A stretch of 49,091 nt of DNA from an uncultured archaeon (GTDB taxonomy: Archaea > Asgardarchaeota > Lokiarchaeia > Sigyniarchaeales > SOKP01), in NCBI GenBank assembly GCA_964486045.1, contig CAZALK010000010.1, forward strand, positions 148,989-198,079, written 5' to 3'. Every line of letters starts with the position of its first letter. Position 1 is the stretch's first letter. Shown here piece after piece: positions 1 through 49,091 of this stretch. A model generated the notes under the pieces. That model did not search any database. It had not been told where the DNA came from and worked only from the letters and a program-made list of their open reading frames with translations. A program made the position numbers and the translations under genes.

Positions 1-325
1 TTGTGGTTTTGCTTTAACTTCAAGAGGTTTCAGTTTGGGTTGTGGTTTTGCTTTAACTTCAAGAGGTTTCATTTCCGGCTCCGGTGTTGATTTCGCTTTA
101 ACTTCTGCAAGTTTCGGTATGGGTTTTGATTTTGCTTTAACTTCTGGATGTACCGATGTGGGTTTTGATCTTGCTCCAATTTCAAGAGGTCTTGGTACCT
201 TTTTTAATAGCTCTGTAAATTCAGAAAGTTCCAATTCGGGTTGTGGTTTGACTTTAACTTCTAGAGGTTTCAGTTCCGGCTCTGGCTTTAATTTGGCTTT
301 AACTTCTATAAGTTTCGGTTTAACA
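1..325. repeat. Imperfect 39-bp (13-aa) tandem coding repeat
   Basis: ttgtggttttgctttaacttcaagaggtttca occurs at 1 and 40, with a near copy at 241. Degenerate GCTTTAACTTC cores lie between and after these. Confidence 0.9.
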
Positions 326-1389
326 GAAACCTCAGAGATTATTGGTTTTGGCGTTGGTTCTTTCACTGTTTGAGGAGTAGGAACTTTTTTTGGTAAAACA
401 GACAATTTTTCTTCTTTAACTTTTGAACGAATTATTAAAAGTTCATTTTCTTCTCTATTTAATTTGGTGAGAGCTTCTAGATGTTGTTCACAAGTCTTTT
501 TTGAATTTTCTATTGAAATTTTTAACTTATCCACTAATACTATGGATGATTTGATATTTTGTTTTTTTAATTGATTTAATTTACTTTCCATTTCTTTAAT
601 GTTTTCCAAGAATTTATCAGATAAATCACCTTTTTGACTTGAAATTTTTTGTAATTCTAGCTGAATAAATTCGTGATATTTCTTTTTTCTAACTTCTTGT
701 TGGGAAGAATCATCTACTATTTTTATTTTTGATTTTAAATCTTGCTGCTTTACGTTAATTGTTGCTAGATTGACCAACTGACCTCTTAATTCCTCTACAG
801 ATTTCCCTATAATCTCAATAAATTCTGAACTCGAATTTTCAGGAACTAAATCGGGCAGTAAAATTTCTGACTTCTTTAAGAAAGTGTACATTAATAGTTC
901 AAAACAGTCTGTTACATTTAATTTGGATGTAGCTGAAGTTATTAAAAAACTCTTATTTTCACCAAGATAATTACGTACCGCTTTTTTAAAATCGTTATTC
1001 ACAAGGAGTTTGTCTAATTTATTCCCAACTATTAGTGTTAGAGGATCTTCTGAGTAACGGTTTATTCTATCTAAGAAATTCTTCTTATGAGCCTTTAATG
1101 TCAATTCTGGTCTTGTCATGTCGAATACCATAAGAACAAGGTCAACATCCGAGTAAAATGCGTTATTAATAACGGGATTAACCGCCCGATTTCCTCCTAC
1201 ATCCCATATGTTTAGTTTAAATGTTACACCGGTTTTCTTTAGTTCAAAATCTCTTTTACTCACTTTACTGTTAATTGTAGGTGAATACTTTTCGGGAACT
1301 TCTTTTCCTAGAAACACATTTACCAATGATGTTTTTCCAACTGCTCCTTCCCCATAAACAGCAAGTTTTAAATTGACGTTCCTACTCAA
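1..1389 (-). CDS. Ras/Rab-like small GTPase fused to a coiled coil and a Pro/Glu/Val/Lys-rich repeat tail (3' end runs off the window)
   Basis: Not in the ORF track because there is no stop in the window. Manual translation from TTG at 1389 (AGGCGG upstream) gives MSRNVNLKLAVYGEGAVGKTS (G1), YSPTI (G2), IWDVGGN (G3), VGNKLD (G4) and ITSAT (G5). A heptad-rich segment (ENIKEMESKLNQLKKQ) and KPLEVKAKPQP repeats follow. The frame is open to base 1. Confidence 0.9.
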   Translation of the reverse strand, partial: MSRNVNLKLAVYGEGAVGKTSLVNVFLGKEVPEKYSPTINSKVSKRDFELKKTGVTFKLNIWDVGGNRAVNPVINNAFYSDVDLVLMVFDMTRPELTLKAHKKNFLDRINRYSEDPLTLIVGNKLDKLLVNNDFKKAVRNYLGENKSFLITSATSKLNVTDCFELLMYTFLKKSEILLPDLVPENSSSEFIEIIGKSVEELRGQLVNLATINVKQQDLKSKIKIVDDSSQQEVRKKKYHEFIQLELQKISSQKGDLSDKFLENIKEMESKLNQLKKQNIKSSIVLVDKLKISIENSKKTCEQHLEALTKLNREENELLIIRSKVKEEKLSVLPKKVPTPQTVKEPTPKPIISEVSVKPKLIEVKAKLKPEPELKPLEVKVKPQPELELSEFTELLKKVPRPLEIGARSKPTSVHPEVKAKSKPIPKLAEVKAKSTPEPEMKPLEVKAKPQPKLKPLEVKAKPQ

Positions 1390-1682
1390 TTCAATATCCG
1401 CCTAGTAAAATTAAATAAAATAATCCAGTAAAGCTATTAGCATTCTATAAAAATTGCTTTAAAAAAAAGCAACTTAATTTATAAATTCTTAACATGTAAA
1501 TTATATTTAAATTTATTTAGAAAACTTGTTTAATAATCTTTATTTAACTGTTAATCAACAATTTAACGACAAGTTTTGTTAAAATTAAGAGTGAGTTAAT
1601 ACTTATCAGATGTTTAGAATTAAACACTTAAATATTCTTTAATCCAATTCTCAAATGGTTATAATTAAAATTCTTTTTAAAA

Positions 1683-1916
1683 ATGAAAGCTAAGAAAAAA
1701 ATCGAATTAATATCTGAAATCCTCGAAAGATATGATGAGGGAAGCTGTTTATATTGTGGGAGCACATTAAACGGAGATTTAGACGATTTTGATGAGTATT
1801 ATTCTAAAGATTGGTGTCCTGATTGCTGTGAAAATATAGATCCTGATGATGATTGGGAGGGTGCATGTGTACAAGCAATAGATAAACTAATTCATGAAGA
1901 AAAGTTTAAACCCTAA
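1683..1916 (+). CDS. Small acidic zinc-finger-like protein
   Basis: 77 aa, ATG start, CLYC and CPDC pairs. Confidence 0.75.
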   Translation: MKAKKKIELISEILERYDEGSCLYCGSTLNGDLDDFDEYYSKDWCPDCCENIDPDDDWEGACVQAIDKLIHEEKFKP

Positions 1917-1931
1917 AATGAGGTGAAGAAA

Positions 1932-2003
1932 TTGGTATTTCTAAAAACAGAGGTTTTCTTTGATAAATCATTATTACCTGATAGCTTGAATGAGTTAAGT
2001 TAA
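1932..2003 (+). CDS. Possible 23-aa micro-ORF (MVFLKTEVFFDKSLLPDSLNELS)
   Basis: Strong Shine-Dalgarno GAGGTGA at 1920-1926, TTG at 1932, TAA at 2001-2003, then a T-tract. Confidence 0.3.
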   Translation: MVFLKTEVFFDKSLLPDSLNELS

Positions 2004-2103
2004 GGAACTTTTTAAGATCTCCAACTTTTTTTTTTAGCTGAGTGATTTAAATAAAAACTTTATTAAGACATAATCTAAATCAAAGGTTTTAGTGTTTATA
2101 CTA

Positions 2104-2859
2104 TCAAAATGATAATAAAAACGCCATCAATAGGATCCCTGCAAGGATCGTTAAGAGTTGGCGAAGGCTATATTTTAAATCAGTGTGTTGGTGAAGATCA
2201 GGAGTTAAATCTGATAGAGCTATATATATAAAGCTAGCAGCGGAGATCGCAAGTAAATAAGGAACGATAAAAGAAATCGATTCAAAAACAAAAAATGAAA
2301 TGATCGCAGCTGGTATTGTAGTTGAGCTAGACAAAATATTATATGTAAATGCTTTCTTTTTTGAATAACCTGAATGAAGAAGAATTCCAAAATCGCTCGT
2401 TTCATGAGCAAGTTCGTGAACCATAATAGTTAAACCCGCGACGATTCCAAGGTTTATATGAATCAAAAAGGATGCAGCGATTACAATTCCATCTGTGAGA
2501 TTATGTAGAGCATCTCCTAAAAGAATAATTGATCCAGAAGCGTGCGAATGGACATCACATTCCTTATCCCTACAGTTTCTCCAGATAATGATTTTTTCCA
2601 TAATAAAAAATGCTAAGATCCCTCCTAAGATATAAGGCATGATAAGAATTGGCTCTGCAACTAATTCTAATGCTTCAGGTATTAATCCTAAGAAAGCTAC
2701 TGAAAGTAGAACACCAGTTGCAAATGCAATCAAGAGAGGAATAAGTGATTTTTGGTATTTTTCTCCTAAAAACACAAATGCACCAGCAGCACAAATGGCT
2801 CCAACACTTCCTAATACACTAAATAGTATAATTAATATAAGAGAAAGAGTTTCAAGAAT
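2104..2859 (-). CDS. ZIP (ZupT/GufA) family divalent metal transporter
   Basis: Motifs FATGVLL...LIPEA, His-rich loop HSH, GDALHNLTDG, HELAHE and FIYIALSDL. The track starts at 2775, but the frame stays open to 2865 and encodes an extra TM helix, so the start is probably ATT at 2859. Confidence 0.9.
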   Translation of the reverse strand: MLETLSLILIILFSVLGSVGAICAAGAFVFLGEKYQKSLIPLLIAFATGVLLSVAFLGLIPEALELVAEPILIMPYILGGILAFFIMEKIIIWRNCRDKECDVHSHASGSIILLGDALHNLTDGIVIAASFLIHINLGIVAGLTIMVHELAHETSDFGILLHSGYSKKKAFTYNILSSSTTIPAAIISFFVFESISFIVPYLLAISAASFIYIALSDLTPDLHQHTDLKYSLRQLLTILAGILLMAFLLSF

Positions 2860-2936
2860 TTGCCATCACACCAAATTTTAGTTTTTATAACTCATTTTTC
2901 TATTATTAGCGAATAGATTAAATTAAAAAATCATTA

Positions 2937-3554
2937 CTACTCTTCAATAATAAATATCTTATTAAACACCTGAGGCATACTATTAATAATGTTTTTCCGC
3001 GATGCTGTAATTAGTAATATTGAAGATATAGCTGCAAATCCAAATTGAAAGAAGTTTCCCGGTACTTCAACTAACGCAACAGAGATCCCTAAATTAAGAA
3101 CATAAGCTTCAAATATAAAATACCCAAATGGTATCAATAAACCCCCTAATATGACAGCAATTATATCACGATAGGATATACGTGAGCTTTTATCCTTAGG
3201 ATTTGAGATAAATCCAATAATGAATCCTTCAATTCCCTTTATAATTAATGTTGCGGGAGCGTATATATAATATGGGGAGAACATATCAGCTAGCATAGGA
3301 CCCACACCTCCAGAAATACCGCCCACAATCGGTCCAAATAGCAACGCTGTAAACATTACCATTAAATCTCCAACATTAATGTAACCTCCTGTGGCGGGAA
3401 TAGGAACTTGAATAAAAGCGGTAACAACATAAGATAAAGCAGTAAAAATCCCTATCAAAGATATTATCAATGGATTTGAAGGTAAAAAATATCCTTTCAG
3501 TGTGTTTCCTTTATATACAAATGATTTTTCTTCAGTTTCTACCATATTCTTCAA
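2937..3554 (-). CDS. ECF transporter substrate-specific (S) component
   Basis: Hydrophobic; motifs VPIPATGGYINVGD, LLFGP, GVGPMLAD and TLIIKG are typical of S components. The start may be ATG at 3545. Confidence 0.85.
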   Translation of the reverse strand: MKNMVETEEKSFVYKGNTLKGYFLPSNPLIISLIGIFTALSYVVTAFIQVPIPATGGYINVGDLMVMFTALLFGPIVGGISGGVGPMLADMFSPYYIYAPATLIIKGIEGFIIGFISNPKDKSSRISYRDIIAVILGGLLIPFGYFIFEAYVLNLGISVALVEVPGNFFQFGFAAISSILLITASRKNIINSMPQVFNKIFIIEE

Positions 3555-3680
3555 CTTAAATATATTTAAGTTTCAACTTATCTATCCTCGAATTTTAATT
3601 TTGTGGGAAAATTTTAGTTAGCATGTTTATGTTGAAGGAAAAATTGTAAATTTTTCACAAAAAAAAAGAAATAAAGAAAA

Positions 3681-4370
3681 TTATTTAGTTAAATTAATAC
3701 GTTTCTCTTCAATTTTAATATATTCTGGCTTAATTCGGGTTACTCGTTTGACTATTTTTGCTTGGAGATCGATGACCACGCTACTCTTTTGGTCTGAGGA
3801 AATTGTAATTTTAAATATATAATTTGGTTCTTCTTTTACTGTAGGTTCAGGGGTAGATTTAACAAAAGTCACATCCTTAGTTTGTTTAAAATCTAGTGTC
3901 AAATCAATTTCATTATCGAGTTTATTCTCTATGGTGATCTTTCTTATAATTTTATCATATCTAGTCCGTACTTCAATGTGTTCTTTAGGTTTAAGGGCAT
4001 CTTCAAATGTTATTTCTGGTTTTCCCTCAACTATCAGAACGATATCATCCTCGACAGAAATATCATCATCAATCATTTCTTCAGAGATTATCTTATTACC
4101 AATTGTTGTAGATGTGGTTAAAAATAAGAAAGGGAGTCGATTTTTGTATATAGTCATTGGGGAATTCGCTGGAATATCTTTAGGATCTCCTTCTTTAATA
4201 AAAATATATTTGACAATAACATCCCATTCTTGTTTATTATATGTAGCTGAATTTGCGTTATACTCAATATTTGTTTTTCGTTCAATAGTGAATTCGCATT
4301 TTGATTTAAACCAATTTAATTTTATTTTTTTTCTCGTTGGCACATTAGCTTTCATTTCGTATAACCTCAC
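3681..4370 (-). CDS. Hypothetical protein resembling the C-terminal half of DUF4139 proteins
   Basis: Beta-rich. RKITIENKLDNEIDLTL...YIFKITISSDQKSSVVI resembles the DUF4139 C-terminal sandwich. Overlaps the upstream gene by 4 bp (GTGA). Confidence 0.65.
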   Translation of the reverse strand: MRLYEMKANVPTRKKIKLNWFKSKCEFTIERKTNIEYNANSATYNKQEWDVIVKYIFIKEGDPKDIPANSPMTIYKNRLPFLFLTTSTTIGNKIISEEMIDDDISVEDDIVLIVEGKPEITFEDALKPKEHIEVRTRYDKIIRKITIENKLDNEIDLTLDFKQTKDVTFVKSTPEPTVKEEPNYIFKITISSDQKSSVVIDLQAKIVKRVTRIKPEYIKIEEKRINLTK

Positions 4371-5104
4371 AACATAAGATTTTTCAATCTTTGAGTTCTT
4401 TTCATTACTTTACGTGGAAGGGATTGTTGTACTTCTTCGCTTTCGTTATACATTGGTTGTATGTTAGGCGCATTTAGTGGAGAAAAACCAAGAGTCGTGT
4501 CAATAGGAATTTCAAATATTGCAAAACTGAGTTCTACATCCTCGTATGTAAAAGCAGTTTGATTATCAACTACGATAAAGCCTTCGATTTCAGCATTATT
4601 ATCACTATCAATATTTACATTAAGCGTAGTCTCCCATTTAATTCTAATATCACTAACGAAATAATTAATCTTTACAATTATGTCACCTTCTCTTTTTGCA
4701 TTTAGTATAAAATCAAAAGTACCAATCATATCTGCATATGTTCTATAAGAACTGGCTTCACAAATACTCGAAACTCTTTCTCGCATTTCCCGTGTGAAAT
4801 CGATAGCATACGATATGATACTATTTGCAGCAGATTTTTCTCGGTCGATAATTTGATTTGAATTAATACTATCTGGGAGTGAAACTATCGTTTGTTGCAG
4901 CTTAATGTATTCCTTATCTTCGGGATTTATATAGTTTAATATAATATCAGCTGAGTTCGGATCAAAAGAGGCTGGAACGTTTGCTATCTCGAATTTATTG
5001 GTTCCTTGATTCAATGGTAGTTTAATTTCCCTTTCTACGATCCCACCTCCACCATTAAAAATATCTAATTTTTTCACTTTAGGGTCAATTAACATATAAA
5101 TCAT
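4367..5104 (-). CDS. DUF4140/DUF4139-like protein (N-terminal half)
   Basis: IVEREIKLPLNQGTNKFEIANVPASFDPNS and INY...W...VVDNQTAFTYEDVELSFA match DUF4140/DUF4139 patterns. Confidence 0.75.
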   Translation of the reverse strand: MIYMLIDPKVKKLDIFNGGGGIVEREIKLPLNQGTNKFEIANVPASFDPNSADIILNYINPEDKEYIKLQQTIVSLPDSINSNQIIDREKSAANSIISYAIDFTREMRERVSSICEASSYRTYADMIGTFDFILNAKREGDIIVKINYFVSDIRIKWETTLNVNIDSDNNAEIEGFIVVDNQTAFTYEDVELSFAIFEIPIDTTLGFSPLNAPNIQPMYNESEEVQQSLPRKVMKRTQRLKNLML

Positions 5105-5217
5105 TATTTTTTTGATTTGATGAAATATGAAACTTTTGTCTTATATATTTTATTTAAATCAGAAATTAACAAATAATTCAGTTAAAGTATATCGCCCCAA
5201 AATTAAAAAAAAGAGGA

Positions 5218-6177
5218 TTAAAAATTAGAATATGTCATAAATTTATTCCCTGAACCTAAACTGTAGATTTCAAATTTACTCCCACGTTTAGTTTCACAGA
5301 ACATCTGAATCATTGGAAATAGATAAATTTGAGTTGTGATTTGTGCGTCTTTATCCTTCTCATGCTTTCTATAATCACTCCTTGCACCACTTATTGTTTT
5401 ACTTATATTTTTATTTATATACCCTAAACTAGCCTCAACTTTTGATTCTAATTCTTTAAAATTGCTGAATTTAATTCCTTCAACATCTTCAATCATTTTA
5501 TGAAGATCATTTCCGATTTCTTTTTCGTATTCAGTTTGTGCACTACTATGAAGAATTGGGACACCAGTAACCACAGTTTGAAAGGGAACTGGCAAAACTT
5601 CATATTTATACATATTTTTATGACCACCACATTCTTTACAGGATTCTGTTCTATTCCCAGTCCCATGACAGATGCCACATGGATACGAAAATGGTTTTTT
5701 CTCTTTTTTTTGTTCTTCACCAACTAAAACTGTAAAATTTTCTTCGATTTTTCCAGTACCTTTACAAGTTTTACATTTATTTTCAATATACCCCTTACCT
5801 CTACAATTCTTGCAAATTACTGTTTGTATTGACTCAAATTGAGGAACTTTTTCTTTTCCTTTCCAATTTTCCTTGTTAATTTTTCCAGCACCTTTAAAAG
5901 AATAGAATTGCTCTCTCCCTACTCTTGGAGCAGTAACTAGATTATCTTCCTTTCCTTTCGGTGCCGGACCAAGAGATCGTTTAATTGCGAAGTATATCGC
6001 TGACTCCTTCATTGTATTTTTTACATATTCTGCCGCGCTTACGGCATCCAAGGAAAAAATGGCTCCCTTTGTTCCAAATTCTTTTTCCATTTTTTTACGA
6101 TCTTGTCTTACAGCCTTTTTTTTCCATTTTAACCAAATATCATCAAGATTTGGTGTTTTTATTCGAACGTCTGGCAA
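5218..6177 (-). CDS. DnaJ-type Cys-rich zinc-finger protein without a J domain, SSUH2-like
   Basis: CKNCRGKG, CKTCKGTG, CGICHGTG and CKECGG; no HPD motif. Confidence 0.8.
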   Translation of the reverse strand: MPDVRIKTPNLDDIWLKWKKKAVRQDRKKMEKEFGTKGAIFSLDAVSAAEYVKNTMKESAIYFAIKRSLGPAPKGKEDNLVTAPRVGREQFYSFKGAGKINKENWKGKEKVPQFESIQTVICKNCRGKGYIENKCKTCKGTGKIEENFTVLVGEEQKKEKKPFSYPCGICHGTGNRTESCKECGGHKNMYKYEVLPVPFQTVVTGVPILHSSAQTEYEKEIGNDLHKMIEDVEGIKFSNFKELESKVEASLGYINKNISKTISGARSDYRKHEKDKDAQITTQIYLFPMIQMFCETKRGSKFEIYSLGSGNKFMTYSNF

Positions 6178-6328
6178 ATTTTTATCACTTTAATTATTAT
6201 TTCTAATTTTTATTACCTTCAATTTATAGATTTGGAATTATAAAAATATAAAATAGTATGATTTATAATTTTTATATAAGAAATAAATTTTAAATTATAA
6301 TCTAAATAAGAAAAAAAAAGAATTAAAA

Positions 6329-6490
6329 ATGAGTGCAGAAGAACGTCAAGCAGTTGAATACTTCGTTGATTGGATTAAAGGTGGATCATTAGCACAGTGG
6401 ATCGAACACTTTTTAAATCAAGGAGATGAAGGGAAGCTTAGGCAGGTTAAGGCAGTATACGATAAAATCAAACAAGTTTTTGGTTTTTAA
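6329..6490 (+). CDS. Small 53-aa helical protein, absent from the ORF track
   Basis: ATG at 6329 gives MSAEERQAVEYFVDWIKGGSLAQWIEHFLNQGDEGKLRQVKAVYDKIKQVFGF, TAA at 6488. It is a GC-richer island inside very AT-rich intergenic DNA, followed by T-tracts. Confidence 0.8.
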   Translation: MSAEERQAVEYFVDWIKGGSLAQWIEHFLNQGDEGKLRQVKAVYDKIKQVFGF

Positions 6491-6603
6491 AAACTCTTAC
6501 TTTTTTATTTACTTATTTCATTGATTTTCGTTTACTAAAGGAAAAATTGAAGTTTAATACTTCCCTTTATTTTATTACAACAAGGTAATAAAAGGTTTAA
6601 TCT

Positions 6604-9273
6604 TTGAGTTTGGTCTCACGAAATTTTTTTATTGTTTTTGATCGAAAGTATTCAGCTAAGAAGGATTTACCGTTTAATGTAAACTTCTTTTATTTAAAGA
6701 AATTCCACCAAAAAAATTTTACATTTTCTTATATAAGTGAACCTTTTTTTAGAGGAAGTGTACTTTTTGGTTTGGATTTTAAAAATAAAGTACGCCCCTT
6801 GAGTTTCAATAAGATTGAAAAGGATGGGGTTGTTTCTCCCGTAAATCCTCATTTTTTCAAACAATTCTTAATATCTCAATATAATAAATTTATTGCTTTT
6901 TCAAACCAAACATCTCTGAATGATATTACAACTGTGAAAGAGATGTTAACTAAATTTCAATTTGACAAAAATAATATTATAAGATTAATTTTCTGTCAAT
7001 CTTGTTTAGATTCTCAAAAGTTTACGATTTTGACCAATAATATTCAAATTAAATCATTTAAAAATCAAATACTATGCTCTGAATGTGCTTATGACATAAT
7101 TCTTCGTGAAGCCAAGATGAGAGGATTAATTACTAATAAACGCATTAATCCAAAACTAAAGAACTTTTTTATGCATATGATACTTAAATTTAAAGATGTT
7201 ACAAAGGTATTATCCGTATTTCATGCAGATTTTGATCCTGTCAGTAATAAAGAAATTACACTCTATGACACTGAAAAGAAAACACCAATAGGCAAAGAAT
7301 ATCTTAACCAAGAGTTTGAAAGTCTCGACATACCTCAAAATTTTAAGATTTTGTTGAAAATTTTGAATTTAAATTTCTTATTACCGATTCAAGCAATATC
7401 AATTAAAAAAGGGTTATTAAGCGATTATTCAAGCCAGTTAGTAATGGCACCCACTTCAGGAGGGAAAACATTAGTAGGTGAACTTGCTGGTATTTCAAAA
7501 GTTATTAATGATTCAAACTCAAAAATGCTGTATTTAGTCCCAATAGTGGCTTTAGCGAATTTAAGAACTGAAGAATTTAAGGAAAAATATAAGTCCTTAA
7601 ACTTAGAGATTATAAAAAAGATTGGTGAATCAATGTTTGAAAAGCGGGAGAATAATGATCAACCAGATCTATTTAATGCTGATATTATTATAGCCACTTA
7701 TGAAGCAATTGACTATATATTACGGAGTGGAAATAAAGCTACTTTAGGAAATATTGATACGATTATTATTGACGAGGTTCAAACATTAATTGATTCAGAG
7801 AGAGGATATTTATTAGATGGATTTATTGCTCGGTTGAAGTTTTTGTACAAAGGAGCTCAATTTTTGTTTCTAAGTGCAACATTAGGAGAGCCAGAGTTAT
7901 TAGCTGATAAATTAAATTGTAGATTGATAATGTATAATAGCAGACCTGTTCCAATTGAAAGGCATCTATTATTATGCTTTAGCGAAATTCAGAAATATAA
8001 ACATATTTCAAAGTTAGTAAGATCATCTTACATGAAAAAATCACATTATGGATTTCGAGGTCAATCGATTGTTTTTTCTAATACCCGGAAAAAATGTGAA
8101 AGTATCGCATCTTATTTACAAAATAGAGGAATCAATGTAGTTGCGTATCATTCTGGTTTAGCAAATGAAGAAAGAAAGGCTGTAGAGGAAAAATTCCGAA
8201 CTCAAAAAATAGCGGGTGTAGTGGCTACAGCAGCTTTAGCCGCGGGAGTAGACCTTCCTGCAAGCCAAGTAATATTTGAATCTCTGGCTATGGGAATAAA
8301 ATGGTTAACAGTTGCGGAATTTGAACAGATGCTTGGACGGGCTGGAAGATTAAAAAAACACGATAAAGGTTTTGCATATTTACTCATCGAAACAGGGCAA
8401 AGATACTCTCCTAAGATGAAAGAAACAGAAGAAGAAATAGCTATTAAATTATTAAATGGAAAGATAAAAGATTTTGAATTACCTCCAATACAAAGTAAAT
8501 TTTTAACAGAATTAATAGCGTTTATATCTATGTTTACCAATGGTGTTGAAAAAGATGAAATTTACGAGTATTACAATCTTTTAATCAATGATGATTATGA
8601 TTTAAATGCACTTTTGAAAAGACTTAATAAGTTAAAACTCTTACGAATAAAAGAAAATCATGTTTACAAGTCAACACGTTTAGGACAAGCTGTTGCTAAG
8701 AGTTTCTTGACTACTAAGCAATGTTTAGAAATAATAGAAGTGTTGAAGAATAAAAAAAAGTCCATAATTGAAGTTGCTCTTGATCTTAAACCTATTAAAA
8801 ATGTGTATTTATCAAAGGGAATTGTAGCAGATTTAGCAAAAAATGTGAATATGAAATATCTTAGCAATAATTTATTTAGTAGCAGTGTATTATCTTTAAT
8901 GTCCGCAGGGCATGTTAAGAAGAGAAAATCATTTTCTCGTGAATATATCGATTTCATCTCGAAATGGTTAAATGATATTTTTAATTGCAGTTGTAAGGAT
9001 TCACCTTATTGCGATTGCGGGAAGTTAAATTTTGAAAAAATGATATTAAATTCACGTGTAAAACATCATTTAACGATTGAAGAAATATGCAGAACGTTTG
9101 AAGAAGAATATAAAATAAAGATTTTCAAAGGTGATGTTATAGATTACCTGGAATCCTTAATCTATAGTTTAGAGAGTATTAAAAATATATTAGAGGGAAT
9201 TTCTTACTTGAATCCAATATATCAAACAGAAATACAAGAAATTCCCAGTATAATTTCAAAGATAAAATACTAA
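6604..9273 (+). CDS. Archaeal superfamily II (Ski2-like, COG1202-type) helicase
   Basis: Q motif LLPIQ, APTSGGKT, DEVQ, LSAT, YHSGL, TAALAAGVDLP and QMLGRAGR. N-terminal CxxC pairs and C-terminal CSCKDSPYCDC. Confidence 0.92.
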   Translation: MSLVSRNFFIVFDRKYSAKKDLPFNVNFFYLKKFHQKNFTFSYISEPFFRGSVLFGLDFKNKVRPLSFNKIEKDGVVSPVNPHFFKQFLISQYNKFIAFSNQTSLNDITTVKEMLTKFQFDKNNIIRLIFCQSCLDSQKFTILTNNIQIKSFKNQILCSECAYDIILREAKMRGLITNKRINPKLKNFFMHMILKFKDVTKVLSVFHADFDPVSNKEITLYDTEKKTPIGKEYLNQEFESLDIPQNFKILLKILNLNFLLPIQAISIKKGLLSDYSSQLVMAPTSGGKTLVGELAGISKVINDSNSKMLYLVPIVALANLRTEEFKEKYKSLNLEIIKKIGESMFEKRENNDQPDLFNADIIIATYEAIDYILRSGNKATLGNIDTIIIDEVQTLIDSERGYLLDGFIARLKFLYKGAQFLFLSATLGEPELLADKLNCRLIMYNSRPVPIERHLLLCFSEIQKYKHISKLVRSSYMKKSHYGFRGQSIVFSNTRKKCESIASYLQNRGINVVAYHSGLANEERKAVEEKFRTQKIAGVVATAALAAGVDLPASQVIFESLAMGIKWLTVAEFEQMLGRAGRLKKHDKGFAYLLIETGQRYSPKMKETEEEIAIKLLNGKIKDFELPPIQSKFLTELIAFISMFTNGVEKDEIYEYYNLLINDDYDLNALLKRLNKLKLLRIKENHVYKSTRLGQAVAKSFLTTKQCLEIIEVLKNKKKSIIEVALDLKPIKNVYLSKGIVADLAKNVNMKYLSNNLFSSSVLSLMSAGHVKKRKSFSREYIDFISKWLNDIFNCSCKDSPYCDCGKLNFEKMILNSRVKHHLTIEEICRTFEEEYKIKIFKGDVIDYLESLIYSLESIKNILEGISYLNPIYQTEIQEIPSIISKIKY

Positions 9274-9287
9274 CGAAATACAAGTAA

Positions 9288-10490
9288 TCATATTGTATAG
9301 AATTCCACTATGTCATTATCAATCAGAACATAATCTAATCCAACTACCTTACGTTTCTGACGAGCTCCATCTCTTATAACTATTGCGTGATCGAACAATT
9401 CATAGAATCTTTTGTGAATTCTAATGGCAGCATCTTTAATGCTTGAATTTTCTTCCATTATTAACGGTTTATCTGCAATATCTCCTCCAGAGCTCATAGT
9501 AAAGATTCTTATTTTTCTTAAATATCTCAATAACAATTCCCCAAAATCTTGAGGAAATTTCCCTTTGACAACACTTATTCCAATAGCTAGAGGAAATTTA
9601 TCCTGATAATCGTTTTTTAACTTATTGAAAATATCTTCTGTGTAGGGAAGATCCCCTTTTGTACCTATAATTATTGCTTTTTTGTATACAACAGAGGGTG
9701 TTAATGTATCTACTATATCATCAAGAGAGATTTCACCATAGATTTTTACTATTGCATTTCGAACTCCGTTAGCTTTTACTACTTCTTTGATTTTTTCAAT
9801 GAATTCTCCATTATCATCAAATTCTTTAGCTTGGTCAGATAAATAAAAAACTTGAATTTTATTTGAACCGGTTTTTTGAATATTTAATGGTGGTAAAGGT
9901 CTATTTATCCGAATATCAGCATTCGATAATTCATTTAACAATAAATTCACCTGACTTTCAACACCTCTAGATAAATCAATACACAAGCAAATTAAATCGC
10001 ATGATCTAATTTGAGAAAGTATTTCTTTTCCGTTTCCCACCCCCCGTGACGCACCTTTCATAATGGAGGGCATTTCTACGATTTGAAATCGGATTTTATG
10101 ATATCTGTAAATTCCTATTTCGGGTAATGGTGTATACTTACCAATCTTATCTTTTGCTGCTCCCGTTAAATAGTTTAACACCGAAGTCTTACCTACTCCC
10201 GGTGTGAAATGGCAACTTATCAAAATAACTTGAATTCCCTCTTTCTTTATTGAAAAGGGAGAAACAACTTTATGAATCGTTTTTTGTTTCTGTCTTTTTT
10301 CTTCTACTTCTCGCTTTAACTTCGAAAGCCGAGATTTATTTAACGCAACTATTTTCTCCGTTGCTTTATGCTTAGGAACGAGAGAGATAAATTCTTCCAA
10401 ACAATTAATTTGCTCTTCCAAAGATCCAGCTTCTAAGTAACGACTATATGCGCCTCTAGCTTCAGCACCAATATTTGAACTCAAAATCAA
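9288..10490 (-). CDS. DRG/OBG-family GTPase with C-terminal TGS domain (degenerate G motifs)
   Basis: N-terminal VPKHKATE, PGVGKTS, GASRGVGNGKEILSQIRSCD, TKGD and TGS-like VVGLDYVLIDNDIVE. The start may be TTG at 10484. Confidence 0.88.
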   Translation of the reverse strand: MILSSNIGAEARGAYSRYLEAGSLEEQINCLEEFISLVPKHKATEKIVALNKSRLSKLKREVEEKRQKQKTIHKVVSPFSIKKEGIQVILISCHFTPGVGKTSVLNYLTGAAKDKIGKYTPLPEIGIYRYHKIRFQIVEMPSIMKGASRGVGNGKEILSQIRSCDLICLCIDLSRGVESQVNLLLNELSNADIRINRPLPPLNIQKTGSNKIQVFYLSDQAKEFDDNGEFIEKIKEVVKANGVRNAIVKIYGEISLDDIVDTLTPSVVYKKAIIIGTKGDLPYTEDIFNKLKNDYQDKFPLAIGISVVKGKFPQDFGELLLRYLRKIRIFTMSSGGDIADKPLIMEENSSIKDAAIRIHKRFYELFDHAIVIRDGARQKRKVVGLDYVLIDNDIVEFYTI

Positions 10491-10503
10491 TTCCTATTAA
10501 TTG

Positions 10504-10959
10504 TTAAAATATAGATCTAAATCGATCTTCTGTTTTTAATTTCAAGTCTCCTAAAATTTGATTAATCCTACTCTCAAACTTCTTAAAATATTTAGGTTTT
10601 TTTGAAAAAATATCATTGAGAGAAAAGCGATTAAGAAAATGAGAGAGAATTTCACCCAAATACTGCTTCACTATTGTTGTTTCCGTTCCTTTTTCTATAA
10701 TTGCAAATGATAATAGAGGTTGCTTATTTTCAAGCTCATTTCCGGGTAAACTTATCATTTCACAAGAACATGCAAGCTTGAATGAGGCAAGGGAGATGAT
10801 AGATATATCATCACCAAAAACTTCACTAGTGAAGCTCTCTAATGCCTGTAAAAATCCAGCACGCAAATTTGGATCTAACACATTATCCGAAGATGAATAA
10901 TACTTTATCTCAATCAAGCTTTTCATGCCAAAGTTAATACCAACTTCTAAAATTGCCAT
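10504..10959 (-). CDS. Longin-like domain protein
   Basis: 151 aa. DPNLRAGFLQALESFTSEVFGDDISIISL is the characteristic Asgard longin alpha1/beta3 pattern; ends in helices (FKKFESRINQIL). Confidence 0.75.
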   Translation of the reverse strand: MAILEVGINFGMKSLIEIKYYSSSDNVLDPNLRAGFLQALESFTSEVFGDDISIISLASFKLACSCEMISLPGNELENKQPLLSFAIIEKGTETTIVKQYLGEILSHFLNRFSLNDIFSKKPKYFKKFESRINQILGDLKLKTEDRFRSIF

Positions 10960-11320
10960 TTTGCAAAAGGAACTTAATTCTAATTTATGAGATATTTATA
11001 GTATAGTGTATTGCTTCATCGTAATAATTATTATTTTTATTACTCTCTTCTTTTAAAAATTTAATTCAATATAATCTTAACTGTTTTTTAAGGAAATGTG
11101 AGATTTTTATTGAACTTAACTTTTTATTCCACATAACTTCTGATAAATTATTTTGTTGGAATTTGGTTAATTAACATTAAATTTGAATTATAATTTATTT
11201 GTTTTTTGTATGCTGGAAATGTATTTTGGAGGAGAAAAATAACAGTTAAGGGACTATCGTCTCTAGGTACTGAAGTAAATTTACTGAATTTATTTAAAAC
11301 TTCCTCAAAATCAACAAAAT

Positions 11321-12424
11321 TTAGATCCTTCTTCTCCGCCATATGAAAACACCAATAACAGCTAATATACCGATTACTGCCATTAAGATTATTAATATCC
11401 AGTAATTAAATTCTACCATCCATATATCAATCGCTAAATTTCCTAAATATGGATCAAAAGTTGCTAAAATTTTAAAAGCAGAATATGATCCTATCACCGA
11501 CGAGGATAATTGATTGTATCCTTCCGTAATATCAGTAAATCCACCATCTTGGAAATACTGCCGAGATAAAACCCAAGGTGGAGTTTTATCAGCATTTAAA
11601 AAATTATTATCAATTAAATTTATCGACATAACACAATAATAAGTACTGCTGAGTAAAGAGGATTTAGATGTTAGATCAGGTAAGTATCCACCAATATTAT
11701 TTACATCTGATGGATTATTGATGTAAAAAGAGGTTAAGTAAGAAAGTGTTTTACTTTTATTAACTAAATCATCAACAGATGTTAATTGATCCAAGAGCGA
11801 GACAGCATAATATGTAGAAAGTAAAGTGGAAGTCTTATTTCCATAACCGCCATCTGTATTATTCTGTAACAATATCCAATTCCTGTGGAGGGTTAAATTC
11901 TGTAAGGTTTCAGAAGGGGCCAACATTGAATGAATTTGAATAACAAAATATGTTGAGCTTAAATTTGGTGACATTGAGATATTTAGATTTGAAAAACCAC
12001 CACCGATTTGTTCTGTGTCATTAAAATATTGAAAAATTCTATCTTGTAAACCTCCTTCAATTGCATAATCACTCTGAAGAATAAATAACGATTTAAACAG
12101 AAAATACAAATTATATAAGTCGACAGCATCGTTACTAAACATATAACTTATCTCATCCTCTAGATTAGTTTTAAGGTTAGTAATATCATGGGCGTTTGTC
12201 CCAAAACTAACTAAAATTTCTAAAGCATAAGCTGTTGCTTCAAAAGAAATATCTCCGAACGGATCTTCATCATACTCAAAACCCTGACCTTCAGTCTCGG
12301 TACTATAAATAAAATCTGTCAAGTATGCTTTTCTCGTTTTACCTAAAACATTAGGAATTATACTTAATGTGAAGAACAAAATTAGAAACACGACCAGTAT
12401 ATTGCGATAATTGCTTCTCAACAA
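11321..12424 (-). CDS. Membrane-anchored prenyltransferase/squalene-cyclase-repeat (alpha/alpha toroid) protein
   Basis: N-terminal signal peptide; repeats GGGFS..LSSTY, DGGYG..LLSTYYAV, IGGY..LSSTYYCV and QDGGF; C-terminal TM helix followed by WRRRRI. Confidence 0.8.
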   Translation of the reverse strand: MLRSNYRNILVVFLILFFTLSIIPNVLGKTRKAYLTDFIYSTETEGQGFEYDEDPFGDISFEATAYALEILVSFGTNAHDITNLKTNLEDEISYMFSNDAVDLYNLYFLFKSLFILQSDYAIEGGLQDRIFQYFNDTEQIGGGFSNLNISMSPNLSSTYFVIQIHSMLAPSETLQNLTLHRNWILLQNNTDGGYGNKTSTLLSTYYAVSLLDQLTSVDDLVNKSKTLSYLTSFYINNPSDVNNIGGYLPDLTSKSSLLSSTYYCVMSINLIDNNFLNADKTPPWVLSRQYFQDGGFTDITEGYNQLSSSVIGSYSAFKILATFDPYLGNLAIDIWMVEFNYWILIILMAVIGILAVIGVFIWRRRRI

Positions 12425-12535
12425 AATAAACCAAATTTTGATTATTACATTTTAATTATTTAATTTACCTTAAAATTAAAAATTAACGGTATCTAAAGAA
12501 CCAATTCAAGATAAAAATGATCTAAAATTAAAAAT

Positions 12536-14056
12536 TCAAAGAATTTCGCTTATATCTCTATATAAGAGATCACTATTAGATTGAAACTGCTCATGTGTAA
12601 TAAAGAGTTTTTGAAACGAAGGTAAACTCCCTAAAATAGCTGCACCGTTAAAAATTGCAAATTGAAAATTCTCAGGAATAAAAAATTTGATAACTTTGTT
12701 AGAACTTTCCATATATTCAACAAAATTTTTAGCTGGTGTTTTTTCTATTGAAATATCAGGTTTCTCAAAGGTTTCAACTGATCTTCCACAATAAGGGCAA
12801 AATAGGGAAGTAGCATCTTGTATTTCCTTATTACAATGGGGACATTTTTTTTTTTTCTTTTTTGAACTTTTAGTCTCACTTCGAGAAGAGAGATCGATCT
12901 TAATTTCAGGTAAGGATAATCTCCCCCCACAAGAAGGACAATGTTCAATACCAGTGGATAAATCTATCATCTCACCACAATGACTACAATTATCATGTAC
13001 CTTTTTAGAAATCTCTACAGCTTGAAGTTTAATCAACTCAGTTTTCACAGTAGATAATGTAGGTTTTGGCCTCGGGATCGAGCCTAACTGCGGTAAAACT
13101 GCAATTAACTCTGATTGAAGTCTTTGTTCAAAACCACTATATGATAAATTCCCACCTGAAAATACAATATGAGATAATAACTCATGCCAATATTTGTTAT
13201 CCAGAACTCTTAAACTAGCAATTATTGCTTCGGTAAGATTCATGACACTACTTACCCCTAACATACCTGGATTAAAAAGAACTTCTGGTGCTTGATAAAG
13301 AACATGATTAGCAACAGTGATATTTGAGCCATCCGGCATTGGAACAGCAAATTTCTCTCCGGTTTTTGGAGGATCATTAGGATCTATGACAAAATAGCAA
13401 TTTTTTTCCTTAATTTCTTGAATAATTTCATCAGCAGCACTCGATGTAATATTAACACCTTCTCTCATCAAGAGGTTTTTTAAATTATGATTTACATCAA
13501 TTCCTGCTAATGCAAGCTTTTGGACAGCATGATCTTGCATTACTCCGTTCACGATCGGAGCGATCCACGTTAAACCATCCCCAGATTCTATAACTAACCC
13601 CGTGGTTAAGCCTACACTAAACAATGATAGCAATGGTGTAGCCATCATTATTAAACTTGATACACCATGAGTTTCAAACAATAATCTGGCGATATATTCT
13701 TTAGTCTCTCGATGCATAAATGGGGATTCGCAATAAAAAACTGGATAATCCGAAACGGATTTTACTCGTAGTAGAGAATAAAATATATAATTCAGAATTT
13801 CGAAATAGCTGTCCCAGTCCATAATCGCGCCCCTTTCGATTGGGTGGTTGATCTTAAGAACACCACGCATCCTACTCACATCGTTGCCTACATACATGCT
13901 CCTAGCACTGATGTCAACCATAACGGATTTATATTTCTCAGTACCAGTAATGCATGGAAATACAAATCTAGGACCAGGCTCTCCTGCAAATCCGATCTTT
14001 ACATAGGCTGAGCCTATATCAATTATAATTGGTGTACCTGATAGAGGTATTGCCAT
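12536..14056 (-). CDS. Actin-related protein with a double zinc-ribbon insertion
   Basis: IIDIGSAYVKIGFAGE..PRFVFP, PIERG, LFETH, ESGDG, LAGIDV, IKEKNCY, PEVLFNP, IVFSGG and GAAILGSL are collinear with actin. An insert of roughly 125 aa carries CSHC, CPSC, CPHC and CPYC. Confidence 0.95.
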   Translation of the reverse strand: MAIPLSGTPIIIDIGSAYVKIGFAGEPGPRFVFPCITGTEKYKSVMVDISARSMYVGNDVSRMRGVLKINHPIERGAIMDWDSYFEILNYIFYSLLRVKSVSDYPVFYCESPFMHRETKEYIARLLFETHGVSSLIMMATPLLSLFSVGLTTGLVIESGDGLTWIAPIVNGVMQDHAVQKLALAGIDVNHNLKNLLMREGVNITSSAADEIIQEIKEKNCYFVIDPNDPPKTGEKFAVPMPDGSNITVANHVLYQAPEVLFNPGMLGVSSVMNLTEAIIASLRVLDNKYWHELLSHIVFSGGNLSYSGFEQRLQSELIAVLPQLGSIPRPKPTLSTVKTELIKLQAVEISKKVHDNCSHCGEMIDLSTGIEHCPSCGGRLSLPEIKIDLSSRSETKSSKKKKKKCPHCNKEIQDATSLFCPYCGRSVETFEKPDISIEKTPAKNFVEYMESSNKVIKFFIPENFQFAIFNGAAILGSLPSFQKLFITHEQFQSNSDLLYRDISEIL

Positions 14057-14153
14057 TTCAAATCAATTGGTTGTTTTTTTTTATTATGTTATTAACTTAC
14101 AAAATTTGTGATTTTTTTGTTTTTATATTTTTATTAAAAAAATTATAGATTAA

Positions 14154-14582
14154 TTAATTTTTCATAAATTCAAATAATTTTTTTAAGATTTGGGTTTGTA
14201 CAATTAAACCAATAAGTTGATAGCTATCATTAATAACAGGTAAACGTTGGATGTTTTTTTTAAACATTAATTTGAGGATATTTCTAATAATTTCATCCTT
14301 TTTAATAACGTATGGTTCAGAAGTCATTAAATCTTTAACTGTAGTATTAGGTGATTCTAAACTCATAGCAAACCTAGCTAAGCGTATATCTCTTTGGGTG
14401 ATGATACCAATTAGTTGTCGATTTTTCTGATCCTTAACGACAGGAAGTCCACCTATTTTTTTCTTAAGCATTAAAAGTTCGGTTTTACTAATTTTTTCAT
14501 ATGGAGTTATAAAAAGGGGATTTCTCACCATTATCTCTGAAGCTTTTATTTCACCTAATTGTTGTAAGCGATCTTCCCCCAT
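14154..14582 (-). CDS. CBS-domain pair protein
   Basis: IGGLPVV..LIGIITQRDI, VKDLMT and IQRLPVI..LIGLI. Confidence 0.9.
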   Translation of the reverse strand: MGEDRLQQLGEIKASEIMVRNPLFITPYEKISKTELLMLKKKIGGLPVVKDQKNRQLIGIITQRDIRLARFAMSLESPNTTVKDLMTSEPYVIKKDEIIRNILKLMFKKNIQRLPVINDSYQLIGLIVQTQILKKLFEFMKN

Positions 14583-14690
14583 TTTTAATCCCCGTAATAA
14601 TAATCTTTATCGAGGGCTTAACTAAACATTTCCTATTACATTTTACTTATATTATTGAAATTAATCATTGTTTGAATTAAAATTTATTTA

Positions 14691-15071
14691 TTAATTAGTT
14701 TTCACTGTTTCTTCAAGATTTTGTTCGATTCTTTTTAATTTTTTGGAGTAAACATTATATTTCTGTAAAAGATATCTTCCCCACTCATTTAGTTTAACCC
14801 ACCCTCCACCTCCAGGACCACCTTTACCAGTTATCACAACAGTCATTCCTGTTCTACCTTCAATTCTCTTCAGAATATTCCATGCATACTTGTAAGAATA
14901 GTTACACTCTTTAGCTGCTTGAGTCAAGGAACCTTCTTTATTTCTTTCTATATTGTTAAGCAAATTAGCCCAACCTTTTCCCAAGATACTTTTATCTTCG
15001 AATTCTAACCAAAATTTTACACCAAAACTGAGTTTAGATTTTAATTTCTCAATTTTGGGTTCTTCAACCAT
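14691..15071 (-). CDS. ModE-type winged-helix transcriptional regulator (DNA-binding domain only)
   Basis: GSLTQAAKECNYSYKYAWNILKRIE...GKGGPGGGG..LNEWG. Confidence 0.9.
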   Translation of the reverse strand: MVEEPKIEKLKSKLSFGVKFWLEFEDKSILGKGWANLLNNIERNKEGSLTQAAKECNYSYKYAWNILKRIEGRTGMTVVITGKGGPGGGGWVKLNEWGRYLLQKYNVYSKKLKRIEQNLEETVKTN

Positions 15072-15177
15072 AAGTATTATTTATTTTTTGGATATTAATA
15101 TTTATATCTAATTATATCATATGAAAGAAAAACATTAAATTTGAGATAATTTTATTTGGCTAAGTGGTTGGATCATA

Positions 15178-15927
15178 ATGTTTTTTTCAAAAGACGAATC
15201 AGAAAAAATAGGTAAAGAAATAATTAAGAATCTATTCTTTTTCTCCGAAAATATGATGCTTGATTGTAACCAGTATATTATTAGAGATAATAACACTGGA
15301 GAACTAAGTGTATTTGATGCAGGAAATGCAATTTCCCTCAATGGGTTATTTAAAGGAATGGAAAATTTAAACTTGGATTATAAAAGAATCAAGAAAGTGT
15401 TCTTAACTCATGAACACGTAGATCATGTAATTGGGATTTATAAACTAATCCAAATTTTAAAGGACGATCCTCCTGAGATTTTTGCATATGGGACAGCAGC
15501 TAGGATATTAGAGGAAGGTGATGAAACAAAGATTCTACCCGTTGTATTAGGTATCACTGCAAGGAGATTTGGTATTGAAGTATCACCCCTTAAAGTTCAT
15601 GATTTAAGTGAAGTTAAACAAATTAGGATCTCCTCAGAATTTAGTTTTCAGATCCACTATACTCCTGGTCATTCTCCAGGTTCAATATGCTTTTATGAAC
15701 CGGATAAAAAAGTTTTGATACCAGGTGATTTAATTTTTAAAGGTGGTAGTTTTGGACGATATGATTTTCCAGGTGGCTCATTGGAAAAACTAAAAAATTC
15801 CATTAAATTAATGACTAACTTAGATGTGAAATACTTATTGCCGGGGCATGGAGGGATAAGTGAGAATGGGAATAAGAATGTAGAACTTACTTATCGGATG
15901 ATAGAATCAATGGGGTCTTACTATTGA
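15178..15927 (+). CDS. Metallo-beta-lactamase-fold hydrolase (glyoxalase II-like)
   Basis: THEHVDH, TPGHSPGS, GDLIF, GRYDFPGG and LPGHG. Confidence 0.92.
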   Translation: MFFSKDESEKIGKEIIKNLFFFSENMMLDCNQYIIRDNNTGELSVFDAGNAISLNGLFKGMENLNLDYKRIKKVFLTHEHVDHVIGIYKLIQILKDDPPEIFAYGTAARILEEGDETKILPVVLGITARRFGIEVSPLKVHDLSEVKQIRISSEFSFQIHYTPGHSPGSICFYEPDKKVLIPGDLIFKGGSFGRYDFPGGSLEKLKNSIKLMTNLDVKYLLPGHGGISENGNKNVELTYRMIESMGSYY

Positions 15928-16155
15928 TTTGTAAAGAGTTTTTTTCCTATCAAGTGTTTATTGAGTTATAAAGTACGCTCTACAGAACATTTCTTCAATA
16001 TCAGTTTATTTGAGTGGAAGATCTAGAATTTGACTTTACTTTTTCTCTTTTTAAGGTAAAGCTAAACGATACTAATATTTAAATAACACATCTATCTATT
16101 ATTTCATATAATCCTCTTTAAATTATAAAAAATTAAGGGTTAGTGAAAATTTATT

Positions 16156-16827
16156 ATGTCTGAACAAATAAAACAACCTAAACACCCAAGTGAAATATAT
16201 ATAAGGAGCTACCCAAAAATCATTTTTTTCTGGCCTCTTTTAATCACTAGCTTTATTCTATGGATAATTCAAGTCATAGGCGGCAATCCGATCTCAATAT
16301 TAGGCACAGTTTGGTTTATTGTCTTTTTTATTAATATATTTGTAACCGCATTTGACTTTTCTTCAACCAAATTCTTTGTTTTAGTTTTAGCGATCGTAGT
16401 AGTACTTCTACTTGTAGTATTCTTAGTTCTTCCAAATTTCGCGATATCACTGAATTTCGGGACATTGAATCTAGGTCTATCAACACAGTTCTATCTGGCA
16501 ATGACTTTAATTCTGGTATTCATTTTAGGAATAGTAATTATAAGTACAAGATTCGATTATTACAAAATTGAAAGAAATGAAATTATCCATAAAATGGGTA
16601 TTTTTAGCTCAGCTGAAAGATTTCCAGTGAAAAGTTTACGATTCAAGAAGGAGATTCCTGATGTTTTTGAATTCTTCTTGCTAAGAGCTGGTTCGTTAAC
16701 GATTATGCCCGGAGGAAGAGATGAGGTAATGTTCTTGCCCACCGTCTTAAATATTAATAAAGTCGAAAAACATCTTGATTGGTTGCTCTCTCACGTCTCT
16801 GTCGAACCAGATGAAATCGATAAGTGA
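16156..16827 (+). CDS. Membrane protein, about 4 TM helices, with a possible C-terminal PH-like domain
   Basis: Four hydrophobic stretches, then YKIERNEIIHKMGIFSSAERFP...GSLTI, which resembles bacterial PH-type domains. Confidence 0.7.
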   Translation: MSEQIKQPKHPSEIYIRSYPKIIFFWPLLITSFILWIIQVIGGNPISILGTVWFIVFFINIFVTAFDFSSTKFFVLVLAIVVVLLLVVFLVLPNFAISLNFGTLNLGLSTQFYLAMTLILVFILGIVIISTRFDYYKIERNEIIHKMGIFSSAERFPVKSLRFKKEIPDVFEFFLLRAGSLTIMPGGRDEVMFLPTVLNINKVEKHLDWLLSHVSVEPDEIDK

Positions 16828-17103
16828 GCCAGACGAAATCAAGAATTCTTTTAAATTCTTTTTTTTTATCTTTTTTACTTCAAAACCCAAAGAAGGTATT
16901 ATTATTTTAAAGTAGTGTTTCTATGAGAAGCTGAAAATCATACTAAAATACTATAGTATTTTAAAAAAAAACAGAAAGATAAATTTCCTTTCTAATATCA
17001 AGATAAAGGAAGAACAATGGGAACAAAGATTAAAAACCAATCCCCCCTTTCTTCTTCCTCTTTCTAGTGTTAACATTAAGTGCATTAGGTGGTGAACTTA
17101 TCA

Positions 17104-17628
17104 TTACAACTCAGTTTTGAGGATCTGAATTATCACTTTCTTGTGCTTGGTCTCCAAATCATCAAAATATAGGTGTCTAAGAGGGAACTTACTAAATGGC
17201 CTTTTCTTAACCGTTATACAAAGTTCTAAACCGTCATCAAAATAAAATTCGTTAATATCCATCTCGAATTTTTTAGTAACCTTTTCAAGCTTTGTATTGA
17301 GTGCATCCACAACCGAAAAGCAAAATTGTTCTAATTTGGAATTGATGCTTTCTTTTAATGATTGATACTTTTTAATTATGGGCGTGTAAACGTTGCTTAC
17401 ATAACTAATAATGAATGTTCTTAACTTTTCAATCTTCGATTGGTATTGTTGAACAATTAATGGGTTAGCTTCGTTAATGATTTTTAGCGATAATTCCTTT
17501 CGTCTGTCGTTTAGCTTTCTAACGTCGGCTTCCATAACAATTTCAAGGTTAAAAATGAGATGGTTGTTTTCTTTCCATACTTTACCTAGTTCTTTGAAAT
17601 TATACTTTTTTTTTATGTTTCTAATCAA
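17104..17628 (-). CDS. Hypothetical coiled-coil-rich protein, possibly the 3' fragment of a frameshifted gene
   Basis: 174-aa ORF with a weak TTG start. An adjacent frame is open from 17852 to 17625 and stops exactly at this start. Confidence 0.5.
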   Translation of the reverse strand: MIRNIKKKYNFKELGKVWKENNHLIFNLEIVMEADVRKLNDRRKELSLKIINEANPLIVQQYQSKIEKLRTFIISYVSNVYTPIIKKYQSLKESINSKLEQFCFSVVDALNTKLEKVTKKFEMDINEFYFDDGLELCITVKKRPFSKFPLRHLYFDDLETKHKKVIIQILKTEL

Positions 17629-18018
17629 AAGGGGAAAAATTCTATGTATTCTTGGTATAAGTTCTGGTTGAATAAGTCGGGTTTTAGGATTATTTCGTCA
17701 ATTTCTTTTTGATTAATTTTGTTGGATCTTTTTCTGGTTTTATTGGGAGTATTTTTGATTCTGCTTTTTAGAGTGTGTAGATAATCGGTTAATTGCTGTT
17801 TTTCATTGTCGATGTCGTCAAGAGTACATGAACCTAATTGACAATAATCTATTTACGGGCCACATTCCCACACTGACTTAGTTACACCATGGCATATTAA
17901 TATAATGAGAATCGTCTTCGGACTCTAAAATCTTATTTTTTTTTTTAATATATGAAACTTCTTTTTGATTTAGTGAATGATTAAATTTAAGTGGTAAAAC
18001 GCACTTTTAAATACACAC

Positions 18019-18744
18019 ATGTCTCATCAACCAATAATACTGTTTGATTTTGATGGTATTATCATCACTCAAAAATCTTTAGAATACACAGCCTCCTTAT
18101 TTTTAAAAAAACGATTCTATAATTGGAAAAATATAGAAAATTTAAGATTAATTGATTTCGCAAGAATTTTTGAAGAAGCAGATTCAAAAAATAGAATAAA
18201 GGCACTGTTAAAAATAGTTAAACTCTACAAGAGATATATTCCAAGCGTATGGAAGAGATTACTATTCTTTATAAAATTTAGACGTACTTATCCCAAATAT
18301 GAGAAGTTTGAAACATTAAAACCTAATTTAAAAAAAGTTTTAATTAAACTTAAAGGAAGGAATTTCATTTTAGGAATAGTGTCTAATACTCGAGGGGAAA
18401 GAATGAAAAAATTTATTCAAAAATTCAATTTAGATAAATATTTTTCAGTGTTTATTTCTCGAGACGATACGCATTATAGAAAACCAAATCCTTATCCTAT
18501 ATATGCAGCTTTAAAGGTAATCAAGAAAGATTTTAAAATTTCAATTCAGAAAAAAGATGTTTTTTATATCGGCGACCTTCCTCATGATATTCAATGTGCT
18601 AAAAATGCAGAAATTAATAGCATTGCTTCACTATCTGGCCATGGTACTAAGAAAAGTTTAACTAATTCACGCCCGACCTTTTTAATTCAAGATATTAAGG
18701 AAATTTTAGAAATTGAACCATTCAAAAAATTCTTATTAGATTAA
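18019..18744 (+). CDS. HAD-superfamily hydrolase (phosphoglycolate phosphatase-like)
   Basis: LFDFDG, GIVSN, KPNP and YIGDLPHDIQCAKNA. Confidence 0.92.
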   Translation: MSHQPIILFDFDGIIITQKSLEYTASLFLKKRFYNWKNIENLRLIDFARIFEEADSKNRIKALLKIVKLYKRYIPSVWKRLLFFIKFRRTYPKYEKFETLKPNLKKVLIKLKGRNFILGIVSNTRGERMKKFIQKFNLDKYFSVFISRDDTHYRKPNPYPIYAALKVIKKDFKISIQKKDVFYIGDLPHDIQCAKNAEINSIASLSGHGTKKSLTNSRPTFLIQDIKEILEIEPFKKFLLD

Positions 18745-18783
18745 GGATTACTTTGCTTTATACTTGTATAGTCTTTAAAAAAA

Positions 18784-21513
18784 ATGTTTAATCTAAAACA
18801 ATTTCAAAACAATTTGGTTCTTGAACCATTAGTTGATAAGCTTAACAAATTTCTAAGTAAGAATAAAACTCAAAAAGTGTTAAAATTAATTGTAGAATTA
18901 GAGAGTTTATTAGACCAGCCTGAACATCAAGTTCCAATAACATATGTACTTAGTATCTTAGCAGAACTTAGTATTGATCTAATTTCTCAGGAGACTATCC
19001 AAAGAATTGAGCCATTTCTTAAATCAGAGAATATAAAATTAAGATTAAATTCAATAATAGTCATAGGGTTTTTTTTGATTGCGAAACCGGAATTAGGAAA
19101 ATTAAAAATGCATTCAATAGCTACATTGCTAACAGACGAATCTAAAGATATCAGAGACAATGTTCACTTTTTTTTATCGGAAATAGTTAAAATAAAACCG
19201 GATTTAGCTAATCTTATTATAGATATTCTGCTGAATAGTTTACCTCAGGAAGGTAATGAAGAAAATATTATCTCTTTGTTAAATATGTTCGAGTTTTGTT
19301 CGAATTTAAATTATGATGAGTTATTTCGGCTTCGAGAAACTTTGAAATTGATGATTTCCTCTTTTCACAATGATTTAACTTCTGGAATATTTACTAAATT
19401 ATTAACCCTTATTGAAAAATTTTTCCCCTCTTTAGAGATACAAACTCTAGATACTATTGACTCAAAAACCTTAACAGATTTATTAGAGGAACATTTTCTG
19501 ATGAAGAAATCAAATTTTACAGAACTATCAAAAACTACGAATATCAATTTAAAAGAATACTTAAAAAAGTTCCAGAATTCAAAATTAAGAGAGAAAAAAA
19601 CATATTTCTATACAAGATCAGATAAAAATATAACATTTGTGTATGAACTTGAATCAAGTAAACTCGTTAGCTTTTTCGAAAAAAAATCGAAAATATCACC
19701 AGAATTTTTAAGAGAAACTTTTTCCGAAATAATACAAAATGATTCTGAATTAAGACTTTTTATAAAGATGTTAATGAAGTTAAACATTATTAGGGGTTAT
19801 TACTCAAAGATAGGATTTTTTTACTCTTCCAACTATATAAAATCAAATTTAGTAAGTGATCTAAATCAAAAGGGAATTATGAAACTAAACAAATTTAATT
19901 TCCTTCCTCCTCATATTCTAAGGAATATAATCAAGGATATTAAGATTTCTCAAAAAGATGAACTTCTTCAAGGTCAAAACAAATCCAGCTATTATTCATT
20001 AAAGATGATTCAAGAACAAATTAATATAGAGGCCGCAAAAAATAGTGTTGTAGATCTAAAATCGTATAGAGGGAGGATCACTGACGAGGATTTCATTAAT
20101 CTGATTAAAAAATTACCAAAAGAATATTTATCTAGTTATCATAAAGGAACTCAATGGCTAACTAATTTAGGTACTCTAAAAATATCAAATGAAATTCAAA
20201 ACTCAAAAATTTTTGGATTCTTTGACATTTCTAAAAACTCAAATAAGTTGAAAATCGGACAAATGCTACTATTTGATGTATTTATTAATACCGTTGATGA
20301 TAGAAGCGGGATTTGGGATAAAAAAAAAGAAATATTCTTTTATTCAAAATTCTTAACAGAAAAGATAGAAACCCTTAGTTCAATTCCAAATGATGCAGAT
20401 AAGGAGATTCAAATTAATTTATTAGCTAATGAGCTAAACATAAATAAAAATCACATATCAGCTAAATTAGATGAAAATCTTAAATTAATCGGAAAAGAGA
20501 TTAAGAATAAAGATAAAATTGAAATTAATGAATATCTTGAAAAAACTGGGATGGATTTAGAAGTATTCATGAAGTTTATTGATGATTTAGGAGTTAGGTA
20601 TTTTAAAAAAGCTGATCAACTTCTCTTTAAAGAGGAAAAAATTGAGGAATCTAAGAAGGATATCAGATTTATGCTGTTAGATAAATCAAAATCAGCAGAA
20701 TATCTAAACTTAGGAAATTTTGATATTAACTCTAATTTAATAAAAGATTTAATTCATGATTTACTCAAGGATGGAAAATTGAGAGGAATATTTTATGAAG
20801 ATGAAGGAGAGATCCTCTTTTATACTGAAAGAGGAATTCGTAAATTGATGTTAGAAAATAGTTTCCTTTTTTCATTCGGAGATTTATTTTATGGGAAAGA
20901 ATTAAGCCAAGATGAAACAGAATTAATGAAAACAATATTTGATAATTTGATTGCTAGAAAAAGATTGAGAGGTCATTTCGATGAGGAGTCATTAACCTTC
21001 TCTAGTGATGAAATATTGTTCGCTAAGGATTATAACACCGTTTTATTTGAATTTGAGAACAATATTAATAAATATAATCAAGCTTTTGAATCAGAATATA
21101 AAAAGATTAAGAAGATACTAACTAAAAAGGAAGAAACAATATTTCCCTACGAAATTAAATTGTTACAAGAAATTATTGATAGAATAAACGGTAAGTATGT
21201 ATGGTGGAGAAACAGTTTAGAAGCCTTTATCGTAAGGGCTAATCAAAAGTTATTAAAGGATCAAGGTGTCAGTGTTAAAAATTATAAAAATTTATTCTCA
21301 ACTGAGCAAAAAGAAGAAATTAAATTATTTGAGGAGGATCCAGAAGTGGTTGATAATTTAAAGAACTTTAAATCCTGGGTTAAGGTTTTTAACAAACTTG
21401 AAGTGAAATATCCAAGCGTTATTTTTTACCACAAACGAATAGCCACTAATCCTGAAGATTCGGAATCAAAGAATAAGCTGAAAGACCTGTTTGAAGAATT
21501 ATTTTTATCTTAA
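18784..21513 (+). CDS. HEAT-repeat plus tandem winged-helix (PCI/UFL1-like) protein
   Basis: HEAT-like FLKSENIKLRLNS and LLTDESKDIRDN. Repeated WH-type ends: MLMKLNIIRGYY, LLKDGKLRGIFY and LIARKRLRGHFDEES. Confidence 0.7.
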   Translation: MFNLKQFQNNLVLEPLVDKLNKFLSKNKTQKVLKLIVELESLLDQPEHQVPITYVLSILAELSIDLISQETIQRIEPFLKSENIKLRLNSIIVIGFFLIAKPELGKLKMHSIATLLTDESKDIRDNVHFFLSEIVKIKPDLANLIIDILLNSLPQEGNEENIISLLNMFEFCSNLNYDELFRLRETLKLMISSFHNDLTSGIFTKLLTLIEKFFPSLEIQTLDTIDSKTLTDLLEEHFLMKKSNFTELSKTTNINLKEYLKKFQNSKLREKKTYFYTRSDKNITFVYELESSKLVSFFEKKSKISPEFLRETFSEIIQNDSELRLFIKMLMKLNIIRGYYSKIGFFYSSNYIKSNLVSDLNQKGIMKLNKFNFLPPHILRNIIKDIKISQKDELLQGQNKSSYYSLKMIQEQINIEAAKNSVVDLKSYRGRITDEDFINLIKKLPKEYLSSYHKGTQWLTNLGTLKISNEIQNSKIFGFFDISKNSNKLKIGQMLLFDVFINTVDDRSGIWDKKKEIFFYSKFLTEKIETLSSIPNDADKEIQINLLANELNINKNHISAKLDENLKLIGKEIKNKDKIEINEYLEKTGMDLEVFMKFIDDLGVRYFKKADQLLFKEEKIEESKKDIRFMLLDKSKSAEYLNLGNFDINSNLIKDLIHDLLKDGKLRGIFYEDEGEILFYTERGIRKLMLENSFLFSFGDLFYGKELSQDETELMKTIFDNLIARKRLRGHFDEESLTFSSDEILFAKDYNTVLFEFENNINKYNQAFESEYKKIKKILTKKEETIFPYEIKLLQEIIDRINGKYVWWRNSLEAFIVRANQKLLKDQGVSVKNYKNLFSTEQKEEIKLFEEDPEVVDNLKNFKSWVKVFNKLEVKYPSVIFYHKRIATNPEDSESKNKLKDLFEELFLS

Positions 21514-21803
21514 ATACCTCGCTTTTTATTCCTCTCGATTCGAGAAAGAAATTTCTCTAGTTCAATTTTTTCATCTACTAAAATTTTATAAGTTTTTGGA
21601 TTCGTACTTCCGTTTAAAGCTAATATACCTTCTTTTTCAAGAACTTTAAGGGATCTCCAAATGAAATTAATCTTCGAACGATTTGATGATTTGATATTAA
21701 AACATCTTCTAATCCTTTTAGTATTTACAAGGTTAACATTGCTCTCAATTAGTTTATTCAGTGCTTCAACTGTGTCACTTAAGTTTTTTACGAAAAAATC
21801 CAT
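21510..21803 (-). CDS. Small winged-helix DNA-binding protein
   Basis: IWRSLKVLEKEGILALNGSTNPKTYKI forms a recognition helix plus wing. SD-like AGGGGG upstream; convergent 4-bp overlap with the preceding gene. Confidence 0.7.
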   Translation of the reverse strand: MDFFVKNLSDTVEALNKLIESNVNLVNTKRIRRCFNIKSSNRSKINFIWRSLKVLEKEGILALNGSTNPKTYKILVDEKIELEKFLSRIERNKKRGI

Positions 21804-22005
21804 GGTTAAGCGAGTTCCCCCTTAATTGAATTTAAAAGCTTATTATCTCCTTAATAAAATTATATTTTGAAAAGTAAAGTTGATTTTCTGGGTATAATAA
21901 AATTATGATTAGGTATATATAAATATTTTTTAATTTAAAGTCAACTTATTTGAAAGAGTTAAATATTTAATTTCTGTAGATTTGAACTAGTATTGGTTAA
22001 ATTGC

Positions 22006-23610
22006 TTAATGCCGGAATACTCTCTTCCCACAAAATATTAATGCACAATCTAGTTCGTCAGCTCTTTTGATAATTGATTCATCTCTCATTGATCCGCCAG
22101 GATTGATAATAGCTTTTGCTCCTGCTTTAACAGCAACTTCTAAACCGTCAGGAAACGGGAAAAAAGAATCAGTACCCATAAAAGAATTTCTTAGTTCCTC
22201 TTTATGTCCGAATTCTATTGCCTTTTGGATAGCTAACTTAACTACGTGTACTCTACTTTGTTGACCAGCTCCAATCCCTATCGAATACATTCCATCATTA
22301 TAGATTTGGGAAAAACATGCAGAATTTGATTTAGTCCATTTTGAAACTTTATATGCAAAAATAAGTGCTTCTCGCTCATCCTCACTTACTTTCTTTTTGC
22401 TCACTACATTCCAATCTTTGATAACAGACTTACTATCATATTCTTGAATTAATACTCCCCCTAAAGTAGACCTTATTTCTAAATTTTTGTAAATTTCGTC
22501 TCGTTTATCAAGGAAATCACCTAATTTTAATATCCTCATGTTTTTTTTTTGTTTCAAAATTTCAAGAGCTTCAGATTCAAATGAAGGAGCTAATATAACG
22601 TCTACAAAGATTTTTTCTTTGTTAACAATGAAGTCGGCAACAACTGTTGTTAATTCTTTGTTAAATCCCCAGATTCCTCCAAATGCAGACATTGGATCAC
22701 AATTGAAGGCCATTTTGACTGATTTCAATTGATTTTTCTTATCTATTGCCATACCATTAGGAGAGGTATGCTTCAGAATGGCAGTAACATGATGATCTTG
22801 ATTAAAATCTAACAACATTTGTACACACGAGTCAATATCAAGATAATTATTAAATGAAATTTGTTTTCCTCCTAACTGTTCAAAACTGTGAAGGCCATAT
22901 TTCGCGGAAGTGTCTCGATAAAACGCAGCAGCTTGCTCCCAATTCTCCCCATATCTGCAATCTTGTACTTTTTCGTAAACTTTTATTATTTGCTCACCCA
23001 TTTTTATATCAGGATTGTAATAGTTTTGTAAATACCTTGCGATTGCAGCATTATAATCCGCCATAATAGCAAACACATCTTGTGCTAACGTTGCTCTAGT
23101 TTTATCAGTAATTATTCCCTCGTTTTCTTTTAATTCTTTTAGAATTTGATTATAATATTTAGTGTGGGGAACAACAATTACACCTGGAAAATTTTTAGCT
23201 GCTGCTCTAATCATTGTAGGACCACCGATATCAATCATCTCTAATGCTTCCTCCAATGTAATATCAGGTTTAGAAATAGCTTCTTTAAATTGATATAAAT
23301 TACATACAACCATATCTATTGGAGGAATGTTGTATTTTTCTGCGTCCTTATTGTCTTGTTCATAATTTCTACGATATAGAATACCTCCTTCAACTTTTGG
23401 ATGTAATGTCTTTACTCTTCCATCAAACATTTCAGGAGACTCTGTATATTCAGAAATCTTAATAATTTTAATCCCATTTTTCTCCAATAATCTTCCTGTT
23501 CCTCCCGTTGAGAGTATTTCAACATTATATTCATTTACCAATATTTTAACAAAATCCAAAACACCTTCCTTATCAAATACACTTACAAGAGCTCTTTCAA
23601 TTTTCTTCAT
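22006..23610 (-). CDS. purH: Bifunctional AICAR transformylase / IMP cyclohydrolase
   Basis: RALVSVFDK, STGGT, GRVKTLHP, IDIGGPTMIRAAAKN, RYGEN, KHTSP, SAFGG, DSFFPFPD and RVFRH. Confidence 0.97.
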   Translation of the reverse strand: MKKIERALVSVFDKEGVLDFVKILVNEYNVEILSTGGTGRLLEKNGIKIIKISEYTESPEMFDGRVKTLHPKVEGGILYRRNYEQDNKDAEKYNIPPIDMVVCNLYQFKEAISKPDITLEEALEMIDIGGPTMIRAAAKNFPGVIVVPHTKYYNQILKELKENEGIITDKTRATLAQDVFAIMADYNAAIARYLQNYYNPDIKMGEQIIKVYEKVQDCRYGENWEQAAAFYRDTSAKYGLHSFEQLGGKQISFNNYLDIDSCVQMLLDFNQDHHVTAILKHTSPNGMAIDKKNQLKSVKMAFNCDPMSAFGGIWGFNKELTTVVADFIVNKEKIFVDVILAPSFESEALEILKQKKNMRILKLGDFLDKRDEIYKNLEIRSTLGGVLIQEYDSKSVIKDWNVVSKKKVSEDEREALIFAYKVSKWTKSNSACFSQIYNDGMYSIGIGAGQQSRVHVVKLAIQKAIEFGHKEELRNSFMGTDSFFPFPDGLEVAVKAGAKAIINPGGSMRDESIIKRADELDCALIFCGKRVFRH

Positions 23611-23738
23611 AAAAAATCATCTTATTTGTTCTTTAGTGAATTTAATGATATTAAAAAGGTAAAGTTTTTTCTTGTTAAAAATTGATTAATAGATCTTTAA
23701 TAAAAAGAGGTTTGATAAAGGTAAAAATAGAGAACAGT

Positions 23739-25217
23739 TTAAAATTTACCAATCAAGTCATGTGGAGCGGTTTCACGCTGACCTACAACAGAAACAATAC
23801 CGAGTGGTACTTTCTTCATTTCTTCTATCGATATAGCTCCCGCATAAATCATACCATTTGCTAATCCTTCTTTTAAGGTTTCTAAAACACCGGAAACGTC
23901 TCCCACGTAAGGTACATAATTAGATACTCCCTCTGTTAACATTTTAGAACCCTCTACATACCTATCTGAAATGTAACCGGAGGTTCTTGCTTGTTCTGAA
24001 CCCATACCTCGATATACTTTTACTTTTCTTCCAGCTATAGTATCAATAAATCCCGGAGATTCATCTGTGCCTGCGAAAATATGTCCTGACATTATTAAAT
24101 CAGCACCAACTGCAAAAGCTTTTGGTAAATCACCTGGATTTTTGAATCCCCCATCAGCTATTAGTGATAACTTAGGGTCATAATCTTGTATAGCATCAGC
24201 TACCTGAGCTGTTGCATAAAGGGTAGGAGCACCAACACCAGTTTGTAACGAAGTCGTGCAAATAGATCCAGAACCCATTCCAACTTTCAAACCAATAAAT
24301 CGCTCCTCGATAAAGTCAACTTTAGTGATTAAATGTTCAGCTGCTTGGTAAGTCCCGATATTACCTAATACAAAATCAGAGTCTAAAAATTCCATTAATT
24401 TTGCTGTTCCTTCAATATCATCTTTCTTGTAAAAATCAGCAACATCTATAAAGAAAATATCTACGTATTTTTCAATTTCTTTCAATAATTCTTGAGCACG
24501 AGAAGTTTCAGGGAAATTAGGAGATAGAGCTAACCCACATAGTAAGTGTCCTTCTTGATCTTTAGATGCTAAAGGAAATTCTGGTGCTAAATCCTTTTTT
24601 GTTATTAAACCTTTTAAGAGACCATTTTCATCAATGATGGGTAACTTCTCCTTCCGTGATTCATAGAGAATTTTCATAGCATCTTCTCTCGATGCACCTG
24701 GCTTAATAGAAATCACATCTCTAGTCATGTAGTCCTTTACGGTACCATTTTTTATATCCTGTTCAAAAAAAGGAATGTCCCGCTTGGTAAATATTCCACA
24801 AACCTTTTTTTCTCCATTTGTGACAACAATACCGCTTATATTATAATTTTCCATCATGAATTTGGCCTTCGAGACTTGAGCGTTTGGTCCAATAGTAGCG
24901 ACATACTCATCATCTATGACAAAAGACCTAGCCCTCTTAACAATTCTACACATTTCTAACTGTCTTTCAAAAGAACAATTGCGATGCAAAACTCCAAGGC
25001 CTCCACGTAGAGCCATTTGGATGGCCATGGCCTCCTCCGAGACGGTGTCCATTGCGGACGACATTATTGGAAGATTAAAATTATAGGGACCTAGCGATGA
25101 AGATAAATCCACCTCGCTGGGTGAAAAGTTGGTAAATCCTGGCAAGATTAATACATCATCAAACGTCGCTATCAATTTTTGCGAGTGTACCTTGGTCCTA
25201 TAATAATCTGTCAACAA
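23739..25217 (-). CDS. guaB: IMP dehydrogenase with CBS subdomain
   Basis: [25 protein letters not shown] (catalytic Cys), IADGG, YRGMGS and EGV. Confidence 0.96.
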
Positions 25218-25463
25218 AAACCACCGTATTAGAAAAAAATTGAATTTTAATAATAAAGATAAATTAGTTTAAAAAACTTTGCTCTGTTTATTGATTTTTA
25301 AAACTAAACCTTTGATATATAAACATGATATTTCCTTACTTAAAACATAAATGTTAGGCGTTTGCAGGTGTGTAAAAAGTCTGTGATATCTTTATTAAAT
25401 ATACTATAAAAGAAAATTCAATTCTAAAGCCTCTTAACGGGAAAAATGAATAGATCTTCAACG

Positions 25464-25559
25464 TGTTCACAAGATAACGAACTCATAAAAAATCGTGTTC
25501 ATTGGATAGTGAAGATTGATTTCATTTTTGTAAGATATTTGTTCATAAGATAGCGAACT
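25464..25559. promoter_or_regulatory. Three operator-like GTTC-N10-GAA(C/G) repeats upstream of guaB-purH
   Basis: tgttcacaagataacgaact (25464), tgttcattggatagtgaaga (25496) and tgttcataagatagcgaact (25540). Confidence 0.5.
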
Positions 25560-25591
25560 AATGAAAACTTGAGTTGGTCAGATGTTGAAGT

Positions 25592-25648
25592 CTATTTACC
25601 GTAATACTTGGTAAGATTTTTGGTTTGAATGATTATGTTTTTAGACAT
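25592..25648 (-). pseudogene. N-terminal remnant of an ABC transporter ATP-binding gene
   Basis: ATG at 25648 gives MSKNIIIQTKNLTKYYGK then TAG. This is the typical ABC ATPase opening, with no Walker A following. Confidence 0.55.
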
Positions 25649-25734
25649 TCTAATAACTGTTTAAAGTTTTAATTTAAGGCAATTTTTCTTATATAACTTA
25701 ATAGAAAAGTCTTTCGGTAAATTTATAACCGTAT

Positions 25735-26643
25735 TCACATTCGAATGAGCTTCTTTCTTTTCATTTTCTGGACATTGGGATCATTAATATAAGAGTCCAA
25801 TGTTGCTATAAACATCTCTCGGTCTGCCTGAATATTGGTAGACTCAATATCAACATAGTTATTTATATGATCATTAAAAACTTGAGAGGTTACATTATTG
25901 CCAAGATTTGCTATAATATCTCTTTCTTCTTTTATATTCTCAACAGGGCTTAAAAGGGTAAGTTCACCAGAATTTAAATCCTCGTATAGAGGGGTGCTAG
26001 GGGATACCATTAAAGTACGGAACCTAAATATAGTAGGATTAATTTCAGTAATAACTCTCGCGGTTCCTTTCACATGCTCTTCTGAGTATTTCTTACCCCC
26101 TAAGCCTAAAATAATATATAAGGATAATTTAATTCCTGCATTTAAAAGTCTTTTACCAGCTTTTATGAAAGACTCTGCGTTGGTACCTTTTTTCATTAAT
26201 CTTAGTACAATATTTGACCCACTTTCTAATCCCATGTAGACAATATCCAATCCTGCATCAGCTAAAGTCTTTAATTCTTCATCAGACTTCCTTAACACAT
26301 CTAACGCTTTAGAGTAGCAGCTTACGCGTGGAACGTTTCTTAATACAACTCTAACATATCTAATTATTTCAGCCAAATATTCTGTGGGTGCCGAAGTTGG
26401 ATTTCCCCCAGCAAGAAACACTGGAAATCCATGATAATTGTAATTGGCAGCTTGATCAATGTCCTTCTTAACGTCATCTATCGGTCGTACAGCGTATTCT
26501 TGAGTGGTTCCATACATGCCTTTATAAGTCCCACAAAATTTACATTTATTCCATGAGCAACCGCCTGTAACAGCAATTAATACAGAATACGCTTCTACAG
26601 GAGGTCGAATGATGATATGCTCAGGGGGGTAATTAGCGGTCAT
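25735..26643 (-). CDS. Radical SAM protein
   Basis: CSWNKCKFC (CX3CX2C), FLAGGN, YMGLESG and ILGLGG. Confidence 0.93.
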   Translation of the reverse strand: MTANYPPEHIIIRPPVEAYSVLIAVTGGCSWNKCKFCGTYKGMYGTTQEYAVRPIDDVKKDIDQAANYNYHGFPVFLAGGNPTSAPTEYLAEIIRYVRVVLRNVPRVSCYSKALDVLRKSDEELKTLADAGLDIVYMGLESGSNIVLRLMKKGTNAESFIKAGKRLLNAGIKLSLYIILGLGGKKYSEEHVKGTARVITEINPTIFRFRTLMVSPSTPLYEDLNSGELTLLSPVENIKEERDIIANLGNNVTSQVFNDHINNYVDIESTNIQADREMFIATLDSYINDPNVQKMKRKKLIRM

Positions 26644-26771
26644 TGCATCTAATATGGGTTTTTTAAAAATTAAATTTTAATCACTATCTATTTTTAATAA
26701 ATAAATTAAATTTTTAGATATTATTGTTATAACTTACAAGAAAAATCGCTATAAATTTTAAGGTAAACATT

Positions 26772-28382
26772 TTGAATGCAGAATTTAACTGGGATTTTAA
26801 TTATCCCTCTCGAAGAATGCCAATTCTTGCGAATAATATTGTTTCAACATCTCAACCATTAGCTTCTCAAGCTGGACTTCAAATGATTATAAACGGAGGC
26901 AATGCTGTTGACGCAGCTATTGCTTCTGCTATTGCGTTAACCGTTGTTGAACCAACCATGAATGGCATTGGAAGTGATGCTTTTGCATTAATATGGGATG
27001 GGAGTAAAATAGTGGGTTTAAATGCTTCTGGAAGATCACCAGCAGCATGGACACCAGAATTATTTTCTCCTCATAAGGAAATGCCACTTACTGGGTGGGG
27101 CACTGTCACTATCCCAGGAGCAGTATCTGCCTGGATTGAACTATCTAAGAGATATGGACAGCTTCCATTTAAAGATTTATTCGGTCCGGCTATTAATTAT
27201 GCAGAAAATGGATTTTTAGTATCTCCAATAACAGCTGAAATTTGGAATTATCAATTAAATTCCTATCTAAAAGATATCCCTAACTTTAAAAATATCTTTC
27301 CTGAGTTTTATATTACGTTTTTTAAGAATGGTCAAGCTCCAAAGCCTGGAACATTATATAAACTCCCTGATCACGGAAAGACCTTAAGAATTATAGCAGA
27401 AACAGAAGGGGAAGCGTTTTATCACGGAGAAATAGCTAAAAAATTAGTGAAGCATGCAGAAACCACAGGGGGATACATTACACTTGAAGATCTAGAAAAT
27501 CATAAAGTATCTTGGGAGAAATCTCTCACAATTGATTTTAATGGGGTAACGGTATGCGAGCTTCCGCCAAATGGGCAAGGATTGGCATCCTTAATAATGC
27601 TTGGTATCTTAAATTATTTTGATTTAAGCTTATTTAAACCAGATTCCCCCGAATCAATTCATTTGCAAATTGAAGCTATGAAATTAGCCTTTTCTGATGC
27701 TTATCGCTATGTTTCAGATCCATTAACTTTAGAATTTGATCCTTTAAATTTGTTATCTTCTGAATATCTTGAGAAAAGAGCAAGTATGATTAATTTAAAG
27801 AGAACTAAACAATTTGATGCAGGAATGCCAAATAAAGGAGACACAGTATATTTAACAACTGCAGATTCTGATGGAAAGATGGTCTCCTACATTCAATCAA
27901 ATTATATGAAATTTGGTTCCTGTATTGTAGTTCCTGGCACGGGAATTAGCCTACAAAATCGAGGGAATAGTTTTTCATTAAAAGAAGGGCACCCTAATCA
28001 AGTAGGACCTAATAAACGCCCATTTCATACCATCATTCCTGGATTTGTAACAAAAAATCGTCAACCACTAATGAGTTTTGGTGTAATGGGAGGTTCAATG
28101 CAACCACAAGGTCACGCTCAACTAATGATTCGAATATTTAATTATGCACAAAATCCCCAAGCTGCCCTTGATGCCCCACGATGGCGAGTATCTGAAAAAC
28201 TAAATGTTAGTCTCGAATCTGAATTTAAGCATGATATTTTTAACGAATTACATCGGTTAGGTCACCAAGTTTCTACAGAAGATTATACAAGATTTGGGGG
28301 GGGACAATTAATTTATAAACTTGAAAATGGTTATTTAGGTGCATCAGATTGGCGTAAAGATGGTCAAGCTGTAGGTTTCTAA
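26772..28382 (+). CDS. ggt: Gamma-glutamyltransferase family protein (YwrD-like Ntn hydrolase)
   Basis: GGNAVDAAIA, NGIGSD, ELPPNGQG, GDTVYL (nucleophile Thr), KRPFHTIIP, GVMGGSMQPQG and DWRKDG. Confidence 0.95.
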   Translation: MNAEFNWDFNYPSRRMPILANNIVSTSQPLASQAGLQMIINGGNAVDAAIASAIALTVVEPTMNGIGSDAFALIWDGSKIVGLNASGRSPAAWTPELFSPHKEMPLTGWGTVTIPGAVSAWIELSKRYGQLPFKDLFGPAINYAENGFLVSPITAEIWNYQLNSYLKDIPNFKNIFPEFYITFFKNGQAPKPGTLYKLPDHGKTLRIIAETEGEAFYHGEIAKKLVKHAETTGGYITLEDLENHKVSWEKSLTIDFNGVTVCELPPNGQGLASLIMLGILNYFDLSLFKPDSPESIHLQIEAMKLAFSDAYRYVSDPLTLEFDPLNLLSSEYLEKRASMINLKRTKQFDAGMPNKGDTVYLTTADSDGKMVSYIQSNYMKFGSCIVVPGTGISLQNRGNSFSLKEGHPNQVGPNKRPFHTIIPGFVTKNRQPLMSFGVMGGSMQPQGHAQLMIRIFNYAQNPQAALDAPRWRVSEKLNVSLESEFKHDIFNELHRLGHQVSTEDYTRFGGGQLIYKLENGYLGASDWRKDGQAVGF

Positions 28383-28583
28383 TTTAAATTTGGTTTTACA
28401 AGGAATTTTTGAAGATTGTGAGAGAGTTTGCTAATCAACCAAGTTTAAAAAGAGTCTTACTTTCAAGCAAAATATTTAAAGGTCTAATTATTTTCTCAAT
28501 TAATTTAGCATTATATATTAGCTTTACAATTTAAATTAATCAATTAATCTCATATTATTGTTTAATAGGAAGTAGATTACTCT

Positions 28584-29177
28584 ATGAGTTACGACAGAAA
28601 AAATATCATATACAGCTTTAAGATAGTTATTTGTGGGGGTAATTCTGTCGGAAAAACATGCCTTTTCAACCGATATTGCTTCAATTCATTTAAGTTTGAC
28701 ACTTCCCCAACCATAGGGATTAATTTTCATTCAATTAATTTAAAAATTAATAATGAGGAAGATCCTCAAGAATTAAGAGAACATTACATAGTGAATTCAA
28801 TATTCGATTTTGGGGGTCAAGAGCGTTTTAAACCATTAGTGGGGCAATTTTTGGAAGGATCTTCAGGAGCACTTTTAGTATTTGACTCAGTCAATAATTC
28901 ATCATTTAATGAGTTAGATTTTTGGTACGAACAATTAATTACAAATGCTGTAAGCTCAGATATTCCAATAATTTTAGTGGGAAGTAAAACTGATTTAATC
29001 GAAAAAGTACCTGAGTCAGAAATAGTGAATGATAATTTAATTAATAAATTCATTGAAGAAAAGCAATTAGATAGTTTTTATAGAACATCTGCATTAGAAA
29101 ACTATAATGTTTTAGAAGTTTTCAAAGATCTTAATAATTTGATGCTGAAAAGACAACATATTCCTTACATGGTATAG
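28584..29177 (+). CDS. Ras/Rab-like small GTPase
   Basis: GGNSVGKT, PTIG, FDFGGQERF, GSKTD and RTSAL. Confidence 0.95.
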   Translation: MSYDRKNIIYSFKIVICGGNSVGKTCLFNRYCFNSFKFDTSPTIGINFHSINLKINNEEDPQELREHYIVNSIFDFGGQERFKPLVGQFLEGSSGALLVFDSVNNSSFNELDFWYEQLITNAVSSDIPIILVGSKTDLIEKVPESEIVNDNLINKFIEEKQLDSFYRTSALENYNVLEVFKDLNNLMLKRQHIPYMV

Positions 29178-29201
29178 CATGAAATAATCTAAAATCAAAA
29201 A

Positions 29202-30320
29202 CTAATATTTCCGAGTAAAAACAAACTCTGAAAATTCGTTAAAGAAAGTCTTTTGTGCCTTGTTCAAATCCGGATAAATATTCTTTAATTCATTTTTTGC
29301 CTGCTCAACTAAATTTTTAGCGAGATGTTCAGCAATTATTAAGGCATTTGTATCGGTAAAGATTTCTTTTACTTCTTTTATATCGTTATTATTTAATTTT
29401 TCTTTATGGTAAATTTCATTAAGAATTTTGGATTGATTTTCATCAGTATTTTGAATTGCTAAAATATATATAATTTTTGAGTGATTTTTCGCCTTGATAT
29501 CATCATCTAAATCAATAATATCATCTCTGATGGCATGAGCTTGGCCAATACTTAGTAAAGCATTGCTTAGAGGATTTATTTGATAATGGATATTACCCCT
29601 TGCAAGAATAGCACCAATTTTTGCTGATTTTTCAAATAGTCTAGCCCTTTCCCATTCAGCAATATTTAAATACTGCTCTAGTGTCATTGTTATATTGTTA
29701 TATTTCATGTATGCTTCAACCAGCTGTCCCTTCATTAAGAAGTCCATCGCTTGAGTATACTCGTTGATCGCCAATAATTTTGTTTGATCTGGGAATTTCG
29801 CTGATTTTAATATTTCTAAGCCTAATAAATATCCTTGAGTACCACCTAAAATACTCATATCTCTTCCATATAATTGAACTACCTCATCTTTATTAGAGAT
29901 ATTACTCTCTTTATAAATTAGGTTCAGTTCATTTTGTAATTGTGAATGAAAAGTCGGTTTACCCCTCCTTACCTTATCGTTATCTAGAAGATCATCATGA
30001 ATTAAATGCCCGTTGTGTAATAATTCAACCGCAATGGAAACTTCCCGAATTTGATCTACCTGATCATCTAAATACATGGGATTTAGGATACCAGAAAAAG
30101 CAGCATTAAGTAAAACAGGATGGAGTCGTTTTGCTTTCTTATTTAAAATGAATTCTTCTAACTGGGTAATAAAATCCCTAAGAAGGTTATCTTTTTCTTT
30201 TTTATATAATTGAGAGAAATATTTTTCCAATTCTTCATCAACATGAGCTTTTTCTGTTTTAAAGAATTCTTCAATCACGTCAAAATCACAAAAATAATCA
30301 TTAGTACTAATATAAATCAT
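29202..30320 (-). CDS. Trans-polyprenyl diphosphate synthase family protein (divergent)
   Basis: KRLHP, ELLHNGHLIHDDLLDNDKVRRGKPT (first Asp-rich motif), GQ and RDDIID (second Asp-rich motif). Confidence 0.88.
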   Translation of the reverse strand: MIYISTNDYFCDFDVIEEFFKTEKAHVDEELEKYFSQLYKKEKDNLLRDFITQLEEFILNKKAKRLHPVLLNAAFSGILNPMYLDDQVDQIREVSIAVELLHNGHLIHDDLLDNDKVRRGKPTFHSQLQNELNLIYKESNISNKDEVVQLYGRDMSILGGTQGYLLGLEILKSAKFPDQTKLLAINEYTQAMDFLMKGQLVEAYMKYNNITMTLEQYLNIAEWERARLFEKSAKIGAILARGNIHYQINPLSNALLSIGQAHAIRDDIIDLDDDIKAKNHSKIIYILAIQNTDENQSKILNEIYHKEKLNNNDIKEVKEIFTDTNALIIAEHLAKNLVEQAKNELKNIYPDLNKAQKTFFNEFSEFVFTRKY

Positions 30321-30384
30321 ATAGTAATTTAATTTAATTATATCTAATTCCTATTATTTTTATACTAAAGGAGAATTGTTAAAG

Positions 30385-30897
30385 ATGAAAATAGCAGTAA
30401 TAAGTGATACTCATGATCATATGAGAAACATTCTCGAAGCGGTCTCAATAATAAATGAAAGAGAGGTTGACGCTGTAATTCATTGCGGGGATTTCATTGC
30501 ACCTTTTGTTAAAAAATGGTTCGATAAACTTAACGATCCAATAAAAAAAAACTTTTTCGGAGTATATGGGAATAATGATGGCGAACGATTGTATTTAAAA
30601 CAAATTTTAGGTCAAATTTGTCAATTTGCTCAAAATGGGCATGAATTAATTCTTGAATTAGGAGGAAAGAGAATCTTTGTATCACATATGCCCAAACAGA
30701 AAACTATTGAAGCATTAGCTCACTCTGGAAAGTTTGATATTATTTTATCTGGACATACTCATGCTGTGAGAGATGAAAAGTATGAGAATGGTGTTTTAGT
30801 GGTAAATCCGGGTGAACTTTGTGGTTACATTACAGGAAAATCGACATTTGCAATAATAGAGACCGATAAAATGGAGTCAGAGATTATTGAAGTGTAG
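30385..30897 (+). CDS. YfcE/MJ0936/Vps29-family metallophosphoesterase
   Basis: MKIAVISDTHD, HCGD, GNND, SH, GHTH and NPG. The track starts at TTG 30376. Confidence 0.93.
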   Translation: MKIAVISDTHDHMRNILEAVSIINEREVDAVIHCGDFIAPFVKKWFDKLNDPIKKNFFGVYGNNDGERLYLKQILGQICQFAQNGHELILELGGKRIFVSHMPKQKTIEALAHSGKFDIILSGHTHAVRDEKYENGVLVVNPGELCGYITGKSTFAIIETDKMESEIIEV

Positions 30898-30950
30898 AAT
30901 TTTTAAGCACTTTTCATTTTTTTTATTAAGAAGAAACGATTAAAACCTTT

Positions 30951-32159
30951 ATGATGTCAAGAGTATCTCCTAATAACATATTTGATGATTTTAGAAAAGA
31001 TAAGCTTACTAAGAGTCAAGCTTCAGATTTATTAATGTCACTAGTAGAGAATACAATTAAGCAAGATACCGAAAGTAAAATTGTATCAATCAAACTTTTA
31101 GGCCTAATTGGTGCTAATGATGAAAAAATCTTCAAATTCCTTGAACTTTTATTAATTTCAGACGTAGATGATTTAGTTCGTGGAAATGCAGCTAGTGTAA
31201 TCATTAAAAACTTCTCCGATCTTGCATTTGAGCCGATTAAGTGGGCTTTACTACATGAAGAATCGGAGACGTCTATTATTCTAATAATCGAAGCATTGAA
31301 TAAAACTAATAGTTTAAATTTGAAATCATTAGTGAAAACTTTTGAATATGTAGAGTATGAAGGAAAAATATATTTACCTTTTGGAACTGAACGGATTATT
31401 AATTTAAGTAATCAAAATATTGTTAATTTAATGCAGGTTAAAGGCTTAGGGAATTTACTAAATTTGAAAAAGTTACATTTAAATTTTAACAATATTACAG
31501 TAATAGAAGGATTGGATAATCTCATTAATTTAAAAACGTTACATCTCCAAGGAAATAAAATTGAAAAGATAGAAGGCTTAGAGAAATTAAAGAATCTAGA
31601 ATATTTGTACCTTAATAATAATGAAATTGTTAAGATCCAAGGTATCACTACCCTTTCTAATTTAAAATCATTAATGATCTATGATAACAAATTACCAGAA
31701 ATACAAAAATTGGAGCATTTATCAAATTTGGAGATATTAAATCTACGGAATAATAGAATTTCTGAAATTGAAGGATTAAAAAATCTGGAAAATTTAAAAA
31801 GATTAGATCTTAGTAGTAATAGAATAACAGAAATTAAGGATTTAGATAATCTCGTAAACTTAGAGTTTTTGGATTTGAGTTATAATCAAATAACTGAAAT
31901 TAGCGGATTAGATAGCTTAAAAAATTTAAAGTTTTTAGATCTTAGAAATAACAAGATAACAGGAATTAAACAATTAAACATTTTAAAAAAATTACAGCAT
32001 TTATATCTTGGATTCAATAGAATTTCAATAGCAGACATTAGTGAGGAATTAAATCGGAAAGATTCCCTTGATACTTTAAGCATGGATGGAAAAAATATTT
32101 CTAGATCACCGTTTGATTTTTTGCACAAATACCAATCAGGCAAAGATTCTACAAATTAA
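30951..32159 (+). CDS. HEAT plus SDS22-like leucine-rich repeat protein
   Basis: N-terminal HEAT-like DDLVRGNAA; about ten 22-aa repeats of the form LxxLxLxxNxIxxIxGLxxLxN. Confidence 0.92.
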   Translation: MMSRVSPNNIFDDFRKDKLTKSQASDLLMSLVENTIKQDTESKIVSIKLLGLIGANDEKIFKFLELLLISDVDDLVRGNAASVIIKNFSDLAFEPIKWALLHEESETSIILIIEALNKTNSLNLKSLVKTFEYVEYEGKIYLPFGTERIINLSNQNIVNLMQVKGLGNLLNLKKLHLNFNNITVIEGLDNLINLKTLHLQGNKIEKIEGLEKLKNLEYLYLNNNEIVKIQGITTLSNLKSLMIYDNKLPEIQKLEHLSNLEILNLRNNRISEIEGLKNLENLKRLDLSSNRITEIKDLDNLVNLEFLDLSYNQITEISGLDSLKNLKFLDLRNNKITGIKQLNILKKLQHLYLGFNRISIADISEELNRKDSLDTLSMDGKNISRSPFDFLHKYQSGKDSTN

Positions 32160-32224
32160 TTTTTTTCTTATTATTGCTTTCCTATCGGAAACCTTTAATA
32201 ACGAATTCCTAATTTTAGATTATT

Positions 32225-33430
32225 ATGTCATTACCTCTAGAAGGAAAAATTATTTTAGATCTCTCAAGGATGTTACCAGGTCCATATTGTACTATGATAC
32301 TTAGTGATCTTGGAGCAGAAGTCATCCGAGTAGAAGATCCTAAGTATCCCTATGGTAATCAGGGTCCATATTTTCAAAAAGGGAATTATAAAGAAAGTGC
32401 ATTTAACTCCATTTTGATGAGGAATAAAAAGTCTATTACACTTAACTTAAAAGATGATAGAGCAAGAAAGATTTTTTACGAGTTGGTAAAGAAGGCAGAT
32501 GTAGTTCTTGATACATTTCGACCAAAGGTTATGAATAAATTAAAGATTGATTATAATACATTAGCTTTAATAAATCCTTCAATAATTTGTTGCTCTCTGA
32601 CGGGATATGGACAAAACGGTCCTTATGAACAAGTTGCTGGTCATGATCTTAATTATATAGGAATAAGTGGGATTTTAGATCTCAATAAAGAAAGAAAACA
32701 ACATGATAAAGAAAATAAATTAAGACCTCCTATGAATCCAGGAGTTCAAGTTGCTGATATAGGAGGGGGATTAGTTACAGCTATAGGAATTTTAGGTGCA
32801 ATACTTGAAAGAGAAGGAAATGCTGAGAGAAAAGGTCAATATATAGATATTTCGATGACTGACTCTGTGTTCTCGTTTATACCACTGATAGCTGCCTATC
32901 ATTTTGCCAAAGATTCAAGCGAGTTAGTAAATATTTTGCATGGTGATTTTCCATTCTATTCCGTTTATAAGACTAAAGATAATAAATTTTTATCCGTGGG
33001 TATCATTGAGGCAAAATTTTGGAGAGAGTTTTGTAATGCTTTAGAGCTTAATGAGTTGGAACGGAGACAGATTACTATAGGTAAAGAAAGAGAGGAAGTT
33101 TTTCAAAAAATTCAACAAAAATTCTTGAAAAAAACACAGATAGAATGGATGGAAAAATTTATCAATCTAGATGCCTGTGTTATGCCTGTTAAATCCTTCG
33201 CTGAAGCTTGCCAAGATCCTCAAATTAAGGTTCGGAATATGGTGGTGGAGATAAATCACCCCAAACTTGGGAAAATCCAAAATATTGCTTCCCCAATTAA
33301 GTATTCAAGAACCCCTTTAACGATTAGAAGTGTTGCACCGATGACAGGACAAAATACTCAGGAAATTTTAGAGTCTCTAGGTTACTCAGCTGAACAAATT
33401 CAACAATTTAAAAATGATAAGATTACGTAA
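32225..33430 (+). CDS. CaiB/BaiF family III CoA-transferase (AMACR-like)
   Basis: LDLSRMLPGP, LGAEVIRVE, RNKKS, GYGQNGP, GHDLNY, AD (catalytic Asp region) and GQYIDISM. Confidence 0.94.
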   Translation: MSLPLEGKIILDLSRMLPGPYCTMILSDLGAEVIRVEDPKYPYGNQGPYFQKGNYKESAFNSILMRNKKSITLNLKDDRARKIFYELVKKADVVLDTFRPKVMNKLKIDYNTLALINPSIICCSLTGYGQNGPYEQVAGHDLNYIGISGILDLNKERKQHDKENKLRPPMNPGVQVADIGGGLVTAIGILGAILEREGNAERKGQYIDISMTDSVFSFIPLIAAYHFAKDSSELVNILHGDFPFYSVYKTKDNKFLSVGIIEAKFWREFCNALELNELERRQITIGKEREEVFQKIQQKFLKKTQIEWMEKFINLDACVMPVKSFAEACQDPQIKVRNMVVEINHPKLGKIQNIASPIKYSRTPLTIRSVAPMTGQNTQEILESLGYSAEQIQQFKNDKIT

Positions 33431-33437
33431 GTCTTTT

Positions 33438-33824
33438 TTACAAAATCTGGAACCCGATAAGAATTATCAGTGTTGCAAAAATTAGTGAAATAAGGGTAAA
33501 CACAAGTAAAATAATGAACATTGGCCAATCTTTTAATTGACCATAAAAACCTGCAGCATTTATGGTAGAATAGATTGTCATACCGATAGAAATAAAGAAT
33601 AATGCCACACCCCAAAATTGGTTCATTATTAATCCAATTCCTCCAACAATAAGTGCGATAGACGTCAATAATTCAGCTACTAAGTGAAAAAATATTTGCG
33701 TTGGCTTAGTTGTAAGTTCTGGTACCTCTCTTTTTCCTAAGAGAAAAATCCACATGCTTAACATTGCAATTCCAATTATAATTATATATATTGAAGCAAA
33801 TAATTCAATAACTATCTTAATCAC
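33438..33824 (-). CDS. Small 4-TM membrane protein
   Basis: Four hydrophobic helices; FHLVAE motif. Confidence 0.8.
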   Translation of the reverse strand: MIKIVIELFASIYIIIIGIAMLSMWIFLLGKREVPELTTKPTQIFFHLVAELLTSIALIVGGIGLIMNQFWGVALFFISIGMTIYSTINAAGFYGQLKDWPMFIILLVFTLISLIFATLIILIGFQIL

Positions 33825-33933
33825 CTTGAAAGATTTGATAAGTATAGTACTTTATTTATTAAATCTAATTATAGTTTAATGTATAAAAATCAATTTCATT
33901 CAAAGTAAATTACATATTATTGTGTGAAAATCT

Positions 33934-34431
33934 ATGAGCGTAGACTTAAAATTATATAATGCAATCAAGAACTCAGGAATAGATTTAATATTAACATTGC
34001 CATGTGCGATGCTTAAAAATTTATTAGAACTTATTGAAGAAAAAAATGAAATTCAGCATATAGCAATTACAAGAGAGGAAGAAGGCGTAGGGATTGCTGC
34101 TGGTGTATATTTAAGTGGCAAAATTCCTGCCCTTTTAATTCAAAATTCTGGAATAGGTAATTCTATCAATGCTATTAAATCTCTTTTACAATTATTTAAA
34201 ATTCCTGTAATATTTATAATGAGTCATAGAGGGGCTGAAGGGGAAAAAATTTTAGCTCAAATTCCTATGGGAAGACTAACCCCAAAGCTATTAGATTTAT
34301 TAGGAATTGAAAAGTTTGAGATTGATTCAGTAGAAAAAATTAATCATATAAAAACGGCTGTTAAACTTAGTGTTTCAGCAGAGAAATCTACTTGCATTCT
34401 TTTACAAAAGGCCTTATGGGGGTCACAATGA
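33934..34431 (+). CDS. comD: Sulfopyruvate decarboxylase subunit alpha
   Basis: LPC, TREEEGVGIAAG, QNSGIGNSINA, SHRG and AQIPMG; ATGA-coupled to the beta subunit. Confidence 0.9.
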   Translation: MSVDLKLYNAIKNSGIDLILTLPCAMLKNLLELIEEKNEIQHIAITREEEGVGIAAGVYLSGKIPALLIQNSGIGNSINAIKSLLQLFKIPVIFIMSHRGAEGEKILAQIPMGRLTPKLLDLLGIEKFEIDSVEKINHIKTAVKLSVSAEKSTCILLQKALWGSQ

Positions 34432-34982
34432 AAAGATTTGATGCCATAAGAAAAATCGTTGATTCGTTAAAAGATGAAATTATCGTGTGCAATATTGGTG
34501 CTCCTTCAAGAGAGTTATTCAATATTAAAGATAGAGATGATAATTTCTACATGTTAGGTTCAATGGGATTGGCGTCATCTATCGCATTTGGAATTGCGAT
34601 TTCAAAGCCATCACGGAAAGTATGGTGTATTGATGGGGATGGCTCCCTCCTAATGAACTTAGGAAGTTTAAGTACAATTGCAAATAATCAACCAAACAAT
34701 TTAACACTAATAGTAATTGATAATTGTTCTTACGGTTCAACGGGGAATCAAAAAACCTATACTAGCAAAAAAACAAGGTTAGAAACCATTGCAAAAGGAG
34801 CAGGATTTGATTCCATCACCGTCATCAAGAAGGAGGATAATATAATCTCTACTTTAAAAGCCTTAGGGAGAGGCTGTCATTTTGTAAAAATCAAGGTTTT
34901 ACCGGGGAATGCTCAAGTAGAAAATATACCATTAAACCCAGTAGATCTAAAACACAGATTTATGAACTCAATTTCAAAGTGA
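34428..34982 (+). CDS. comE: Sulfopyruvate decarboxylase subunit beta
   Basis: NIGAPSREL, NFYMLGSMG and the TPP-binding GDGSLLMNLG...DN..YGSTGNQ. ATG at 34428 overlaps the comD TGA. Confidence 0.9.
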   Translation: MKRFDAIRKIVDSLKDEIIVCNIGAPSRELFNIKDRDDNFYMLGSMGLASSIAFGIAISKPSRKVWCIDGDGSLLMNLGSLSTIANNQPNNLTLIVIDNCSYGSTGNQKTYTSKKTRLETIAKGAGFDSITVIKKEDNIISTLKALGRGCHFVKIKVLPGNAQVENIPLNPVDLKHRFMNSISK

Positions 34983-35122
34983 TTATTAAATTTCAACTCA
35001 AAATGTCTCATAGTATATTCTTCAATTAATCTTAGATATACATAATTTTAATTAAGTACAGATTTATTATTTTTTTAGTATAAAATTAAAAACAAATTCA
35101 TTAACAGTTACAGATTTTAAGT

Positions 35123-36700
35123 ATGTCAGAAGACTCCAAAGAATCAAGTGATCTTGAAGAAGAACAAGAGGATGAGTCGAAGATTGGCGTAGAAAATGAT
35201 AAAAATCAGGAAGAAAAGCAAGAGATTAAACTAGGTAAACCGATTGTTATAAGGGCTGAAGCATATAAGACAATAATTTTATATGCAAGTAGATATGCTA
35301 ATAGATCAATACCGCCTGAAGATTGGAAGGAAATTTATGGGATTTTAATTGGGTATTCTGATGATGAACTTGTATATATTGAACGAGCAGAGGCCTTAAC
35401 ATTCGGTCATACTACCGATGTACAACTAGATCAAAAGCATTATATCTTTATTGATGAAATTCAACAGAAATTAGATGATGAAGGAAAGAAATATTACATG
35501 GTTGGTTGGTTTCATACCCATCCGGGCTTGAATCTATTCTTTTCTTATATCGACATCATTAACCAGCTTGGATTTCAGCAAAATAATGCCGATTTTTGTG
35601 GTTTAGTATTTGATCACACACTTCTAGGGAAAAAAAAACTTGAAAAAATTGATGGAACTGAACATTCCATTACAAAATACGACACTGGTTTTGAAATTTA
35701 CAGAATAACAGACGTAAATCTGAATACTAATGATCCAAAATATGATAATAATTATCATCAAGTTACATACATCATCGATGGATTAAACAAATACTTTTTC
35801 GCTAATGTCTTATCAGAATTATCAGCTCTTGTAACCGAAGGGAAACCCTTACAGACAGCATATGGGGAAAAAAACCCACTAAAAGAGAAATCAGAAGAAT
35901 CCTCAACTTTTCACTCTCAAGTAGAATTTACTTCAAGAGACAATGCTTTATCAGAAATTCCGATGGATGAAGATATCACATTTGGAGTCGATGATTTTTT
36001 GCAGCAAAATATCAAAGTCGAGAAAATACAAAAAGAAGTTCAGATAAAAGAAGAAGCAGAGCATTTAATATACGAAGGAAATCAAGCTTTTAATAACAGA
36101 GATGCTTTTACTGGCATTGAAAGGTTTAGACAAGGAATTGAAAAATATCAGAAAATTAAAAACATTAAGAAAGTTTTGGATTTATTAAGAACCGTTTCCC
36201 AAAAATGTATAGCTAACGACCACTTAGTCTATGCAGGAGAATTTGCTGAAGACTTATACAAATTTGCTAAGAAACAAAAAAATCTCTTTTATACTGGAGT
36301 TGCCAATTATATTTTGGGTTATTTACTTCTGAAAAAAGGTGAAAACGAAGTTCTAGAAGAAGGTTTGAATAGGATTCAGGATGCTGCAGTAAATTTTGAA
36401 AATGAAGCAGATTATGCAGGAGCAGGAATGTGCTTTAACAAAATTGGGACAATTTATCAATCAAGATTACACAAGTTAGAAAATGCGTGTTTATTTTACA
36501 GAGCAGCAATTGAAAATTATAATAAAGCAATTCTTAAAATACACCCCTTAAGGACGTCTTTTTGGAACAAACCAGATTTATTAATAGAGAAAATTGTAGA
36601 ATTGAGAGATATCGTTGAAGAATTATTACCAAACCTGGAAAAAAGCAAATTAAAAGATAAGATTAAGAACGATCTGGGTAATTTGCAATATAACTTTTAA
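35123..36700 (+). CDS. MPN+/JAB (JAMM) isopeptidase domain fused to TPR/SNAP-like helical repeats
   Basis: EIYGILIG and GWFHTHPGLNLFFSYID give an intact E...HxH-x7-S-x2-D motif. TPR-like C-terminal half; acidic N-terminal tail. Confidence 0.9.
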   Translation: MSEDSKESSDLEEEQEDESKIGVENDKNQEEKQEIKLGKPIVIRAEAYKTIILYASRYANRSIPPEDWKEIYGILIGYSDDELVYIERAEALTFGHTTDVQLDQKHYIFIDEIQQKLDDEGKKYYMVGWFHTHPGLNLFFSYIDIINQLGFQQNNADFCGLVFDHTLLGKKKLEKIDGTEHSITKYDTGFEIYRITDVNLNTNDPKYDNNYHQVTYIIDGLNKYFFANVLSELSALVTEGKPLQTAYGEKNPLKEKSEESSTFHSQVEFTSRDNALSEIPMDEDITFGVDDFLQQNIKVEKIQKEVQIKEEAEHLIYEGNQAFNNRDAFTGIERFRQGIEKYQKIKNIKKVLDLLRTVSQKCIANDHLVYAGEFAEDLYKFAKKQKNLFYTGVANYILGYLLLKKGENEVLEEGLNRIQDAAVNFENEADYAGAGMCFNKIGTIYQSRLHKLENACLFYRAAIENYNKAILKIHPLRTSFWNKPDLLIEKIVELRDIVEELLPNLEKSKLKDKIKNDLGNLQYNF

Positions 36701-36800
36701 ATTTTCATCTTTTTTCTAAAACTTTATTTTGATTATCTAAAATCCATAAAAATTATATTTTAGAATACACTACATTGCATACTTTTTTTGGTGATTAATA

Positions 36801-37466
36801 ATCCCGCGACGGAAACAAAAAGTTAAATATTCGAGAAAAATTGTTTGTAGTGTACTTGAACCTAAAGGCGATATCAGTTATAGTTTGCAATCTCTATGTT
36901 ATTGCCCAACAAGAGATTTAATATTGGGTACACGTGCTTATGTATGTCAAGTATGTACCTTATATGATCCCGCAAAAAATAACCGTAGATTTTCAGACCT
37001 ATATGAAGAGAGTCAAAAAATTGCGGAGCAGAAAATAAAGGAAAAACAAATTGAATTAGAAGAATTTGAAATTGCCTCTCTCAAAAAAGAGGAGGAAATT
37101 GATTTGTCAATTGACGAGTTCGATGGAGAAGGGGAAGAAGATCCATCAAAATTTGAGAAAAGAAAAGCTGGAAAGAGTTTGGGAGATGCTGATGACTTTG
37201 CTGAGGCTGAGTGTCCGTTCTGCGGGGAAATCTCTGGAAATCTTGCCGAACATATCCGAAATTGCGAACTTGCACCTGACGATGCCACCATTGAAGATGT
37301 CATTCCAAAGAAGAAAAAGAAGAAGAAGAAACCTAGTCGAAAGGAAGGAACTGGTGAAAAGAGTGCTACGGAAAAGAAGAAGTGTCCTCATTGCGGAAAA
37401 GAATTTGTGAGATTGGGAAGACATCTTAACTCCTGTCCGAAAAAGCCCGCTGAGGCTGGAGAATAA
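36801..37466 (+). CDS. Multi-zinc-finger protein with two C2HC fingers, an acidic tract and a poly-Lys tract
   Basis: CYC, CQVC, CPFC-x9-HIRNC and CPHC-x9-HLNSC. The track starts at 36885, but the frame is open to 36795 with SD GGTGA at 36790. Confidence 0.8.
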   Translation: MPRRKQKVKYSRKIVCSVLEPKGDISYSLQSLCYCPTRDLILGTRAYVCQVCTLYDPAKNNRRFSDLYEESQKIAEQKIKEKQIELEEFEIASLKKEEEIDLSIDEFDGEGEEDPSKFEKRKAGKSLGDADDFAEAECPFCGEISGNLAEHIRNCELAPDDATIEDVIPKKKKKKKKPSRKEGTGEKSATEKKKCPHCGKEFVRLGRHLNSCPKKPAEAGE

Positions 37467-37494
37467 AAATATTCTAACAATTACCAGCTTTACT

Positions 37495-38835
37495 CTAAGA
37501 GGAAATGTCAATGAAAACTTTTTTTTCATTTTTCCACTCTCTTAAAAACAATAAAGTTCTCTCATCAAACGGATTCTGAACAAGAAGAAGATGCTGAAAA
37601 TTGATCAAATCATGGACACATTCTGGCAAACTACGTAGGTTATTCCATCCCAAACCTAAATATTCAAGATATTCTAATTTGCATATTTCCTTAGGCAAAT
37701 GTTCTATTTGGTTATTAGATAAACCTAATTTCCTTAAGGATTGTAAATTTCCAATACTGACTGGTATTTCTTGTAAGTTAAGTCCATCCAAAAATAATAC
37801 TCTTAAAAATCCTAATTCGCTAAATCGCTCAGGGAACTTCTTTATTCTGTAAAAGTTCGTTTCACTGCTCCAGATACCGATCCCTGTGACATGACGATTT
37901 TCAAAATCATACGTGAAGAGCATAGGACCAATGTATTGATAAATATAGTTACTTAACTTAAAATAAGAATAGTTCTCTCTCTTTTTTTCTTGCATATTTT
38001 TCTTGAGCAATATAACTGCACTGGAAGAAATAGACTCGATTATAAACTGCTTTATTTGCTCCTCCAACTTGTTTAAAACCTCACCATCTTGACCGAACGC
38101 GCTCCAAAACTCGGTCCTACTTAAATAATTAATATAGCCCCCATTCTCCAACATTTCTATAGCTTTAAAATTCCCAAGACGAAGAATTTCGAGAATCACC
38201 TCCTTTAATAGTTGTAGCGCTGGTTTATCACCCATTTCGATAAGCATCCTTAAAACATCTAAAGGTAAATCATACTTATAATTCCAAAATGGAACGTCAT
38301 AATTTTTTCCACGTAATTCTTCTAACGTCGGATCTACGATACTCCATAGCTCTTCTTTGCCTAAATATTGAAAGTAACCCTCTTCATATAGGAATGCAAC
38401 AACACTATCAGAACCTTTTATTAAACGTTTGGCAATTTCCTCTTTGAATACCGCCTGCGCTTTGAAATCTCCCACAGTAACCAACTTCTTTAATAAGGGA
38501 AAGGATAGATTGCTCTTGAGAAGGCGAGAATCATAATTTTGTTCCACCCAAACCTGCAGATTGCTACAATGTCCCCAAAACTCTGTTTCGGGAGGTATTT
38601 TATAATACCATTCTAACTCTTCTGGGTTCTCATTTAAAGACTCCAAAGCTTTCCCTAACCACTCTGAAGCCTCATCAATCGATTCAAAGCCACCATTTGC
38701 ATTAGATTCAGGAATATTTATTAATAAAAATTTACATTGTTGGAACCTCTCACCAGCTATATAAATGATCGTATTACCCCCTTCTAACTTGAGATTAATG
38801 AACTCATTAACCTTAAATTCCTCTAATCCGTTCAA
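37495..38835 (-). CDS. Lokiarchaeal-type LRR protein (N-terminal EFWGHCSNLQ domain, C-terminal LRRs)
   Basis: FKVNEFINLKLE...FQQCKFLL...PETEFWGHCSNLQVW...NLSFPLLKKL; C-terminal IPVSIGNLQSLRKLGLSNNQIEHLP-type repeats. Confidence 0.88.
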   Translation of the reverse strand: MNGLEEFKVNEFINLKLEGGNTIIYIAGERFQQCKFLLINIPESNANGGFESIDEASEWLGKALESLNENPEELEWYYKIPPETEFWGHCSNLQVWVEQNYDSRLLKSNLSFPLLKKLVTVGDFKAQAVFKEEIAKRLIKGSDSVVAFLYEEGYFQYLGKEELWSIVDPTLEELRGKNYDVPFWNYKYDLPLDVLRMLIEMGDKPALQLLKEVILEILRLGNFKAIEMLENGGYINYLSRTEFWSAFGQDGEVLNKLEEQIKQFIIESISSSAVILLKKNMQEKKRENYSYFKLSNYIYQYIGPMLFTYDFENRHVTGIGIWSSETNFYRIKKFPERFSELGFLRVLFLDGLNLQEIPVSIGNLQSLRKLGLSNNQIEHLPKEICKLEYLEYLGLGWNNLRSLPECVHDLINFQHLLLVQNPFDERTLLFLREWKNEKKVFIDISS

Positions 38836-38940
38836 TGGCCTTAAACTTTTCTCAGTTAATTATGTATATAACGAAGTTCAAGCATTTAAAATTAAAGCCT
38901 TTGAGTATTTAATGAAGTAAAAAAAATTTTAAGTTAAAAA

Positions 38941-41900
38941 TTAAAAGAAATCGGAAATAAACCTAAAGTGATGGTAACTTTCAAAAGGGTCTTCACTTTG
39001 ATCAATTGGCAGTATGGGAACAGAATGTTGCTTAAATTCCCTCAGTACGGAAGAAATTGCGTTATTAAAATCTTCGTTAAGAGCATCAGTTGATGTGAAT
39101 ACATTGTATCTGTCATTGGTTGTGAAATGTAAATCTGCTAAACCAACTGCATCCTGAAGCACATTAAAGGCACCAAGAAACTCTGAAGAACCTTCTTCAT
39201 CAACTACAAATGTTAATAAAGTTATACCTCCCTCTAACAATCCTCTTAAAACTTTTTCGAATTTATCTTTAAACAAATGAAGATTCTTCCCGTCGTTTGT
39301 ACCGTCAAACTCCCAGCTTTTCCAGATAATATCATCAATTTCTATTAGATTAGTTGCAGTATCTATATACTGATTGTGTCCAGTTCTTTTAGATTGACCC
39401 AAACCGTGGGAGAATGAAACCATTGGAACTAGGTAGACCTTTTTAGTCAAACCCGCTTCAGGATTCCCTAGACTTTTAGACAAATCTTTGAAAACTTGAC
39501 CGAAAAGTGTAATTGGTTCCTCTAAATCTGATAATAAAGCATCTGCCTGAAGTCCGACTACGCTTCTTACCTTAATTCTTACTGAATCGGAGAAAACTTT
39601 GTCATATCCATCTATAGCCCATGAAGCTCTATCTCTTCCCTCCAATAAAATTGAACTTAATTCAGAAGGAACATCCTCTAAATCAAACGATATAGCTAAT
39701 TCATCAATTCTGCCGTTTAGGAAAGATAATATTTCCTTTCTCTTGATGTCAAAAGCGTGGGCTTTTCCTTGGAATAATAACTTATATAATGCAGATTCAA
39801 TAACATATAAATACTCTCTCCGTAAACTTGGGGATTCCACATTATCTACGACTTTTGTCTTGAATCTATTCAATAACTCCTCTAAGAATAAACGAGTTCC
39901 CCTCGCCTTGGTAAGTTCTATCTTTATGCTTGTTCGAAACTTCTTCCCTAAAGCACTTAATAAAGCATTAGATAGATGATTGGTATATTGTGTTCTTTTA
40001 TTAGCAAAAATCTCATCAACGTCCTTATAAGCAGGATTCCAAAAAGATGTCGGAATATGAGGACTCCTAATAAACAAATCCTCGGATTGTCCTCCAAACT
40101 CACGGACGATTTTAACTCGTAATGTTTGCCCAAACATGTATGAGTCTAAAACATAACTGAACGAATTTCCAGATATAGCAACCCCTGGAGGTAAATTGTT
40201 CTTTGTTGATGACACATGTTCAAGTAACAACCTAAAATCTCTAGTATGAGCTCCCAAAAAGCCTTTCCAAGAGGGAGTAATAAAATTAACCTTATTTCCA
40301 TCGAAGTATAGTGAGCCTGTGATCATCTTGGAATATGTGAATCTTCCAACAATATCTATTAACGCTTCAACTAAACCTTCCATTAATGATCCATCCTCAA
40401 ATAAAGTCTCCCCTTGCCTATACTGCTTGAAATCAGTACCGCTAGAAAACCCATTTGGGAACCTCTTGCTAAAGGACTGCTTATACTTCAGAATTTTTTC
40501 GTTGATTTTTTGTAGTTTCGGATCTGTAATCCCACTTGGAGCATTATAAGAAGTTATTGATTGTAAGATTGTATTTGCCCATTCTTTATCAGTTTGCTCA
40601 GCCTTGAAAATTACGTGATTTACATCCTCGGTACCTTTAAACGTTACATAACTCACATCATTATTTTTTTGTTTAAAAAGGTTTGTGAATATAAATTCTA
40701 ATTCAGAATAATCGTTTCCAAGATGGACTTGTCCATTTTCGTCTTTGTAGGAGTTTAATACTTTTAATATCTCAGGAATAATAGATTGCAAAACTGAAGT
40801 CTCAATGGAAGTCCCTCTATGATCTAGCTGAGTTTGAACGATTGCTGCTAACGGCAATAGAAAAGTGTTTTCTAGCTCTAAAGCCTGAATCTTTATATTT
40901 TTAGGAATAGGGTATTGCCTTAGAAAAGGAACTAAATCCAACTTGGATGCACGAGGTTTGTTTTTCCTTCCAGAGTATGTCTCATCAGAAAATCTATCCT
41001 TATTATAATCAATATCAATATTATGGGCAAGCTTCATCGAAGTTAATTGCATTTGGCTTCCCATGACATTATATGTGTTTCCATGACGATTAACTTCATA
41101 AAAAATTAACTTGATACCTTTATTTCCATCGATTAGATTCTTCGTTAATGTTTCTTCATCTAAATACCATTTTTCTAAATTATCCCTAAGCTGGACTATC
41201 CCTGATTCTTCATCAACTAAGAAGTCACCATACCTTCCTAGTAATCTATGACCATTATTGTGCGTGAAGGCTATTTGTGGTTCGATATCGTAATCTACTT
41301 TACCACTCTCTACATTAAAAAATTGTTTCTTCGGATATCCCAATTGATATTTAGTTTCCATAGGTAACCCTGAAGCGACTTGTTCTAAACTAAATAAACG
41401 ATAAATAGGTCTCCCGGTGGAATCCATTTCAAATCCTAAGACGGTTGCTTCGGCGATGTATCTTTTACCGGAGTCTTTATCTATTGAGGTTTTTATTCCA
41501 TCTAAATCACCTGTTTGTTCAATATATTGCCTACCTAAAAATCCTTTTACATCATCAACATACACGACCTTACCAGTATCCATGTACATCCGTATTGATC
41601 CTTCTAGGGTTAGTTTATATTCCTCATTTCCCTTACTATCATATTTAATTCCCCAATAATCTTGTAATTTGGTTTGTTGTGGTTTTGACGGATCTGGCTC
41701 AAGTAAGTCTTGAATAAATGTATCTATCGACCCTGAATAAGACAACTCGAACTGGTTCGCATATTCCTGAAATGCTTTTAAGGAAGATTGTTGAGATGGT
41801 TGTAAACGTGCATTTATCTCTTGGATCTTATTAAATTTATGCCCATCAGCTAAAGAAAAAGAGCCTCCTCTTTTTTTCACTCCTATTCTTTGCCATGGAC

Positions 41901-44900
41901 CAGAGCCTAAATCTACTCCCTGAGATAATTTCAATAGAAAATTATCCCCAAATGTATTTATTGTATTGTATGTATTTTCTTGGCTTAAAAACGGAGCTAC
42001 TAAAACAACCCTATTTATAGTATTTGTGGGGGTTAACCTATTATCTTTAATTATCTTATTGTTTGTCTCATAAACTACCCTGAGAGTATTCTCAATTATT
42101 CCATCTAAACTAAATGTTTGGAATTTTATTGCATTTTTAGCTGGTGTATATAATACTAACCATTGATCATCTTTCTTATTATAATAAATTCTTCTTCCGG
42201 AATCGAATCGGTTGTTGTCTCCCTTAATAGCATTAGTAGCAAGTCCAAACTTTTCAGTTTTTATATTCTCTTCAAATTCTTCATTATGAATTACAATCTC
42301 TTCAAAATCAACAAGTTCATAACCTTTTTCAATGAGAGAGTAATGTTCTTTTGGCAAGACTTTGAGTTGGGTCTCAATTTCTAACTCGCTTCCAGAATCG
42401 AATCCTTTAGGATGATAAAAAGTCCTTGGAGAAAAAGAGTTCATATGGGTGATACAAGAGAGAAGTGAAGTCGCAATAAAATCTAAATTTGCGAAAAGAT
42501 TAAGAGATTTTCTAAAAGACTCTACATTTTCCATTAGAACTTTAAAGAGCTCACCTTTTTTTACATCATGGGGAATTTTCCCTGAGCTACTGGTTGAATC
42601 GTATAATTTTTGAACAATGCCAATTAAAATTGCTTGTTTTATAATGTTATCAGGATTTTCTGAATCGTCGTAAATCTTTTCCAGTCTTGTAATAATATCA
42701 CTAGCCTCCTTTTCTTGCTGAATATACTTACCATCAGTTTTGGAGAGAGTAGGATCTTCTTCTTTAGCAGAAGCAATCCATAACCTTCTAACAGAAGACT
42801 TGATTGCATCGAAACCCTTTTCTTCAAAATATTTGAGACTTTCTGAAACCAAATAGTTAAGTCCTGGTAGAAATTCTGTAAAAAATTCTATTCTATCAAA
42901 AACATCAAAGAAATTCTCTGATTGATCGCGTATAGTATTATGAATATTTTCCGTAAATTCTTTGGCAAATGAAACATCTTTAACTGTATATTTCTCGATA
43001 AGTGCTTTTAGATTAATTTCCCAAGCCTTCCCTGGGCGAGCTCCAGCTTGAACTGCCATCATTGAAATGGGTGAATCAGACGAACTGATAATATTAGATA
43101 CTAGTGTATCATCTAATAAATCTACGTTATTAACTTCATTACCTTCCTTTAGAAACACTCCATCTTGCATTAACACGAAATCATGGTATGAGTCTTGAAT
43201 TATTCTGAAATAACGGGATCTTACCCAATCGTATAATTCTTGTAACTTTAGTCCTGCAGGAACCCATATTGTCTTAAGCGCCGTCTCTGGTGACTCTCCA
43301 CTCTTCCTTAAGCTAACTTCTATACGTCTCTCCCCTAAATCTAACTCTATTGGAAATCGTTCAAGATTAGTTTGAGCTTTTTGTTCAAAAGCTTCACGCC
43401 TTATTTTATTCTCCTCTAAAAGATTAACTAGTTTTGTGTTTTCTTGAAGACGATCATGTTCCTGATTTATTGATGCTTCTAGATCGTTTACAGTTGTTCT
43501 AGCTGTGGAAGATTCAGTTTGGGAGGGACTAAGTGATTTAACGGCTGGAGAACGGCTGATAGATATCTCTTCCGCCATTATCTTCTGGAAATTAATCTCT
43601 AAACCCATCAAATCGAGCTCTAAGGTATTGAGCTGATCCAGCAATGGGTCAAGCACATATTTATTACCGACTAGACGTCCTAACTCCATCTGGAAAAGAA
43701 TGTCAGTGCTGAGATCAAGCACTTGAGCCATTGTTGCCAAACCCCCGCCACCAACAAAAAAGCTGGGGATTGAGAAGGCAATACTTACAATTCTATTGGA
43801 GTCAATTAGAGACAAATAATCACGTTTTTGTTTGCTCCTTACATCAGCTATAACATCCGCAGTGGCAGTCTGAGATTGCTTTAGAGATTTAGTTTTAGTA
43901 GCTTTATCAACGTTTGCATCTTGAACCAACTCACGAGTAGCTTCAGCACGTTTAAAGACAGATTTAAGATTTTGCAGTAATGAGTCTGATCCCCCGAAAA
44001 CGTTTCCTAAAAAGGAACTAGCAGCACCCATAAATGCTTCCCTGAACGAAGACACAAACATGGACCAAAACTCCGCAACTTCTCGGGGTGTTCCGGTTCT
44101 AGCGCCAAGCTTTAACATTTCACTTTCAATCCACGGATCAATGTATAATTCTTCAAACTCTTCGGTTATTACTTGAATAGGAATGGTTGCGGTATAGGTG
44201 ACTAATGTGAGTAACGCTGTTTTTCCAAATCCTAGCGTAGCCCCAGTGAGACTAGCTATTGCACCTGCAGATAGAACGGTTGGAATAATTAATATAATCG
44301 AAGTAAGTAGTGTAGATACGCGGGTGATGTGTGAAGTATATTCTTTTTCAACTTGAGATTGTGAAAGTTCAATAGCAAGAGTGTGTACGCTTACATAGTC
44401 AGAGATGAGATATGATATGGCTTGGTCGAGGGCGTCTTTAGCAAGGTTGTTTGATGTTGTGTCTAATATTAATGAACCCCGATCCCCATAATCTTGTTGA
44501 ACATAGTCATATCCGATATTGATACCATCTCTACTAATACGGGTTCCAAAAACCTCAGGTGACGATTCTTTATTTGGGATTACAGTCTCGATATGGATAT
44601 TAATCCTATAGGAACAAATCTCTTCTGCTGAGAGTGCGAAAGCTGAATATTTATCTAATACTAAATCGTCAAATGAGATTGTGAAATAAATAGTACCTCC
44701 TTCAATTACATAATCTTGTTTGCTAATTTCAATGTCAGATGCAAAATCTATTATATCAATTTGAGTCCATGTATATGTTTCTAATTTCTGAACTCCATTT
44801 CTATAAACCATTCTTTGTCCTGTGTATTCTACCTCTTCTAACTCCAATATATCCAAAGTAATCATAGTAATTGGGTATTCGAAGCTCTTGGAAAGAAGTG

Positions 44901-47900
44901 GAACTTTTACTTTATACCCCTTCTCTATTTCCGCGTGAGTAAGATTTTCATCAATTCCTCGTGGAGTCTCACGGAATAGAAATGAGTACCACTTACCATC
45001 ATAAATTCCAGTTTTAATATCGACAGATACAATCCCGCCTGTGTTTATTCCCTCATCCTCTAATTCATTATACCTCTGTTGGCTTACTACGATGGGCTTG
45101 TAAAGCCCGGTTCGAGGTTGGGTTAAGCGATAAGCATCACTATATTCATCAATAAACCCATAAGCAGGACGTCCGTTTATATTATATGGCCTTATAGTGT
45201 TAAACTCATCATTAGACATCGTAGATACTGCATTTTCTAAAGCCCCAATACTGTTGAGCGGATATTTCGAATACGTCCTTGTTCGAGCAGTGTCTTTGTC
45301 AGGCGTAAATTGATAATACTCATAGGCGTTGTAAGAAGGAAGCTCGCTGGAAGCAAGGAAATAATCAAGGTTGGAATATGATGTAGAACCATGGATTAAC
45401 GCTGTGTACATCTTGTTACCATTAAATAAGTACTGTAATACTCTTGGATTATTTCTCAATGTTTCAGCAGTTAATTCCTCGTCATCTAAAAGGATTGTCT
45501 CACCACTTTTTGATAAACGATTTCGTTTGCTAGTATCAAGAGTGTTAATTAGCATATTAAGAGTGTCGTCAGAATAATCAAGAGTCGAACCTGCTGTTCT
45601 AAGCGTCTTTGGAGGCGTAACAATTGCTTGTCCGTTATATAATCCCTCAGAATCGCTTACTGGTAGGTATTTTGCACTGGGGTGCCCTTGATGGTGTTCA
45701 TAGAGAGTATAGACTTCGCTGGCCCGTTTATCACTTAAAGTGGTTGGATTTCGTGTATCTTCAATGTATGTACCATCTTTCTCAAGATTATAGTAAGTAG
45801 TTGAGGCAACTACCTGAGCTTGAATTTGACGTTTCTCTTCTTGAGAGGCTACAGACAGTCCGAAGTAAATAAGAGCGAAAACGACACCAGCTATAGCGCC
45901 TATTCCACTTGCAGATAAGGTTGTTATTGCAGCAATACCAATGCCCACAAGTGCCGTAGTTATAGCGGCAGTTGTTATCATTAATACTTGTTCCCATATG
46001 TCGCTATCAAGTGATTTTTGGTATATATTCCACGTTTCACCATACCAATGAGAGTATACCTGAAGGAATAGGTCTGGGGCATATTGATTTAATTCAGAAG
46101 AGGGCATAAGTCTCGAAATCTCAAATATCTGATCTTTAGGAATGTAGTTATCAAATTCGGATAAGGGGAAGTGAGCCTTCATGAAGTTCTTCATTTCATT
46201 ACTATCACCATGGAACATGTAAGATGCATTTTTTCCCATACTTTCAACATATTCATATTCAGCTCTATACGTTTGAGATACAGAATTAAACCCGACTGGA
46301 TTATCTTCGTTTAATACTTGATAAGGCTCAAAGTCATGTTTCCCATCATAATTAAAACCAATTGAAAATACATTGTAGATTCCATCCCCATCCTCATCAG
46401 GAGTCAAAATAAATACTGTCTCATAAAATGCATTCCCATCTGAATCGTAATAGAGATAATGACCGTCCATTTTTCCTTTTCCTGTAGAAAAGGCATCTTT
46501 GTCAGAAGTGTGGTATACTTTTCCATCAGGAGGAGTTACAAATACCCCGTTTACTTTAAATAAGGTAGATCCGACAATGTCATTTGCTTTGGGATCTGTT
46601 TTTAAGTAATCGTGGTATAAACTAAACCGATCCTTAAGTCTAATGATAATAGTACGCTCTAGTCTGTTTTCCACCACGTAGCCATTATCACCCGTTTTGG
46701 TGGTGACTGTTTCAAACTCCATAGGAACATTATCAACACCCCACGTTTCAGTATTCCAATTTAAACCTGCAGGGTCGGTTATTAAGAATGGAAGTGCATC
46801 CGTTTCGACTTTTTGGTTGGTTTCCTTATTTATTATTGAGAGTGTTTTGACTGTAGATTCGATATCGGTGGTGGCTGTCATATCAAATTCATCCTCAAAT
46901 TTATTGGAATATTCGCGAACTTCTACTAATTCTCCTTCTTCCCAGTCGCTATAAGTAAGACTTTCTTGAGTAATAAAGTCATTGAAATAGGTAGTTCTAT
47001 TGTGTTCGTTATATTTTGTATAAGTATCGCGGATGAATGTTATTGCTGTGGATGTATACTCCGCATCTTTTATGAAAAAGTCTGTAAAGTTTCCGGTCTC
47101 AATTCCTTTAACAGTGATATATTTGTTGATTGCGCTTAAGTAATTCCGTGGAGATTTACTAAGACCTTGGGTTAAGATACTGTCATGGAATCCGAAAATG
47201 GCGGTCCATTCATCTAAATAGCTATCTACTTCAATAGAATCAGTTTTCTTCTGATATGTGACATGAGAGTCTGTAAACCCGTCTAAGTCAAGATCTACTG
47301 ATACCGCATAAAACACAGTTCGTGTAGTCTGTGTTGTAGTTACCCTTTCCTGTGAAGAGCGCATCGCATAGCCATAGAAGTTATCTGTCGATTTATAATC
47401 TAAACTGAACCATTTGGTTCTTTTTTCGGCTGGTATTTTTTCATCAATTTTGGTCTCAACAGATTCAAAGTCTTGAATAACACGGTACCATATAATCTCG
47501 CTTCCACTACTATTCATAATCCCATATTTAGTAATATCTATCTTTCCATCTTTGTCTATGTCTATTAGTTGCTTATAATCAACCTCTCCGTCTTGATCAA
47601 GGTCAGCTTCATAAATTACGTTATAAGGATCTTCGACAACCTCAAAATTAATAAATCGAGAGCTTGAATTAAATCCTTTTAAGTGTTGGTCAATAGCTAA
47701 ATCAGTATTGCGTATATAATCGATGGACTCAAAACTCGTATAACTGGAGACTATGGTCTGGGCATCTTCTGATAGAAGATATTCAGGGGAAACTTCTAAA
47801 TACGCAAAAGAAATGGTATAATAGTCATAAAAAGTGGCTTCAGGATCAGTTAAATAAGTTTGGTTGAAGTTGGTCGAGAAGTTTAGGAATGTTCTTTGTG

Positions 47901-49089
47901 AAACGGGACCTGCAGTAAAATTCAAAATTACTGTTATGAGATCAAATTGGTTAAGAACTCCGTCTCCTGAATCTAAATCATTAATTGTTATTTCGTTGTT
48001 TGTGGCATTGAAATCAATACTATAAGACATATTATCATCTTCAATGGTTGCCCTAGTGAAATTTGGATAGGAAGCAATAACTTCAAATAATGTAAGATTT
48101 AAGAAATCTTGGGTGAAATTGTACTCGGTTTCAAATGTATAGAAATAAGATGCTTTATTTTCATACACGGTAAATGATTCAGAGTAGTATTGAACAGTCT
48201 CATAATCATAATCATCATCGTTAACTACAAGCTCGTCATACCATAGCTCGTATCGGGGTGTTAGTAAGTAATCTGAGTTATAGATAACATCAAGAGAGTA
48301 CGCATCAAGGTTTTCATATCGTAACTCGAGGCGTTCATTCCATGAGTTATTGAACGTATATTCGAAATAAATCGTGGTATTAGGTTCGATTAAAGCTGGA
48401 AGTTCAATTTCCATTCCCCAGTATTCTTGGAATTTGTCAAATCCTTGGTTCCATGTGAAATTTCCGGTGGTTGAGTCGTATAAGAGTTGATAGTCATCTT
48501 CATTAGAACTACCAAGAATCCCTGAGGTATAATAATTATAGTTTTCATCATAAATCTTGAGATGTTCTAGCCATTTCCCCTCGTCTGCATCATTAAAGAA
48601 GAGGGGAGTCTCCTCGAAAATTGGAATATATCCGTCAGTTTCAGGAGTGATACTGGAAGTAAAGTTTATTTGGTGGGTAAATTGCCACACTCTTGCATTC
48701 ATACTATCATATTCATTTGTGAGATCATGAGATTCTTGGACAATCGCAAATTCATGGACAGTAAGTTCATACGCGGGGTTAGGAACTGAAAAGAGCAAGT
48801 TGGTAAAATCTATAAAGCCGTCAACTGCAAATTGGTCTAGGGTAGTAAGGGGCATTTCAACTAAAATATCTCTATAAGTACCTAAATAATCAGTGCTGAA
48901 TGGAGTAAGCTCTATGGAAGTGCTGTAATAGTAAGGATCGGTAAAACTAGAGTAATTTAAGGAGTCGCCGGTATTTATAAGCATTAACTCAGCATATCTG
49001 GGTAGTGAACTGTAATCATAGTCAACAAATTTCTTCGCAAAATATACTTTTTCTACCCCAATTTGAATTGTTTTTTCAACCGGAGTGTG
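38941..49089 (-). CDS. Giant (>3380 aa) multidomain, probably exported protein; 5' end lies beyond the window
   Basis: The frame stays open upstream of the track ATG at 48984 to the window edge (HTPVEKTIQIGVEKVYFAKKFVDYDY...). Contains DxDxDG motifs, hydrophobic hairpins, a putative Ubl domain and a long C-terminal region. Confidence 0.9.
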   Translation of the reverse strand, partial: HTPVEKTIQIGVEKVYFAKKFVDYDYSSLPRYAELMLINTGDSLNYSSFTDPYYYSTSIELTPFSTDYLGTYRDILVEMPLTTLDQFAVDGFIDFTNLLFSVPNPAYELTVHEFAIVQESHDLTNEYDSMNARVWQFTHQINFTSSITPETDGYIPIFEETPLFFNDADEGKWLEHLKIYDENYNYYTSGILGSSNEDDYQLLYDSTTGNFTWNQGFDKFQEYWGMEIELPALIEPNTTIYFEYTFNNSWNERLELRYENLDAYSLDVIYNSDYLLTPRYELWYDELVVNDDDYDYETVQYYSESFTVYENKASYFYTFETEYNFTQDFLNLTLFEVIASYPNFTRATIEDDNMSYSIDFNATNNEITINDLDSGDGVLNQFDLITVILNFTAGPVSQRTFLNFSTNFNQTYLTDPEATFYDYYTISFAYLEVSPEYLLSEDAQTIVSSYTSFESIDYIRNTDLAIDQHLKGFNSSSRFINFEVVEDPYNVIYEADLDQDGEVDYKQLIDIDKDGKIDITKYGIMNSSGSEIIWYRVIQDFESVETKIDEKIPAEKRTKWFSLDYKSTDNFYGYAMRSSQERVTTTQTTRTVFYAVSVDLDLDGFTDSHVTYQKKTDSIEVDSYLDEWTAIFGFHDSILTQGLSKSPRNYLSAINKYITVKGIETGNFTDFFIKDAEYTSTAITFIRDTYTKYNEHNRTTYFNDFITQESLTYSDWEEGELVEVREYSNKFEDEFDMTATTDIESTVKTLSIINKETNQKVETDALPFLITDPAGLNWNTETWGVDNVPMEFETVTTKTGDNGYVVENRLERTIIIRLKDRFSLYHDYLKTDPKANDIVGSTLFKVNGVFVTPPDGKVYHTSDKDAFSTGKGKMDGHYLYYDSDGNAFYETVFILTPDEDGDGIYNVFSIGFNYDGKHDFEPYQVLNEDNPVGFNSVSQTYRAEYEYVESMGKNASYMFHGDSNEMKNFMKAHFPLSEFDNYIPKDQIFEISRLMPSSELNQYAPDLFLQVYSHWYGETWNIYQKSLDSDIWEQVLMITTAAITTALVGIGIAAITTLSASGIGAIAGVVFALIYFGLSVASQEEKRQIQAQVVASTTYYNLEKDGTYIEDTRNPTTLSDKRASEVYTLYEHHQGHPSAKYLPVSDSEGLYNGQAIVTPPKTLRTAGSTLDYSDDTLNMLINTLDTSKRNRLSKSGETILLDDEELTAETLRNNPRVLQYLFNGNKMYTALIHGSTSYSNLDYFLASSELPSYNAYEYYQFTPDKDTARTRTYSKYPLNSIGALENAVSTMSNDEFNTIRPYNINGRPAYGFIDEYSDAYRLTQPRTGLYKPIVVSQQRYNELEDEGINTGGIVSVDIKTGIYDGKWYSFLFRETPRGIDENLTHAEIEKGYKVKVPLLSKSFEYPITMITLDILELEEVEYTGQRMVYRNGVQKLETYTWTQIDIIDFASDIEISKQDYVIEGGTIYFTISFDDLVLDKYSAFALSAEEICSYRINIHIETVIPNKESSPEVFGTRISRDGINIGYDYVQQDYGDRGSLILDTTSNNLAKDALDQAISYLISDYVSVHTLAIELSQSQVEKEYTSHITRVSTLLTSIILIIPTVLSAGAIASLTGATLGFGKTALLTLVTYTATIPIQVITEEFEELYIDPWIESEMLKLGARTGTPREVAEFWSMFVSSFREAFMGAASSFLGNVFGGSDSLLQNLKSVFKRAEATRELVQDANVDKATKTKSLKQSQTATADVIADVRSKQKRDYLSLIDSNRIVSIAFSIPSFFVGGGGLATMAQVLDLSTDILFQMELGRLVGNKYVLDPLLDQLNTLELDLMGLEINFQKIMAEEISISRSPAVKSLSPSQTESSTARTTVNDLEASINQEHDRLQENTKLVNLLEENKIRREAFEQKAQTNLERFPIELDLGERRIEVSLRKSGESPETALKTIWVPAGLKLQELYDWVRSRYFRIIQDSYHDFVLMQDGVFLKEGNEVNNVDLLDDTLVSNIISSSDSPISMMAVQAGARPGKAWEINLKALIEKYTVKDVSFAKEFTENIHNTIRDQSENFFDVFDRIEFFTEFLPGLNYLVSESLKYFEEKGFDAIKSSVRRLWIASAKEEDPTLSKTDGKYIQQEKEASDIITRLEKIYDDSENPDNIIKQAILIGIVQKLYDSTSSSGKIPHDVKKGELFKVLMENVESFRKSLNLFANLDFIATSLLSCITHMNSFSPRTFYHPKGFDSGSELEIETQLKVLPKEHYSLIEKGYELVDFEEIVIHNEEFEENIKTEKFGLATNAIKGDNNRFDSGRRIYYNKKDDQWLVLYTPAKNAIKFQTFSLDGIIENTLRVVYETNNKIIKDNRLTPTNTINRVVLVAPFLSQENTYNTINTFGDNFLLKLSQGVDLGSGPWQRIGVKKRGGSFSLADGHKFNKIQEINARLQPSQQSSLKAFQEYANQFELSYSGSIDTFIQDLLEPDPSKPQQTKLQDYWGIKYDSKGNEEYKLTLEGSIRMYMDTGKVVYVDDVKGFLGRQYIEQTGDLDGIKTSIDKDSGKRYIAEATVLGFEMDSTGRPIYRLFSLEQVASGLPMETKYQLGYPKKQFFNVESGKVDYDIEPQIAFTHNNGHRLLGRYGDFLVDEESGIVQLRDNLEKWYLDEETLTKNLIDGNKGIKLIFYEVNRHGNTYNVMGSQMQLTSMKLAHNIDIDYNKDRFSDETYSGRKNKPRASKLDLVPFLRQYPIPKNIKIQALELENTFLLPLAAIVQTQLDHRGTSIETSVLQSIIPEILKVLNSYKDENGQVHLGNDYSELEFIFTNLFKQKNNDVSYVTFKGTEDVNHVIFKAEQTDKEWANTILQSITSYNAPSGITDPKLQKINEKILKYKQSFSKRFPNGFSSGTDFKQYRQGETLFEDGSLMEGLVEALIDIVGRFTYSKMITGSLYFDGNKVNFITPSWKGFLGAHTRDFRLLLEHVSSTKNNLPPGVAISGNSFSYVLDSYMFGQTLRVKIVREFGGQSEDLFIRSPHIPTSFWNPAYKDVDEIFANKRTQYTNHLSNALLSALGKKFRTSIKIELTKARGTRLFLEELLNRFKTKVVDNVESPSLRREYLYVIESALYKLLFQGKAHAFDIKRKEILSFLNGRIDELAISFDLEDVPSELSSILLEGRDRASWAIDGYDKVFSDSVRIKVRSVVGLQADALLSDLEEPITLFGQVFKDLSKSLGNPEAGLTKKVYLVPMVSFSHGLGQSKRTGHNQYIDTATNLIEIDDIIWKSWEFDGTNDGKNLHLFKDKFEKVLRGLLEGGITLLTFVVDEEGSSEFLGAFNVLQDAVGLADLHFTTNDRYNVFTSTDALNEDFNNAISSVLREFKQHSVPILPIDQSEDPFESYHHFRFISDFF

Positions 49090-49091
49090 AT

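Follow-up and report, generated by a model that had tools for sequence, protein, structure and literature searches.

The stretch of DNA analyzed here (the window) is 49,091 nucleotides long and comes from an uncultured archaeon of the Lokiarchaeia. It is also present in two marine-sediment DNA sequencing runs, which may be its source. At positions 12536..14056, on the minus strand, lies an unbroken reading frame of 506 amino acids plus stop that encodes a zinc-ribbon actin-related protein (ZnR-ARP, P0001). This is almost certainly a conserved actin-related protein specific to its lineage. All coordinates below are likewise on the minus strand. Upstream and co-directional is a ModE-N-like helix-turn-helix (HTH) protein of 126 aa (14691..15071; TIGR00637, E 3e-17, below the cut-off). 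Between that gene and the ARP sits a gene for a CBS-pair protein (14154..14582), found in many relatives but not all. Downstream, again co-directional, is the gene for a surface protein (11321..12424) with a signal peptide, a prenyltransferase-like alpha/alpha-toroid, a C-terminal transmembrane (TM) helix, and a short basic tail.

The actin part of the protein comes in two pieces. The N-terminal 323 residues (13088..14056) hold subdomains 1, 2, and 4 and most of subdomain 3, up to the helix that ends ELIAVLPQ, as assigned from Pfam, PDB alignment, and an AF2 model. The C-terminal 52 residues (12539..12694), from the strand VIKFFIPE onwards, supply helices of subdomain 1 by alignment and AF2. 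Pfam Actin (PF00022) matches at 222.7 bits (cut-off 27; E 8e-66) in two stretches, one at residues 8-322 and the other in the C-terminal part. In a sequence search, PDB actins match in the range 1e-63 to 1e-71, aligning to residues 4-323 and picking up again at residue 455. The top match is an Asgard actin, 9wc4 (“HC1 actin”), at 2.6e-71; eukaryotic actins follow at about 1e-65. Structure prediction, which a reading of the DNA from sequence only had proposed as a check, gave the same picture. The AF2 model has the four-subdomain actin fold with core pLDDT mostly 85-94, and Foldseek places it on actin structures with target-normalized TM scores of 0.87-0.92.

By these alignments, the actin fold is complete and the phosphate-1, phosphate-2, and adenosine loops are intact. 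Nine positions (D11, G13, K18, G156, G158, K213, E214, G301, and G302, in actin numbering) are invariant in 124/124 family sequences. The equivalent of the D-loop, residues 40-53 (13898..13939), has the core KSVMVD and the same length as in actin.

The catalytic positions are a different matter. Gln137 and His161 have a catalytic role that is established in actin biochemistry, and conventional actin and Lokiactin have both. ZnR-ARP has neither. At position 137 stands Thr140 (13637..13639), and the family has T in 104/124 and S in 19/124 sequences, which makes T or S in 123/124. At position 161 stands Trp164 (13565..13567), with W in 119/124. In addition, Glu157 (13586..13588) replaces actin Asp154, with E in 121/124. 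Thus, as read from the family alignment, the ATP-splitting residues of actin have been replaced across the whole family. Thr and Trp at 137 and 161 might, of course, still allow some hydrolysis.

Between the two pieces lies the insert, residues 324-454 (12695..13087). The sequence-only reading had put it at about 125 aa and about 12700-13080; the actin alignments give 131 aa, falling between actin positions 323 and 326. It carries four CxxC motifs, which pair into two predicted Cys4 ribbons. Ribbon 1 (C357, C360, C373, C376; 12929..12988) matches Pfam Zn_ribbon_3 and DZR and has an AF2 pLDDT of about 70. Ribbon 2 (C405, C408, C420, C423; 12788..12844) matches DUF7575, Zn_Ribbon_1, and DZR. These cut-offs are only just cleared: DZR (PF12773) scores 27.5 bits with the whole protein, against a cut-off of 27.3, and 31.1 bits with the insert by itself. 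With the Actin match, they bear out the earlier description of the protein as an actin relative with a grafted double zinc ribbon, and the module is predicted to bind metal.

In 62 aligned family members, all four cysteines of ribbon 1 are invariant, and the four of ribbon 2 are retained in at least 90%. Ribbon 2 is missing in the alignment from P0127 and from the orthologue in Ca. Lokiarchaeum ossiferum. As far as the alignment tells, then, ribbon 1 is the constant element of the family and ribbon 2 is occasionally lost. Insert columns as a whole match core columns in conservation. Shortly before the actin fold resumes, there is an acidic-aromatic motif (12707..12733; family consensus A-x-E-F-x-E), whose E444 and F445 columns are at least 90% conserved in the same 62 members; AF2 weakly predicts a helix there, at residues 443-451 with low pLDDT. 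In the AF2 model, the ribbons have pLDDT 64-73 and the linkers fall below 50, with flexible linkers of about 25 aa flanking the ribbons on either side. This difference suggests folded beads on flexible tethers. The linkers had been called proline-rich; they are only mildly so.

The sequence-only reading also placed weight on a poly-lysine tract. A run of six lysines is indeed present, K399-K404 in the variable linker between the ribbons (12845..12862), encoded by AAA AAG and then an A12 run. A Lys-rich linker is shared with close relatives of this genome, but the tract is not conserved beyond them, and the net charge of the linker ranges across the family from -2 to +7 (median +2). A tract so local cannot carry the argument for binding membranes or nucleic acid, and as a conserved element of that kind it was rejected.

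The family is well defined. The insert is retained in orthologues of about 505 aa that fall into more than 120 clusters, from independent assemblies, and it occurs at the same site in closed genomes, including that of L. ossiferum (G138). Within one Lokiarchaeial order, the one to which both cultured Lokiarchaeia belong, ZnR-ARP is nearly universal. Among actins, centractins, and Asgard ARPs, which alone made up the tree, ZnR-ARPs form a separate clade with SH-aLRT 100 and a stem of length 0.59; Lokiactins and eukaryotic actins fall outside it. The clade takes in L. ossiferum UYP44711.1, identified by exact primer matches, and the copy in G135, both with the insertion at the same site. Two candidates were set aside. 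P0199, the one weak candidate for an insert-less sister (SH-aLRT 90, long branch), was rejected as evidence for an ancestral form; it comes from an 8.8-kb contig of uncertain origin, with a DENN-domain gene next to it. Top matches of 429-688 aa from a representative search, which seemed to be insert-bearing actins, are mis-predicted eukaryotic actin gene models.

The orthologues of L. ossiferum and G135 are 36-39% identical to the protein of this genome. In both, the ribbons are followed by a basic motif of the RKEKKLLKK type and a long acidic tail; the protein of this genome instead has poly-Lys in its inter-ribbon linker. L. ossiferum has one ribbon only, against two here. UYP44711.1 is one of three “ARPs” in Rodrigues-Oliveira et al. 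(2022). For the other cultured organism, MK-D1, a supplementary table annotates DSAG12_03244 with Actin at 15-324 and a double zinc ribbon at 373-430 (Imachi et al., 2020); going by that annotation, DSAG12_03244 is probably the MK-D1 counterpart. In culture, its RPKM was 229, about half the 501 of Lokiactin (Imachi et al., 2020). Such a level is not strongly sub-stoichiometric. In L. ossiferum, transcripts of Lokiactin lie severalfold above those of the other actin homologues, UYP44711.1 among them.

The table just cited is the sole record of the insert that we found in the literature on Asgard ARPs and Lokiactin, with no description in a main text. Thus, the fusion of an ARP with a double zinc ribbon is already listed but functionally uncharacterized, and the earlier concern that the architecture might already have been characterized falls away.

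The site of the insert suggests what the protein might do. In F-actin, adjacent subunits touch where residues 322-325 (subdomain 3) of one meet residues 243-245 (subdomain 4) of the other (PMC7247010). The alignment puts the insert in exactly this 322-325 loop, which belongs to the barbed-end face of subdomain 3. The reading that we favor, tentatively, is that a poorly hydrolyzing ARP docks on Lokiactin by its pointed-end face and displays its zinc ribbons as an adaptor. Here, ZnR-ARP would bind ATP and hydrolyze it slowly or not at all, which would suit a structural subunit and not a dynamic polymer. Through the D-loop VMV, the 61-65 loop, and PDG at 243-245, all on its pointed-end face, ZnR-ARP would dock on a Lokiactin filament or subunit at the barbed end, and the insert would fill or alter the site for subdomain 4 of the next subunit. 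It would thereby serve as a cap or marker of the filament end, with the ribbons held out to dock another partner. Candidate partners include an envelope-linked complex, another cytoskeletal protein, or nucleic acid.

Conservation is consistent with such an arrangement. Over 13 diverse members, the share of the commonest residue averages 0.59 overall, 0.68 in the pointed-face sets, and 0.98 at positions 61-65. On the barbed face, the corresponding shares are 0.48 (283-294), 0.47 (the W-loop), and 0.40 (320-325) in subdomain 3, and 0.39 at the C-terminus. The contrast is a modest one, and the lists of interface residues behind it come from what is known of actin. The D-loop is nearly invariant in close relatives and has a conservation of 0.62 in the 13 diverse members. 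The hydrophobic groove at the barbed end reaches 0.68 in the same set; a conserved groove would also suit a protein whose barbed end receives a subunit or a ligand. The linkers, at about 25 aa, could swing the ribbons aside; the 322-325 contact might then form, with ZnR-ARP inside the filament.

An alternative, which we consider unlikely, is that ZnR-ARP is itself a filament former, either as a homopolymer or as a co-polymer along Lokiactin, with the ribbons decorating the surface as multivalent docking sites. The full-length D-loop, the conserved groove, and an equivalent of the plug region would serve such a polymer, as would the flexible linkers on both sides of the ribbons and the RPKM in MK-D1. 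Actin residues 326 and 328 are surface-exposed tropomyosin contacts (compare PDB 9zbp), and the insert adjoins them, so a tethered module could reach the filament surface. The catalytic residues, however, are lost family-wide, which would be unusual in a dynamic polymer, and the insert sits in the loop that makes the longitudinal contact. Further, a homopolymer should constrain both faces, whereas conservation is lowest on the barbed face of subdomain 3 and at the C-terminus.

Gene order raises another possibility, a rather improbable one, in which the job of the adaptor is to couple the cytoskeleton to the envelope through the neighboring surface protein, whose toroid is extracellular. Throughout the order, the ARP lies directly upstream of the prenyltransferase-like TM protein and co-directional with it. 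The pair is kept even where identity drops to 36% for the ARP and 24-28% for its neighbor, and in other orders the surface protein is present without an adjoining ARP. Against this, the cytoplasmic tail, at no more than about 5-6 basic residues, is too short to make a specific contact. Separate transcription of the genes is suggested by the spacers between them, about 100 bp long, in which T-runs and AT-rich, promoter-like sequence occur. The order ModE-like HTH, ZnR-ARP, membrane-anchored surface protein is found also in L. ossiferum (G138) and G135, and in L029, L030, L008, L009, and L011 the ARP has an HTH homologue upstream. In many genomes, FolD and the HTH gene are just as syntenic, so the linkage of ARP and surface protein may be inherited gene order and not function.

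It is distinctly improbable, by analogy with the nuclear Arps of INO80 and SWR1, that ZnR-ARP works away from filaments as a monomeric, ATP-bound scaffold attached through its ribbons and basic linker to DNA, RNA, or a nucleic-acid machine. Nuclear Arps are structural and do not polymerize, and loss of the hydrolysis residues would be expected of such a protein. The insert does match, weakly, the C4 ribbons of eL43/eL42, RNA polymerase subunit P, and NOB1, and its linker is Lys-rich in this genome and close relatives. Yet a search of PDB sequences with the insert returned only generic C4 ribbons (eL43, RpoP, NOB1, FYVE) at E 0.014 or weaker; with Pfam barely over its cut-offs, this looks like generic CxxC spacing. 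The same query found nothing above cut-off in NCBIfam and no usable match in the ESM Atlas. The basic tract is not conserved, and few parts are as well conserved as the D-loop and the 61-65 loop, which points to an actin-type contact. Moreover, the nearest paralogous ribbon modules in Lokiarchaeia belong not to nucleic-acid enzymes but to non-actin proteins, including a multi-pass membrane protein, in which they are terminal. Within this genome, a search with the insert module found one ZnR-ARP only; a second match was rejected as an unrelated 196-aa protein with a single C-terminal ribbon.

There is practically no chance that the insert is an artefact of mis-assembly, frameshift fusion, a mobile element, or an intein: its A12 homopolymer is prone to slippage, but the frame is continuous, the insert is as conserved as the core, and its recurrence at one site in orthologues and closed genomes refutes the idea.

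The reading of ZnR-ARP as a docking adaptor can be carried further, to a proposal that is speculative and not very likely. Here, ZnR-ARP would be an independently evolved filament-end factor, dead in hydrolysis, that caps the barbed ends of Lokiactin and uses its ribbons to anchor those ends to an envelope complex or to the FtsZ/ESCRT division machinery. Were this so, ARP-based control of actin in Asgard archaea would have arisen separately from the solutions that eukaryotes found in Arp2/3 and dynactin.

The regulation of Asgard actin bears on the origin of the eukaryotic cytoskeleton. Asgard profilins and gelsolins have been studied; to our knowledge, no Asgard ARP has a known function. ZnR-ARP is found order-wide, is transcribed in culture, and is altered both at the site that splits ATP and at a filament contact loop, with ribbons that offer a handle for finding partners. 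Whether it caps, nucleates, or anchors Lokiactin would say whether regulation of the ARP type predates eukaryotes.

Set beside Lokiactin and conventional actin, with which it shares 35-39% identity, ZnR-ARP has the fold, the nucleotide loops, the length of the D-loop, the hydrophobic groove, and the plug region in common. It differs in size (506 aa with a 131-aa insert, against about 375-385 aa with no large insert), in its separate clade on a long stem, and in the substitutions Q137T, H161W, D154E, K336Q, and H73R. As for the ribbons, archaea offer a precedent for their binding a cytoskeletal protein: in Haloferax, the CPxCG zinc ribbons of CdpC bind FtsZ1 and help to anchor it to the membrane (bioRxiv 10.64898/2026.07.16.738847). 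The likeness, judged for CdpC from the description in the preprint, lies in tandem Cys4 ribbons of the CPxCG type (compare DZR, PF12773) joined by disordered linkers. ZnR-ARP carries the module within an actin fold and not at a terminus, and no amphipathic membrane helix was identified in the protein.

The eukaryotic Arps offer the other comparison. The Arp2/3 complex templates growth from the barbed end, and Arp2 and Arp3 retain Q137 and H161. The sequence-only reading had suggested an adaptor or a nucleator. Of these, an adaptor that binds or caps ends would fit the site of the insert and the lost catalytic residues better than a nucleator like Arp2/3. The 99%-complete genome gave no match to ARPC2 or ARPC4 (PF05856, PF04045); neither did the control genomes, so the sensitivity of this search is unproven. 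Arp3 probably carries an insert in the same helix-strand loop as ZnR-ARP; the sequence-only reading put shorter insertions around this position in both Arp2 and Arp3. We know of no eukaryotic Arp with a double zinc ribbon insert. The insertions of Arp3 govern how it binds filaments and hold a non-actin subunit in place (PMC4947185). In this, the loop inserts of Arp3 and the insertion domains of Arp5 and Arp8 follow the same principle as ZnR-ARP, that of a non-canonical subunit with an actin fold whose lineage-specific inserts serve partners other than actin.

The open reading frame of ZnR-ARP, the actin-related protein (ARP) under study, occupies 12536-14056 on the reverse strand and translates to 506 amino acids. 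Residues 8-322 match Pfam Actin (222.7 bits), and the match restarts past residue 455. Likewise, residues 4-323 and 455-495 align to actins in the PDB (the top match being the Asgard "HC1 actin" 9wc4, at 2.6e-71), and the gap between is unaligned. Here lies the insert, residues 324-454, a stretch of 131 amino acids encoded at 12695-13087 (-). It carries two Cys4 ribbons, C357/C360/C373/C376 and C405/C408/C420/C423, which meet the Pfam thresholds for Zn_ribbon_3, DZR, DUF7575 and Zn_Ribbon_1; the sequence-only reading had placed the insert and its CxxC motifs correctly. AlphaFold2, run with the family alignment, models the actin core confidently, gives both ribbons pLDDT values of 64-73, and gives the three linkers (333-350, 383-402 and 429-453) values below 50. 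This suggests that, within the insert, flexible tethers join folded beads.

The nucleotide-binding residues D11, G13, K18, G156, G158, K213, E214, G301 and G302 are invariant across 124 family sequences. Several other positions have changed. Actin's Gln137 is Thr or Ser in 123 of the 124, His161 is Trp in 119, Asp154 is Glu in 121, Lys336 is Gln in 113, and His73 is Arg in all. In actin, of course, Gln137 and His161 position the attacking water. Because both are replaced in ZnR-ARPs, the protein is likely to bind ATP while hydrolyzing it weakly or not at all.

The D-loop has the length of actin's and retains a hydrophobic V-M-V core. On the barbed-end face, alignment to actins shows that the insert splits exactly the loop 322-325, whose residues in F-actin belong to subdomain 3 and touch residues 243-245 in subdomain 4 of the neighboring subunit (PMC7247010). 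Surface conservation was scored as the fraction of 13 diverse members having the commonest residue, with residue sets taken from knowledge of actin. The mean is 0.68 for all pointed-end contact sets, 0.98 for positions 61-65 and 0.68 for the hydrophobic groove, against 0.59 for the whole protein; it is 0.48 for subdomain 3 residues 283-294, 0.47 for the W-loop, 0.40 for residues 320-325 and 0.39 for the C-terminus. The contrast is modest, and fits a subunit that might make an actin-type contact through its pointed-end face, with a remodeled barbed-end face.

The mechanism that we tentatively favor, without rating it as probable, is that ZnR-ARP, probably poor at hydrolysis, would dock via its pointed-end face onto the barbed end of Lokiactin. 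The insert would then prevent or change addition of the next subunit, with its zinc ribbons offered as a docking module. It is rather unlikely that ZnR-ARP instead forms filaments itself, with the ribbons as decoration.

The genes nearby bear on another alternative. ZnR-ARP belongs to a co-directional cluster at 11321-15071 (-), made up of a ModE-N-like HTH protein (126 aa; 14691-15071), a CBS-pair protein (14154-14582), ZnR-ARP, and a surface protein (11321-12424). The last is a prenyltransferase-like alpha/alpha-toroid with a signal peptide, a C-terminal transmembrane helix and a short basic tail. Within the genome's own family, the order is HTH, sometimes CBS-pair, ZnR-ARP, toroid protein and usually FolD, all co-directional. 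In relatives (loci L008-L011, L029 and L030), FolD sits between the surface-protein gene and a 151-aa gene; here that slot (10960-11320) offers only a 64-aa frame (11148-11342), so FolD is either missing or moved elsewhere in the genome.

In the order that holds this genome and both cultured strains, ZnR-ARP also adjoins the toroid protein at each locus inspected outside its own family: in Ca. Lokiarchaeum ossiferum and G135 (f3), in G130 (f2), and in G280 and G282 (f4). L. ossiferum and G135 have the HTH gene upstream as well. Identity to these orthologues is 36-45% for ZnR-ARP and 24-29% for the toroid neighbor. In other orders, the surface protein is present without an adjoining ARP. This constant adjacency would favor a specific link from cytoskeleton to envelope formed by ZnR-ARP and its neighbor's product, an idea that overlaps with that of an adaptor. 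However, the surface protein's cytoplasmic tail of ~5 residues argues against direct contact, and the intergenic gaps of ~100 bp, with T-runs, also count against the link, which we consider unlikely. The linkage is a lead only, and does not count as evidence for binding.

Within the insert, the conserved elements are, in chain order, an LPQLG-x-IP exit from the actin helix, a KLQA-x-E segment, ribbon 1, a short L-P-E-I-K-I strand, ribbon 2, and an acidic-aromatic A-x-E-F motif directly before re-entry to the actin fold. The poly-Lys tract emphasized at first reading is real as a six-Lys run, but is a local feature. KKKKGK-like patches are frequent in the inter-ribbon linker of close relatives and absent from more distant ones, and the linker's net charge has a median of +2 (range -2 to +7) across the family. 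The L. ossiferum/G135 branch has instead an RKEKKLLKK-type basic motif and a long acidic tail C-terminal of the ribbons. The codons of the six-Lys run are AAA AAG followed by an A12 run; this homopolymer (12845-12856) is a slippage-prone site in the insert's most variable part.

In Lokiarchaeia, the closest ribbon paralogues of this module are found at the ends of non-actin proteins, one a multi-pass membrane protein. The module thus resembles a portable domain for cytoplasmic interactions. Among its closest non-ARP relatives is the N-terminal double zinc ribbon of a 370-aa multi-pass membrane protein (L037, G263:C52). ZnR-ARP seems quite unlikely to be a scaffold bound to nucleic acid in the manner of the nuclear Arps.

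Searching 5.8 billion proteins yielded over 120 clusters with identities of 61-89%, almost all of them 502-512 aa long and bearing Actin and zinc-ribbon domains. In an alignment of 62 sequences with identity down to 37%, none of the four Cys in ribbon 1 varies, and those of ribbon 2 are retained in at least 90%. Among 50%-identity representatives, P0122, P0123, P0124, P0126 and P0129 retain both ribbons and P0127 one. That earliest-branching member lacks ribbon 2, as does the L. ossiferum orthologue (L013), which sits within a group of two-ribbon forms and has therefore lost it; ribbon 1 is thus the indispensable one. A survey of 400 genomes of the phylum found the insert in 129 of 134 genomes of its own family (f1), 1/1 of f2, 13/14 of f3 and 4/4 of f4, all families of a single order; outside that order it returned only weak, generic ribbon matches. 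In two genomes from other orders of the class, the top match to the whole protein was a 380-aa Lokiactin. An assembly artefact, which the sequence-only reading had allowed for, is scarcely conceivable for an insert so widely shared, with columns conserved to the same degree as those of the core. One 409-aa version (P0026), 100% identical to the protein studied here across 80% of its length, probably reflects a gene call cut short or a break in a contig of some other assembly.

The suggested actin-family phylogeny was run with 63 sequences (IQ-TREE, quick setting, LG+C20), covering the ZnR-ARP family, this genome's other actins, Lokiactins and ARPs of L. ossiferum and G135, eukaryotic actins, centractins and unnamed representatives, without Arp2 and Arp3. 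In this tree, whose backbone is unresolved, ZnR-ARPs group as a single clade (SH-aLRT 100, on a stem of length 0.59), apart from Lokiactins, 373-385-aa ARPs of the UYP44126.1 type, eukaryotic actins and centractin. A search for an insert-less sister of this clade found no convincing one. P0199, a 373-aa unnamed actin, groups weakly with it; its gene adjoins a DENN-domain gene on a compact 8.8-kb Logan contig (L040), whose origin could be Asgard, protist or giant virus. This genome's other actin-family genes (G000:C1:345097-346209, C24:48553-49662, C3:1185-2273, C10:2-1042 and C6:132328-132882) include two Lokiactin paralogues (~381 and ~386 aa) and an ARP of 383 aa that is of the UYP44126.1 type; of the rest, one is truncated where contig C10 begins, and one, a frame of 206 aa, spans part of the fold only.

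Published RT-qPCR primers match the closed 6.04-Mb genome G138 exactly, identifying it as L. ossiferum, and the UYP44711.1 primer pair falls within its one-ribbon ZnR-ARP orthologue. In that strain, Lokiactin transcripts stand severalfold above those of other actin homologues, this orthologue among them (Rodrigues-Oliveira et al., 2022). The orthologue in G135, a closed genome of 4.36 Mb, has two ribbons and is 552-555 aa long. For strain MK-D1, a supplementary table annotates DSAG12_03244, the probable counterpart, with Actin at 15-324 and DZR at 373-430, and the reported RPKM is 229, versus 501 for Lokiactin and 248 for the other ARP (Imachi et al., 2020). The fusion is thus already on record, and transcribed. 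In the literature on Asgard ARPs and actins, no text discussing or testing it was found, and the sequences are publicly available with labels like "zinc ribbon domain-containing protein."

Zinc ribbons that act as cytoskeletal adaptors do have a precedent. Those of haloarchaeal CdpC, of the CPxCG type, bind FtsZ1 and contribute to its anchoring at the membrane (bioRxiv 10.64898/2026.07.16.738847). The ribbons of ZnR-ARP may be likened to these by description.

Follow-up and report, generated by a model that had tools for sequence, protein, structure and literature searches.

A diverged ubiquitin copy at the cargo-exchange junction of a giant Lokiarchaeial membrane protein

What is a ubiquitin-like domain doing deep inside a giant archaeal membrane protein, and what is the ubiquitin-type tail at its end for? 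This question is raised by an open reading frame on the minus strand (38941-48984) of the window, by which we mean the whole stretch of 49,091 nucleotides that was analyzed.

Results and Discussion

Architecture of the giant protein

The host, a giant membrane protein, comes from a Lokiarchaeia-type (Asgard) archaeon, and its ubiquitin-like domain (Ubl) lies between a conserved anchor and an exchangeable cargo. The anchor is made up of a sequon-rich outer part, hydrophobic hairpins and a coiled coil. Residues are numbered from the ATG at 48984, with the caveat that the reading frame is unbroken to the end of both the window and the contig (3382 codons), so that the protein is probably longer than this numbering implies. 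Its parts and the two genes discussed with it are as follows.

45991..48984, minus strand: N-terminal part, sequon-rich, presumably extracellular and glycosylated; frame open to the contig end
45838..45990, minus strand: first hydrophobic hairpin, residues 999-1049 (hydropathy scan)
44155..44331, minus strand: second hydrophobic segment or hairpin, residues ~1552-1610 (hydropathy scan and sequence)
43735..43791, minus strand: last hydrophobic segment preceding the Ubl, residues 1732-1750 (hydropathy scan)
43324..43683, minus strand: linker and coiled-coil region, residues ~1768-1887 (BLASTP of the C10 and C9 paralogues, and alignments)
43042..43323, minus strand: Ubl (beta-grasp) domain, residues 1888-1981 (translation, hhalign, AF2, Foldseek, VIA)
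43042..43050, minus strand: tail Gln-Ala-Gly, residues 1979-1981, candidate processing site and recombination junction (alignments)
38944..43041, minus strand: cargo, 1366 residues (1982-3347), swappable between paralogues, no known family
37495..38835, minus strand: LRR-family gene (Pfam LRR), 109 nt downstream of the giant ORF on the same strand
35123..36700, plus strand: JAMM/MPN+ protease with a helical-repeat C-terminus (Pfam JAB, E 1.4e-11), candidate ubiquitin-tail protease

Residues 1-980 hold 18 sequons (N-X-S/T), against 11.4 expected, and the N-terminal part is 75% identical to that of a paralogue on contig C9. The linker and coiled-coil region extends from the point where homology to the C9 paralogue stops to the start of the Ubl, and it contains an RFPIELD motif in common with the metagenomic protein P0011. 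Sequons are avoided from here on: none occurs in residues 1780-3347 (12.2 expected), nor in the cargo by itself (10.6 expected). Stripped of sequons in this way, the cargo probably passes the outer face of the membrane. An acidic stretch can be read from the sequence after the last hydrophobic segment, and the charge distribution around this segment, together with the sequon avoidance, suggests that the Ubl and the cargo may lie outside the cell. We know of no ubiquitin enzyme outside the cell.

Pfam searches with the whole giant protein and with five pieces of it returned noise only, and a word-indexed search with region 1780-2200 against proteins of similar lengths found no match.

The embedded domain is related to the ubiquitin of its own lineage

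The 94 residues that the first-pass annotation had quoted as an internal ubiquitin-like domain (IEVSLRK to MMAVQAG) are indeed the translated reverse complement of 43042-43323, that is, residues 1888-1981. We compared a profile of four embedded copies only (A2) with a profile of free Lokiarchaeial ubiquitins only (A4) by hhalign. The two aligned over 85 columns with a probability of 97.6% and an E-value of 3.1e-12, pairing ISMMAVQAGA with ITVMATQAGG, so that MMAVQAG-A of the window's copy stands opposite VMATQAGG of the free protein. The free ubiquitin of this archaeal order has 82-87 residues and the C-terminal end QAGG, and the embedded-only HMM (A2) matched a free-standing ORF of 84-99 codons in 124 of the 154 genomes of the order. 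In the window's own genome, the free ubiquitin (G000:C10:126185-126397) ends in TQAGG-stop and scores 35.3 bits against Pfam PF00240 (cut-off 25.4), a family matched individually by 16 of the 27 members of A3.

The AF2 model of residues 1876-1992 is a beta-grasp fold (pLDDT 79.3, pTM 0.69), computed from an alignment that contained free ubiquitins, a possible source of bias. Every secondary-structure element that had been assigned by eye reappears in the model: b1 (1887-1894), b2 (1903-1909), a helix (1914-1925), b3 (1935-1940), a short helix (1962-1966) and b5 (1973-1978). From about G1981 onward the model shows disorder, which points to flexibility both at the end of the QAG tail and in the linker that comes next. 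Ubiquitin-like folds took up all of the best 50 Foldseek rows. The best structural matches in Foldseek and VIA were UFM1, the USP7 UBL, the RAD23 UBL, SUMO, ISG15 and ubiquitin; in VIA, UFM1 ranked first (Z 9.1), with Z-values of 8-9.1 for UFM1, the USP7 UBL, the RAD23 UBL and ISG15 and rmsd values of 2.2-4.0 A. The ESX-3 translocon complex (6umm_B) was found at Foldseek rank 8.

Profile homology and predicted fold thus bear out the domain: the ubiquitin of this archaeal lineage has a diverged copy in residues 1888-1981. Several other searches were negative: the window's copy matched no Pfam family, even at E 10 (P0001:1870-2000 and 1876-1992); a phmmer comparison of the domain with PDB sequences yielded only noise; the four-sequence A2 profile did not reach significance against the PDB (di-ubiquitin, E 0.36); and a word-indexed search with the domain alone against longer proteins found no match. 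BLASTP against two Ubl-domain proteins of contig C5 gave one match that is at most suggestive (E 6e-4 over 40 residues) and otherwise nothing. A chance resemblance, with 1888-1981 not a ubiquitin-like domain at all, could appeal to the missing Pfam match of the single copy, to the failure of A2 alone against PDB ubiquitins and to the possible bias of the model, but the mutually consistent structural matches speak against it and, on sequence grounds, the comparison of embedded-only with free-only profiles and the HMM result across the order effectively refute it, so that we assign it a negligible probability.

The window's copy and the free Lokiarchaeial or Asgard ubiquitins are homologous beta-grasp proteins in which an FR-x-x-G...P motif in b1 and the helix is common to both, and their b5-tail stretches are alike (M-M-A-V-Q-A-G-A and V-M-A-T-Q-A-G-G). 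In contrast, their identity is just 20-24%, and the window's copy has an insertion of ~15 residues after b3 and an Ala at the position of the second Gly. The free protein stands alone, with 0-2 residues after the domain, whereas the window's copy lies within a membrane protein, near residue 1900, with 1366 residues behind it.

The tail is conserved and marks a recombination breakpoint

The window's copy retains the C-terminal strand and the tail (I-S-M-M-A-V-Q-A-G), and residues 1979-1981 align with the Gln-Ala-Gly-(Gly) of free ubiquitin. The window's tail has a small-residue-Gly, as in UFM1 or ATG8, and no Gly-Gly, Q-A-G being followed by A. We then asked how far the ending is conserved among the embedded homologues, as the first-pass annotation had proposed to check, and found the terminal small-residue-Gly in 16 of 18, aligned with the Gly-Gly end of free ubiquitin. 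The same 16 copies carry the pattern I-T-V-M-x-x-Q-x(1-3)-G, with Gln as the best-conserved column, at a whole-domain identity to the window's copy of 13-37%. P0003 and L043 lack the motif, the former in spite of having its cargo in common, and in L040 a Pro directly follows the Gly. The spacing from Gln to Gly varies from one to three residues, which makes the tail also compatible with a merely flexible linker of small residues. On the other hand, the tail is gone from two ordinary Ubl-domain proteins encoded on contig C5 of the same genome, so it is not kept by default.

The breakpoint of cargo exchange lies directly after the tail glycine. The metagenomic proteins P0011 and P0015 have only the coil and the Ubl in common with the window's protein: they match just query positions 33-203 and 111-203, respectively, both ending at the residue after the Gly, and continue with ~1300 unrelated residues. 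Three G067 paralogues (L037, L038 and L039) are near-identical until QQ[KR]G and unalignable beyond. Counted from A1982, the cargo model enters its first confident helix at residue 6. The domain boundary that had been placed at this glycine is thereby supported. Other large proteins of the order carry the Ubl module at the equivalent position. It is also optional, being absent from the C9 paralogue and from several other ORFs of the genome with sequon-free tails; the C10 and C9 paralogues are 75% identical over ~1950 residues and then have unrelated C-terminal halves. A constant N-terminal part, unrelated C-terminal domains and a sharp breakpoint between them, as in polymorphic toxins, were thus found in C10/C9, in G067 and in P0011/P0015.

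The cargo and the neighboring genes

The cargo matched nothing in Pfam and gave no usable match in the ESM Atlas; it is 37% identical to L054:4822-9528 across its whole length. In the AF2 model of its first 779 residues (pLDDT 57.8), confidence is confined to the helical stretch of ~200 residues at the start. Foldseek with this low-confidence model returned nothing at E <= 0.001; some of its weak, non-significant rows were to EEP-fold nucleases, which we do not count as evidence.

The LRR-family gene is related to the gene downstream of the cargo orthologue in G081 (38% identity, E 1e-92) and to that downstream of P0011 (34% identity, E 7e-56). Such a pairing of ORF and LRR-family gene recurs at seven loci of the genome, five with the partner 109-151 nt downstream and two within 1 kb. 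The N-domain of the partner is conserved whatever the cargo, and the similarity reaches further where the cargo is common. A partner specific to the Ubl was considered and rejected, because LRR-family genes also follow cargo genes without a Ubl. In four genomes, LRR-family genes were seen beside embedded-Ubl loci and also beside the free ubiquitin gene.

The JAB protein of the window has an intact JAMM motif (E...HxHx7SxxD), as read from the sequence. The genome encodes four JAB proteins, at least three E2s and five PF00240 matches, and E1/E2-type genes are present. Besides the window's own, the JAMM proteins lie at G000:C5:175445, C2:173095 and C12:54786. As a dedicated syntenic partner of the Ubl, the adjoining JAMM gene was rejected, since the adjacency is not conserved in other genomes: in G149, G081, G054, G067 and G059, none of the contigs with an embedded-Ubl ORF had a JAB match, and none was found near P0011 or P0003. 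A complex predicted for the Ubl and residues 30-245 of the window's JAB protein, its JAMM domain, had a score of 0.08 and a mark of 0.32, which speaks neither for binding nor against it. An archaeal Rpn11 homologue is described as processing a ubiquitin precursor in PMC6043591.

What the tail may be for

Taking these observations as a whole, we regard as the best explanation, with about even confidence, that the Ubl is a release module of lineage ubiquitin origin between anchor and cargo, read through its tail. The tail would have been retained because a ubiquitin-specific protease reads it, most likely a JAMM enzyme that would also trim the free QAGG-x ubiquitin precursor. A cut after the small-residue-Gly would free the cargo from the anchor, much as deubiquitinases act on linear ubiquitin fusions, and the Ubl would serve a polymorphic effector-like system as its release (pre-cargo) module. 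The conserved tail suggests, and we infer, that ubiquitin-type cutting there would release an end piece of 1366 residues. Since the cargo probably passes the outer face, cutting may precede export or happen in a recipient cell's cytoplasm. In a bolder and rather improbable version, the exported, sequon-free cargo would enter a neighboring Lokiarchaeial cell, the ubiquitin-tail protease of the recipient would cut after the small-Gly, and a cytoplasmic LRR-family partner would protect kin.

The Ubl may instead be an integral domain that stays uncleaved and offers a docking surface, for instance to a Cdc48-type unfoldase, the proteasome, an E2 or the LRR-family partner; the apparent conservation of its tail would then reflect no more than common descent and a demand for flexibility in the linker. 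Many internal UBLs are never processed, and USP7, RAD23 and BAG6 are among those that match the structure best; the distance from Gln to Gly is variable, and Ala replaces the second Gly in the window's copy. The LRR-family genes beside both embedded-Ubl loci and the free ubiquitin gene also hint at a link between ubiquitin and LRR proteins that needs no cleavage. However, the b5-tail stretch with its Gln is the best-conserved part of copies that are 13-37% identical to the window's, the tail is missing from ordinary Ubl-domain proteins that the genome also encodes, having been lost there, and recombination breakpoints pile up exactly behind the Gly. We therefore consider docking possible but unlikely.

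We also considered that the Ubl helps in the export or assembly of the large C-terminal part, or aids the folding or solubility of the cargo. Small beta-grasp proteins and domains (YukD/EsaB, the EccD N-terminus) accompany type VII secretion, and the ESX-3 translocon at Foldseek rank 8, a cargo as free of sequons as an exported part should be and the acidic stretch behind the last hydrophobic segment would all agree with such a role. This is doubtful, however: the domain is specifically related to the conjugatable ubiquitin of the lineage, not to YukD-type proteins, and an export helper would leave both the retention of the tail motif and the optionality of the module unexplained.

Finally, after cleavage the C-terminal Gly of the anchor-Ubl could be activated and conjugated, placing the giant surface protein covalently on a target lysine. 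Despite the E1/E2-type genes and a tail similar to that of the conjugatable free protein, we hold this to be very unlikely, since the window's copy has one Gly only, preceded by Ala, conjugation of such an anchor-Ubl has no precedent known to us, and the scheme presupposes a cleavage step that is itself hypothetical.

Comparison with known systems

The closest archaeal relatives of eukaryotes appear to use a tailed ubiquitin as a modular joint in giant, fast-evolving membrane proteins. Ubiquitin freed from linear fusions by a dedicated protease is a eukaryotic hallmark, known from the precursors Ub-eL40, Ub-eS31 and polyubiquitin, and pestivirus polyproteins carry ubiquitin inserts that are cut by host ubiquitin hydrolases. 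As in such fusions, a tailed ubiquitin is here fused head-to-tail to another protein through a short, exposed linker, and QAGG-x precursors must be trimmed by proteases that the lineage possesses. Unlike in them, the window's Ubl lies inside the chain with a huge membrane anchor ahead of it, its tail has small-Gly instead of Gly-Gly, and its cleavage is inferred; deubiquitinases cleave Gly76-substituted ubiquitin fusions poorly. If the joint is cut, ubiquitin-fusion processing would be older than eukaryotes and used in an apparent system of conflict or recognition between cells, Asgard JAMM proteases would gain a concrete, testable substrate, and the detachment of a 1400-residue cargo from a megadalton anchor would be explained. 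If a recipient-read latch were true, linear ubiquitin-fusion processing would be the activation step of a contact-dependent effector system. Even uncut, the conserved tail and the precise breakpoint make up a new junction module for annotating otherwise featureless giant genes.

Integral UBLs (RAD23, BAG6, USP7 HUBL, TBK1 ULD) resemble the window's domain in fold and in location inside a larger protein, but they are generally without the C-terminal tail of ubiquitin and are not known as recombination junctions.

In bacterial polymorphic toxins, the pre-toxin domains and releasing peptidases include PT-VENN, PT-TG, HINT, ZU5 and a caspase-like CPD, and the list of Zhang et al. 2012 (PMC3482391) contains no ubiquitin-like pre-toxin domain. 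The likeness lies in a conserved module that separates a constant delivery part from C-terminal domains that can be exchanged, with the breakpoint directly behind it and a partner gene immediately downstream. In contrast to these toxins, the junction module has the fold and origin of the lineage's own ubiquitin, the host is an archaeon, the cargo is ~1400 residues long with no known toxin fold, and the LRR-family partner differs from a classical immunity protein in retaining its N-domain across cargoes.

Giant Asgard proteins have been described before in the aloposon proteins Otus and Ephialtes, in an account that does not mention ubiquitin (Wu et al. 2022, PMC8813620). We liken them to the window's protein by description: all are very large Asgard membrane or surface proteins, with exchangeable C-terminal parts free of glycosylation sites and with partner genes.

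A diverged ubiquitin within the giant protein

The first-pass annotation had recognized by eye a ubiquitin-like domain (Ubl) ending in MMAVQAG, and the 94 residues it quoted are the reverse-complement translation of positions 43042-43323 of the window.

38941-48984, minus strand: giant ORF as read in the sequence, 3347 codons counted from the first ATG
43042-43323, minus strand: Ubl, residues 1888-1981 by translation

The host genome (5.18 Mb, G+C about 31%) encodes ubiquitin, E2 and JAB proteins of eukaryote-like type along with numerous LRR proteins, a gene content that suggests Lokiarchaeia-type Asgard archaea as its relatives. The giant ORF has no in-frame stop up to the window end, where contig C10 ends too; the assembly has therefore probably removed the protein's N-terminus, which makes the residue numbers relative. 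A 75%-identical paralogue on contig C9 also begins at a contig start and has its first Met at codon 35, the same codon as in the giant ORF (on the 48985-49091 side of the window), and the two ORFs of about 9500 codons on C7 and C8 begin at contig starts as well. The breaks in the assembly probably fell within repeated 5' parts, so that the giant ORF and the C9, C7 and C8 genes are all truncated.

The Ubl stretch alone gave no match in searches of Pfam and of PDB sequences, as it is too diverged. We also compared residues 1780-2979 exhaustively with 1.84 billion representative proteins and found 19 relatives. In two of these, the match is confined to the coiled coil and the candidate Ubl: it covers query positions 33-203 for P0011 (1715 aa) and 111-203 for P0015 (1412 aa, truncated at a contig end), and in each case it stops one residue past ...QAG. 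We then searched 154 genomes from the same order with an HMM built from four embedded copies (A2). It matched in 124 genomes, and the matched ORF was almost always free-standing and 84-99 codons long. The free ubiquitin of this genome, encoded 22.6 kb upstream of the window, ends in ...VITVMATQAGG-stop and passes the Pfam ubiquitin model (35.3 bits; cut-off 25.4). Its counterparts in other genomes end in QAGG plus 0-2 extra residues, and QAGG followed by a few residues is the usual appearance of a modifier precursor. An hhalign profile-profile comparison between A2 (embedded copies only) and A4 (free Lokiarchaeial ubiquitins only) gave a probability of 97.6% (E = 3.1e-12), with an end-to-end alignment that places ISMMAVQAGA opposite ITVMATQAGG.

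The AlphaFold2 model of residues 1876-1992 (pLDDT 79.3, pTM 0.69) has the strand and helix order of a beta-grasp, with every element at the place assigned to it by eye, and disorder sets in at G1981. A caveat is that the 27-row folding alignment (A3) included free ubiquitins; the A2 scan and the A2-A4 comparison supply the homology that justifies this. The best 50 Foldseek matches in the PDB were all ubiquitin-like folds, at modest E-values (4e-3 to 2.5e-2), and include GABARAP/LC3, BAG6, ubiquilin, UFM1, SUMO, RAD23, ubiquitin and ISG15; VIA-align gave Z-scores of 9.1 to UFM1 and 8-8.6 to the UBLs of USP7, UBX and RAD23. The profile comparison, the genome scan and the predicted fold thus confirm the proposed domain. 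It is a solid member of the ubiquitin superfamily at the profile and fold level, with no direct Pfam match, and is a diverged copy of the lineage's own ubiquitin that has retained the recognition strand and the tail.

The Ubl at the border of exchangeable cargo

The C9 paralogue is 75% identical to the giant protein across about 1950 residues; similarity then drops to 36% and ends near LGRLVGNKYVLDPLLDQLN, about 110 residues ahead of the Ubl, and the remaining ~1550 residues are unrelated. Three paralogues in genome G067 are near-identical through the Ubl to QQ[KR]G, beyond which no alignment is possible, and in P0011 and P0015 the coil and Ubl in common with our protein give way to unrelated ends of ~1300 residues. 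A stand-alone protein of 1568 residues (L054:4822-9528, genome G081) has both the Ubl and the complete cargo (residues 1982-3347) in common with ours, the cargo with 37% identity over 1366 residues. The breakpoints in G067, P0011 and P0015, together with this cargo-sharing protein, argue strongly for an independent module bordering constant and exchangeable parts, with a breakpoint hot spot directly after the tail. The small residue and Gly had been placed at a domain boundary in the first-pass annotation, and it is directly after this tail that the G067, P0011 and P0015 proteins part from their kin. At locus L052 (a contig of GCA_030605085.1, around 8906-16617), the stand-alone homologue P0003 is flanked by molybdopterin-binding and molybdopterin oxidoreductase ORFs and may have inserted into a metabolic operon.

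When an HMM of A3 was run over this genome, it matched the giant protein and two further ORFs; neither the C9 paralogue nor other related ORFs gave a match. The module is optional.

Contig C7, 1-28494, plus strand: embedded Ubl, residues 8838-8925 of a 9498-codon ORF (A3 HMM)
Contig C13, 8743-10749, minus strand: embedded Ubl, residues 134-214 of a 669-codon ORF, tail QAGAG|S (A3 HMM)

The C7 copy has the tail MVGG|A, followed by a 573-residue end without N-X-S/T sequons, and an LRR partner gene lies 151 nt downstream. Small proteins elsewhere carry a QxG-tailed Ubl at the N-terminus or close to it (L023, G072:C508; L046, G150:C234) or near the C-terminus (L045, G037:C630, whose gene adjoins a free ubiquitin gene), in each case followed by an extension of 40-330 residues. 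Linear ubiquitin fusions thus seem to be common in this lineage.

Retention of the tail

We compared the tails of 18 embedded copies, drawn from this genome and from others. The pattern I-[TS]-[VI]-M-x-x-Q-x(1-3)-G is kept in 16 of them, terminal Gly included; our copy reads QAG|A and not Gly-Gly. The other junctions include QAG|S, QSG|S, QEAAG|R, QKGG|G, QSAG|C, QAAAG|Y and MVGG|A, and the G081 orthologue that shares our cargo has QIAG|A. The tail Gln is the best-conserved single column among the copies, whose whole-domain identity to ours is 13-37%. Contig C5 encodes two ordinary Ubl-domain proteins that reach or come close to a PF00240 match and lack the QxG tail, which argues that retention is not automatic. 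Several features count against a strict reading of the tail: Ala replaces the second Gly of free ubiquitin in our copy, the distance from Gln to Gly differs among copies, Pro directly follows the Gly in one copy, and P0003 and L043 (the remaining two of the 18) are without the motif.

Sequon avoidance in the cargo

38944-43683, minus strand: sequon-free C-terminal part including the cargo (N-X-S/T count)

Residues 1780-3347 contain no N-X-S/T motif, against 12.2 +/- 3.2 in shuffled sequences, and zero was reached in none of 1000 shuffles. The reversed motif occurs 17 times (12.2 expected), that is, at expectation; the genome-wide observed/expected ratio for N-X-S/T is 1.08, and the N-terminal 980 residues are enriched (18 sequons; 11.4 expected). 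The unrelated cargos of the C9 paralogue, P0011, P0015, P0003 and a 1954-codon C8 ORF also have none, where 12-17 are expected, and the unrelated tails of family members on C3 and C7 are sequon-free too. Because no reader of this motif is known other than the oligosaccharyltransferase on the membrane's outer face, the cargo is probably exposed at that face at some stage and would have to stay unglycosylated.

Cargo residues ~1-200 form a confidently modelled helical domain (AlphaFold2) beginning at cargo residue 6. With disorder at G1981, this would leave roughly Q-A-G-A-R-P-G-K as an exposed linker between Ubl and cargo. The rest of the cargo showed no recognizable fold or family in Pfam, ESM Atlas, AlphaFold2 or Foldseek. 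Its low-confidence model gave weak, non-significant Foldseek matches to the EEP-fold nucleases/phosphatases CNOT6L, PDE12, TDP2 and nocturnin, at cargo residues ~450-660 (window ~40900-41700, minus strand), a placement guessed from the beta-rich part; we take them as a lead only.

Neighbouring genes

37495-38835, minus strand: LRR-family partner gene, same strand as the giant ORF and 109 nt downstream of it
35123-36700, plus strand: JAMM/MPN+ protease with an intact E...HxHx7SxxD motif and a helical-repeat C-terminal half

The LRR partner shares 38% identity (E = 1e-92) with the gene that follows the G081 orthologue and 34% (E = 7e-56) with the one that follows P0011, which has an unrelated cargo; similarity reaches further to the former than to partners of unrelated cargos. 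Its N-domain (~170 residues, motif FWGHCSNLQVW) occurs 39 times in this genome. Such a gene lies 109-151 nt downstream, on the same strand, of five ORFs with sequon-free tails, and within 1 kb on the opposite strand of two more; the pairings involve the window copy and contigs C3, C7, C8, C9 and C11. The partner is thus not tied specifically to the Ubl and belongs to the system as a whole. In addition, each of the four genomes examined for it has an LRR gene of this family within 0.25-1.9 kb of the free ubiquitin gene, which hints at a functional tie between this family and ubiquitin.

Free ubiquitin with LRR-family neighbour: C10:123815-126397 (this genome); G081:C67; G067:C84; G149:C183

Orthologues of the JAMM protease (56-67% identity) occur in G059, G081 and G054 on contigs without an embedded-Ubl gene, and its adjacency to embedded-Ubl loci was not conserved in the other genomes checked. 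A predicted complex of its JAMM domain (residues 30-245) with the Ubl scored 0.08 against a mark of 0.32, which counts neither for nor against binding. A ubiquitin-system cluster at C5:167100-176000 contains two Ubl-domain proteins (139 and 264 aa, without QxG tail), a 111-codon PF00240 ORF, an E2 (C5:174673) and a JAB (C5:175445).

Possible release of the cargo

We propose that a ubiquitin-tail protease cuts at the tail and frees the cargo, and that the tail is kept for this purpose, a reading whose chances we regard as evenly balanced. The enzyme would read the Ubl tail and cut there, much as linear ubiquitin fusions are processed; QAGG-x precursors must likewise be trimmed by an enzyme of this class. 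One report describes an archaeal Rpn11 as trimming a ubiquitin precursor (PMC6043591). Sequon avoidance, together with an acidic flank behind the last hydrophobic segment, points to export of the C-terminal part, and if it is exported, the cut would take place either before export or inside a recipient cell. The main rival to cleavage is a UBL that serves for docking and stays uncut. Less favoured are a Ubl that helps export or folding, and an anchor conjugated through the exposed Gly.

Comparison with known systems

The anchor-Ubl-cargo architecture is like that of ubiquitin-fusion precursors, and the N-terminal-Ubl proteins L023 and L046 resemble eukaryotic ubiquitin C-terminal-extension fusions. 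At the system level, our junction looks like a pre-toxin or releasing module of the polymorphic toxins of bacteria, for which Zhang et al. 2012 (PMC3482391) list HINT, ZU5, caspase-like and other modules, none of them ubiquitin-like. Ubiquitin goes unmentioned in the paper on Asgard giant proteins (PMC8813620). Our literature search found no account of a ubiquitin-like junction; its coverage was incomplete, and novelty is thus unproved. Ubiquitin-type cargo release, though a proposal only, would be the biologically exciting step. The Ubl combines known kinds, namely a ubiquitin-like domain, the ubiquitin-fusion architecture and the junction of polymorphic effectors.
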